A DNA stretch of 64,000 nt from Okamejei kenojei. Its lineage: Eukaryota. Numbering within the stretch: position 1 is the stretch's first letter; the number at the start of each line of letters is the position of its first letter. Shown piece by piece: positions 1 through 64,000 of this stretch. Both the position numbers and the translations under genes were made by a program. Under the pieces are notes generated by a model. It was given only the letters and a program-made list of their open reading frames with translations. It was not told the origin of the DNA and made no database searches. Where the stretch lies: contig CM069138.1 of the NCBI GenBank assembly GCA_035221665.1, forward strand, positions 22,692,001 through 22,756,000, in the 5' to 3' direction.

Positions 1-40
1 TGCTGCACCCGGTGAGTTTCTCCAGCTTTTTGTGTGCCCT

Positions 41-303
41 GTACATTATGCTTGCCTTCATTAGTCGTGGCATTGAGTATAAGGGTCAGGAAGTCATGTT
101 GCAGCTTTATGTAACTTTGGTTAGGCCACATTTGGTTGCTCCATTACATGAAGGAGACTTTGGAGAGCTTTGCCAGAGTGATGCAAGGATTAGAGGGTAT
201 TAGCTGTGAGGAGAAGTTGCATAATCTTGGATTATTTTCCATGGAGCGCCTGAGGCTCAGCAGCGAACCAACAAAAGTATATAAAATCATGAGAGGCATC
301 AAT
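41..303 (+). mobile_element. Degenerate CR1 LINE 3' fragment (resumes at ~1150-1290 after an L1 insertion)
   Basis: Translates to CR1 ORF2 C-terminal motifs (MLAFISRGIEYK..LYVTLVRPHL; LGLFSMERLRL). Confidence 0.8.
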
Positions 304-1149
304 ATATACATCAATGTTCGTTAAACGCCAGACATTCTTTAATACAATTTAAAATATTACATAGATTGCATTATTCTAAAACAAAATTAAATAGAATTTT
401 TTCCTAATATCTCTCCTATCTGCGATAAATGTCAATACTCTGAGGCTAATTTAACCCATACCTTTGTAAATTGCAAAAAATTTAAAAATTTTGGGTGGAT
501 ATTTTTAAAATTATTTCCGTAGTGGTTAATATTCAACTGGATCCCGATCCTAAATTAATAATATTGGGCATATCTGAACAATACTTAAAACTGACAATAA
601 ACCAAAGAAATTTCCTGGATTATAGTATAATAACTGGGAAAAAACTAATATTAAAATGTTGGAAAATCCCTGCATCCCCTACAATTAAAATGTGGATTAT
701 GGAGATGTCGGAGACCTTAAATCTAGAAAAAATTATATTTGTCTTAATTGACAAACCAGAATTATTTATCAGAATATGGTCGCCGTTCATAGATTATTTG
801 AAGGGGTAGAATGGGCCAGCACTGAGGCTTGACGGAAGCTTGAACCCAGGACTAGACGAATAGTTTTGTTTTCTTACCTATGGACCTATCTCCTAAGTTG
901 TATTATGGATAGTTTATTTTATGTTTCTAAGTTTTTTTTTTCTTTTTCTTTCTTTTTTCTATCTATTAAAAAAAATAATAATTAGAGTCAATGTTACTAT
1001 GTAACCAATAAATGTAGACTCCTGCTACATTGGTAGTGGAGTCCTTGGAATCCTGAATATTTAATATGTAACCGTTTAACAAAGTTTGTAATGGTTTGGA
1101 CTAGGATCTGTACATGCCTCTAATAAAAGTTAATTACAAAAAAAAATAA
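304..1149 (+). mobile_element. 5'-truncated L1/Tx1-type LINE 3' end with A-rich tail
   Basis: CCHC-region remnants; peptide (KKLILKCWK..PTIKMWI..WSPFIDYLKG) is homologous to 51650-51950; near-perfect 21-bp TSD aaaatcatgagag(g/t)catcaat at 283-303 and 1150-1170. Confidence 0.85.
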
Positions 1150-1704
1150 AAAATCATGAGAGTCATCAATTGGATGGACAATCAGAACTTCTTCTCAGAG
1201 ATTAGTTTAAATAGGCATCATGTTCAACATGGATATTGTGGCCCAAAAGGCCTGTTCCTGTGCTGTACTGTTCTCATGTTCAATGTTATAATTACTATTT
1301 GTGGAAGAGTATTATTGTGGCACTAATCATAACTCAGACTCACATTTAGCCTAGTCATTGAAAAGGACAAGAACAAACTATGGAATAATGATCAAAATGG
1401 TGATAAGCACAGATTTACTCAATGGAGAAGAGACTTAGTAAATGGTAGTCTGCTAAATCACCTGTTAGCCTAAGTGTGAAGGTGAAGGATGTGAGAAAGG
1501 TTAGAGTCATTGACACATACAACACAATTACAGACCCTTCAGTCAACCATCATGTACCCATCCGTAGCAATCCTATTTTTCACACACATTCCCATCAACT
1601 CCATTCTCTTTTAATGATTCACCTTCCATTGATGATGGGACGACATACAGCAGCAAATTAACCACTCAACGCAATATCTTTGAGAAAAAAAAACAGAACA
1701 CCCG

Positions 1705-1900
1705 GGGAAACTGCAGATGCTGGTGTACACCAAAGACAGACACAAAATGCTGGAGTAACTCAGGGGGTCACGCAGCAACTCTAGAGAAAAGAAATAGGTG
1801 ATGTTTCAGGTCGAGACCCTTCTTCAAACTGAGAAGAAGGGTCTTGACCCATGCAACCACCTTGTCTATGCTTGGTCTCACCAATGTGATAATCATCCCC
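1705..1900. mobile_element. Penelope-derived inverted hairpin/pLTR fragment
   Basis: Recurrent motif gacacaaaatgctggagtaactcag..gggtctcgaccc, plus GETKHR (GIY-YIG-like) remnant on the - strand. Confidence 0.6.
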
Positions 1901-2604
1901 TGGCGTGGGGCAGCTGAGATTTCCCCCCCAATGCAGGAGCTTGATCGCCTCGACGAGGAAGGCCCGCCGCCGGCAACGGGAGTAAGATCTTCCCATCAAC
2001 GGAAGGTTAGAGGCCCCGACTGCTCGGGGACAAAGAAGGGAGAGATTGAACTTTTTTTGCCTTCCATCGCAGTGAGGAATGCAGAGGAGTCGCTGAGGTG
2101 GATGTTCATGTTAAAATGTATTTTGTATGTTCTGTTGCTTTTTATTGATCTGACTGTATGGCAAATTAAATTCCTCATAAGTTGTTAAACATACTTGGTT
2201 AATAAAATATGATTATGGTTATGATTATGATTATGTTGTGGTCAAGTAGAAAGCGTGTGTACCATTGCACAATAAAGCGGAAGTACTTATACTGGTTATA
2301 TGGACACACTGATCTGTTTTGTAGTCAATGCCTACTATGTTCTGTTGTGCTGAAGCAAAGGAAGAATTTCATTGTCTTATCAGGGACACATGACAATAAA
2401 TTCACTTGAACTTGAACTTGAAGTACAGAGTAGTTTAGCAATGTTCAAAGTGAATACTTTGTCAGCCTAAATGTTAAATGCAGCAAAATAAAAATACATG
2501 AAGAACCTGTCCATAATGTTTTAATTCTCTGGCTGCAGGATTGATGCAAGCAATGTCCTGTTGTTTCAACAGGGGGGTTGGGATGAGGAAGTTAATTATT
2601 ACAG

Positions 2605-2880
2605 GGCAGCACAGTGACAGGTAGAGCTGTTGCCTCACAGCATCAGAACTCCGGGGTTCAATCCTAATCTTGGGTTATGTCTGTGTGAAATTTGTACATT
2701 CTCCCTGTGACTGCATGGGTTTCCACGGAGTGCTCTGGTTTCTTCCTACATTCCAAAGATGGATTTGTAGGTTAATTGACCTTTGGTTTAGTGTAGTTTG
2801 GAAATACACCGAGTCTGCACTGACCAACAATCTCAGCACATTAACACTACCCCACACACACTAAGGATAATTTAATATTT
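2605..2880. mobile_element. tRNA-derived SINE fragments (HE1-like)
   Basis: A/B-box-like head (ggtagagctgttgcctcacag..ggggttcaatcc) and body shared with the other SINE copies in the window. Confidence 0.7.
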
Positions 2881-2893
2881 ATACTATACCAAG

Positions 2894-2894
<1 letters not shown>

Positions 2895-2939
<45 letters not shown>
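2895..2939 (+). repeat. Poly-G run (~45 nt) followed by CA-rich microsatellite
   Basis: Directly visible. Confidence 0.9.
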
Positions 2940-2941
<2 letters not shown>

Positions 2942-3175
2942 GGCCTGCGGCATCACACACACACACTGACCACCCAACACACACTCACACACTAACCACC
3001 CCCTCATACACACATTAACCACCCCCTCACATACACACACACACACACACACACACTAACCACCCCCTTGATATTATATTTATATTATTCATTTGCTCCT
3101 TTTATCCCATTACCCCGCCCTATCACGCATAGCCCCCAACTCGCAGGAGCGGCTCGAGAGGGAGGGGGGTAGAGA

Positions 3176-3530
3176 CCCACAGGAGCCGTTGGAAGGAGGC
3201 CCACAGGAGCCGTTCCGGTAAGCTATAAAATCAAGTCCTTTCAGAGGCCCACAGGAGCCGTTGGAAGAGGAGTAGGGGGAGGAGCGACACCCGACCGGTA
3301 AGCTATAAAATCAAGCGCGGGGCTTGTTTTTTCAGAGGCCCACAGGAGCCGTTGGAAGAGGAGGAGGGGGAGGAGCGACACCCGACCGGTAAGCTATAAA
3401 AATCAAGCGCGGGGCTTGTTTTTTCAGAGGCCCACAGGAGCTGTTGGGAAGAGGAGGAGGGGGGGAGCGACACCCGACCGGTAAGCTATTAAAATCAAGC
3501 GCGGGGCTTGTTTTTTGTTAAGCTATAAAA
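3176..3530 (+). repeat. Minisatellite, ~90-bp unit (ggcccacaggagccgttggaagagg..ccggtaagctataaaatcaagcgcggggcttgttttttcaga), about 3-4 copies
   Basis: Direct repeats are visible; the array is interrupted by DIRS copy A at taaAAT. Confidence 0.85.
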
Positions 3531-6500
3531 TAGTAAGATTAAATGAGAACTTACCAGTTTGAAGTTTGATCTTTATTTTATGAGGAGTTACGATGAGGGA
3601 TTACGTGAAGACCCCGCCAGGACGCATGCGCGACATTCTTCAAAGCAGTGGTGTGAAATCACAGATACCAGAGTAGACTAATATAGTAAGATAAGAGAGA
3701 ACTTCCATACCAGTTGAACTTTATAATAGAGGGTTTTGGGAGCGGAGGGCACGTAATCCCTCATCGTAACTCCTCATAAAATAAAGATCAAACTTCAAAC
3801 TGGTAAGTTCTCATTTAATCTTACTATTTTACTTCGGAGTCACGTGAGTGACTACGTGAAGATTTCAAAGCTCTGTGATTTCATGCCCTGGAACGAGACC
3901 ATGCTCACACACTGCCATTCTGGGACGGAGGATGAACGTATTTCACTCACGACACTGTGCTGAAAAACAATAAAGGTATTATTCATACCTAAAATAATAT
4001 GCCCCACATTGGGTAATTTATTTTACAGAACTTAATTTTTCCCTGCAAAACGTCTCAGGATCGGCCACGGGTTTATTATAAAGCATTAAATGCGTTCATT
4101 GCTCCACCCCCGCTGTGGCAAGGATGTGGTCCATAGGAACTCCCATCATCCTAGCGCGTCCGATGTAGATGCAGCCCTGTTGGAGTGAGATTTGAAACAT
4201 TAGTATTCACCACTGCATGTAATACCACCCGAACCATCTGGATATGGTTTGCACTGTGACCTTAGGTGAGGGCATTTATGGCTTATGAGAGAGCTCTCTC
4301 CGTGCCCATAAGTGTCTAGGTGACTATATATTGGAAAATATGTGTCACTATGCAGGGCCGACTATCTGCAGGATAGGCCCAGAACTCTAATATTGGCCAA
4401 AGGAACCGGGTCAGTCTTGTTTAAGTACCCATGTATGTAGCAGGTTATCTGCCATTTATGACAGACATGACGTCCTATTCTAGCTTGTGTAAGGACTGGA
4501 CCCGTTGTGCTGATCCAAGTGCCATAATCATTCCCATCTAGGATATTAGTTTGTCCAGAGTGAGCCCCGATATTGGTGTCCATCCTCGTAACATGGTGTA
4601 CTACCTATGTCCCATATATAGGTGTATCTGGGCCTGGGGGGAATAGAGTACAAATACCCCTCATTCGTTTAGGTACTAGTGGGTGTGATCCTATAGCCAG
4701 GTGATCACTCCCTCTGCCCAGATATTAGATAGGGCACTCCTTGCACAATAATGGCACTGTAACTCAATCCTTCATCGAAATGAAGGGTGGCCAGAACTCC
4801 AGCACTTCAGTGTTGGTGGCTGAGTCATATGTAGTGTTCGTCCTGGTGCTGAACACTTCCCATTTCCTGACATATGTCAGGTACTGTCTTCTCGTGGACT
4901 CCCTGCACGACGCTGAGATGGCATTGATCGTCCTGTCGGAGAGTCCGTATCCCAGAAATGGCCTGTTCAGAAACTGCATATCAACAAGTTCATACAGTCA
5001 TGGCACGGATACTTTCCCGCACGGGGTGTGCCAACCTCCTTGGCCGTTGTTGATCCAGATGCAGGGTTCTGAGACCATCTTTGTACTGTTGGGAACCATG
5101 GTACCCGTTGCGGCGTCTTGTTTAATTATTGTAAGACTCGCCTGATGAGGCAGAAGGGGAAAATGCATAGCAAAACAAATCCCCCCCCCCCCCGAATGCA
5201 GCGAGAAATCGTCCATCGCTGCTGCCCCTGGGTCTGGTTCCCAAGCAACATATGTTGGCAGTTGGTGAATTAGTCCGGATGGAAAAAAGGTCGATATCTG
5301 GTGTCCCATACCGGTCTATAATATCTGTAAACACTTTCCGATCCAACATCCATTTAATGTTGTCGTTGAATTTACGTGACCTGATGTCTGCCACTGTATT
5401 TAGCTTGCCTGGAAGGTAAGTGGTTGAGATCCAAATCTCTCTCCCAGACACCAGTGCCAGATATTATTAGGCAATTCATCACATGATATCGACTTTATTT
5501 CACCCATATGATTATATATAGGCCCCCAGTGTGGTATCAATCTGTACCGTACATGCAACTGGTGCTCATCTGAGCAGTAGACCCTGAGTCCATGAAACGC
5601 TCCCAGCATTTCTAGATAATTAATTGCTAGTGCTTTAAACAGAATAATTTTTGTGCACTCATCTGCCACCACAACTTGCGGTGGTATTAGTTGCTCCCCA
5701 ACCTTTAGCACTGGCATCAGTCTGTAATGTACCCTAGGGATATAGAATGGGGTGATGGGGTTAGGATAATATGGAACATTTCTATCCACAGTTTAATTCT
5801 AATTTACTTTCCCTGGTAGTTGCATAGGCCTATTGAAATGGCCTGTATGATTTTTGAGAGGTAAAATTTCCCTCTTCCAGGTTTTAATAATGGAGTGGTC
5901 CAATTGTGCTGCTGGGAACACAGCCACCAGTTCCCAATCACTCTTGCTCCTTGCCGAATGGATGGTTCCCTGATGCCAGTGAGGCTTTTGCATACTCCCA
6001 TCAAGTCTGTCACTTTGTTTGGTGGCAAGGTGATAGACATATGAACAGAGTCAATAGTGAACCCCAAATAATCCATGGTAGTGGAGGGTTCCAATTTTGA
6101 TTTATATGGATGTACGTTAAACCTCTCTGTTGTGGCTGATACCACCAATGTAGCCAGCTCCAATTTTCACCTACAATGAGAATATCATCAAGGTAAGCCA
6201 TGACGATATGGTTATGTTTCTTTAAGTATGCTAAAGCTGGTTTTAATAAATTTGTAATAGCCTGGGTGCTGATGACAACCCATTGGATAAGGCATACTGC
6301 CATTGCTGTCCCATCCAGATAAATTTCAGGTATTTACGATGACCCTGTGTGTGACAAACGTGTCTAATTTGAAATGGGCATACTGAACGGAAGTATTTAG
6401 TTCGGTCAAATCTATAATGATACGGCAACCACCATCTTTTTAGTTTTTTTATAAATATATTTGATACGAACTCTTGAAATTCTCTGATTGTTTTCTCAAT

Positions 6501-8010
6501 CCCTTTTGTGTTTAGTCTTAAACAGTTCAGCATGGCCTGCTGTTCTCTCTTTTTTGTGAAGTATGAACTTCCTGCTAGGCATATGCTGAACTGGGACGGT
6601 AGTTTGTATACAAATTCAATTTTGTAATTCTGAATACTTCCGAGTATGTAAAAGTTCAGAGGTAAAAGTGCAGCACACATGATGAAACAAGTGCAACCGT
6701 CCCCCAACTTTAATGAATCGGACATGCAATGTTTTTTTAAGACAACCAGACCCACCTACCTCCATGGTTACCGGTGTTGTGTGGGTTGTCTCCGCAGTTG
6801 TTTCTTCTGGTATTGTGTTGCTGCGTTGTGGGGTTGGCGCGTTTTCCATGAAGGCCGGGCTGGGCCATGGTCTGAAAGACCTCTGTGCAGGTGGGCCGGC
6901 CTTCGAGCTTTCACCACCAGATGGTCTTCCATAGCACCGATGTCTGGTGGGTGTGTAGGGGTGCTGCCGCTGTTGATAGGGGGTTTTAGAGGTGCTTGGC
7001 ACCTTGATCAGGCCTATAGCCTTGGCTTCCTCATGCAGGTCTTTCACCTGCTTCGGGAGGTCCCCCAACAGCAATTTTGGCGCCTGTGTGCTACTTGTCT
7101 TGCATAATTCCGCACTTCTTGATGATGCTCTTCCTGTAACTGTAAATCTCCACTGATTATTACACAGTCTGCTAGAGCATCACGTAACTCTTCAGGCAAA
7201 TCAACCCCATCAGTTGTCCTGGTACTGCTGTGATTTTAGCAGCCAGCAGTTTCCTCTGGAGCTTCCCCTCCTGGCTCCTTATAGATGGGTTCCTGTTGCC
7301 CCAGATGGGGTCATGGACTGCTGGTACTTTAAGAGAAATGGAGTTCTCTGGAGCAATGTACTTCCCAGCCATAAAGTTAATGGCTTGCTCCTGTAGCTGG
7401 TTTGTAGCCATGTATTTTTCACTGGCTTGCAGCTTTGTATAGGCAGTTCTTCTTGAGTTGATACAGCATGTGCCCCACAATTCTTCTGCTGCTCTCTCTT
7501 CTGGCACCTCTCACAGTTGACTGTTCAGCCATTGCCCCTTCTTCAGGGTCAGCCCAGCTCTGACCCCTAATGCTCCCCTGCGAAAAGGGTGAGACATTTG
7601 GCAGTCCTTGAAAGGATCCTGCCGTGGGTCTGCGAAGAGACCCACTGTGACTCTGCCCCTGCATAAGCAGGTCACGCTGGAGCACTGCTCCCCACCCGCT
7701 CCTGCGGGAAAGACGCCCGCCATCGCTATCCATGAACGGGGTGTCTTCAGGTCCGGACCCAGCCGAGTCAACGGACCTGTCCGACTTCCGGGTGGTTTTG
7801 CCGCCGACCGCGGCGCACCTGCGGTCTGTAGCGGCGAGAAGCCGGCAGCTGCTGGCAGCACCTGCAGCTCTGGAGAGACGGCACGCTGCTGGCTGCTTCC
7901 ACAGCAGCGGTATCAGCTGCTGCTCTCCCTTGCGCGACTCCATGGTGCTTCCTCCTGAAAAAGAAACACTCCGAGTCGCCACGCTCACCAGAAAAGGTAA
8001 GACTTACCTT
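3531..8010 (-). mobile_element. DIRS tyrosine-recombinase retrotransposon, copy A (defective; left terminus deleted)
   Basis: Fragmented gag, RT (MAYLDDILIVG), RNase H, methyltransferase-like (PDIDLF) and YR ORFs; right terminus and ICR with 77-bp inverted arms at 3531-3607 and 3750-3826; near-identical to 32151-36733. Confidence 0.93.
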
Positions 8011-8123
8011 CAACAGCAGCTTCATCCTGACGGTTACAAACGTGATGCTCAATGACTCTGCCATCTATTACTGCACAGTGTGGGGAGATATCAGAGGGAA
8101 TGGAACCCAGCTCAACGTAACTA
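8011..8123 (+). pseudogene. 3' remnant of an Ig V(J)-type domain exon (receptor copy 1, first V domain)
   Basis: NSSFILTVTNVMLNDSAIYYCTVWGDIRGNGTQLNVT with DxAxYYC and J-like GxGT-L-V; phase-1 donor gtgagt at 8124; highly similar to the 3' part of 25828-26170. Confidence 0.88.
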
Positions 8124-8718
8124 GTGAGTGCAAATTATATTTGGTTTTATTCACCTATGTGTAACTATATTGGGTGTAATTCGCTTCCCTTGAATAGGCA
8201 AATGTACCAGGAGTACTGAAAGTTACTGGAGCCTGGCTTGTGGTCCCTCTCTAATGGTGTGAGCACTGATATGGTAACTGACCTGTATGTCAGATATGGG
8301 TTGTGGGAAATTAATTTCAATAGGCAGTGTGTTCTTCATTGTGGAGAAAAATAAAAACATTGTTCTATGCTCAGTGTATTAACAGAGCATTGCTCACAGC
8401 TGTTGGAGTTAAGGTACGGGAGAGCAGAACTACAACTTGTCGTGGGTTTAGAGTAACAAATGCTCCTCCTCATTTCAACCAGGAAACACTGATACTTCAC
8501 AGAGCTGAGGCAACATCAATGACCCAGCCAAGGCCAGGGCCCTGTGACCGGCAGAGAAGAAATAGGTTACATGTTAATCACCTGTGGTCATGCCCTCCCA
8601 CAGTCTGACCGTTCATTATTGTCTGGATCTGAGTCTTTGCTCATCTGCATTGCTTTGAAATGGGCCCCTATTACATTTTAAACAGTGTGTTTAATGGTTG
8701 AATTTCCCTCTCAATAAA

Positions 8719-11391
8719 GATAGACACAAAATGCTGGAATAACTCAGCCGGACAGGCAGCATCTCTGGAGAGAAGAAATGGGTGACGTTTCTTCTTCCGA
8801 AGGGTCTCGACCCAAAACATCACCCATTCCTTCTCTCCAGAGATGCTACCTTCTCTGCCATGCTGCAACATGGTATACAGAAGCGTTCCCGTGACAGGTC
8901 CTGCCGTGTCCTCCGCCCTCTTCTCCCCGGCCAGGTTGTCCGTATGAGCACCTGCTGACGTGCCTGGCCTACAGCGCTTCCTGGGCATGGTCAACTACCT
9001 GGGGAAGTTCATCCCCGACCTGAGTGAACTGAACGCCCCTCTGAGGGACCTGGTGAAAAAGGACACTGCCTGGGCCTGGTTTCCGCAACACCAGAAAGCA
9101 TTTGACACCCTCAAATCCAAGTTGATCAGCATGCCAACGCTGAAGTACTTCGACATCCAGCGCCCCATCATTCTCACATGTGATGCATCGAAGTTTGGCC
9201 TCGGGGCCGCCTGCCTGCATATCCATGATGGGGTGCAACTGCCTGTGTCATACGCATCCCGCACAATGACGACCGCTGAACAACGCTATGCCCAGATTGA
9301 AAAGGAGCTGCTGGCTGTGGTCTTTGCCTGCTCTAAATTCAAGGACTATATCCTGGGCACCTGCTTCACTGTCGAAACGGACCACCAGCCTCTGGTCACC
9401 ATCCTCAACAAGCCAATACACGTGGCCTCCTCCCGGCTCCAGCGCATGATGCTCCAGCTACAACGCTTCACTTTCACAGTGGTTTATCGCAAGGGCAAGG
9501 ACATGTTTGTTGCTGACACGCTGTCTCGGGTGCCTCTCTCATCTGCAACCCGACATCCGTACGAGGCGTCCGATCTGATAGTCCTGAACGTCAATTTCAT
9601 GTCCTCCAGTCAGTTGAAGTCCCTGGCCAAGCACATGGCGGCTGACGCTTCGCTACAACAGCTGGCCGCGATCATCGAGCGGGGCTGGCCAGACCGCCGT
9701 TCTTCCCTGCCGGCCGCAGCGGTGCCTTACTTCTTGGTTCGTGACGAGTTGGTGCTGCGTGATGGTGTGATTGTGAAGGGGCACAAGGTGGTGGTGCCCG
9801 CAGCACTCCAAGAACAATACTTCGAAACTGTTCATCGTGGCCATCCTGGGGCCGAAGCGACCCTTTCCATCGCTCAGAGTCAGTTCTTCTGGCCTGACAT
9901 GCCTCGCTACTTCCGGGATAGGGTCTCCGCGTGCCCTACCTGCAACAGCCTCGCTCCGCAGCAACAGCAGCAGCCGCTCCTGCAGCAGCCAGCTGCTAAC
10001 CTGTCCTGGTCTGCGCTGGCAACCGACATCATCGAGTGGCACAGAAAGCACCTCCTGGTGCTTGTCGACTCTTACTCCAGCTGGTTTGAAGTTGACGGTC
10101 ATCGAGAAGTTGCGCCGCCACTTTGCCACCTTCGGGTCCCCGGTCAGCCTGCAGTCGGACAACGGCAGCCAGTTCACCAGTGCCGAGTTCCGCGTTTTTG
10201 CCGAACGATGGAACTTTCGTCATTACACCAGCAGCCTGGAATACCCGCAGAGCAATGGACTGGCCGAGCGCGCGGTCCGCAGTGCCAAAGGATTATTGGA
10301 ACATTGCCGCCTATCCCGCTCCGATATCTACCTGGCCCTGCTGAATCTCCGCAACATCTCCCGCGACCATGCCCTGGGCTCCCCGGCTCAGCGCCTCATG
10401 TCCCGAGTCACGCGGCCCACGGTCCTGGTGTCTCAACAGTCCTTGTCTCCCTCCGTCCTTAAACCTGCCTTAGTCCGGAAGCGCATTGCCCAGAAACACG
10501 GTATACAGAAGCGTTCCCATGACAGGTCCTGCCGTGTCCTCCGCCCTCTTCTCCCCGGCAGGTTGTCCATATGAGGTCCATTTCTGGCCGCTCCAAGCTG
10601 GCCGTGGTCGTCGGTTCTGCCGGCTCCCCTCATTCGTACCTTGTCAACCACGACGGCAGGGTGTACCGCCGATCCCGCCAGCATCTCCGGCTCGTGAACG
10701 AGCCTCTCCCTACCCCGGCGGTTCCGTATGGCCCCCCGCTGCCACTTTCACGGCCTAATGCCCTGCCCGTTCCTCTGGGGATCCCCCCCCCCATCCTTCT
10801 CCTGTCCGTCTCCAGGCTGCAGTCCCACTTTCTCCAGCTTCCTCGCCCTTCTCTTCGCCGTCCCCCCCGATGCCTTTGTCGCCCAGGGGTTCTCCTGTCT
10901 GCAGCCCCCACCATGCCCCGGCGTCGGCCCCGCTTGTTCCCGTCGGGGAAGGAGGTGATGGCGAGGTTCGGACCCGGTCTGGTCGCTTGGTCAGGCTGCC
11001 GGTCCGTTACGGCGATTACGTGCGATTCTGTACTCCTGTGCCTTACTGTTTGCGTTTACCCTAGCGCCTGAGACGTGGTCGCCCTGTCACTCACTGTTTA
11101 TTTTTGTAGAGGAAGGATGTAGATGATATGTGTACACACCTTTAATTGATAGTAACGTTGTTCATGCTAACCACTCCCCCACCAGTTAGTATAATTGTAA
11201 CCTACACGCCCCTAGCTCTCTCTCTGGTGATCGTGACAGACCACGTACAGCTAGGGCAATAATGTGTGATTAATAAAGTAGTGAAGATCTAATGGTATCT
11301 GTGAATCTACTTTATACCCATTGAGTTACTCTTGCATTTTGTGTTTATCTTCGGTGTAAACCAGCATCTGCAGTTCCTTCCTACACATTCT
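8719..11391. mobile_element. Penelope-type hairpin element (8719-8850 and 11310-11391) interrupted by a Gypsy fragment
   Basis: 11-bp TSD ctctcaataaa at 8708-8718 and 11392-11402; inverted arms. Confidence 0.7.
8851..11310 (+). mobile_element. Ty3/Gypsy LTR retrotransposon 3' fragment (RT C-term, RNase H, integrase, PPT, 3' LTR)
   Basis: FLGMVNYLGKF, CDASKFGLGA, YAQIEKELLA, TDHQPL, HHCC zinc finger, SDNGSQF, YPQSNGLAER; PPT agaggaagga 11108-11117 then TGT at 11118 and AATAAA near 11272. Confidence 0.92.
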
Positions 11392-11529
11392 CTCTCAATA
11401 AACTGCCCATGTTCCAGTGAAGTAGATAACTCATTGTACCCACAGCAGTAAAGGAAAGACAAGAATCCAACACTCAAGCAGAAGAATAGGTCAGGTGTAA
11501 AATAATACTCTCCTTCCTTAGAAGGCTTA

Positions 11530-13060
11530 GAAAGTTTGGTATGTCTGCAACAACTCTCACCAAACAGACTGAGAGTCAGGGGAAAGGGAAACGAGAAGTA
11601 TAGACAGTGATACGGAGAGATTTCAAACAAATGAATGAAAGATAACCAAAAAAAATGATGATAAAGAAACAGGCCATTGTTAGCTTGGGCTAGGTGAAAA
11701 TGAGTTACAGCCAATAAGACTCAACAAGTTGACTTTGATGCTGGTACTACTTGGGTGGGGGAGGTGTGGAGAGAGAAGGCATGCAATGGTTACTTGAAGA
11801 CAGAGAAATCACTTTTCACACTGCAACGTTGAAAGCTGCCCAAGCGAAATACAAAGTTCCGTTCCTCCAATTTGCATTTCACCTCACTCTGGCAATGTCG
11901 GAGGCACAGGACAGAAAAGTCAGTGTAGGAATTAAAACAGGAATTAAAGTGTTTGGCAACTGGGAGATCAGGTAGGTCCAGGCAGACTGAGGGAAGGTGT
12001 TGGTGAATGGGCAGATGCAGATTAATGTGAATAAATGTGAGGTTATCCTCTTTGGTAGCAAAAATAGGAAGGAAGATTATTATCTAAATAGTGTCAAGTT
12101 AGGGAAAAAGGGAAGTACAATGTGATTTTGGAGTCCTTGTTCATCCGTCAATGAAAGTAAGCATGCAGGTACAGCAGGCAGTGAAGAAAGCGAATGGCAT
12201 GTTGGCCTTCATAACAAGAAGAGTTGAGTATAGGAGCAAAGAAGTTTTTCTGCAGTTGTACAGGGCCCTAGTGAGACTACATCTGGAGTATTGTGTGCTG
12301 ATTTAGTCTCCAAATTTGAGAAAAGATATTCTTGCTATTGCGGGAGTGCAGCGTAGGTTAGGCAACAAGGTTAATTCCCAGGATGGCGAGACTGTCATTT
12401 GCTGAGAGAATGGAGCGGCTGGGATTGTATACTCTGGAATTTAGAAGAATGAGAGGGGATCTTATTGAAACATATATTATTAAGGGTTTGGACACGCTAG
12501 AGGCAGGAAACATGTTCGTGATGTTGGGGGAGTCCAGAACCAGGGGCCACTGTTTAAGAATAAGGGTCAAGCCGTTTACAACGGAGATGAGGAAATGTAG
12601 AGTTGTGAGTGTGGAATTCTCTGCCTCAGAGGGCGGTGGAGGCCGGTTCTCTGGAAATTATCAAGGGAGAGCTAGATAGGGCTCTTGAAGATAGGGAATG
12701 TGGGGAGAAGGCAGGAACGGGGTACTGATTTTTGAAGCTCAGCCATGATCACATTAAATGGCGGTGCTGGTTTGAAGGGCCGTATGGCCTACTCCTGCAC
12801 CTATTGTCTATTGTCAGCTAAACGATAGACCAGTCTACGTTTGGTCTCACCGATGTAAAAGAGTCCACAACTTGAACAACAGTAACAGTAGATTAAGTTG
12901 GAGGAGGTGCAAGTGAACCTCTACATAACCTGAATGGACTGTCAGGGGCCCTGAACAAAGTTGAGGGAGGAGGTATAGGGACAGGTGTTGCATCTCCTAC
13001 GGTTGCTTCAGCATTTTGTGTCTCTTTGGTATAAACCAGCATCAGCAGTTCCTTTCTATA
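11530..13060 (-). mobile_element. Penelope-like element 3' fragments split by a CR1 insertion
   Basis: Antisense GIY-YIG-region remnants similar to 29560-30420, with a pLTR motif at ~13000-13060. Confidence 0.6.
11995..12815 (+). mobile_element. CR1 LINE 3' fragment
   Basis: RLGLYTLEFRRMRGDLIETY; 3' end ggcctactcctgcacctattgtctattgtc. Confidence 0.88.
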
Positions 13061-13464
13061 CATTGTTGTCAGAAGGCTCAGAAATTGAAAGGAGTTGAAT
13101 GCAGGCTCACCGAGAAGTACTGAAGAAAACCTAAAATCCAAACTAAAATGGAACCGAAAGATATAGACCTGGAACCGAAAGAACTCAGAACTGACAGAAT
13201 GCAGAACTGATTACTCGGCACCCAATTGGTGATGATCTCAGGTATTTATACCAAGTGAAAGATTAAGGAAGCAGATTAAATGCAGGTGTAACTCCAAATA
13301 TCTCAACGGAGGAGTGTGGAAAGAGTCTCAAGTGTCTGAAGGCATGGCAAATGTGACAATTGTGAAGAATGTCTGATGACAGAATAGCAAAGCAGCTAGT
13401 TTCAGGGGGGCTGACTGGGAACAAATGGTCACGGGCTACAGTAAACAAGATTCAAAGGCACTCT

Positions 13465-14075
13465 TAGAAACATAGAAACATAGAAAATAGGTGCAGGAGT
13501 AGGCCATTCGGCCCTTCGAGCCTGCACCGCCATTCAATATGATCATGGCTGATCATTCAACTCAGTATCCTGCACCTGCCTTCTCTCCATACCCCCTGAT
13601 AACTTTAGCCACAAGGGCCACATCTAACTCCCTCTTAAATATAGCCAATGAACTGGCCTCATCTACCTTCTGTGGCAGAGAATTCCAGAGACTCACCACT
13701 CTCCATGTGAAAAATGTTTTCCTCATCTCGGTCATAAAGGAATTCCCACTTATCCTTAAACTGTGACCCCTTGTTCTGGACCTCCCCAATATCGGGAACA
13801 ATCTTCCTGCATCTAGCCTGTCCAACCCCTTAAAAATTTTGTAAGTTTCTATAAAATCCCCCCTCAGTCTTCTAAATTCTAGCGAGTACAAGCCGAGTCT
13901 ATCCAGTCTTTCCTCGTGTGAAAGTTCTGACATCCCAGGAATCAGTCTGGTGAACCTTCTCTATGGCAAGAATGTCTTTCCTCAGATTTGGAGACCAAAA
14001 CTGCACACAATACTCCAGGTGTGGTCTCACCAAAACCTTGTACAACTGCAGTCGAACCTCCTTGCTCCTATACTC
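13465..14075 (-). mobile_element. CR1 LINE 3' fragment
   Basis: ORF 13562-13933; (catagaaa)n tail. Confidence 0.9.
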
Positions 14076-14099
14076 TCAGAACATCGTTGATGAATTTCA

Positions 14100-14968
14100 A
14101 CATAGAAACATAGAAAATAGGTGCAGGAGGAGGCCATTCGGCCCTTCGAGCCAGCACCGCCATTCATTGTGATCATGGCTGATCGTCCGCTATCAATAAC
14201 CCATGCCTTCCTTCTCCCCATATCCCTTGACTCCACTAGCCCCTAGAGCTCTATACAACTCTCTCTTAAATCCATCCAGTGATTTGGCCTCCACTACCCT
14301 CTGTGGCAGGGAATTCCATAAATTCACAACTCTCTGGGTAAAAAAGTTTTTTCTCACCTCAGTCTTAAATATCCTCCCCATTATTCTAAGACTATGGCAC
14401 CTGGTTCTGGACTCATCCAACATTGGGAACATTTTTCCTGCATCTAGCTTGTCCAGTCCTTTTATAATTTTATATGTTTCTATAAGATCCCCCACATCTT
14501 TCTAAACTCCAGTGAATACAAGCCTAGTCTTTTCAATCTTTCCTCATATGACAGTCCCACCATCGCAGGGATTAATCTTGTGTACCTACGCTGCACTGTC
14601 TCAATCACAAGGATGTCCTTCCTCAAATTAGGAGAACAAAACTGTACACAATACTCCTGATGTGGTCTCACCAGAGCCCTATACAACTGCAGAAGAACCC
14701 CTTTACTCCTGTACTGAAATCCTCTTGTTATGAAGGCCAACATTCCATTAGCTTTCTTCACTGCCTGCTGTACCTGCATGCCAACTTTCAGTGACTGGTG
14801 TACAAGGACACCCAGGTCTCGCTGTACCTCCCCCTTACCTAACCTAACCCCATTGAGATAATAATCTGCCCCCTTGTTTTTTCCACCAAAGTGAATAACC
14901 TCACATTTATCTATATTATACTGCATCTGCCCACTCACTCAACCTGTCCAGGTCCCCCTGCAACCTCC
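14100..14968 (-). mobile_element. CR1 LINE 3' fragment
   Basis: ORFs 14193-14495 and 14480-14938; (catagaaa)n tail. Confidence 0.9.
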
Positions 14969-16715
14969 TATAACCATATAACCATATAACAATTACAGCA
15001 CGGAAACAGGCCCTCTTGGCCCTTCCAGTCCGTGCCGACCATTTGTTTTCCCCTAGTCCCATCTACCTGCACTCAGACCATACCCCTCCATTCCCTTCCC
15101 GTCCATATACCTATCCACTTTACTTTTAAATGTTAAAATCGATCCTGCCTCCACCACTTCTGCTGGAAGCTCATTCCACACAGCCACCATTCTTTGAGTA
15201 AAGAAGTTCCCCCTCACGTTACCCCTAAACTTCTGTCCCTTAATTCTCATGTCATGCCCTCTTGTTTGAATCTTCCCTACCCTCAATGGGAAAAGCTTAT
15301 CCACGTCAAATCTGTTTATCCCTTTCATCATTTTAAAGACCTCAATCAAGTCCCCCCTTAACCTTCTGCGCTCCAAAGAATAAAGACCTAACTTGTTCAA
15401 CCTTTCTCTGTAACATAGTTGCTGGCACCCAGGCAACATTCTAGTAAATCTCCTCTGTACTCTCTCTAATTTGTTGACATCCTTCCTATAATTAGGCAAC
15501 CAAAATTGTACACCATACTCCAGAATTGGTCTTACCAATGCCTTGTACAATTTTAACATTACTTCCCTACTCCTATATTCAATGCTCTGATTCATAAAGG
15601 CCAGCACACCAAAAGCTTCCTTTGCCACCCTATCTACATGTGATTCCACCTTCAGGGAACTATGCACAGTTATTCCTAGATCTCTCTGTTCCACAGCATT
15701 CCTCAATTCCCTACCATTTACCATGTACGTCCTATTTGGATTTGTCCTGCCAAGATGTAGCACTTCATACTTATCAGCATTAAACTCCATCTGCCATCTT
15801 TCAGCCCACTTTTCCAAAAGGCCCAAATCTATCTGTAGACTTTGAAAATCTACTTCATTATCCACAACACCACCTATCTTAGTATCATCTGCATACTTAC
15901 TTATCCAATTTTCCACCCCATCATCCAGATCATTGATGTACATGTCGAACAACAGTGGACCCAACACAGATTCCTGAGGCACCCCACTGGTCACCGGCTT
16001 CCAACCTGACAAACAGCCATCCACCATTACTCTCTGACATCTCCCATTCAGCCACTGTTGAATCCATCTTGCTACTCCGCCATTAACACCCAAAGATTGA
16101 ACCTTCTTAACCAACCTTCCATGGGGAACCTTGTCAAAGGCCTTACTGAAATCCATATAGACAACATCCACTGCTTTACCCTCATCAATTTCCCTAGTAA
16201 CCGCTTCAAGAAATTCAAGAAGGTTTGTCACACATGACCTTCCAGGCAGAAATCCATGTTGACTGTTCCTGATCAGACCCTGTTTATCCAGATGCTTATA
16301 TATATTATCTCTAAGTATCCTTTCTATTAATTTGCCCATCACTGACGTCAAACTAACAGGTCTATAATTGCTAGGTTTATTCTTTGAACCCTTTTTAAAG
16401 AATGGAACAACATGCGCAGTACGCCAATCCTCCGGCACTATTCCCATTTCTAATGACATTTGAAATATTTCTGTCATAGCTCCTGCTTTTTCTACACTAA
16501 CTTCCCTCAATGTCCTAGGGAATATCCTGTCAGGACCTTATCCACTTTTATATTTTTCAAAAGTGTCAGTACTTCCTCCTCTTTGAATCTCATAGTTTCC
16601 ATAGCTACTCTACTTTTTCCCCTTACCTCACAGAGTTCAATATCCTTCTCCTTGGTGAATACCGAAGAAAATAAATTGCTCACTATCTCCCCCATCTCTT
16701 TTGGCTCTGCCTGCC
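14969..16715 (-). mobile_element. CR1 LINE of a different subfamily, with an open 485-aa RT region
   Basis: [24 protein letters not shown]; (ataaccat)n tail. Confidence 0.93.
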
Positions 16716-19700
16716 ACTCACCACTGCCTGCCATTCTGAAAAGGACCCGTTCACTCCTACTCTTTGCTTCCGGTCTGCCAACCAATTCTATCCATGTCAA
16801 CACCCTACCCCCAATACCATGTGCTCTAATTTTAGTCACCAGTCTCCCGTGCGGGACCTTATCAAAGGCTTCCTGAAAGTCTAGATACACAACACCCACT
16901 GGCACCCCTTCATCCAATTTACTTGTCACATCCTCAAAAAATTCCAGAAGATTAGTCAAGCATGATTTCCCTTTCATAAATCCATGTTGACTTGGACTAA
17001 TCCTTTTACTGCGATCCAAATGCTCCATTATTACCTCTTTAATAATTGACTCCAGCATCTTTCCCACCACCCGTCAGGCTAACTGGTCTGTAATTCCCCG
17101 TTTTCTCTCTCGCTCCTTTCTTAAAAAGTGGGAGAACATTAGCTATCCTCCAATCCACAGCAACTGATCCAGAATCTATTGAACATTGGAAAATGATCAC
17201 CAATGCTTCACTATTTCTAGAGCCACCTCCCTGAGGACCCTGGGATGCAGACCATCAGGCCCAGGGGAGTTATCATCCTTCAGTCCCATTAGCCTACCCA
17301 ATACTATTTCTCGCCTAATGAAAATTTCTTTCAGTTCCTCTACCCCCTTAGATCTTCTGTCCTCCAGTACATCTGGGAGATTGTTTGTGTCCTCCTTAGT
17401 GAAGACAGATCCGAAGTACCTATTCTACTCTTCTGCCATTTCCTTGTTGCCCATAATTATTTCACCTGTGTCTGCCTTCAAGGGACCCACATTTGACTTT
17501 GCTATTCTTTTTCCCTTAACATATCTAAAGAAGCTTTTACTGTCCTTCTTTATATTCCTGGCCAGCTTCCCCTCGTACTTCATCTTTTCAGCCCGTATTG
17601 CCCGTTTTACTGCATGGATGAACTACAAAAATTGCCCGTGCAGTTGGGATCACGGAGACATGGCTCCAGGGTGACGTAGGCTGGGAGCTGAACATCCAGG
17701 GATATTCAATATTCAGGAGGGATAGAGAGAAAGGAAAAGGAGGTGGGGTAGCGTTGCTGGTTAGAGAGGAGATTAACGCAATGGAAAGGAAGGACATTAG
17801 CTTGGAGGATGTGGAATCGGTATGGGTAGAGCTACAAAACACTAAGGGGCAGAAAACGCTGGTGGGTGTTGTGTACAGGCCACCTAACAGTAGCAGAGAA
17901 GTTGGGGATGGTATCAAACAGGAAATTAGAAATGCGTGCGACAAAGGCAAAACAGTTATAATGGGTGACTTCAATCTACATATAGATTGGGTTAATCAAA
18001 TTGCAGGGGTGCTGAGGAAGAGGATTTTTTGGAATGTATGCGGGATAGTTATCTAAATCAACATGTAGAGGAACCAACGAGAGAGCAGGCTTTTTTTAGA
18101 CTGGGTTTTGAGTAATGAGGAAGGGGTAATTAGCCGTCTTGTTGTACGTGCCCCCTTGGGCAAGAGTGACCATAATATGGTTGAGTTCTTCATTAGGATG
18201 GAGAGTGACATTGTTAATTCAGAAACAATGGTTCTGAACTTAAAGAAAGGTAACTTTGAGGGTATGAGACGTGAATTGGCCAAGATTGACTGGCAATTAA
18301 TTTTAAAAGGGTTGACGGTGGATATACAATGGAAGACATTTAAAGACTGCATGGATGAACTACAAAAATTGTTCATCCCAGTTTGGCAAAAGAATAAATC
18401 GGGGAAGGTAGTGCATCCGTGGATAACAAGGGAAATCAGGGATAGTATCAAAGCAAAGGATGATACGTACAAAGTAGCCAGAAAAAGCAGCATACCAGAG
18501 GACTGGGAGAAATTCAGAGACCAGCAGAGGAGGACAAAGGGCTTAATTAGGAAAGGAAAAATAGATTATGAAAGAAAACTGGCAGGGAACATAAAAACTG
18601 ACTGCAAAAGTTTTTATAGATATGTGAAGAGAAAGAGGTTAGTTAAAACAAATGTAGGTCCCTTGCAGTCAGAAACAGGTGAGTTGATCATGGGGAACAA
18701 GGATATGGCGGACCAATTAAATAACTACTTTGGTTCCGTCTTCACTAAGGAAGACATAAATAATCTGCCTGAAATAGCAGGGGACTGTGGGTCAAAGGAG
18801 GAATTGAGTGAAATCCAGGTCAGTCGGGAAGTGGTGTTGGGTAAATTGAATAGATTAAAGGCCGATAAATCCCCAGGGCCAGATAGGCTGCATCCCAGAG
18901 TACTTAAGGAAGTAGCTCAGGAAATAGTGGATGCATTAGTGATAATCTTTCAAAACTCTTTAGATTCTGGAGTAGTTCCTGAGGATTGGCGGGTAGCAAA
19001 TGTAGCCCCTCTTTTTAAGAAGGGAGGGAGAGAGAAAACGGGGAATTACAGACCAGTTTGTCTAACATCGGTAGTGGGGAAACTGCTAGAGTCAGTTATT
19101 AAAGATGGGATAGCAGCACATTTGGAAAGTGGTGAAATCATTGGACAAAGTCAGCATGGATTTACAAAAGGTAAATCATGTCTGACGAATCTTGTGGAAT
19201 TTTTCTAGGATGTAACTAGTAGCGTGGATAAGGGAGAACCAGTGGATGTGGTATATCTGGACTTCCAGAAGGCTTTCGACAAGGTCCCACATAAGAGATT
19301 AGTATACAAACTTAAAGCATACGGTATTAGGGGTTCAGTATTGATGTGGATAGAGAACTGGCTGGCAAACAGGAAGCAAAGAGTAGGAGTAAACGGGTCC
19401 TTTTCACAATGGCAGGCAGTAACTAGTGGGGTACCGCAGGGCTCAGTGCTGGGACCCCAGCTATTTACAATATATATTAATGATCTGGATGAGGGAATTG
19501 AAGGCGGATGACACTAAGCTGGGGGGCAGTGTTCGCTGTGAGGAGGATGCTAGGAGACTGCAAGGTGACTTGGATAGGCTGGGTGAGTGGGCAAATGTTT
19601 GGCAGATGCAGTATAATGTGGATAAATGTGAGGTTATCCACTTTGGTGGCAAAAACAGGAAAGCAGACTATTATTTAAATGGTGGCCGATTAGGAAAAGG

Positions 19701-21625
19701 GGAGATGCAGCGAGACCTGGGTGTCATGGTACACCAGTCATTGAAAGTAGGCATGCAGGTGCAGCAGGCAGTGAAAGAAGCGAATGGTATGTTAGCTTTC
19801 ATAGCAAAAGGATTTCAGTACAGGAGCAGGGAGGTTCTACTTCAGTTGTACAGGGTCTTGGTGAGACCACACCTGGAGTATTGCATACAGTTTTGGTCTC
19901 CAAATCTGAGGAAGGACATTATTGCCATAGAGGGAGTGCAGAGAAGATTCACCAGACTGATTCCTGGGATGTCAGGACTGTCTTATGAAGAAAGACTGGA
20001 TAGACTCGGTTTATACTCTCTGGAATTTAGGAGATTGAGAGGGGATCTTATAGAATCTTACAAAATTCTTAAGGGGTTGGACAGGCTAGATGCAGGAAGA
20101 TTGTTCCCGATGTTGGGGAAGTCCAGGACAAGGGGTCACAGCTTAAGGATAAGGGGGAAATCCTTTAAGACCGAGATGAGAAAGACTTTTTTCACACAGA
20201 GAGTGGTGAGTCTCTGGAACTCTCTGCCACAGAGGGTAGTTGAGGCCAGTTCATTGGCTATATTTAAGAGTGAGTTGGATGTGGCCCTTGTGGCTAAGGG
20301 GATCAGAGGGTATGGAGAGAAGGCAGGTACGGGATACTGAGTTGGATGATCAGCCATGATCATATTGAATGGCGGTGCAGGCTCGAAGGGCTGAATGGCC
20401 TACTCCTGCACCTAATTTCTTTGTTTCTCTGTTTCTATGTTTTGTTTCCTTCTGTTGTCCTATGAAAGTTTCCCAATCCTCTGGCTTCCGGCTACTCTTT
20501 GCTGTGTTATACATCTTTTATTTTAGTTTTATTCTATCCCTAACTTCTCTTGTCAGCCACGGTTGCCTCCTACTCCCCTTAGAATCTTTCTTCCTTTTTG
20601 GAATGAAAAGATCCTGCGTCTTCCGGATTTTGCCCAGAAATTTCTGCTATTGCTGTTCCACCGTCATTCCTGCTAGGATTCCTTTCCAGTCTACTTTGGC
20701 CAGCTCCCCTCTCATGCCTTCATAGTCCCCTTTGTTCAACTGCATCACTGCCACTTCCGATTTAACGTTCCCCTTCTCAAATTGCAGATTAAAACTAATC
20801 ATATTATGATCACTATCTCCAAGCGGTTCCTTTACCTCGAGTTCTCTTATCACATCTGGTTCATTGGACAACACTGAATCCAGAATTGCCTTTTCTCTGG
20901 TCGGCTCCATTACAAGCTGCTCTAAGAATCCATCTCGGAGGCATTCTACAAACTCTCTTTCTTGGGGTCCTGAACCAACCTGATTTTCCCAGACTACCTG
21001 CATATTGAAATCCCCCATCACCGCAGTAGCATTACCTTTGTTACATGCCAGTTTTAACTCCTGTTGCAACTTACACCCTACATCTGGGCTACTATTTGGG
21101 GGTCTGTAAATCACACCAATTAGTGCCTTCTTGCCTTTACAATTCCTCAACTCAATCCACAGTGACTCTACCTCGTCAGTCCGTATGTCTTCCCTCGCAA
21201 GGAACTGAATTACATCCCTCACCAACAGAGCTACCCCACCTCCTCTGCCCACCTGCCTGTCCTTTCTATAGGATGTACAACCCTGAATATTAAGTTCCCA
21301 GGCCCGATCCTCCTGCAGCCACGTCTCAGTAATCCCCACAATGTCATATTTACCAACCGCTAACTGAGCCTCAAGCTCATCTACTTTACTTCTTATACTT
21401 CGCGCATTCATATACAATACTTTTAATTCCTTACGCATCTCACCTTTCACATCGATTCCTATTACACTTGGCCATACTCTCCTATCCCTTTGTGAGCTTC
21501 CTTTCCCGTTAATTCTGGGATCATTAACCATCCCTTTACTCCCTTTCCCTTTAACTCCATCGTCGACTATCTCATTTGACACCCCACCCCCCTTATTCAG
21601 TTTAAACACCACCTGTGTAGCAGTG
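16716..21625 (-). mobile_element. CR1 LINE ORF2 (RT N-part 16716-17605; APE endonuclease 20441-21625), split by a nested + strand CR1
   Basis: NARSI..GITETWL..YRPPN..GDFN..SDHN endonuclease motifs; QHGF and DF.AFD RT motifs. Confidence 0.88.
17606..20440 (+). mobile_element. Nested CR1 LINE (endonuclease through RT and 3' end), frameshifted
   Basis: ORFs 17754-18056, 18108-19208, 19224-19511 and 19426-20340; tttctatg tail. Confidence 0.93.
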
Positions 21626-21984
21626 GGAACACACAACTGGGACTGGCCTGTTTGGTGAACCCCCATAAATATTGGTGCTCGTTCATAAGTGGAAGCTCGA
21701 TTGGAGGAAACGAAGAAAAGAGAATCTCAAAATCGATGGTCCACTGATGCCACAGCATCCCTATACTCTTATCAGGTGTGTGGAAGGAATGTTCAATCCC
21801 AGATTGTTCTAATCAAGCATCTCCATACACATTGCATTATGAGGGACGAGTGTCAAAGACTTACTTGAGAACGGGTGATGAAGAACAATGTTTAAGACTC
21901 TTGTCAGTACTGCCTAGAATCTACTGAGTGGCTGAGTCTACAGCAGGAGCCTGTGACACGCCTGTGCGGAACACCTACTCCAAA

Positions 21985-22225
21985 TGTGTATGCCGGAACT
22001 GCAGATACTGGTTTAAACCGAAGACAGACACAAAAAGCTGGAGTAACTCAGAGGGGCTGGCAACATCACTGGAAAGAAGGGTCTCCACCCAAAACGTAGA
22101 AAAGGGTCTCAACCCAAAACGTAGGAAGAAAGGGTCTCAACCTGAAACGACATCCATTCCTTCTCTCCAGAGATGCTGCCTGTCCCGCTGAGTCACTCCA
22201 TCTTTTTGTGTCCATCTTCACACCT
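21985..22225. mobile_element. Penelope-derived inverted hairpin
   Basis: Inverted arms gacacaaaaagctggagtaactcag / ctgagtcactccatctttttgtgtc. Confidence 0.65.
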
Positions 22226-22394
22226 TCTCCAACGGTGAGAGTCCCTGCACCACACTGTTCTTCACTGGTCTCTAACATGGGCTTGACTTTGAGAGTTGAA
22301 TCCTGTAGTCTGTCTCATCTGAGGTTTAACGAATGGTGGAGGGCACTGAGCTCAGAGATCAGCCGTGAGCTCATTTGTGAGATAAGCAGAGATA

Positions 22395-22685
22395 GCAGTA
22401 CGGTGCACGGCCGGTAGAGCTGCTGCCTCACAGCACAACAGACCCAGGTTCGATACTGACCTTGGATGATGTCTGTGTGGAGTTTGCACATTCTCCCTGT
22501 GACCTCCAGTGCTCCGGTTTCCTACCACAACCCAAAAACGGTTAATGTTTGGAGGTGAAATTGGCCTTAGTTTGCAGGGATATGAATGTGGGATGACATA
22601 GAACTAGAATGAACAGATGATCAATGGTTGGGGTGGACTCGGTGGGCCAATAGTTTCCATGATCTATTTTTCAATTCAATTCAAT
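22395..22685 (+). mobile_element. tRNA-derived SINE
   Basis: ggtagagctgctgcctcacagc..ggttcgat head; (ttcaa)n tail. Confidence 0.7.
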
Positions 22686-22859
22686 CCAGGCTGTGGGGCT
22701 GAATAATTTGTCGACTCTTGCTCTGCATCTCATAGTCTGTCATCTTACTTTGTGCTGAGCTCTGAAGACTGGTTTCACCCATCCACCTCGAATGCAGCCT
22801 CTGCTTCCTAAGCTGGACTTCAACCCATTGTTTTGCCCATTAACACATGTCTGTCATTG

Positions 22860-23760
22860 GCTCACTCTGCTCTGGATGAAATTTCCAGAGTCACCGGCAG
22901 AGTAGACAAAGCACACCCTAATCCTGGGTACCAGAGCTGGGCAAGTGACTGATGTGTCAGTGGGGAGCACTTTGGGACTAGTGACAATAGGTCTATTAGT
23001 TTTTAAATAGTTATGGAAAAGAATAAAACTGGTGTAGAATTTAAAGTTATAAATTGAGATTAGCTGAATTCTGATGATATTAGACAGGCTCTTGCAAGCG
23101 TTGACTGGAGGAGATTGTTTGGGGATTTATAAAAATAAATAAGATAGTGAGAGTTCAAAGTCTGCATGCTCCCGTTAGAGTGAAGAGGACGGCAGGCAGG
23201 AAGAGTGATCGTTGGGCAGCTCGGATCAAGAGAATCCCTGGAGGAATGTACAGGAAGCAGGAGTTTGACTTTCACATTGAAAGATAGGACCCTGGGGAGT
23301 ATTATAGATCAGAAGGATCTACAAATATAAGTACAGTACATGGTTCCCTGTAAGTAGCATAGCAGTTACATAGGGTGGTAAAGACGATGTTTGGCATGCT
23401 GGGCTCTGAATACAGAAGTTGGGATGTTATGTTGTAGTTGTACAAGACACTTGGAGTATTGTGTTCAGTTTAGGTCACCCTGCTATAGAAATTATGCTAT
23501 GAAGCTTGGTAGAGTGTAGACAGGATTTAAGAGGATATGGCTAGGACTAGAGGGACTGAGTTATAGGAAGAGCTTGGCAGGCTGGTATTAAATTCCTCTG
23601 AGCTTAGGAGACCAAGCGGTGATTTTATAGAGGTGCATAAAATCATGAAGAAAGTAGATAGGATGATTGCATCCAATCTTTTTCCCAGTGAAGGCAAATC
23701 CAGAACTAAGGAAATAGATTTAAGGCGAGACAGGAAGATCCAATAGGAACCTGAGAGGCC
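22860..23760 (+). mobile_element. Old, degenerate CR1 LINE
   Basis: Recognisable CR1 nucleotide motifs (cacttggagtattgtgttcagtt; ataggaagagct) without an open frame. Confidence 0.6.
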
Positions 23761-23789
23761 ACTTGTGCAACACCAATGCCATTTTAAAT

Positions 23790-25290
23790 TCAGTGATGAT
23801 ACCTTTGTTATTGGAAAATAATGGATGAGCTTCGAGAAGCTGAATGTTGCTTCAGGAAGGGAAAGCTAAGAGTCCATGAACCTGACTACCTCGACAGGAC
23901 AGAGGAGGAGAGAGTCCACAGCTTCATGTTTCAGAGCATACTCACCTCTGATGATCTGTCCTGGGCCCACCACATCAATACAATCTCAAAGAAACGCATC
24001 AAAGTCTCCACTTCCTCCTAGGTGTGAGGAGTATTTTGCTGACTACTCCATCGGGCACAGTGGAGAGCACACTGACTGGTTATATCATGGCCTTGAATGC
24101 CTAAGAATAAATGAAGTTGCAGAAAGAAGTGGACATTGTTGAGGTCATATTGGGGTCATGTTGCTTTTTCTTTTCTTTCCGCCGCCTCCCCCCACCCCCC
24201 ACCCCCCATCAGTCTGAAGAAGGCTTTCGGCCCAAAACGTTGCCTATCTTTTTCGGTCCATAGATGCTGCTGCACCCGCTGAGTTTCTCCAGCATTTTGT
24301 GTACCATTGTTGGGGTCATTATAGATACTAACCTATAGACAATAGACGATAGGTGCAGGAGTAGGCTATTTGGCCCTTCAAGCCAGCACCACCATTCACT
24401 GTGATCATGGCTGATCATCCACATTCAGTACCCCATTCCTGCCTTCTCACCATATCCCCTGACACTGCTATCTTTAAGAGCTCTATCTAACTCTGTCTTG
24501 AAAGCATCCAGAGGATTGGCTTCCACTGCCTTCTGAGGCAGAGAATTTCACAGAATCACAACTCTCTGAGTGATAAAGTTTTTCCTCATCTCCATTCTAA
24601 ATAGCCTACCCCTTATTCTTAAACTGTGTCCCTGGTTCTGGACTCTCTCAACATCAGGAACCTCCCAGATGTTAAAGTGATGTACAGGAACGGCTGCTTC
24701 CAGAAGGCAGTTAGTATCATCAGGGACTACTGTATGCTCTATTTTACAGAGACATGGCTCCTCCTGCCTCACTTGATTGTGCCATTCAACCTGAGGGCTT
24801 CTCACGACTCTGGAAGATTAAAGTTGGATCATCTAAAGTTGATTAAAAGTTGATTAAAGAAGGTTACTTTTTAATTAATCCTGCCTGGTGGCTTGGACGT
24901 GACTGTCCTGGTGAGCTCCTGCTCCCCAGAACTGGAATCTCTGACAGTGAAGTGTTTTCCTTACTATCCCTACTGTGGGAATTCACTTAGGCTCTCCTGA
25001 TAACAGTCCACATCCCACCCCAGGATGATGGTAGGTTTGCATGAGGAACATCACACTGTCACCAACAGCCTTGAAACGGTATCGCGAGGATTTGTTCAGA
25101 TAATTGTCTGGGACTTCAAAATATTATCAGCAAGTTTCCTGCCCAACCAGAGGCCCTTGAACACTGCTGCACAACCATAAAGATGCTTACTGTTCCATTC
25201 CTAGACCACACTTCAGTAAATCTGATCACCTGGCTGTGTTTTTACTTCTTACTTACAAGCGGACTTACAAACTTACAAACAAAAGGAGGC
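23790..25290 (+). mobile_element. Mixed degenerate LINE fragments (Rex1/L2-like endonuclease and 3' pieces, CR1 3' on - strand at 24335-24660, Penelope hairpin at 24210-24305)
   Basis: FTETWL and LSWAHHINTISKK motifs; CR1 tail. Confidence 0.5.
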
Positions 25291-25462
25291 TGGGCGACAT
25301 CTACAAGTCCCTCCAATTCTTGGGATTTATTGTTTTTTAAGCTCATTAAAACTCTCCGATACATTTCTTCACCAGTACTGATTTTATTTGCCTCCTTGCC
25401 CAGGAATTAATGTCTGACGCTGTCTTTTAGTAAGGTAAGTTACATTTTGTAAGTCCCAAACT

Positions 25463-25765
25463 TTAGTTTAGTTTAGTTTACAGATATACTGGGGAATGGA
25501 AACAGACCCTTCGGCCCACCGAGTCCACACCGACCAGCGATCACCCGTACACTAATTATATACTACACACTCAGGACAATTTATAGAAGCCAATTAACCT
25601 ACCAACCTGCACGTCCTTGGGATGTGGGAGGAAACCGGAGCACCTGGAGGAAACCCGCATATTCCCAGGGAGAACGTGCAAACTCCATACAGCCAGCACT
25701 CATAGTCAGAATGAAACACGGGTCTGTGGTGCTGCAAGGCAGTAACTCTACCACTGCACCACTGT
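25463..25765 (-). mobile_element. tRNA-derived SINE
   Basis: (tttag)n tail and conserved body shared with 30980-31280 and 39930-40195. Confidence 0.8.
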
Positions 25766-25827
25766 TTTAAATAATTTCTAGCAACCCTTATATTCCAATG
25801 ATAGCCTATTGATATCCTCCCTTAAAG

Positions 25828-26170
25828 ATGCAAATCCTCCAATCCTGATCCAATTCCCGAGGCTGGAGTGTGTCACTGAGGGTCACACGACACGGTTATG
25901 GTGCTTCATGAAGAACGCTGAAGTGGGAAACACTGATGTTCACTGGTACCGAGAACTACCCGGGCAGGAAATGGAGTGGGTTTTAACACATGAGGCAGGA
26001 GGCTGCATACGAAGGAGACCAGGCTTCACTGCGGTTCCAGCCATTCAAAGACGCCTCCAACAACAGCTTCATCCTGAATGTCACAAACGTGATGCTCAAT
26101 GACTCTGCCGTCTACTACTGCACAGTGTGGGGAGATATCAGAGGGAATGGAACCCAGCTCGTTGTCACTG
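25828..26170 (+). pseudogene. Complete Ig V(J)-type domain exon with a frameshift (receptor copy 1, second V domain)
   Basis: Acceptor cccttaaag and donor gtaagt, both phase 1; ANPPILIQFPRLECVTEGHTTRLWCFMKN..VHWYRELPGQEMEWVL..GFT/RFQPFKDASNNSFILNVTNVMLNDSAVYYCTVWGDIRGNGTQLVVT. The exon is 343 nt, implying a ~2-nt deletion near 26031. Confidence 0.92.
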
Positions 26171-27567
26171 GTAAGTTCAGTTTACACAATACTAAACGAT
26201 CTCTGTTAGTGTAGATATGGAACATGCAAGGGCTGGGACTGCAGTTTTGCAAGTTAATTTAAGGATGATTTCCGTGTTTTTAAAAATATGATGTATTCAA
26301 TCTTTTGTTTTTCTGTATTTGTTTATGCTTTCTTCTAATGCATTTAAAATTTAAGAAGTTCTTAGACCCTGCAATATTGGGCAGACAAATACATGTAGTA
26401 TCATAGAGCATGGAGACAGGCCTTTCGGCCAAACTTGCCCACACTGACCAACATACCCCAACTGCATCTACTCTATCTATACCTCTTTAAATTTTATATA
26501 TTTGTCTAGGAACACACCTCAATATCTGATACTCCAAGCTTATCCAACTGTGCCTTATAGCTAATACCATTGAATGCAGGCAGGATTGGCAGGACCCATA
26601 CAACGGGATCTTGAGGTGCAAGTCCATGTCTCCCTAAAAGTGCTATTCAAGTAGGTAGGGTAATAAAAGACTACCTACAGAAAACTTGCCTTCTGTGGTC
26701 AAGGTGTTAAGTATTAAAGCCAGCAGATCATGTTGCATCTGTATAACATTTTGGTTCAGCCAAATTTGGAGAATGTCAGGCAGCATCTCTGGAGAAAAAG
26801 GATGGGTGACGTTTTGGGTCGGAGCCCTTCATCAGACACAGTAACAGTGCAAGGTCGAAACATGGGTTCTGACCCAAAACATCAACCATCCGATTTATCC
26901 AGAGATGCTGCCTTACCCACTGACTTAATCCAGCACTTTGTGCATGTATTCGGTATAAACCAGCATTTGCAGTTCCTTTCTATACATATAGAGTGATTGC
27001 TTTGTGGATTATTTCCACTCCATCTACAGGAGTGACCTTTAGCTTCCTGATGTCACCCCTTTAATCTCGCCTCCCACTGCTACTCTGACCTCTCTGTGTG
27101 TCACCTCTGCTCTGTTACAGCGAAACCCAATTCAATCTCCAGGGTCAAATCTTGCAGACATTCAATGATTTCCAAATGAATGCTTATTTGGTTAATTTGA
27201 ATGCATTCCAATAACTGGCCAGGTAAACTCACTGGCTTGTGATCACTCGGTGCTCCCTCTTCCTTCCTTTATCACAGTGCATTTATATCAGAATGGTCAA
27301 TGAAGGTTGCAGGAACAGGATGCCTCTCGGGACTGTGCTTTATACAGTGACCAGTTGGGTCAGCTGGTGGACGCAGGTTGAATAGCAATGTTCCACCAGA
27401 AATTGGATACATTCCAGTGAGAACTTTTGCTGGACTCGGGAATGAGTGGGAGGAATCAGTGGACCACTCTTTCAAAGAGCTGGCACTGAACGATGGGCCA
27501 AGTGGCTTCCTTCTGCACTGACATTATGTTTCCCTGATGTTTAGCCAATGATGTGATTTCTTTGCAG

Positions 27568-27702
27568 TTTCTCAAACGAAGGAGAATCAAGTTGTGGTGA
27601 TGTACATTGCCTGGATCATTCTACCTTTGGTGCTGGGAGTTCTTGCTGGTACTGGAGCCATTTGTAACATCAGACGCAGAGCATCTGGAAGCCACCAGTC
27701 CT
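27568..27702 (+). pseudogene. Transmembrane exon, receptor copy 1
   Basis: Acceptor tttctttgcag and donor gtatgt; VSQTKENQVVVMYIAWIILPLVLGVLAGTGAICNIRRRASGSHQS; 135-nt paralogue conserved at 60293-60427. Confidence 0.9.
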
Positions 27703-28224
27703 GTATGTGTAACTAAATCATTCAGTCTGTGGATTGGTCGGTGGATTGGTCAATGGAGAGTGGGACTTGCACTGCTCGTGAGCAGTGAGAACACACTGCC
27801 ATGTCTCACAACCCGTCTGATGGTTCAGCTTCAGCTGAGAGGAGTTCAACCTCTGGACCTCTCCTGCTTTAGTCTACTCAGAACCTTCCTCTCTGGACAA
27901 ACATTTGGCCATCAGCTCCACCATTAGCTCAACTGCTTCAATTGTTGTCTGATAACTTCCATTCCAAACTCCATGGAGTGTGTATCCATATAAATGGCAG
28001 GTTTAACATGGTCTCAAAATCCTTTCAAAGGACACTCCCCATGAAACTGCTGAATCCTCCATGACATGAAATGTGTGTTGTGTATGTATGTTCTTGCTGT
28101 TCCTATTTCCATGCAGTGGGTGTCTATGATTAGAGTTTACAGCACTTGTTCTCCTGAACAATGAATTGATTTCCGTCCAATATTTCGGACCCTCTGTTCT
28201 GATATATTTCCTTCCACCCTTCAG

Positions 28225-28245
28225 TTGTTCAACCACAAACTGACT
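28225..28245 (+). pseudogene. 21-nt cytoplasmic micro-exon (LFNHKLT), receptor copy 1
   Basis: Acceptor ccttccacccttcag, donor gtgagt; paralogue at 52850-52870. Confidence 0.6.
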
Positions 28246-28659
28246 GTGAGTTTCATAGATTGGGAAACAAAGTCTGTTCACAGACTGCTCTGTACCCACT
28301 GTTGATGGGGTTTGTGTAAAGTATTCAGCATTCCGTCCCTTTCATCTTCTAGGTTCTATGTAAGTGTTTCTCAGTGACTGCAATCTTTGGGTCAACATGC
28401 AAGAGCCTTTACTTGACACTGTGGTTTTCAATTACTCCGTTAGATCCAGTGACTGCAAACAATCTTGAAGCCAGAATCAGCAATGTAGCCCATTGTGTAA
28501 TGTGATGTAGAAATTGAGGATGTAGCCCAGTCCAGCACACAGACCAGATTCCACACCATTGACTCCATCCACACTTCATATTGATTTGGAAAAGCAGCCA
28601 ATATAATCAAAGACGTCCCACCACGTTATTCCACTTCACTTCATCATTACCATGGGCAC

Positions 28660-30470
28660 CCATTGCCTTTACACTTCCATTCCCATCAGGAAGGTCTTGG
28701 GGCTCTCTGGTTCTTCCCCTCTGCTCACATTCTCCACCGCCTGACGGAACATGTTCTCACCCTCAACCAACAACCTCTCCTTTGACTCTTCTCACTCAAA
28801 GGTATAGCCATGGGCACTCGCATGGGCCCCAGCTATGACTGCCTTTTTGTTGGTTATGTTGAACAGTTCCCAATGTACAATGGCACCATCCCCCAACTCT
28901 TTCTCCACAACATCAGCAACTGCATCAGCCCTGCCTTCTGCTCCATTCATTATCACTGAATTCATCAACATGACCACTAACTTCAACCCTGCCCTCAAAT
29001 TAATCTGGATTATCTCCGACACCTCTCTCTCCTTTCTCAATCTCTCTGTCTCCATCACAAGGGACAGACTATCAAATTGCATCTACTATAAACCGACGAG
29101 TTTACAATGTTATCTTGATTACACCTCCGCCCACTCTGTGCTATCCCCTACACTAAATTTCTCCACTTCTGCTACATCTACTCCCAAGATGAGGATTTCT
29201 ACTACAGGACATCTGAAGTGTCATCTTTAATAAATGTGGTTTCCCCCTGCTGTTCTGGATGGACCCCACTCCCATGTCTCCTCTGTGTCCAGCAGTTCTG
29301 ATCTCATCACCTATTCCTACAGACGGAAGAAGGATAAAGATCCCCGTTCCTCACCTTTTACCCCACCAACTTTGCATCCAGCATGACATCCTACAATATT
29401 TCTGTTACCTCCAAGGTGATTATACCAACAGTCATTCTTCAAATCTCCACCCATTGCACCTTCTACAGAGGTTGCTCCCTCTGCAACTATTTGCTTCACT
29501 CATCCCTTCCCACCTAAACCATCCCTTCCCCAGGTATCTTTCCCTGCAACGGTAGGAGCCACTTGTCCCTACATCTCCTCCCTCACTTCCATCCTGGGAC
29601 CCCAGCAGCCCTTTCAGGTGAAGCAGAGGATTACATGCATTTGCTGTAACCTCATCTACTACATTTGCTCCCAACGTTATCTCGGTGAGACCAGGCGGTC
29701 GTTTCATGCTCAGTCTGCCAAGACCTGCTAGAAATCCTTGTTGAGAAGATTTGAACTCTTGTTCCCATCCCATGCTGACGTTTCTGCCTGGGTCTCCTCC
29801 ATTGCCAGAGTGAAGCCACAAACAAACCAGTGGAACAACACCTCATATTCTGCTTGTGTGCTAACAACCCAACAGTATGAACGTTGAATTCTCCAATTTT
29901 ATTAAGCACCTTCCTTTTTGATTACCCCCCTGCCCCATCTCTCTTTCCTGTATCCTTCCACCTCAGTGCCTGATCATTTTTCCCATTATTCCGCCCTCTT
30001 TTATCTCCCACTTTCACCTTTATTGCTTATGTTTCACTAATGTATCTCACCTCTGCTCTCCTTATCTGACATCCTTGTGTCCTTGAATCTGAAGAAGGGT
30101 CTCGAGCTGAAATATCAGCTACCCATGGTTTCCAGAGATGCTCTCTGACCTACTGAGTTACTTTGTATCCTTGTGTCCTTTTCGTCTCCTATTTTTCCTT
30201 TTTCTCACCCTTTTGTCTCCTTTTCATCTCTAGCCTTTGTCCACTCATCTGCCAATCAAAAGACCCCTGACCTGTATCTACCTATCACTTGCCAGGCTTA
30301 GCCCTGCTCCCACCTCTTTTCAAGCTTTCTGCTCCCTACCACAATCAGCCTAGATAGTGACCTGAAACGTCACCTATCCATGTCTTCCAGAGATGCTGTC
30401 TGACCTGCTGAGGTATCCAGCAGTATGTTCCATGTAAGATTCCATAATCTGCAGTTCCTTGTGTCTCTAT
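28660..30470 (+). mobile_element. Penelope-like retroelement (RT and GIY-YIG remnants, pLTR repeats)
   Basis: atgggcactcgcatgggccccagctat (MGTRMGPSY), IYYKPT..YLDYTS; pLTR motifs near 30088 and 30360. Absent from the paralogous intron. Confidence 0.8.
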
Positions 30471-30506
30471 TGACCAAAGTAACTGTCTGATTGTGTTCTG
30501 TTGTAG

Positions 30507-30548
30507 AATGCAGGAGACCACCAGGCAGATCCAAACGCCATCTACATG
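30507..30548 (+). pseudogene. ITAM exon 1 (NAGDHQADPNAIYM), receptor copy 1
   Basis: Acceptor ttctgttgtag, donor gtaaga, phase 0, 42 nt; conserved in the paralogue at 52516-52557. Confidence 0.85.
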
Positions 30549-30638
30549 GTAAGAAATGTGACGTTTAGGACGCTGAAGCATTTCACTGAGCACGAGTTGC
30601 CAAGCTGCTGTTTCCAAAATTTCGGTGTTTTCCGCTAG

Positions 30639-30695
30639 GATTTGCAAAGACCCACTCAGTCGATCTACGGTCATCTCCAAGGTACATTCCAGTAA
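30639..30695 (+). pseudogene. ITAM exon 2 and stop (DLQRPTQSIYGHLQGTFQ*), receptor copy 1
   Basis: Acceptor ttttccgctag; completes YMDL-x7-YGHL; paralogue at 52373-52429. Confidence 0.85.
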
Positions 30696-30977
30696 CTGTT
30701 GACTGCTGCACCATATGATACCTGCTGCAGATACGGCGAGACTGCAGGGAAGCTTCAGACAGGAACAACCAGCGTGAAGATGGGCCAAAAGGAGCTCAGT
30801 CTGATGACGGGTTTGGTGTAGAGAGTAAATTAACACCCATCACCGAGTCAGATCATTTAGTTATGAAAATACATCCTTGCAATCCTGGTAATGTTCAGTA
30901 TCTAATCCAGGAGAAGGGACCCAGTGCAATTATATTTTTTATTCATTATCTCACCATGGTTTCAGGATTAGCAAGTT

Positions 30978-31283
30978 ATTTAGTTTAGTTTAGTTTAGAG
31001 ATACAGCGCGGAAACAGGCCCTTCGTCCCACTGACTCCGCGCCGACCAGCGATCCCTGCACATTAATACTATCCCATACACACTAGGGACAGTTCACATT
31101 TATACCAAGCCAATTAATCCACAAACCTGTACATCTAGGGAGTGTGGGAGGAAACCAAAGATCTTGGAAAAAACCCACGCAGGTCACAGCGAGAACATAC
31201 AAACTATGTACAGAGAGCACCCATAGTCAGGATCGAACCCGGGTCTATGGCACGGGAAAACAGTAGTTATGCCACTGTGCCAT
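30978..31283 (-). mobile_element. tRNA-derived SINE inserted in the 3' flank of copy 1
   Basis: (tttag)n tail; absent from the paralogous region near 46030-46050. Confidence 0.8.
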
Positions 31284-31699
31284 CCATTGTCTCTGAATTT
31301 TCCAACAACAGCTCTTCCATGAATTGTTTGGGTTGGATGGTAGGGATCAAGATGAAGCTCACATTCCCAGTCCACATCCTGTCCCATGAATGTCAGTGAT
31401 TGTTCACAGCGATTTCAAGGAGAGGGCATCTGCCTTCTCCAAGATCTTTGTTTTGAGCATTTGTACCTGAAGTACTGTTAGGACGCAGCAGGTTTCAATT
31501 ATCTGGGCAAATGTCACAAATTGGATTAAGTTCCTTCAGTTTAGACGGTGAAGTTGTGATCTTACTGAAGTGGGTAACTATTTTAGTGGGTTCTTTCTGC
31601 TGGTGAGAATGACGTCACTGGAGTGGTTATGAGTCCAGAACACAAGGGTGCAACATCATAAGAGACCATTTCTTCAGGGTGATGTCAGGAGGCTTAGTT

Positions 31700-32150
31700 T
31701 AGTTTGGTATAGTGCACATTATTTGCATGGAATTAAGCAAGGCCATTGACAAGATCCCCCATGGAAAGCCAGTCCAGAAGATTACATCACAAGGGATCCA
31801 GGGGAAGCTAGCCATTTGGATACAAAATTGGCTTGGTGGCTGGTCAGATGCTGATGGTGGAGGGTTGCTTTTCAGATTGGAGTCCAGTGACCAGTGATAT
31901 GTCGTAGGGATTGGTGCTGAGTCTACTGTTGTTCATCATCTATATTAGCGATTTAGATGAGAATGTAGGTGGAAAGGTTAAAAAGATTGTGAATTACTGC
32001 AAAATGAATGGATAATAAAAAAGTTAGTTAAGAAAACAACATGATCTAGATCAACCTGGAAAGAGGGCCGGGGGATGGCAGATGATTTAACTCAGAAAAG
32101 TGGCCCAAAGACTGGTAGATACAATGGCGGGTCGACATATGATGAAAGAA
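31700..32150 (+). mobile_element. Degenerate CR1 fragments; the last piece resumes at 36734-37140 after DIRS copy B
   Basis: SKAIDKIPHG..WIQNWL; joining 32150 to 36734 restores YDERMGLLGLYSLEF. Confidence 0.75.
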
Positions 32151-35100
32151 TAGTAAGATTAAATGAGAACTTACCAGTTTGAAGTTTGATCTTTATTTTA
32201 TGAGGAGTTACGATGAGGGATTACGTGCCCTCCGCTCCCAAAACCCTCTATTATAAAGTTCAACTGGTATGGAAGTTCTCTCTTATCTTACTATATTAGT
32301 CTACTCTGGTATCTGTGATTTCACACCACTGCTTTGAAGAATGTCGCACATGCGTCCTGGCGGGGTCTTCACGTAATCCCTCATCGTAACTCCTCATAAA
32401 ATAAAGATCAAACTTCAAACTGGTAAGTTCTCATTTAATCTTACTATTTTACTTCGGAGTCACGTGAGTGACTACGTGAAGATTTCAAAGCTCTGTGATT
32501 TCATGCCCTGGAACGAGACCATGCTCACACACTGCCATTCTGGGACGGAGGATGAACGTATTTCACACACGACACTGTGCTGAAAAACAATAAAGGTATT
32601 ATTCATACCTAAAATAATATGCCCCACATTGGGTAATTTATTTTACAGAACTTAATTTTTCCCTGCAAACGTCTCAGGATCGGCCACGGGTTTATTATAA
32701 AGCATTGAATGCGTTCATTGCTCCACCCCGCTGTGGCAAGGATGTGGTCCATAGGAACTCCCATCATCCTAGTGTCCGATGTAGATGCAGCCCTGTTGGA
32801 GTGAGATTTGAAACATTAGTATTCACCACTGCACGTAATACCACCCGAACCATCTGGATATGGTTTGCACTGTGACCTTAGGTGAGGGCATTTATGGCTA
32901 ATGAGAAAGCTCTCTCCGTGCCCATAAGTGTCTTGGTGACTATATATTGGAAAATATGTGTCACTATGCAGGGCCGACTATCTGCAGGATAGGCCAGAAC
33001 TCTAATATTGGCCAAAGGAACTGGGTCAGTCTTGTTTAAGTACCCCTGTATGTAGCAGGTTATCTGCCATTTGTGACAGACATGACGTCCTATTCTAGCT
33101 TGTGTAAGGACTGGACCCGTTGTGCTGATCCAAGTGCCATAATCATTCCCATCTAGGATATTAGTTTGTCCAGAGTGAGCCCCGATATTGGTGTCCATCC
33201 TCGTAACATGGTGTACTACCTATGTCCCATATATAGGTGTATCTGGGCCTGGGGGAATAGAGTACAAATACCCCTCATTCGTTTAGGTACTAGTGGGTGT
33301 GATCCTATAGCCAGGTAATCACTCCCTCTGCCCAGATATTAGATAGGGCATCCTTGCACAATAATGGCACTGTAACTCAATCCTTCATTGAAATGAAGGG
33401 TGGCCAGAACTCCAGCACTTCAGTGTTGGTGGCTGAGTCATATGTAGTGTTCGTCCTGGTGCTGAACACTTCCCATTTCCTGACATATGTCAGGTACTGT
33501 CTTCTCGTGGACTCCCTGCACGACGCTGAGATGGCATTGATCGTCCTGTCGGAGAGTCCGTATCCCAGAAATGGCCTGTTCAGAAACTGCAAATCAACAA
33601 GTTCATACAGTCATGGCACGGATACTTTCCCGCACGGGGTGTGCCAACCTCCTTGGCTGTTGTTGATCCAGATGCAGGGTTCTGAGACCATCTTTGTACT
33701 GTTGGGAACCATGGTACCCGTTGCGGCGTCTTGTTTAATTATTGTAAGACTCGCCTGATGAGGCAGAAGGGGAAAATGCATAGCAAAACAAATCCCCCCC
33801 CCCCCCCCAATGCAGCGAGAAATCGTCCATCGCTGCTGCCCCTGGGTCTAGTTCCCAAGCAACATATGTTGGTAGTTGGTGAATTAGTCTGGATGGAAAA
33901 AAAAAAAAGGTCGATATCTGGTGTACCATACTATAATATCTGTAAACACTTTCCGATCCAACATCCATTTAATGTTGTCGTTGAATTTACGTGACCTGGT
34001 GTCTGCCACTGTATTTAGCTTACCTGGAAGGTAAGTGGTTGAGATCCAAATCTCTCTCCCAGACACCAGTGCCAGATATTATTAGGCAATTCATCACATG
34101 ATATCGACTTTATTTCACCCATATGATTATATATAGGCCCCCACTGTGGTATCAATTTGTACCGTACATGCAACTGGTGCTCATCTGAGCAGTAGGCCCT
34201 GAGTCCATGAAACGCTCCCAGCATTTCTAGATAATTAATTGCTAGTGCTTTAAACAGAATAATTTTTGTGCACTCATCTGCCACCACAACTTGCGGTGGT
34301 ATTAGTTGCTCCCCAACCTTTAGCACTGGCATCAGTCTGTAATGTACCCTAGGGATATAGAATGGGGTGATGGGGTTAGGATAATATTGAACATTTCTAT
34401 CCACCAGTTTAATTCTGATTTACTTTCCCTGGTAGTTGCATAGGCCTATTGAAATGGCCTGCATGATTTTTGAGAGCTAAAATTTCCCTCTTCCAGGTTT
34501 TAATAATGGAGTGGTCCAATTGTGCTGCTGGGAACGCAGTCACCAATTTCCCAATCACTCTTACTCCTTGCCGAATGGATGGTTCCCTGATGCCAGCGAG
34601 GCTTTTGCATACTCCCATCAAGTCTGTCACTTTGTTTGGTGGCAAGGTGATAGACATATGAACAGAGTCAATAGTGAACCCCAAATAATCCATGGTAGTG
34701 GAGGGTTCCAATTTTGACTTATCTGGATGTACGTTAAATCTCTGTGTTGTGGCTGATACCACCAATGTAGCCAGCTCCAATTTTCACCTACAATGAGAAA
34801 ATCATCAAGGTAAGCCATGACGATATGGTTATGTTTCTTTAAGTATGCTAAAGCTGGTTTTAATGAATTTGTAATAGCCTGGGTGCTGATGACAACCCAT
34901 TGGATAAGGCATACTGCCATAGCTGTCCCATCCAGATAAATTTCAGGTATTTACGATGACCCTGTGTGTGACAAATGTGTCTATTTTGAAATGGGCATAC
35001 TGAACGGAAGTATTTAGTTCGGTCAAATCTGTAATGATACGGCAACCACCATCTTTTTAGTTTTTATAAATATATTTGATACGAACTCTTGAAATTCTCT

Positions 35101-36733
35101 GATTGTTTTCTCAATCCCTTTTGTGTTTAGTCTTAACAGTTCAGCATGGCCTGCTGTTCTCTCTTTTTGTGAAGTATGAACTTCCTGCTAGGCGTATGCT
35201 GAACTGGGACGGTAGTTCGTATACAAATTCAATTTTGTAATTCTGAATACTTCCGAGTATGTAAAAGTTCAGAGGTAAAAGTGCAGCACACATGATGAAA
35301 CAAGTGCAACCGTCCCCCAACTTTTGATGAATCGGACATGCAATGTTTTTTAAGACAACCAGACCCACCTACCTCCATGGTTACCGGTGTTGTGTGGGTT
35401 GTCTCCGCAGTTGTTTCTTCTGGTATTCTGTTGCTGCGTTGTGGGGTTGGCGCATTTTCCATGAAGGCCGGGCTGGGCCATGGTCTGAAAGACCGCTGTG
35501 CAGGTGGGCCGGCCTTCGAGCTTTCACCACCAGATGGTCTTCCATAGCACCGATGTCTGGTGGGTGTGTAGGGGTGCTGCCGCTGTTGATAGTGGGTTTT
35601 AGAGGTGCTTGGCACCTTGATCAGACCTATAGCCTTGGCTTCCTCATGCAGGTCTTTCACCTGCTTCGGGAGGTCCCCCAACAGCAATTTTGGCGCCTGT
35701 GTGCTACTTGTCTTGCATAATTCCGCACCTCTTGATGATGCTCTTCCTGTAACTGTTAATCTCCACTGAGTATTACACAGTCTGCTAGAGCATCTAGTAA
35801 CACTTCAGGCAAATCAACCCCATCAGTTGTCCTGGTACTGCTGTGATTTTAGCAGCCAGCAGTTTCCTCTGGAGCTTCCCCTCCTGGCTCCTTATAGATG
35901 GGCTCCTGTTGCCCCAGATGGGGTCATAGACTGCTGGTACTTTAAGAGAAATGGAGTTCTCTGGAGCAATGTACTTCCCAGCCATAAAGTTAATGGCTTG
36001 CTCCTGTAGCTGGTTTGTAGCCATGTATTTTGTACTGGCTTGCAGCTTTGTATAGGCAGTCCTTCTTGAGTTGATACAGCATGTGTTCCCACAAATCTTC
36101 TGCTGCTCTCTCTTCTGGCACCCCTCACAGTTGACTGTTCAGCCATTGCCCCTTCTTCAGGGTCAGCCCAGCTCTGACCCCTAATGCTCCCCTGCGAAGA
36201 GGGTGAGACATTTGGCAGTTCTTGAAAGGATGCTGCCGTGCCCCTGCATAAGCAGGTCACGCTGGAGCAGTGCTCCCCATCCGCTCCCGCGGGAAAGACG
36301 CCCGCCGTCGCTATCCGTGAACGGGGTGTCTTCAGGTCCGGACCCAGCCGAGTCAACGGACCTGTCCGACGTCCGGGTGGTTTTGCCGCAGACCGCGGCG
36401 CATCTGCGGTCTGTAGCGGCGAGAAGCCGGGAGCTGCTGGCAGCACCTGCAGCTCTGGAGAGACGGCACGCTGCTGGCTGCTTCCACAGCAGCGGTATCA
36501 GCTGCTGCTCTCCCTTGCGCGACTCCATGGTGCTTCCTAGTTCTGAAAAAGAAACACACCGAGTCGCCACGCTCACCAGAAAAGGTAAGACTTACCTTCC
36601 GTAATTTTTCAAAATTCGCGCTGGAGGAGCGGCGCTCCTCCCGACTGTCGCTTCCGCAATGCGTTCGACGATATGTCGCGCATGCGTCCTGGCGGGGTCT
36701 TCACGTAGTCACTCACGTGACTCCAAAGTAAAA
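32151..36733 (-). mobile_element. DIRS retrotransposon, copy B (both termini present, coding region defective)
   Basis: Left ITR ends ..gtgactccaaagtaaaa at 36733; right terminus tagtaagatt.. at 32151; no TSD, AAT shared at both junctions; gag/RT/RH/MT/YR fragments. Confidence 0.95.
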
Positions 36734-37139
36734 TGGGTCTACTGGGTTTATATTCACTAGAATTTTAAAGGATGAGAGGGTATCTTATAGAAACATATAC
36801 CATTCTTAAGGGATTGGACAAGCTAGATGCAGGAAAAATGTTCCCCATGTTGGGGGGGTCCAGAACCAGGCGCCATTTACGACTGAGATGAACAAAAACT
36901 TTTTCACCCAGAGAATTGTGAATCTGTGGAATTCTCTGCCACGGAAGGTAGTGGAGGTCAATTCACTGGATGTATTGAAGAGAGAGTTAGATATGGTTCT
37001 TAGGGCAAATGGAGTCAAGGGATATGGGAAGAAAGCAGAAACAGGGTACTGATTCTGGATGATCAGCCATGATCACATTGTATGGTGGTGCTGGCTCGAA
37101 GGGCCGAATGGACTACTCCTGCACATATTTTCTATGTTT

Positions 37140-37870
37140 CTAATTTAACTCAGAAAAGTGTAAAGAGTCTAATTTTGGTAAATTACACAAGGGCAGGCAT
37201 CACATTCAATGGTAGATCTTCAGAGTGTATTTCAGCACAGAACTATAGAACACATTATTTCTGAAAGTGGTGACGCAGTTTGACAAGGTTGCATGTATGC
37301 CTTCATTTGTGAGGTGTTGAATACAAGTGTTAGGATGTTACAATTGTGCACGACATCGGTGAGACCGCACTTGGAGTACTGTGAACAGTTCTGATCATCC
37401 AAGTAAAGGAAGGATGATATTAAATTGGAAAGAGTGAAGAAAAGATTCACATCAATGTTAGCAGGACTGAAAGGCTTGGCTTACAAGGAAAAGCTGTATA
37501 GTCTGAGGCTGCTTTCATTAGAGTGTAGGAGATTTGAGGTGACCTAATGGTGGTTAATGGAGAAGATGAATTGTCACATTGTTTTTCTCCAGAAGAGAGT
37601 TTAAAACTAGAGGGCATAAATTTAACGGAGATGGGAAAGACTTAAAGGAGATTGGCGGCGCAACAGAAGCTGATGGGTATTTGGTACGAATAGCCAAAGT
37701 GGAAGAGAAGTGTGCAATTACAATGTTTCAAAAATAGATCCATGGATCGTAAATTTTCAGCGGGATATGGGCCACATGCTGGTAGATTGGACTAGATCAG
37801 GTAGGCAACTTGTTCGGCATCGCAAGGTTGGGCCGAAGGGCCTGTTTCCATGCTAGGCAACATGATGACT
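37140..37870 (+). mobile_element. Old CR1 LINE 3' region
   Basis: gagaccgcacttggagtactgtg, gggccgaagggcctgtttcc. Confidence 0.65.
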
Positions 37871-39149
37871 CAGTGGGAATGTGCAACCCTCTCCCAGATA
37901 ATCAGAAATTCCAGCATTGAACAAAAATGGATTTTTGTACGGATTTGAGTTTCAGATGTGGACAGAGATGTGTGATATTAGTCAGTCAGTTGATTAAATA
38001 ACAGGACAGACGTGAGGGTCGAGTGGTCTGTTCTTCACATCCACTTTGCCTCCCCTTGACACAGAGTGTTCACTGCTCCATGGTGTAGGTCCACTGCCCT
38101 AACACCAGCGTTGAGGGTTCCTGATTGAGCCCCCAGTCAAGGCCACTTCAGCCCATGTCCCCTGCATCCAGCCACAGCCCAGGGCAGTGGTGAGGACTGG
38201 CCATGTGAACTAGTTCCTCGTACCTGGCCACACACCAGGCTCAGGAACAGCAGAGGCCATACAGCCCTGAGACCCAACCACTGTGTTTAGACACTCTGTG
38301 GAACAGTTCAGGCAATGTCTGGAACCGACTTTAACTCACACATTGAAAGACACAGAGTTCTGGAGTAGCTCAGCGGGTCAGGAAACCATCTCTGGAGAAC
38401 TTGGAGAGGGGATGTTTTTGGTAGGGAAACCTTAAACAGACACAAACATTCTTTGCTAGTTTGTTTTACGTAAATGCTTTCTGTTTAATTTTGTTTAAGC
38501 TGGTAGTAAACAAGCGTCCTACAGCTGAACCACAGCTGGAATCTGTCTCTGCATCCTTGTCTGGGTGAAGGAAGCTTGGATGGATTTCTGCACAGGCAAA
38601 CACATCAGATGTGCAAAGTTTTAAGGCCCAGATATTCCATTTCAATTATACATTGTTGTCTCATTCACCTAGGCACAGTGAAATGCTTTGTTTTGCAGAC
38701 AACCCAGTAAAATCATGCAGTGGACCTCGCCTGGGCAGTACACAAGTGTGGCCATGTTTTTGGCACCATCAAAGTTACAAAGGTTCACCCAACAGTCCTA
38801 TCTTCTACCTCCCCCCTTCTCCCCTCACCCCTGCCAGGATCCCCGTCGTTCTCGGCGGCCTCCTCTGCCAGGTCCCCCTTCATTCTCGGTGGCCCCCTCC
38901 GCCGGGTCCCCCTTCATTGTGCCCCCTCCACCGAGTCCCCCTGTTTTACCCTGTTCTTGGCAGTCTTCCTCGCTCAACGGCGGCCTCCCTTGGCTCTCCG
39001 ACGGTGTGAGACAAGAGAACTCTATCCAAACAATATGCTTCCTGGCGGGGGATGGAGATCAAACGGTGAAAGGTCATCGAGACTGTGCTGCTCAAGGTCC
39101 CGTTTGGAGGCACTTCATCACATAACAGCCAATGGGAATGTCATTGTCA

Positions 39150-39620
39150 TAGATTCATAAAGTTAATCAGCACAGACTCAGGCTCTTCAGCCCAACTCGT
39201 CCATACCCAACAGGGTGCTTATCTGAGCAAGTCCCATTTCCCTGTATTTGGCCCATATCCTCAAAACCATTACTATCTATGGACCTGCTCAACTTGAAAC
39301 ATTGCGATTGTACCCACCTTTACCATTTCCTTTGACACTGTGCTCCACATACCCACCACCCTCTGCGTGAATAACTTGCCCCTCAAAACACCTTTAATTA
39401 TTTTTCCTCTCTTACCTTAAAACTATGCCCTCTAGTTTTACACTTCCCCGATTTTGGGGAGTGTGAACCTCATCTAAGCTCCTCCTGGTTTTATAAACCT
39501 CTGTAAGATTACATCTGCCTCCTGTCCTGCAGGAAAACAATCCCAACATATCCAATTTCTCCCTATAACTCAAACCTTACAATCCCATCTACCGCCTTAG
39601 TAAATCATTACTACACCCTT
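39150..39620 (-). mobile_element. Old CR1 LINE 3' region
   Basis: Antisense CR1 3' motifs (tttggcccatatcc, tgccctctagtttta). Confidence 0.55.
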
Positions 39621-39929
39621 TCCAGAGTTAGTGAGGCAGGTCAACTATCCCTGCAGCTGCAGAATTTCTGAGTCCTACATGTCATTGTGGTAAAGACATG
39701 ACATGCGTTCTTTGAGTGGAAGTTTGTGATGTTTTAAATACCATGCATAAACGTACATAAAAGTGATTCTGGTGTGTCTTAATATCATTACCGATAAGGA
39801 GCAATGTTTCATAGATTATCAAAGGAAGGGTGTGATGTGTCACTTAAGTATTAGCATGGAGCAACGTTAAGAAGGAAAGGAGAAGTGGTGCTAAGTGGTG
39901 AAATGGAAAGAGGTGGTGTTATTTTTTCA

Positions 39930-40812
39930 GTTTTTAAGATAGAGCGCGGAAACAGGTCCTTCGGCCCATGCCATCCAGCGATCCCTGCGCATTAACACTA
40001 CTCCACGCACACTGGGGACATCTTTACAATTAGACCAAGACAATTTGCCTATAAACCTATACATCTTTGGAGTGTGGGAGGAAACCAAAGATCTTGGAGA
40101 AAACCCATACAGGTCACGGGGAGAACGTACAAACTCCATACAGACAAGGATCGAGCCTGGGCCTCTGGTGCTGCAAGGCAGTAGCTCTGCCACTACAACA
40201 CTGGACTTGAGAATAGATAACCGGGACAGAGCAGTATTCAACCCTCCATAGATGAGACCCAATGCAAGCAAACACAAGAATATTGGAGCAGCAGTAGGCC
40301 TATTGGCTCTCAATCCTGCCCCACCATTCAATATATTCTGACCATCGCTCTCAATCCCTCACACATTCAAACCTTCTCCGACATCTAATTTAAATAATCT
40401 GGCCTTGGCAACTCTCTACGGTAAAAACATTCACCACCCTATGTGAGAAAAATGCATACCTCAGATTTAAACGATCACTCTCTGACCTTGAAACTGTGTC
40501 CCCTTGTTTGAGATTTTTCCTTTGGTGAAAACATCGCATCATCTACCCTCTCACTCCATCGCCTCCCCCTTCCCAGTTCTCCCTCCAGTCTAACTGTCTC
40601 TGACTACATTCTCTCTCTGTCCCACCCACTGCCTAATCTGCAAACCCGCATGTCTTTGGGATGTGGGAAGAAATTGGAACACCCGGATGAAACCCACACA
40701 GTCACAGGGAGAACGTACAAACTCCACACAGACAGTACCCGAGGTCAGGATCAAATCCAGGTCTCTGACACTGTGAGGCAGTATCTCTACCAGCTGTGCC
40801 ACTCTGCTGCCC
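39930..40812 (-). mobile_element. SINE copies (39930-40195 and 40630-40812) with CR1 remnants between them
   Basis: Shared SINE body (gggagaacgtacaaactcc..gtgaggcag..tctacc). Confidence 0.7.
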
Positions 40813-41873
40813 AATTACATCCAACCTGAATAAAGCCCACTTATTCCAACTTCCTGTTTTCTATTTGAGGACCAGCTTTAAATCCTTCCTAAAACTCACC
40901 CTGTAATACAATGAGCTCGTAATGTGCACCATCTTTAGTGTCAAATGCCTTTAGAAATGTAAATACTCTCTATCTACGGGGTCTCCTCCATTCCCTCTGC
41001 TTGTAATATCCTCAAAAAATACAAAAGAATACAAACAAAATGAGATTATGTTGACTTGGTTTAATTAAATTAAACTGTCCTAAATGATTAGCTAGTTCTT
41101 ATTTTACTCAGTGAAGGGATGAGGCCTTTGCAGGCTGAGATAACATTTCATTGCCCATCCCTCATTGTCCTTGAGAAGATGAGCAGAACACTATGATCCT
41201 GGAGGTCATAACGTCATAAGTGATCGGAGCAGAATTAGGCCATTTGGCCCATCAAGGCAACTCCGCCATTAAATCATGGCTGATCTATCTCTTCCCCTCA
41301 ACCCCTATTATCCTGCCTTCTCCACGTCACCCTTTCACCCATACTAATCAATGTACACCCACGATACTATGAGGGAGAGCGTTCTAAGTTGTTGAACCAG
41401 CAATAGCGAAGGAATATCGTTAATCTTTCAGGTCAGGATGATGTGTGGATTGGAACACAACTTCTAGGTGGGTGGCATTCCCAATGTTTTGCTGCCCTTG
41501 TCCTTCTAGCTGGGAGATATTGAAAGGTCGAGGGTTTGGCAGGTGCTGTCGATGGAGTCTTGGCGAGTTGCTGCAATGCATCCTGAAGAAGCTACAAGCC
41601 GCTGCTACTGTGTACCTGTGGTGGAGTGAGTGAATGTTGAGGATGGTTCAATGTTTTTTTATTCAAGATTCTCCATCACCCTCGAACAGCCTGGCCCGCC
41701 GACCAAAGTCCCTCTCCTCGCCCGTCTGTCTCTGTGTCTCAGGGAACACAGTGAGGAGTCAATATCCCGGCCTCTCTGCTACCAGCCCATACCGGTCTAT
41801 TCTCACCCATAGGGTTAAAGACAAAGTGCTCTGCATTGGAAGAGATAGGGATCTGTGGCAAGTATCCCCATTA

Positions 41874-41887
41874 CCACCAGAGGGCAC
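41874..41887 (+). promoter_or_regulatory. Candidate CTCF-binding motif CCACCAGAGGGCAC
   Basis: Close match to the vertebrate CTCF core consensus, in non-repetitive DNA between the two receptor copies. Motif match only. Confidence 0.4.
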
Positions 41888-42356
41888 TGTTGTTGCATTA
41901 TTCCATTTGAACTGTTATTTTTCCAAAGATACATTTTATTCTGCTTATCAAATTTCAAAGTAACTTTTAAGATGTTCTCCACTTACCAATGAAATTGCGA
42001 TAGAAGCATTTTGGCACTTAGTTTTTCCCGATTCAAAGCATGATATTTTAACCTTCCTAATATAGGCTGGGACTGCAATAGTGTTAAAGGCTTAAATGGG
42101 ATGGAATTTGTTGAGCGTATTCAGAGTGGTATCACCACACATAACAGAGGAGTCTGTTATGGAGAAGGCAGAGCTTAACCTACTCTTGGGAAATAGAGCA
42201 AGGCAAGTGACTGATGTGTCAGTGAGGTAGCACTTTGGAACAATGACCAGAGGTCTATTAGTTTAGTTTGGAGATACAGCGCGGAAACAGGCCCTTTGGC
42301 CCACCGAGTCCGCACATTAACACAAGCCTACACACACTGGAGACAATTTACACATA

Positions 42357-43900
42357 CAGTGACTCCAGAAAGTATTCAGACCTCTTCACTTTTTCCACAT
42401 TTTGTTACATCACAGCCCTATTTTAAAATGCATTAAATTCATTTTTGTTATCATCAATCTACACACAATACTCCATAATAAAAAAGCAAAAACAAGTGTT
42501 TAGAAACTTTTGCAAAGTAATTAAAAAGAAATAACTGAAATATCACATTCACATAAGTATTCAGACCCTTTACTCAGTTCTTTGTTGAGGCACCTTTGGC
42601 AGTGATTGCAGCCTCAAGTCTTCTTGGGTATGCTGCTGCAAGCTTGGCACACCTGTATTTGGGTAATTTCTCCCATTCTTCTCTGCAGATCCTCTCAAGC
42701 ACTGTCAGGTTGGATGGGGAGCGTTGACGCACAGCTATTTTCAGGTCCCTCCAGAGATGTTCGATCAGGTCCAAGTCCGGGATTTGGCTGGGCCACTCAA
42801 GGACATTCACAGACTGGTCACAAAGCCACTCCTGCATTGTCTTGGCTGTGTGCTTAGGGTCATTGTCCTGTTGGAAGGCGAACCTCCACCCTAGTCTGAG
42901 GACTTGAATGCTCTGGAGCAGATTTTCATCAAGGATCTCTCTGTACTTTGCTCAGTTCATCTTTCCCTCAAACCTGACTAGTCTCCCAGTTCCTGCCGCT
43001 GAAAAACATCCCCACAGCATGATGATGCCACCACCATGCTTCACTGTAGGTATGGTATTGGCCAGGTGACGAGCAGTGCCTGGTTTCCTCCAGACACGAT
43101 GCTTTGTATTCAGGCCAAAGAGTTCAATCTTGGTTTCATCAGACCAGAGAATCTTGTTTCTCATGCCTTTTGGCAACTCCAAGCAGGCTGCCATGTGCCT
43201 TTTACTGAGGAGTGGCTTAAGTCTGGCCACTCTACCATAAAGCCCTGATTGGTGGAGTGCTGCAGATATCGTTGTCCTTATGGAAGGTACTCACATCTCC
43301 ACAGATGAACTCTGGAGCTCTGTCAGAGTGAGCATCGGGTTCTTGGTCACCGATCTGACCAAGACCCTTTTCCCCCCAATTGCTCAGTTTGATCTGATGG
43401 TCAGCTCTATGAAGAATAACAGAGGCTACAGTTCTCTTTGGGGCCTGCAAAGCTGCAGACATTGTTTTATACCCTTCCCCAGATCTGTGTCTCGACACAA
43501 TCCTGTCTCGGAGGTCAGCCGACAATTCCTTCATCTTCGTGGCTTGGTTTTTGGTCTGGGGGGACTTATATAGGCAGGTGTGTGCCTTTCCAAATCATGT
43601 CCAATCAATTTAATTTACCACTGGTGGACTCTAATAAAGTTGTAGAAACATCTCAAGGATAATCAATGGAAACAGTATGCACCTAAGCTCAATTTTGAGT
43701 GTCATAGCAATCACTTATGTAAATGTGAGATTTCAATTATTTATTTTTAATACTTCAAAAATTTCTAAACACCTATTTTCACTTTTTTATTATGGGATAT
43801 TGTGTGGCAAAAAATAAATAATTTAACCCATTTCAGAATAAGGCTATAACGTAACAAAATGTGGAAAAAGAGAAGGAGTTTAATACTTTCTGAATGCACT
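42357..43900 (-). mobile_element. Tc1-family DNA transposon (long IR/DR-type TIRs), defective, inserted in a SINE
   Basis: TA flanks and CAGTG terminus; [37 protein letters not shown]. Confidence 0.92.
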
Positions 43901-44149
43901 ATATACCTGGTATGCAAACCAAAGCCACATAACCTACAAACCTGTACGTCTTTGGAGTGAGGGAGGAAACCGAAGATCTCGGAGAAAACTCATGTGGTCA
44001 TGGGGAGAATGTACAAATTCTGTAGGGACAGCACCTGTGGTCGGGATTGAACCCGGGTCTCCAGCGCTGCAAACGCTGTAAGTCAGCAACTCTACTGCTG
44101 CACCGTGCCGCCCCGTTTTAAAATAGTTATGGAAAAGAACTGATCTGAT

Positions 44150-45790
44150 CACATTTATTCAGTATTCAGACCCTTTGCTATGACACTCAAAATTGAGCTC
44201 AGGTTCATCCTGTTTCCATTGATTATCCTTGAGATGTTTCTACAACTTAATTAGAGTCCACCAGTGGTAAATTAAATTGATTGGACATGATTTGGAAAGG
44301 CACTCACCTGTCTATATAAAGTCCCCCAGTTGACAGTACATCAGAGTAAAAACCAAGCCATGAAGACGAAGGAATTGTCCATAGACCTCTGAGACAGGAT
44401 AGTGTTGAGACACAATTGATAATAGGTGCAGGAGTAGGCCATTCGGCCCTTCAAGCCAGCACCGTCATTTAATGTGATCATGGCAGGAACGGGCCAATCA
44501 ATACCCCGTTCCTGCCTTCTCCCTGCATCCCCTGACTCCGCTATTTTTAAGAGCCCTATCTAGCTCTCTCTTGAAAGCATCAAGAACCTGCCTCCACCGC
44601 CCGAGGCAGAAAATTCCACAGACTTGCCACTGTCTGTGAGAAAAAGTGTTCCCTCGTCTCGTTTCTAAATGTCTTTTTTACTCCTTATTCTTAAAGATCT
44701 GGGAAGAGTATAAAACAATCTCTGCAGCATTGCAGGTCCCAAAGAGCACAGTGGGCTCAGTCATTCTTAACTTTGGAACCACCAGGACTGTTCATAGAGC
44801 TGGCCACCTGGTCAAACTGAGCAATCGGGGGAGAAGTGCCTTGGTCAGGGTGGTGACCATGAACCCGATGGTCACTCTGACAGATCCCCAGAGTTCCTCT
44901 ATGGAGATGGAAGAACCTTCCAGAAGGACAACTATATCTGCAACACTCCACCAATATGGTAGATTGGCCAGATCAAAGCCACTCCTTGGTAAAAGGCACA
45001 TGACAGCTCACTTGGAGTTTGCCAAAAGGCATGAGAAACATGATTCTCTGGTCCGATGAAACTAAGATTGAACTCTATGGCCTGAATGCCAAGGTCATGT
45101 CTGGAGGAAAACAGGCACCGTTCATAACCTGCCCAATACCATACCTATTGTGAAGCATGGTGGTGGCAGCATCATGCCGTGGGGATGTTTTTCAGCAGCA
45201 GGAACTGGGTGAATAGTCACGATCGTGGAAAAGTTGAACGGAACAAAATACAGAGATATCATTGATGAAAACCTGCTCCAGAGCGTTCCGGACCTCAGAA
45301 TGGGGCGGAGGTTTAACTTCCAATAGGACAACAACCCTAAGCACACAGCCAAGACAACACAGGAGTGACTTTGCGACAAATCTGTGAATGTCCTTGAGTC
45401 GCCCAGCCAGAGCCTGGACTTGAACCCGATCAAACATCTCTGGAGGGACCTGAAAATAGCGGTGCATCGATGCTCCCCATCCAACCTGACGGAGCTTGAG
45501 AGGATCTGCAGAGAAGATCGGAAAAATTACCCAAATACAGGTGTGCCAAGCTTGTAGCGTCATACCCAAGAAGACATGGCTGTAATCGCTTCCAAAGGTG
45601 CCTCAACAAAGTACTGAAGGGTCTGAATACTTATGTAAATGTGATATTTCAGTTATTTTTTTTAATTGCTTTGCAAACATTTCTAAACACCTGTTTTTGC
45701 TTTTTTATTATGGGATATTGTGTGTAGATCGATGATAATTTAATCCACTTTAGAATAAGGCTGTCACGTAACAAAAGGTGGAAAAAGTGG
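44150..45790 (+). mobile_element. Second Tc1-family copy, defective, with a CR1 3' fragment inserted at ~44416-44696
   Basis: Start MKTKELS at ~44360; same DDE motifs; right TIR at ~45610-45790. Confidence 0.9.
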
Positions 45791-46189
45791 ACCCCACTAT
45801 CACCTCCCAAATTGAAGGCAACTTAAGTCTTGTGAAAAAAAATTAACCCTGCTTCACCCTGATGGTAATTAAGGTAAGAATGAGGTTGAGTTCTTGCTTA
45901 GTGACTGATGCCCTCTCTCTGATATCATAGTGACCGATCACTGAAGGATGTGGTCAGGGAATGCGAGTTTCATCTTGATCACAATCGTCCAATCCCCAAC
46001 AATTCATGGAACAGCTTTTGTTGGAAATGTCAGAGACAATATCTGAAACCAAGGTGCGATAATAAATTAGAAATTGACTTGCTCTGGATCCCTTCACCCG
46101 GATTAAATACTCAGTGTTACCAGGATTACAAGGATGCGTGTTCATGGCCTGATAATCCGACTCGGGGATGGGTATTAATTTACTCTCTG

Positions 46190-49100
46190 GGACTTCCGGT
46201 GGCGCTATGGAGGGCTGAGGAGTAACGCCAGCCAGCTCCGTGAGAAAAAACGCTGAAAAACCGGGGAGAAAACGACCTACCTGCTGCCTGCTGCTTCTGT
46301 ACCGACTGCTGTGAGTGACGTCATCAGGCGCGCGACTTAGCATGTCTATGCAGCGCAGCCCCCTCCCGGAGAAACCGACAACTCGTACTGTTGCTAGGCA
46401 GAAAGAAAAAGGCCCGACTGAAACCTCGGGCTCAGGTAAGACATTATCCCAAGAAGATGTGGCGAAAAAAACAGCGAAGAAAACGGAAGTTGAAGATCTC
46501 AAAACTTTTATTGCAGGTGAAATTGCTGCTTTAAGGGAAGAAATAAAGCTGATGAATATTGGTGAAGAAATAAAAAAAATCAAGGAAGAAATGATGGACT
46601 TAAGGTTTGAAATTAATACCAACATTAATACCACAACTAAGAATACATCGGAAGAGTTGAAGAAAGAAACCGCAGAAATAATGATTGAAATGGCAAAGGA
46701 GACGAATGATAAAATCAAAAATGTGAAAACTGACTTTGAACAAAGGCTGAATCCGGTGGAACTGGCACTGAACCAGCAGACGGCTGTTACAAAAGACCTT
46801 GAACAACTAGCCGAAACAAGTGCTCTGACTACAGCAAAGCTTATTACTGAAAATCAACGTCTAACTGAATTACTGGGCAAAATAACCAAGAAATGTACTG
46901 AATTCTGGTCGCCAGAGAAGACAGAACCTAAGAATTGCGGGTATTCCAGAAGGGGAAGAGAAAGATCAAGATCCCCGAGAATTCACTGCAAATTTACTGC
47001 AAAAGGTTTTATCTCTGGATCAAAAGCCTTTACTAGCCCGAGCACATAGAGTGATGAGACGCCAGACAAGACCAAACGCTCCCCCAAGACAAATGATAAT
47101 AAAAGTACAGTACGACCACGTCTTGGAGGAAATAATGCAAAAAACATCAAGAAACAGAAATCTTCTATTTGAAGGACACAAGATCAGTATTTATCGAGAT
47201 TACCCAGCAGAGGTCTCCAGGAAACGAAAAGCATTTAATGAGACCAAAAGGTATCCCTTGTCACGTACAACAAGAAGGAACATTTTTTCACCAATCCTGT
47301 GGAAGCATTGGACTTTGCTCAGAAGATTAAGGCTTGAGAGGATGCTTGATCCCTTACCATTGAATAAACTGACTTTGCAGGACTGGATGGAATTGAAGGG
47401 ATGACTAAGGCAGCTGGAGAAAGACGTGGATTGGAAACTCTCCCATGGATACTAATAATTAGTATAAATGCACTACTAATACAAATAACTAATAAATACT
47501 AAAATTATACCGTTGTATTTTTACTAATCAGAATTAATAATTATCACTAATGACCAATGTTTACTTATAATGGAATGATTAGAGTCAAATATAGAGTGAT
47601 TTCATTTGACCTCTTTGGAAACCTTTCTTTTTTACTAGTAATTCTCATTTTTTATTTTCTTTCTTCCTTTCTTTTCGGGTTTTCTTTTTTTTTTTTTTTT
47701 TAATTAAATTTTCAAATAAGTTTTAAATATTTGTATCCCAACATTTCCGACTATTGGAATCCGAATATTTTAAAATCTAATACCCCCTGTAAAATATTGA
47801 TTTGGAATAAAAATTCCAAGATATAAAGGGGCTGGTTAAGCTCGCAACATCAACTACGGAAGTCGGTAGATGGTTAGCCATGCTAGCATGGCTAGCACTA
47901 ACTACACTAATACTAGATTTAGTTTTTTCCTTCTTTGTGCACAATACTAATTTCTTAATCTATCCTCTTTTCTTTACTATTATAAACTATCATTATTATT
48001 TTCAGTTTGAATGGAGTTACAAATTGGATCAAAGGAGATATACACATGAGAGACAGTTAAGGGTCTTAAAATTCATCTATTCAGAGTTCAGGTGTAAGGT
48101 CGGGTCTCTCGAACTGAAACATTGGCTCTATTATAGACCCCCATAGACAAAAGATGCAAGATTTAAAAATGAATACAGGGAATGAAGGAATAACATTTTG
48201 CAGCTGGAATGTTAAAGGTATTAATGAACCAATCGAGAGAGGTAAAGTATTAGTGCATTTAAAAGCAATTAAAGCTGACGTGATTTTCATTTTAGAAACA
48301 CATTTTAAAAAAGATGCCGAGCATAGGCTGGAAGCTAAATGGATAGATAAAACATATCATTCTTCTTTTACGCACAAATCAAGAGGTGTAGCAATACTAT
48401 TTCGTAAAGGCACTTTATTCAAACATACATCAACTAAAACTGATAATGATGGCAGATACATTATTGTAATAGGAGAATTAAATGCACAAAAAATGATTCT
48501 TGTCAATGTATATGGACCAAATTTTGATAGTCCACTGTTTTTTAAGAAAATATTTAATAACATCCCGGAAATAGCACAACATAACTTAATAATTGGAGGA
48601 GATTTAAATTGTACATTAGATTCATATTTAGACAGATCCACAAGACAAAGGAAAACCAAATCCCATTCCAGTGACTTATTAAATGCATATATGGATACTA
48701 GTAATATTAAAGATGTTTGGAGAGTAGAAAACCCAACTGGACGAGAATATTCATTTTATTCACCTGTACATAAAACCTATTCAAGAATAGATTATTTTTT
48801 GGTTGACGCTAAACTTATCTCACTCACTTACAATTCAAAATACCATAATATTATAATCTCAGATCATGCACTTTTAACATTTATGATTAAAATAAATGGT
48901 AAAATGGGGACAAGGGAGATTTAATCCACAAATTTTAAAAAACAAAGCAACTCAGGAATATATTATAGAGCAGATCAAGATTTTCTTTGAAATAAATGGT
49001 AAACCAGAAATATCCTCTTCCCTATTATGGGAAACTTTTAAAGCATAAGCCCATGGAATTATGATCTCTACTCAAGCATTTTATAATAAAAAGAATCGGA

Positions 49101-52100
49101 GGGAACAACAGGAATTGGAAAAGGAGATTAAACAATTAGATACAGAGAACGCTGCTAATCCATCCATAACAACACATAATAAAATTGCTGTACTGAAATA
49201 TAAATTAAATAAAATATACACAGATCAATTTGTAAAACTCTACCAATACACTAATCAATTACAATTTGAATTCGGAGATAAACCTCAAAAATTATTGGCT
49301 CGTCAATTAAGAAAGATGGAGGGAGAAAAAATAATCCATAGGATTAAATCATATAATGGCGAACCATTAGTACAACCTAAAGATATTAATGAGAGATTTT
49401 TGCAATATTATAAAAATTTATATTCAGCTAAAACAACAGAAATCAAGATAGGAATCGAAACATTTAAAAAAAATGTGAGTGGGTTGGATTCACAAAATAG
49501 AGAATTATTAAATGCTGAAATTTCAGTAAAAGAAATCAAAGAATCTATCAGATCATTAAAAAACGGTAAAACACCAGGACCAGATGGTATAGGCCCGGAA
49601 TTTTATAAAACATTTTATGATCTGATTGCACCATGTCTGAAGACACTCTATGAATATATTTATATTCACCAGAAACTACCAGAAACGTTAAATGAATCTA
49701 TTATAACACTTATACCTAAAATAGACAAAGACCTGGATGACCCAGGATCATATAGAGCTCTAGCTCTTTTAAATACTGATCAAAAGATAATAACTAAAAT
49801 ATTAGCACAAAGACTAAGTACAGTTATTAATAAATTAATTCACCCCGATCAAACAGGATTTATACCAAAATGATATTCCTCATATAACTTGAGACGGTTA
49901 TACAATATTATATATTCAAAAAGAGATATTAATAAAGATCTAGTAATTATTTTGTTAGATGCAGAGAAAGCCTTTGACCAGGTGCAATGGTCTTATTTGT
50001 TCTCGGTTATGGAAACTTTTAAGTTGGGAGAGAAGTTTATTACTTGGGTTAAATTATTATACACTAATCCAACAGCCAGAATAATAACAAATCAAATGCT
50101 ATCAACTAAATTTAATCTATTCTGAGGCTGCAAACAAGGTTGTCCTCTATCCCCACTACTGTTTGCACTTGCAATAGAACCTTTAGCTCAACGGGTGAGA
50201 TTACAATCTGAAATATATGGATATGACACCAGAGATACTGAAAATCAAATTTCTTTATATGCGGATGATATATTACTTTATATTACAAAGCAGGAAATTA
50301 GTATCCCGAATTTACTAAAATTAATATCTGAATTTGGATTATTTTCAGGATATAGTATTAATTGGAATAAAAGTGAACTTATGCCAATAATGGTAAATAA
50401 CATACATATACTACAACAATTTCCCTTTAAGACAGCAAATGAAAAAAATCAAATATCTTGGAATTCATGTCACAAAAAGATTTGATTCTTTATTTAAATC
50501 CAATTTTCCACTTTTATTGAATAAATTAAATAAGAACATTTTATATTGGAAAACATTACCTATCTCAATGCTAGGTAGAATTAATGCAATAAAAATGATT
50601 TTTCTCCCGCAATTACTATATCTTTTTCAATTGATTCCGATATATCTTCCTAAAAATGTTTTTAAGAAAGTTGATTCTATTGTCACCAACTTTATCTGGG
50701 ATTATAAGAGTCATAGAATAAACAAAAAACATTTATGTAAACCAAAAATAAATGGAGGTCTATCACTACCAAACTTTATGTTTTATTACTGGGCAGTTAA
50801 TATTAAAAATATGAATTTTTGGTTTGTAGAGACAGATAAACAACCAACCTGGTTAAAAATGGAAAAAGAACATTGTTCGCCTTTTGAAATTAGTTCGATT
50901 TTATTCACCAATATAAAAATAGGTAAGAAAACCTATGGTGAAAACCTTATAATAGAAAGTGGAATACGTATCTGGAAACAAATAAAGAAAACACTAAAAT
51001 TGGAATGTATACCACTAGCCCTTACCATTGTAAATAATGTTACTTTTAAACCCTCAATGATGGACAAAGGTTTTGTACAATGGAAAAATTATGGAATTAA
51101 TAAGATGGGAGATCTCTATAGGGAAAATTATTTCCTTTCATTTCAAGAATTACAACAAATTTATGGATTACATTCAAAAGATTACTTTAGATATCTACAA
51201 ATTAGAGACTATGTAAAAGCAAATACACAGGAAATTAGAAATAGAAAGTCAGAAATTTTAGATGAATGCCTAAATAAATACACGAACACAGAAAAATCGA
51301 TATCATATATTTATAATATTTTACTGGAAAACGATGTCCCAATGACAGAAATATATAGGCAATCATGGGAAAATGAATTAGGTCAAATTATTAGACCTGA
51401 AATATGGGATGAAAGTTTACAACATATACACCACTGCTCGTTAAATACTAGACACTCTCTTATACAATTTAAAATATTACATAGACTACATTATTCAAAA
51501 TCCAAACTACATAGTATTTTTTCAAATGTATCTGCCAAATGTGATAAATGTCAACACTTAGAAGCTAACTTAACGCACTCATTTACAAATTGCGTATAAA
51601 TTACTAAATTTTGGACAGAGATATTTAAGATAATTCCGAATGTTGTTAATATGAATCTGATCCCCGACTCAAAGTTAATAATACTGGGAATATTAGAAAC
51701 AGATCAATTAATAACAAAGAATCAAAGAAGTTTTATTGATTATAGTCTAATAATTGGGAAAAAAATTAATATTGAAATTCTGGAAAGGTCCTACATCCCC
51801 CACAATCAAAATGTGGATTACAGAAATGTCAGAGACACTTCATCTGGAAAGATTAAGGCTTGTCCTTTTGGACAGGTTGGATCTTTTCAGAGGAATATGG
51901 TCTCCATTTATTGAATATCTAAAGGGTCAAAATGGTTCGGTACGAGAGCCTGATTGAAGCCTGAATAACGGAATAGATGAAGAATCATGTATAACAAATC
52001 ATAGATATATCTCCAATGATGGATAACTTTTTAAATTCTCCATTCATTTCTTTATTTTTGATTTCCAACTCTTACTTTATTTTTCTCTATCTTTTCTCAC

Positions 52101-52231
52101 CTGCAAAAAAAAGTATAGAAATATATAAGACATAATTGCTAATATTAATAAAATTACGAATGTATGTGAGAAGTATATTCTATTAATATGTACTTACGTC
52201 TAATAAAAATATTTAACAAAAAAAATAAAAA
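46190..52231 (+). mobile_element. Full-length L1/Tx1-type LINE (ORF1 ~46315-47330; ORF2 48154-51957 EN-RT-CCHC, disrupted)
   Basis: SWNVKG, GDLN, SRIDYF, SDH, LDAEKAFD, QGCPLSPLLF, LYADD; A-rich tail; 14-bp TSD taatttactctctg at 46176-46189 and 52232-52245. Confidence 0.95.
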
Positions 52232-52372
52232 TAATTTACTCTCTGAACCAAACTTGTAATCAGACTGAACTCCTGTAGGCCCATCTCCATGCTTGTCGTT
52301 CCAGCCTGAATCCTCAACCTTTCTGCAGCAGTTGACAGATATCACATGGTGCAGATGCGCCATTGTCAACAG

Positions 52373-52429
52373 TTACTGGAACGTACCTCGAAGACGACCG
52401 TAGATGGACTGAGTGGGTCTTTGCAAATC
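52373..52429 (-). CDS. Terminal ITAM exon 2 of receptor copy 2 (DLQRPTQSIYGRLRGTFQ*)
   Basis: Acceptor ttctgctag; paralogous to 30639-30695. Confidence 0.82.
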   Translation of the reverse strand, partial: DLQRPTQSIYGRLRGTFQ

Positions 52430-52515
52430 CTAGCAGAATACAAAGAAATGTTAGAAACAGCTGTTAGCAGCTCGTGCTCAGCAAAACACTTTAACGTCTT
52501 AAATGTGACTGTTAC

Positions 52516-52557
52516 CATGTAGGTGGCGTTTGGATCTGCCTGGTGATCTTCTGCGTT
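52516..52557 (-). CDS. ITAM exon 1 of receptor copy 2 (NAEDHQADPNATYM)
   Basis: Acceptor ttgtgttgtag, donor gtaaca, phase 0. Confidence 0.82.
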
Positions 52558-52849
52558 CTACAACACAACACAATCAAACAGTTACTTTGGTCAAAAAGCT
52601 GGCTTCAGAATTCACTGCAGTCACCATGGTCACTCGTGTTATTGAAAACTACAAAGTTAGGTGTCAAGTGCACAGAAGGAAGTGGAGGTTGTTGTCAAGT
52701 TAAGTAAAAGATTGCAGTCACTGCAAATAATTCACAGAGGAACAGGAAGATGAAAGGAACAGAATGCTGGGCACTTCACACAAACCTCATTGGCAGGTTT
52801 TGTTGAGCAACCTGAGAACAGACTTTGTTTCCCCATCTCTGAAACTCCC

Positions 52850-52870
52850 AGTCAGTCTGTGGTCGGGCAA
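52850..52870 (-). CDS. 21-nt micro-exon of receptor copy 2 (LPDHRLT); donor mutated to GG
   Basis: Acceptor conserved; donor reads gggagt versus gtgagt in copy 1. Skipping it preserves the frame. Confidence 0.45.
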
Positions 52871-53295
52871 CTGAAGGGAGAGAGAAAATAAATCGGAGCA
52901 GAGGGTCTGAAAGATTGTAGCAGGAATCCTGGCAGCTCCCTTCATTGTTCAGGAGAACAAGTACCCAATATGTTCAGTGCGATGATGAGCCATGATGGAA
53001 CAACACTCATAAGAAAAATATAATGTCTCCACACACTGAAACGAGTGCAATCTTTAATCTGGGACACACACTCCATGGAAATGGGAACAACGAGCACACA
53101 CACACACTACACACACTCCATGTCACGCAGGAGTCAGCAGTTTCAGAGGAGCTGAAGTACTAAGAATGCTTATCATCAAAGCCATGGAGAGAGATTTTTG
53201 AAAGGATTCTAAAACCATATTAATCAAGAACCTGCCTTTACTGTGGTTAAACACTCCAATTAGTTTGAAGTGAACATTATCAGACAACAGTTGAA

Positions 53296-56200
53296 TTTTA
53301 CTTCGGAGTCACGTGAGTGACTACGTGAATAGAAGCCCGTACAGCCGTTGGTGCAACATGACGTCAGACGTTGGTGCAGTCGGACGGTTGGAGCAGCAGC
53401 GCTCCTCCGAGCGGTAAGTTTAAAAACGGAGGTAAGGTTGTTGAAATTTTTACCATAGGTCATTTCTGCGACGGTTTGAAGTACTTGGAGATAGGTTGCA
53501 GAAAGTAAAGAAGGTGTCGGCGAGGCGCTCCGCAGGTAGAAAGGAGACTGACCAGGAGAGTGTTGGGGAAGGAGGCCCGTCTGGTACACCTGGTCCGGTG
53601 CTGGCTACACAGCCAGTGGTTGCAGACCCACTGCCGGGGGGCAGTGAAGGCTTGCCAGTAGGGCGGAAGGCCACTGGCAAGTCTGTCAGGCCCGTAGATG
53701 AGTCGGGCATGGAGGTTATACCCTCCATAGGAGAGTCCGTTTGCTCACGGCTCTCCCAAGTCGAGATTTTATTACAAAGAATGCTTGATAGGGACCAGCT
53801 CCGTGAGGAGGAGTGGTGCCCAAGCCAGGCTGATGGAGAGCTTGTGCTAGCAGCACCTGTTCCAGAGCTGCAGAACTATCCTGCCTGTGAGGAGGATGTT
53901 CCATCAGTGCAGTTTGCTGACACTGATTCTATGCTGGGGGAGAGCAGTAAAGAAGTTCGGTTGGAGGTAATTCCGAACATTGCTGGGAAGTTTGCTCAGC
54001 CTAGAGAGGCAGGAGAGGCGATTGATGGGGAATTGGCTGAAGCCATTCAGTATATGCTCTCCCACCAGTTACAGGAGCTAGCTATGGATGAAGCAGCAAA
54101 AAACTATAAAGCTCCTGTTAATTGTGATCTCCTGAAGGTACCGGTGGTTAATCACCAAATTTGGTCACAGATGGGTATGCCTGCTAGGGCCCAGGAGATG
54201 AAGTTTCAAAAAGTGCTTAAACTGTTGTCAGCAGGTATTACAGCTGTGGTGAAAGTGATTGATCCAAGCAATGTGGTTGAAGCACACCAGGACGGACTGG
54301 GTTTCCTTTGTAATGCGTTTTTTGAAATCAATAACATCAGGAGGGCCGCTATTAGGCCAGTGCTTAATCCGAATTTGGCAAGTTTGTGTAAACCAACCAG
54401 TGTACCACCACAAAATCTGTTGTTTGGAGGCAACCTTGCAAAAAGGGTCAAAGAATGTCATGAAGATGTTAAAATTATGGCCCTCATTAAGCCGGCTGGT
54501 AAGCAGGGCAAAAGGTTTTCTCCGTATTGGAAAGGAACTAATGTGGATGCAGGAGAAGGAACGAGCCGTTCAGGTCTTCAATTTCGGAACTGGCAGGCTG
54601 CCAGCATGAAGGGGAAGGTGCCTTTCTCCACAAGAGGTCGAGGACAACAAGGTCCGCAAGGAAAGATGCAGGTAAGGAAAACATCAACAGACGATGAATT
54701 AATTGATGTTCCTGTTCAAATTGGGGGAAGGTTAAAATTGTTTCTCAAACAATGGCAGCAGTTGACATCAGATTTGTTCATACTTAGTAGTATTGAAGGG
54801 GTGAAAATTGAATTTTACTCTAAGGACAGTCTACCTAATCAACATTTTCCTAGTCGTAAACTTGTTTTTTCAGATGAAGAAAATGTGCTTATTCAAGCAC
54901 AGATTCAGTCGTTGCATAAGAAAGGGGTAATGGAGCCTTCTGTCTATCAAAGTCGACAATTTGTGTCAAATATATTTCCCAGATCTAAAAAGACTGGGGG
55001 GTGTAGAATTATTTTGGATTTATCGAGTTTGAACAAGTTTGTTTGATATAGGCATTTCAAAATGGAAACCTTTACCACGGCCAAACATCTAGTGTCCAAA
55101 GGGTGTTATATGGCAACTATTGATTTAAAGGATGCATATTACTCAGTGTCTATTCATGAGGATGATAGAAGATATTTGAAATTTATTTGGATGACTCAGC
55201 TGTGGCAATTCAGGGCATTGCCGAATGGATTAACTTCAGCTCCTAGATTATTTACTAAATTGGTAAAACCTGTGTTAGCGTTACTTAGAGCTAAGGGGCA
55301 TGTGGTAATGGCCTATTTAGATGATATTCTGATTGTTGGAAAGACTCATGCTGAAACTCAATCATCAGTTTCAGTTGATAAAATCACTTTTGAACAAATA
55401 TCACTTTTGAACAAATGGGATTTGTGATTCACCCAGATAAATCTAAATTATCACCAGTCCAAATTATTGATTATCTGGGATTTACCATTAATTCCAATCA
55501 CATGTTGATAACTTTGCCCAGGGATAAATTGAATCAGTTAATTGAGGACTGTGTTAATCTCGTTGGAGAACAAAGGCCTTTGATTAGACAAGTAGCCAGG
55601 TTAATTGGGAAGTTGGTGGCAGCATTTCCAGCTGTGCAGTATGGTCCTCTGCATCATCAACAATTACAATGATCAAAGGAACAGGCACTGAGAATACAAA
55701 GGGGCCATTTTGATAGGCCTATGCAGTTGTCAGCTGGGGCGATTGCTGACATACAATGGTGGATAGCAAATGTTTCAACACGTTTTAGGAAGGTTTTGGT
55801 GGAACCACCGTCATTGATATTACAGACTGATGTAAGTGCACTGGGTTGGGGTGCAACAGATATGTCTTCTAGTTGTGGAGGCAGATGGAATGTGGATGAG
55901 ACATCGCTTCTTCAACTAAGAGGGATTAATTATTTAGAGTTGTTGGGCACCTGGTATGGGCTCAAAGCTTATTGTTCTACAAGGAGGGATCTGCATGTGC
56001 AGGTTCAGATTGACAACACCACAGCAGTGGCATACGTAAACCACATGGGTGGAGTTAAGTCACAGTCTTGTGATAGACTGGCTAACCAGATTTGGAGCTG
56101 GTGTATTGACCAAAATATCTGGCTTTCAGCACTTTATTTGCCAGGAAGGTTCAACACGGTAGCTGACACTAGGTCATGTCAGTTTAATGACAACATTGAA

Positions 56201-58073
56201 TGGATGTTAAACCAGGATGTATTTAATCAAATGATTGTTCAGTATGGATTGCCAGATATTGACTTGTTTACATCTCGATTAAATCATCAGTTACCTAGAT
56301 ATGTTTCATGGGATCCAGATGCCGGGGCAGTAGCAGTGGATGCGTTTCGCTGCTTTGGGGAGGAATGTTTGTGTATGTATTTCCTCCATTCTGTCTCATC
56401 AGCAATGTTTGCAAAAGATCAAGGAGGACTCCGCTTCTGGGGTATTGGTAGTGCCAGATTGGCCTACACAAGCATGGTTTCCCGTTGTATTACAAATGGC
56501 TAGGGAGCCTTACATGATTATTCCCAAGAATAAAAATCTATTGGTAAATCCAGTCACTGGGGATCAACATCCTTTACATGATCGTATTGATCTGTTAATT
56601 TGCAGATTTTAAGGAGGCCATACCTGGGGAGAGGACTGTCTCATCGGACTGTGGATGTTCTCATGTCGGCCTGCAGGGATAGTACACAGCAGCAATATAT
56701 CACCTATATAAAGAAGTGGGAGCAATTCTGCCTGCAGCAGAATATTGTATATCACACTGCAGGGATCACGGACGTATTGGAGTTTTGTCAACTCTTTATT
56801 TCGACCAAAAATTAAGTTATAGTGCGATCAATTCAGCCAGAAGTGCTCTGTCTTCTTATTTACCTATGAATGCAGAATTACATACAGTAGGGACACATCC
56901 GTTAGTTTCACGATTCATGGAGTTTTCAATTCTAATCCTCCTAAACCCAGGTATGCCGGGATTTGGAATGTGAGTGAGGTTCTTATGGTTCTTCGCCAGT
57001 GGGCTCCGGTTACAAGCCTATCTATAGCCAAATTAACTATTAAGGTGGTCATGCTTATGGCGTTGGTTTCAGCTCAACGTGTACAAACGTTGCAAAAGCT
57101 ACGGCTGGATAGAATGCATGTGTCGGCAGATGCCATTATAGTTTATGTCTATGATTTGCTTAAACATAATAGAAGAGGCATGACAGGATGTAAGATTGTG
57201 TTTTCAGCATACCCCGCAGATGATCGCTTGTGTGTAGTCTCACATTTATCTCGTTACATTGAGATTACTCAACCTCTGAGAGGAACAGAGTCGGCTTTGT
57301 TTATTAGTCACAAAAAACCACACAGTAAGGTGTCAGTGCAAACAATTTCAAGGTGGCTAAAGCAGGTCCTGGCAAGTGCTGGAATTGATACTGATAAATT
57401 CAAATCTCATTCCACCAGGGCGGCATCAACTTCCGCGGCAAGGGCGATGGACGTGCCAATAGGCCATATCCTCGCGGCCGCAGGATGGTCCAGTGAGCTA
57501 ACTTTTCAGAGGTTTTATCACAAGCCGATTTCAAGGCTCGGGGTGTTTGCTGATTCTGTTTTGAGTACTGTTACACTTTCCCCCTGAGTTAGAGGGGTTT
57601 GTTATGATTTGTTTGTAAATAAACTGTTATTCATTTAATAAATGTGTTACTGATGCATGATTGATCGTTAACGACTTTTGAGTCAATCCAGGCAGTGTGA
57701 ACGTCGGATTTCGGTCTACGGCATGAATTCACAGTGCTTTGAAGTCTTCACGTAGTCACTCACGTGACTCCGAAGTAAAATAGTAAGATTAAACGAGAAC
57801 TTACCAGTTTGAAGTTTGATCTTTATTTTATGAGGAGTCGAGTTGAGGGACTACGTGCCCTCCGCTCCCACCCTCATAGATCTCATCTGGTAGTTCTAGT
57901 TTTATCATCTTACCATTATACTTCAGTCATTGTTAGCTGTGAATTCATTCCGCTGCTTTGAAGATTGACGCACCAACGGCTGTACGGGCTTCTATTCACG
58001 TAGTCCCTCAACTCGACTCCTCATAAAATAAAGATCAAACTTCAAACTGGTAAGTTCTCGTTTAATCTTACTA
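53296..58073 (+). mobile_element. DIRS retrotransposon, copy C (second family; full length, a few stops and frameshifts), in an intron of receptor copy 2
   Basis: gag, RT (IDLKDAY, YLDD), RNase H (DNTTAVAY), methyltransferase-like (PDIDLF), YR (SAQR, HSTR, AAGWS, RFY); ITR/ICR architecture; flanks rejoin to match copy 1 at ~27925-27955. Confidence 0.96.
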
Positions 58074-58325
58074 GTAATTGTGCTAATAGTGGAGCTGATG
58101 GCCAAATGCGTGGCCAGAGAGGATGGTTCTGAGCTGACAATAGCAGGAGAGATCCAGAGGTTGAACTCCTCTCAGGTTAAACAGCTGAAGCTGAACCTTC
58201 AGTGGATTGTTAGACCTGGCAGTGTGTTCTCACACACCTCCTCACAAGCAGTGCATGTCCCACTCTCCATCAACAAATGCACCATGTACATTTACAAATC
58301 ATAAAGACATTACGACAATACCCAA

Positions 58326-59629
58326 TAGGCTGTGGGCCGAGGAGCTTTTTCGTTCAGGTTCGTGACCCAACTCACAGAACTACCTGAATTTTTAACATAT
58401 TGTGTAAAAATATTATATAAATCATACCTGAAACTCGTCAAGAACAAAACATGCACATTTTGTTTAAATATGACAAAAACATCCAATTTTCCAAGTAGTA
58501 ATTGTCCAATCAATGCGCGTTTGACATTGAGGTCAGACGGAAATTGACCAATCCCACATTTTGTTTTATGGTCGCTAGGCAACGAGGAGTTTGGGATCAT
58601 GGCTGCCTCATTACATCAACAGCAATAACAAGGTTTCCAAGGGTAAATGTAATGCTAACCTTGTTGATAATTTTGATTTTCAATTGATTTATCTATATAA
58701 AGTTTGGATGTGAACTGGAAAATAAAAATTATAAATAACAAATGTACAGCTAGGGTTAGGATTAGGGTCAGGGTTAGGGTCAGGGTTAGGGTCAGGGTCA
58801 GAGTCAGTCAATAGGTCGGTCGGGCTTGTCGGTAGGCCGATGGATGATCTGGAGGATTGGTTGGGCTGTTGGACCGCTAGTGGATGCTGCGAAGGGTCAG
58901 TTGGGCTGTCGGACCGCTAGTGGATGCTGCGGTCGGGCAGTTGGTAGGCCTGTGAGTCCTGTGAGGGCTCGGTCAGGCTGTTGGCCCACTAGTGGATGCT
59001 GCGAGGGGTCGGTCGGGCTGTTGGTAGGCCTGTGAGTGCTGCAAAGGGTCGGTCGGGCAGTTGGTAGGCCAGTGAGTGCTGCGAGAGGTCGGTCGGGCTG
59101 TCGGCCGGCCGGTATTGCAGCGAGCGAGTGGGTGGACTGATGGAGCCTGCGCTATGGGGGTGCTGAAGGTGGCCTGGGCAGCATGCAAGGCAATGCTGCT
59201 CCCCACCATCATCACCATGACGATCCAGAAGGGCATGCTGGCTGAGGTGGACTCGCTGAGTGGCGACACACACGGAGCCCGCAGCCAGTCCCAAAGTGGC
59301 TCCAGCTCCAGCCGTGGGCAGCTCTGGAAGGGGGGCGAGTTAGGGTTAGGGTTAGGCAATTTCCTCTCCATGGAAGACGCCTTAGCCTTCCCCCAGCCTG
59401 GCACTGCCCCAGTCCCATTATGGCCATGAGCCCCACTCTGCACACTGGCAGTCAGTGGGGTTCAGTAAACGGGGGAACCCAGAAGAACTGCCCTCACCCA
59501 TTAATTAGGCTGGTTCAGGAGCTGGACCTCTGTGGCACTCATTCAAAAAACACACACAATTATATTAATTATACTATTTTATATAATATAATTATACATA
59601 ATTATATATGATTACAGTCATATTCACAA

Positions 59630-59668
<39 letters not shown>

Positions 59669-59939
59669 TATAATAATATAGTTTAAATAGACTGCATCAC
59701 GGAAATAGGCTCCCCATGCTGTAATATGGGCATTGGACACTAGATGGTGCTTACTAGGTGGTGCTCCACCATTTTCTAATTAATTTAATTAATTAATGTG
59801 CAACTTTTGGCACTGACGACGTATGACTTCCTTCTCAATTATATTTTATCTAAATCTGTGCAAAATTTTATGTAGTTCCAAGACATGGGTCACGAAAGTT
59901 GATTTCTCGAAATATTTTTGATTCTCGACCCACAGCCTA
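58326..59939. mobile_element. Non-autonomous DNA transposon with TAG...CTA termini and 3-bp TSD (Academ-like)
   Basis: TIR taggctgtggg(c/t)cgag with subterminal ttcgtgaccca and gaactac matches at both ends; CAA at 58323-58325 and 59940-59942. Superfamily call rests on the termini only. Confidence 0.7.
58750..59105 (+). repeat. Telomere-like (TTAGGG/TCAGGG) tract followed by a ~40-bp GC-rich minisatellite
   Basis: Directly visible; another TTAGGG tract lies at ~59339-59356. Confidence 0.85.
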
Positions 59940-60053
59940 CAATGATCCACAAAGCTAGTGGAGTAAATACCTGATGGGAAAACTAATAGCACACCATCAG
60001 GGAGAGCGATCCCAGCACAGGCCTGCTTATCCCAGAAAACCATCAGAACTCAC

Positions 60054-60127
60054 CGGGACATTTCTTGCCATGGAAATATTTTCATAATCTACTCCTGGGG
60101 TCTGGTCATCAGCCGCTCCAGACTGTG
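60054..60127 (-). CDS. Cytoplasmic exon with ITIM-like/YEN motif, receptor copy 2 (SQSGAADDQTPGVDYENISMARNVP)
   Basis: Acceptor ttctctatttcacag, donor gtgagt; the 74-nt length converts phase 1 to phase 0, exactly linking the TM exon to the ITAM exons. Confidence 0.85.
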
Positions 60128-60292
60128 CTGTGAAATAGAGAACAAGGTCACACAAAGAGCAGCCTCAGAGCTGTGAATCCCACTTTGTCGCCCAACAGCA
60201 TAGTGACGGCTTTTTTACAATAGGAACCAGCCCTTCCGATTTCACTAACCACACAGCAATCAGATCAGACTGAATGATTTAGTTACACATAC

Positions 60293-60427
60293 AGGACTGG
60301 TGGCTTCCAGAAGCTCTGCGTCTGATAAGGCAAATGGCTCCAGTAACAGCAAGAACTCCCAGCACCAAAGGGAGAATGATCCAGGCAAGGTACATCACCA
60401 CAAATTGATTCTCCTTCGTTTGAGAAA
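60293..60427 (-). CDS. Transmembrane exon, receptor copy 2
   Basis: VSQTKENQFVVMYLAWIILPLVLGVLAVTGAICLIRRRASGSHQS; canonical splice sites. Confidence 0.9.
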
Positions 60428-61174
60428 CTGCAAAGAAATCACATCATTGGGTAAACATCAGGGAAAAGTAATATCAGTGCAGAAGAAAGCCACTTGGCCC
60501 ATCGTTCTGTACGAGCTCTTTGAAAGAGTAGTCTACTGATCCTAACCCACTTATTTCCCAGTCCTGCAATAGCTTTTCACTGGAATTTATCCAATTCCTG
60601 GTGGAATGTTGCTATTCAACCCACATTCACCAGCTGAAAAAAGTGCAGTTCCCAGAGGCACCCTGTTCCTTCAACCTTCATTGACCATTCTGATATAAAT
60701 GTACTGTGATAAAGGAAGGAAGGGGAACACCGAGTGTTCACAAGCCAGTGAGTTTACCTGACCAGTTATTGGAATACATCCTAATGAACCAAATAGGCAT
60801 TAATTTAGAAATCATTAAATGTCAGCAAGCTTGAATTGGGTCCCGTTGTAACAGTGCGGAGGTGACACATAGAAAGGTCAGGGTAGCAGTGGAGTGGGAT
60901 TAAAGTGGTGAGAACAGGAAGATCAAGGTCACTCCTGTAGATGGAATGGAAATACTCCACAAAGCATTCACTCCATCTGTGTAGAAAGAAACTGTAGATG
61001 CTGGTTTATGCCGAAGACAGGCACAAAGTGCTGGAGTAACTCAGCAGGTCAGGCAGTATCTCTGGATAAAAAGGATGGGTGATGTATCGGGTTTCACCCT
61101 GCACTGTTACATTGTCTGAAAAACGTTTCTGACCTGAAACGTCTCCCATCTTTTTTCACCAGAAATGCTGCCTG

Positions 61175-64000
61175 GGACTTCCGGTGGCGCTAAAGGTGGA
61201 GTAAAGGTGTGCGGCAGCTAGCACCATGCAAAAATCTAAAAAAAACGGGAGAAAAATAATGGACTGACCTGCAGAGATCGCACCGGCAGCTTGAGTGACG
61301 TCATCAGACCGTGACTCCGAAGATCCAATGTCGCAACAACACACTCCCCAAAGGGATCAGCAAAAAAACTCAGTAGGGATAAACTACCGACGGAAGAAGC
61401 AGGCCCGACTGAAGCCTCGGGCTCAGTTTTCACGTCGTCCCAGGAGGACGTGTCAAAGGGCCAAAAGACAAAGACCAAAAAAACTGAAATGCAGGAACTT
61501 CGCATCCTTATCTTAAAGGAAACTGCAAGTATAAAAGAAGATTTGAAAATCTTTTAAAAAGAAATGAACTTTAAAGAAGAATTGAAAAGTTTTAAAGAAG
61601 AAATTAAAGAAGAATTTTCAAGTTTTAAAGAAAAAATCACTGCTTTTGTCCATGAAGAGCTGGCTACCATGAAGGATGAAATGTCTGTAAATTTTGATCT
61701 ACAAATTGAAGAAGTAAACGAGAAAATAAATTTGATGGAATCTAACTTTAATGCTAGGTTGGATCCCATATTCATTGCAGTAAATCAACAAACTGTAGCT
61801 ATAATTCAATTAGAGTTAATTGCCGGAACAAGCGCTGATACTACAAAAAGACTTCTCTCTGAGAACAAGCATTTATCAGACTTACTGCATAAAGTAACTG
61901 AAAAATGTATTGACTTGGAGGGACGTCAGAGACGTCAGAATTGTTGGTGTTCAAGAACGTAAAGAAGGACATTATGATCTCCGTGACTGTGCTGCAGACA
62001 TTAAAAAAAGTCTTGAATTTAGATCAAAAGCCTTTATTAGGCCGGGCACACAGAAATATGAGATGCTGTGCGAGTCCGAGTGCCCTCCTCCCCCAAGGCA
62101 ACTGATAGTGAAGGTGCAGTATGATCATGTTTTTGATGGTATTATGAAAAAAATTGCTGACACCAGAAATCTCCAGTTTGAAGGAGACAAGATTAGTATA
62201 TTTAGAGATTATCCTGTGGAGGTGGCCAGGAGGAGAGCACTCTATACTGAGACAAGAGGGATTCTGAAGAAGATAAAAGACTTGAGATATGGATTGATGT
62301 AGCCGCAAGATTGAGAGTCACCTACAAGAAGCAAGAACATTTCTTCACCGGTCACAAGGAGGCATCAGAATATCGAGAATTTGAGTGAGGACTGAACAAT
62401 ATTCATAAGATATCATCATCTTGCTGAGAATAAATGGAACTTTAAATTGTTATATTCAAGAACTAATGAAAGCTGATAATGATAGCTGAGCAAGTTTTCT
62501 TGCTATTGACATATAATTTTTATATTTTAGTACTAATTACTACTAATAATTACTAATTATTATTAATTAGAATAACTAGTTAAAAAGATGAACGGTAAAT
62601 AAGGTTTAATTTAGGTACTTTATTAATAAAAATATGTTTTGTTTTAATACATTTGACTAATATCTATTTAGGAGAATAATAATTTCTCATTACTCGATTA
62701 CTAATCCTTTGGACCTAAAACAGTTTTCTCACCATCCCCATAAATTGTTTTTATTGAATTTTTCTTTTGTACTAAAGCGTGGAGCTAGTAATAATTTTTT
62801 CTAAGGCTACGGAAGTCCTTAGATGGTTAGCCACGTTAGTGTGGCTATCACTAACTACACTAATTGTAGATGTAATTTCTTTTTTTCTTTGCACTTTACT
62901 AATCATTTATTTTTTTACTCTCTTTACTTTTTACTTAATTATAATCTTAAAACTGAATTAAATTATAAGTATTATTTATGGAGATATGTCCGTGAGGAAG
63001 AGCTATTAGATTTAAAATTAATCTATCTTGTGTTCGGGTGGAATGTCGGGTTTAGTGTGCTGAGCCACCTGCTCTTTTATAGACTACCCTACCCATAAGA
63101 TGCAAGACGTTAACAGGAAAACTGGGGGTCAAGGAATTACTTTTTGTAGTTGGAATGTTAAGGGAATTAATGAGCCAATCAAGAGAGGTAAAGTATTAGC
63201 ACATTTAAAATTACTCAAAGCAGACATAACATTTCTTGATGAAACTCACCTTAAAAATGAAGCGCAACATAGATTGAAAGCAAAATGGATTGCCGAAACA
63301 TCTTCATTCTTCATAGAGAGGTTGCAATTCTAATCCGTAAAGGTATACCTTTTAAACATATATCAACTATTGCGAATATTAATGATAGATATATCATACT
63401 AGTGGGTGAATTACATCTACAAAAAATTGTTGTTCTTAACGTCTATGGACCAAACTTTGACAACCCTTTGTTTTTCAAGGATATACTTAATACTATCCCG
63501 GAACTAGAAGAATATAATGTAATAATTGGTGGAGATTTAAACTGCACATTAGATCCTTATTTAGATAGATCATTAAGACAAAGGAAAATAAAATCCAAGA
63601 CAAGTGAATTAATAAATTCATACATTAATACTACTAATATCAAAGTAGTATCAAGTAATATCAAGCCTGGAGAATCGAAAACCCATCCGGATGAGAATAT
63701 TCGTTCTACTCACCGGTACATAAAACCTACTCAAGGATAGGTTACTTTTTAGTAGACTCTAAACTTAGCCCATTTGCTTATAATTCGAAATATCATAATA
63801 TTATAATTTCGGACCATGCACCTTTAACATTCATGATTAAATTAAGTGGAATCACCGAGAAGCAGACACAATGGAGACTTAATCCTCAAATTTTAAATGA
63901 TAAAGTATGTTGTGAATATCTTATTACACAGATAAATATGTTTTTTGAGTACAATGATCGTCCTGAAATATCTGCCTCCTTTCTTTGGGAAACATTTAAA
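61175..64000 (+). mobile_element. L1/Tx1-type LINE 5' part (ORF1, spacer, endonuclease), running off the window
   Basis: Same 5' end gacttccggtggcgc as 46190; ORF1 (DLEGRQRRQN, ISIFRDYP); ORF2 start MQDVNRKTGGQGITFCSWNVKG at 63100. Confidence 0.92.

What the first reader, a model, noticed from the sequence alone, without database searches (positions are those of the whole stretch)
52373..60427. Hidden immune receptor carrying both an ITIM-like motif and a canonical ITAM in its own tail
Seen: five small - strand exons scattered among a DIRS and a DNA transposon splice in frame to TM(no charged residue)-CLIRRR..-VDYENI-..-DPNAT-YMDL-QRPTQSI-YGRL-RGTFQ*. The splice phases (1,1,0,0,0) are self-consistent. 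Known: YxxL-x7-YxxL is the ITAM consensus, and a phase-0 intron just after Y+1 is the layout of ITAMs in CD3, CD79, FcRg and DAP12 genes. VxYxxI fits the ITIM consensus, and YEN is also a Grb2-SH2 motif. Inference: this is an adaptor-independent, dual-signalling V-type receptor of cartilaginous fish. I cannot assign it to a named gene. Conceptual analogues are the agnathan APAR/NICIR/TCR-like receptors, NITRs and FCRLs.
Basis: partly seen in the sequence, partly recalled or inferred. Interest (0 to 1): 0.9.

Follow-up and report, generated by a model that had tools for sequence, protein, structure and literature searches.

The report
Skate immune receptor tail with ITAM
These are the real membrane-anchor and signalling exons of a skate immune receptor from a large, conserved but unstudied shark-and-ray family that carries its own activating motif (ITAM) instead of borrowing one from an adaptor protein.

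Summary
All have AG/GT boundaries and consistent phases. Each matches, in the same order, the C-terminus of RefSeq "uncharacterized" proteins from nine shark and ray species. These proteins are leader + 2-5 germline-joined VJ domains + uncharged TM + Y-E-N-[IV] + YxxL-x7-YxxL. The fifth exon (52870) is rejected: it is out of frame between its neighbours and has no homologue.

All 18 complete tails keep the ITAM and the YxN tyrosine. The ITIM consensus is kept in only 2 of 18, so the conserved feature looks like a Grb2-type docking site, not an ITIM.

The same ectodomain family also carries a second, ITIM/ITSM-type tail, which points to a paired activating/inhibitory family.

A decayed inverted paralogue lies at 25.8-30.7 kb. 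The V exons of this copy lie outside the window. No RNA run could be found, so expression here is unproven.

The closest skate RefSeq model stops in the intron after the TM exon, so the tail is indeed unannotated there. The scan noted relatives elsewhere in this genome. Verdict: a new member of a known kind, of moderate interest.

The parts
60293..60427 (-). Exon A: short stalk, transmembrane helix (about 60392-60324, YLAWIILPLVLGVLAVTGAICLI, no charged residue) and juxtamembrane RRRASGSHQS. Phase 1 at both ends.
   Evidence: phmmer hit to Mobula XP_072123079. 40/44 identical to Amblyraja radiata LOC116976517. 93% nt identity to the paralogue's exon against 86.5% in flanking intron.
60054..60127 (-). 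Exon B (74 nt, phase 1 to 0): (S)QSGAADDQTPGVDYENISMARNVP. The motif VDYENI lies at 60092-60075.
   Evidence: tblastn gives 71% identity to Mobula tails (E 4.5e-5 within the window) and 64% to Pristis. Same position in all ITAM-type tails. The 3' boundary matches the read-through point of isoform P0011.
52516..52557 (-). Exon D (42 nt, phase 0/0): NAEDHQADPNATYM. It ends with the first Tyr and Y+1 of the ITAM.
   Evidence: ADPNATYM is 8/8 identical to Pristis P0052, and 9/14 residues are identical to the Heptranchias and Pristiophorus tails. 90.5% nt identity to the paralogue against 79.6% in intron. The boundary after TYM matches the read-through isoforms P0001 and P0057.
52373..52429 (-). 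Exon E: DLQRPTQSIYGRLRGTFQ and stop. It completes the ITAM YMDL-QRPTQSI-YGRL (ITAM span 52521..52391 across the intron).
   Evidence: LQRPTQSIYG(H/R)L is 10-11/13 identical to Mobula, Hypanus and Hemitrygon tails. 91% nt identity to the paralogue.
52812..52870 (-). It is more conserved between the two copies than its flanks, which remains unexplained.
   Evidence: With GT donors its length is 47, 59 or 85 nt, none in frame between B and D. No similarity to any family protein. 86% against 77% identity to the paralogue.
53330..58073 (+). DIRS-like retroelement inserted in the B-D intron. It is absent at the same point of the paralogue.
   Evidence: Self-comparison. Pfam RVT_1 and Phage_integrase (tyrosine recombinase) hits.
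58284..60053 (.). Repeat-rich part of the B-D intron: an (AT)n run and a CCCTAA-flanked tandem array. Together with exon B and part of intron 1, this block (60265-58284) is missing from the paralogue.
   Evidence: Not classified further.
61175..64000 (+). Probable LINE insertion upstream of exon A. It interrupts the intron that should lead to the V exons, which therefore lie beyond the window.
   Evidence: Homology to the paralogue's intron stops at 61174. The ORFs look like LINE ORF1 and endonuclease by eye. Two of these ORFs (61564-61959 and 63285-63737) were scanned against Pfam and gave no hit. No V-exon match beyond 60431.
25827..26171 (+). Membrane-proximal VJ exon of the inverted paralogue (..DSAVYYCTVWGDIRGNGTQLVVT). 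It is broken by a frameshift near 26031.
   Evidence: Pfam V-set on both halves. 84-88% identity to skate proteins, with the match switching frame at 26030-26032.
27568..27702 (+). TM exon of the paralogue, with Gly and Asn substitutions in the helix. The sequence right after it lacks exon B.
30507..30695 (+). ITAM exons of the paralogue: NAGDHQADPNAIYM (30507-30548) and DLQRPTQSIYGHLQGTFQ* (30639-30695).
7925..8245 (+). C-terminal half of another VJ exon (..NSSFILTVTNVMLNDSAIYYCTVWGDIRGNGTQLNVTS). It is either a relic or the distal V of the paralogue.
   Evidence: tblastn gives 87% identity to Leucoraja erinacea LOC129699366.

Best explanation
The stretch holds the last four exons (TM plus three cytoplasmic exons) of a member of an elasmobranch-wide multigene family of non-rearranging type I receptors. 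The ectodomain of these receptors is 2-5 tandem germline-joined VJ domains.

Shown here: the exons, their phases and their order. Also shown is their exon-by-exon homology to annotated proteins of sharks and rays, and the strict conservation of three tyrosines: Y-E-N-[IV], then YxxL-x7-YxxL.

Inferred mechanism. Ligand-driven clustering lets a Src-family kinase phosphorylate the receptor's own ITAM. The ITAM then docks the tandem SH2 domains of Syk/ZAP-70, so the receptor activates without a DAP12, FcR-gamma or CD3-zeta partner. This fits its uncharged TM. The membrane-proximal pY-E-N-[IV] most likely docks Grb2/Gads-type SH2 domains, as LAT, NTAL, DAP10 or CD28 do, and so adds a costimulatory or scaffold branch in cis.

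Sister genes with the same kind of ectodomain carry a different TM and an ITIM/ITSM-type tail. The family therefore probably works as paired activating and inhibitory receptors.
For: Sequence and phases.

Homology. phmmer of exon A against 1.84 billion representatives gave a single hit, a Mobula birostris protein whose tail continues with B-, D- and E-like segments. A tail-only search returned 10 ray proteins of the form SP-VJ-VJ-TM-tail. A profile search returned 245 family members in at least 20 shark and ray species. Exon-by-exon alignments show A, B, D and E each matched in order.

Motif conservation. All 18 complete ITAM-type tails keep YxN and YxxL-x7-YxxL/I, always with a 7-residue spacer. 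Among stingrays, tails are 89-96% identical while the V domains are 41-91% identical.

Exon ends. Isoform read-throughs mark the same exon ends in other species.

Selection within the window. Exons are 91% identical to the in-window paralogue without gaps, against 83% plus many gaps for introns.

Second tail type: inhibitory-type tails sit on the same ectodomain family.
Against: No RNA evidence for this locus. No RNA run holds it, and the runs found are DNA of a relative.

The V and leader exons of this copy are outside the window, so its intactness is unknown.

The neighbouring paralogue is clearly decayed, so copies of this family do die here. The intron between B and D is 7.5 kb of transposons.

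All signalling steps (kinase, Syk/ZAP-70, Grb2) are inferred from motif knowledge and were not tested.

In this particular copy the YEN site also fits the ITIM consensus (V at -2), so SHP-1/2 binding is not excluded.
Confidence: 0.8

Rival explanations
1. The exons are genuine family exons, but this particular copy is a silent or dying gene, a pseudogene in the making like its neighbour.
For: The inverted paralogue 22 kb away has a frameshifted V exon, has lost exon B and has Asn/Gly substitutions in its TM. A LINE-like insertion separates exon A from any V exon. No RNA run holds the stretch. The closest skate RefSeq model lacks the tail.
Against: All four exons are open, every splice site is canonical and all three motif tyrosines and their +3 residues are intact. 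The TM is identical to that of an annotated Amblyraja gene. Large TE-filled introns are normal in this genome.
Confidence: 0.25
2. One reading: VDYENI is a working ITIM that recruits SHP-1/2, so the receptor both activates and self-limits.
For: VDYENI fits [SIVL]xYxx[IVL] in this copy and in one Mobula gene. From knowledge: CD72's second ITIM-like motif, LTYENV, shows such sequences occur in inhibitory receptors.
Against: Position -2 is Ala in most homologues, and only 2 of 18 fit the ITIM consensus. Asn at +2 is invariant, which is the determinant for Grb2-type SH2 domains rather than SHP SH2 domains. The family already has dedicated inhibitory members with ITIM/ITSM tails.
Confidence: 0.15
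3. The splice model is a chance construct of short ORFs among transposons.
For: The exons are very short (42-135 nt) and were chosen by eye in 8 kb. One of the five (52870) is indeed spurious.
Against: Four collinear exon matches to independent RefSeq proteins of sharks and rays, with identical exon ends. A conserved copy in the same window has exons better kept than introns.
Confidence: 0.01

Closest known systems
RefSeq 'uncharacterized protein' family of elasmobranchs (e.g. Mobula birostris XP_072123078, Mobula hypostoma LOC134350038/LOC134350340, Hypanus sabinus LOC132403309, Pristis pectinata LOC127568036, Amblyraja radiata LOC116976517, plus Heterodontus, Heptranchias and Pristiophorus models)
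   Same: Same TM, the same three cytoplasmic segments in the same order, and the same YEN and ITAM tyrosines. The VJ exon of the in-window paralogue is 84-88% identical to skate members.
   Different: This copy's ectodomain is not visible in the window. Skate RefSeq models lack the tail exons. The family has no name and no experimental characterisation that I could find.
NKp30 / NCR3 and the 'shark NCR3 family' (Kinlein et al. 2021, Immunogenetics 73:333; paper not held, so its content could not be checked)
   Same: A non-rearranging VJ-type V domain with a G-N-G-T-x-L-x-V J motif. 'NCR3-like' is the nearest named cluster by language-model features (0.95; a lead only).
   Different: From knowledge, NKp30 has one V domain, an Arg in the TM, no ITAM, and signals through CD3-zeta/FcR-gamma. 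This family has 2-5 V domains, an uncharged TM and its own ITAM. By HMMER the nearest outgroup was Ig lambda V regions, and no NCR3-named protein appeared in the best 120.
Teleost NITRs and hagfish NICIR/APAR (from knowledge, not tested here)
   Same: Germline VJ-type domains on innate-type receptors, multigene clusters, and paired activating and inhibitory forms. NICIR carries an ITAM in its own tail.
   Different: Different lineages and domain sets (NITR: V + I). Activating NITRs use a charged TM and DAP12. No sequence relatives of this tail were found outside elasmobranchs.
CEACAM3/CEACAM1, FcgammaRIIA/IIB, SIRP and FCRL paired receptors (from knowledge)
   Same: Adaptor-independent activating members with an ITAM or ITAM-like motif in their own tail, paired with ITIM/ITSM members that share the ectodomain type. 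The family's inhibitory tail (..FYADIQF..TEYAVIK) resembles SIRP-alpha-style ITIMs.
   Different: Ectodomains are not tandem VJ domains. No detectable sequence homology of the tails.
DAP10/CD28/LAT-type YxN sites combined with a DAP12-type ITAM; second-generation chimeric antigen receptors
   Same: A Grb2-type YxN site followed by an ITAM on one chain, beneath V domains in tandem. This is the same logic as scFv-TM-costimulatory-ITAM constructs.
   Different: An analogy of design only. YEN[IV] lacks the +3 Met needed for PI3K p85 binding.

Membership tests
ITAM | YxxL/I - 6 to 8 residues - YxxL/I in a cytoplasmic tail | tested here: met
   YMDL-QRPTQSI-YGRL downstream of a TM and an RRR stop-transfer signal. 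The same motif and the 7-residue spacer occur in 18/18 complete homologous tails.
ITAM | Motif encoded by two exons with a phase-0 intron after Y+1, said to be shared with CD3, CD79, FcR-gamma and DAP12 | tested here: inconclusive
   Met for this gene (exon D ends ..TYM, exon E starts DL..). The same boundary is implied in Mobula and Pristiophorus by read-through isoforms. The comparison with CD3, CD79, FcR-gamma and DAP12 gene structures rests on prior knowledge and was not tested here.
ITAM | Phosphorylated motif binds Syk/ZAP-70 tandem SH2 domains | not testable with these tools
   Needs biochemistry.
ITIM | [S/I/V/L]-x-Y-x-x-[I/V/L], conserved among orthologues | tested here: not met
   VDYENI fits in this copy, but only 2 of 18 homologous tails fit. 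Position -2 is Ala in the rest.
Grb2-type SH2 docking site | Y-x-N, conserved | tested here: met
   Y-x-N in 18/18 tails, and Y-E-N-[IV] in 16/18. Binding itself was not tested.
Elasmobranch multi-VJ receptor family (RefSeq 'uncharacterized') | TM plus tail segments homologous and collinear with family members | tested here: met
Elasmobranch multi-VJ receptor family (RefSeq 'uncharacterized') | Leader plus two or more tandem VJ domains upstream of the TM exon | not testable with these tools
   The upstream exons of this copy lie beyond the window's end. The in-window paralogue has a VJ exon 1.4 kb upstream of its TM exon.
NKp30 / NCR3 | Single VJ domain, basic residue in the TM, no tyrosine motif, adaptor-dependent | tested here: not met
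   Family members have 2-5 V domains, the TM has no charged residue, and the receptor has its own ITAM.
NKp30 / NCR3 | Closest V-domain relatives are NCR3 proteins; MHC linkage | tested here: inconclusive
   The language-model neighbour is 'NCR3-like', but the HMMER outgroups are Ig lambda V regions. Linkage is not visible in the window.

The most novel reading that the evidence does not exclude
The family is an undescribed, roughly 300-million-year-old elasmobranch system of 'natural single-chain receptors'. Tandem antigen-receptor-like VJ domains are wired directly to a Grb2 site plus an ITAM, with inhibitory counterparts. In at least one ray gene (Mobula hypostoma LOC134350038, isoforms X1 and X2) the two tail types appear to share the very same leader and V exons. 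One locus might therefore issue both an activating and an inhibitory receptor with the same specificity. Such a receptor would be a living model of how a pre-RAG, non-rearranging VJ receptor could signal without CD3 or CD79.
Probability: 0.3. Interest if true: 0.7.

Novelty: new member of a known kind. Interest (0 to 1): 0.5.

Why it matters
Sharks and rays are the oldest lineage with antibodies and T-cell receptors, yet their innate-type receptor families are barely described. This family is large, is conserved across sharks and rays, and is built from antigen-receptor-like VJ domains.

Its tail signals on its own, through an ITAM plus a Grb2-type site, and it has inhibitory sisters. That combination is the elasmobranch counterpart of NITR, KIR, LILR, SIRP and CEACAM-type paired systems. 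It also bears on how VJ receptors signalled before they acquired CD3/CD79 partners.

Practically, the result shows that skate annotations truncate these genes, because the tail exons are separated by transposon-filled introns.

Tried and rejected
RNA evidence. The look-up of sequencing runs found no RNA holder of the tail stretch. Read laying on 52100-53300 showed only DNA contigs of a relative, 90-95% alike and covering introns as well, plus LINE fragments. The single 'joint' (52614>52929, ends CT..TC) is an indel of another copy, not a splice.

Joined model. Every search used single exons by reference or database proteins.

Exon C (52870): rejected.

A wrong turn, corrected. I first suspected exon B was an artefact carried in a 2-kb insertion absent from the paralogue. 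The reverse is true: the paralogue lost it.

Uninformative searches. The PDB sequence search with the V half returned only antibodies. Pfam found nothing in the TM exon.

Literature. Six full-text searches found no description of a multi-VJ ITAM receptor family in cartilaginous fish. The three most relevant papers are not held: Kinlein 2021, PMC8273117; Flajnik 2012, PMC3709836; Ohta and Flajnik 2015, PMC4594805. UrIg/UrIg2 (PMC12227049) is a different VJ-C1 gene.

Tail-only search. A search with a shark tail found no named protein with a related tail.


Full report
WHAT IS IN THE SEQUENCE

Reading the minus strand and translating each proposed exon by reference confirms four exons.
- Exon A, 60427..60293: SQTKENQFVVMYLAWIILPLVLGVLAVTGAICLIRRRASGSHQS. 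It enters and leaves in phase 1.
- Exon B, 60127..60054: (S)QSGAADDQTPGVDYENISMARNVP. It leaves in phase 0.
- Exon D, 52557..52516: NAEDHQADPNATYM.
- Exon E, 52429..52373: DLQRPTQSIYGRLRGTFQ and stop.

Every acceptor is an AG behind a pyrimidine run, and every donor is GT (GTATGT, GTGAGT, GTAACA). The helix has no charged residue. The tail holds VDYENI and YMDL-x7-YGRL, with the intron exactly after Y+1.

With any available GT donor it is 47, 59 or 85 nt long, so it cannot keep the frame between B and D. It also resembles nothing in any relative.

The 7.5-kb B-D intron contains a DIRS-like element with reverse transcriptase and tyrosine recombinase. It also contains a repeat-rich block that I did not classify.

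A SECOND COPY IN THE WINDOW

Self-comparison shows an inverted paralogue on the plus strand.
- A VJ-type V exon at 25827-26171.
- A TM exon at 27568-27702.
- ITAM exons at 30507-30548 and 30639-30695 (NAGDHQADPNAIYM / DLQRPTQSIYGHLQGTFQ*).

Introns are alike too, so this is a segmental duplication. Even so, the exons are better kept: 91% identity with no gaps, against 83% with many gaps for introns.

The paralogue is decayed. Its V exon changes frame near 26031. Its helix has acquired Gly and Asn. The block holding exon B is missing, so A would run into a stop if spliced to D.

At first this absence made me suspect that exon B was spurious. Homology showed the opposite.

HOMOLOGY

phmmer of exon A against 1.84 billion representatives gave one hit, a Mobula birostris RefSeq protein. 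Its isoform X1 ends ..YLAWLILAVVLGVLAVTGGIFLIRRRAFRNHPS / HPATATDHQNPGADYENVSVARAVP / GSRGHQVDSNNTYM / ALQHPAQSIYGHLQADNKPPSRS. Those are the same four segments in the same order.

A search restricted to that tail found ten ray proteins. Each is a leader, two VJ domains, this TM and this tail.

A profile of eight of them (A1) found 245 relatives at E<=1e-10.
- Sharks: Heptranchias, Heterodontus, Pristiophorus, Scyliorhinus, Chiloscyllium, Rhincodon, Stegostoma, Cetorhinus, Carcharodon, Mustelus.
- Batoids: Mobula, Hemitrygon, Hypanus, Pristis, Narcine, Amblyraja, Leucoraja, Rhinoraja.

These proteins have two to five V domains. All are named 'uncharacterized' or carry inconsistent automatic names (IGSF3-like, pIgR-like, SIRP-like, JAML-like).

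tblastn and exon-wise local alignments place A, B, D and E of the window on these tails.
- Exon B: DDQTPGVDYENISMARNVP against DHRSPGVDYENVSMARDVP.
- Exon D: ADPNATYM is 8/8 identical to Pristis.
- Exon E: LQRPTQSIYGRL against LQRPTQSIYGHL.

Read-through isoforms in other species end their shared part exactly at the window's exon ends: after ..SGSHQS (Amblyraja), after ..VP (Hemitrygon), and after ..TYM (Mobula, Pristiophorus).

The window is probably from a skate. Its exon A is 40/44 identical to Amblyraja radiata LOC116976517, and even the intron read-through (CMCN) is the same. That RefSeq model stops there, so in skates the tail really is unannotated.

WHAT IS CONSERVED

Among the proteins I could fetch, 18 have a complete tail of this type. 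All 18 keep Y-x-N, and 16 keep Y-E-N-[IV]. All 18 keep YxxL-x7-YxxL/I, always with a spacer of seven.

The residue two before the first tyrosine is Ala in most, and only 2 of 18 fit the ITIM consensus. The conserved feature is therefore a pYxN site, the preference of Grb2-family SH2 domains (established knowledge; binding was not tested). It is not an ITIM, although this skate copy happens to fit both.

Among stingrays the TM and tail are 89-96% identical even where the adjacent V domains are only 41% identical.

A PAIRED FAMILY

The same ectodomain family carries a second, unrelated TM and tail: LVSILVLVLLFCILITAICYV-KKWACFQ..NTVYATV..FYADIQF..TEETTEYAVIKRA. These motifs are ITIM/ITSM-like.

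A galeomorph variant keeps YENI but ends ..QIYMNV.

In Mobula hypostoma LOC134350038, isoforms X2 and X1 share 250 identical residues (leader and two V domains). They then diverge into the ITAM tail or into a further V plus the inhibitory tail. This is either true alternative 3' exon usage or a merged gene model.

MECHANISM (INFERRED)

- The receptor has an uncharged TM and its own ITAM, so it should activate without an adaptor through Src-family kinases and Syk/ZAP-70.
- The YEN site should add a Grb2/Gads branch.
- The inhibitory sisters should oppose it.

WHAT IS MISSING

- No RNA run holds the stretch. The runs found are DNA contigs of a related organism, 90-95% alike and covering introns, so no splice junction could be seen.
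- The V exons of this copy lie beyond what I read as a LINE-like insertion, outside the window.

COMPARISON WITH KNOWN FAMILIES

By language-model features the nearest named cluster is 'NCR3-like' (a lead only). The J motif GNGTQLVV also recalls NKp30. However, the defining NKp30 features are not met: one V domain, Arg in the TM, no ITAM.

By HMMER the nearest outgroup is Ig lambda V regions.

A search with a shark tail found no named protein with a related tail.

Six literature searches found no description of such a family. The paper most likely to hold one, Kinlein et al. 2021 on the shark NCR3 family, is not in the library.

First-stage notes of this scan list similar VJ receptors, including ITAM and ITIM/ITSM tails, elsewhere on this piece and in this genome. 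I treat these as leads only.

VERDICT

It is wrong in stressing an ITIM. It is also incomplete, because the gene belongs to a large, conserved, computationally annotated but uncharacterised family.

Noticed in passing
window 25827-30695 (+): Inverted paralogue of the finding's gene that looks like a pseudogene. Its VJ exon changes frame near 26031, its TM helix has Gly/Asn substitutions, and the YEN exon is deleted so that TM-to-ITAM splicing would hit a stop. Its ITAM exons are still open.
   Followed up: yes
window 52812-52870 (-) and 28225-28283 (+): The rejected 'exon C' is more conserved between the two copies (86%, no gaps) than its flanks (77%). It stays open in two frames in both copies, although no family protein contains it. 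It could be a chance island, an untranslated or alternative exon, or a regulatory element.
   Followed up: partly
window 7925-8245 (+): C-terminal half of another VJ exon (..YYCTVWGDIRGNGTQLNVTS), 87% identical to a Leucoraja erinacea protein, with no recognisable N-terminal half. It is either a relic or the distal V domain of the paralogue 17 kb upstream of its next exon.
   Followed up: partly
window 60003-60053 (-), intron just after exon B: The first ~17 codons of the intron after exon B, read in frame (VSSDGFLG*AGLCWDRS), resemble the read-through tail of a Hemitrygon isoform (VSSDAFLREVGLCGDRS). This is intron sequence conserved between a skate and a stingray.
   Followed up: no
proteins P0005 / P0025 (Mobula hypostoma LOC134350038, isoforms X2 / X1): The two isoforms share 250 identical N-terminal residues, then carry either the ITAM tail or an extra V domain plus the inhibitory ITIM/ITSM tail. 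This may be one gene making both an activating and an inhibitory receptor, or a merged model.
   Followed up: partly
proteins P0064, P0065, P0066, P0069, P0073 (Mustelus, Rhincodon, Scyliorhinus, Carcharodon, Chiloscyllium): A galeomorph-shark tail variant keeps the Y-x-N tyrosine (YENI in four of the five, YANI in Carcharodon) but replaces the two-tyrosine ITAM by a single ..QIY[MTV]N[VM].. or ..LIY[ME]NV.. tyrosine. This suggests loss or remodelling of the ITAM in that lineage.
   Followed up: no
window 32149-32516 and 57711-58073: DIRS terminal sequences occur in both loci and in both orientations. This matches another first-stage note about a flip-flop DIRS terminus.
   Followed up: no
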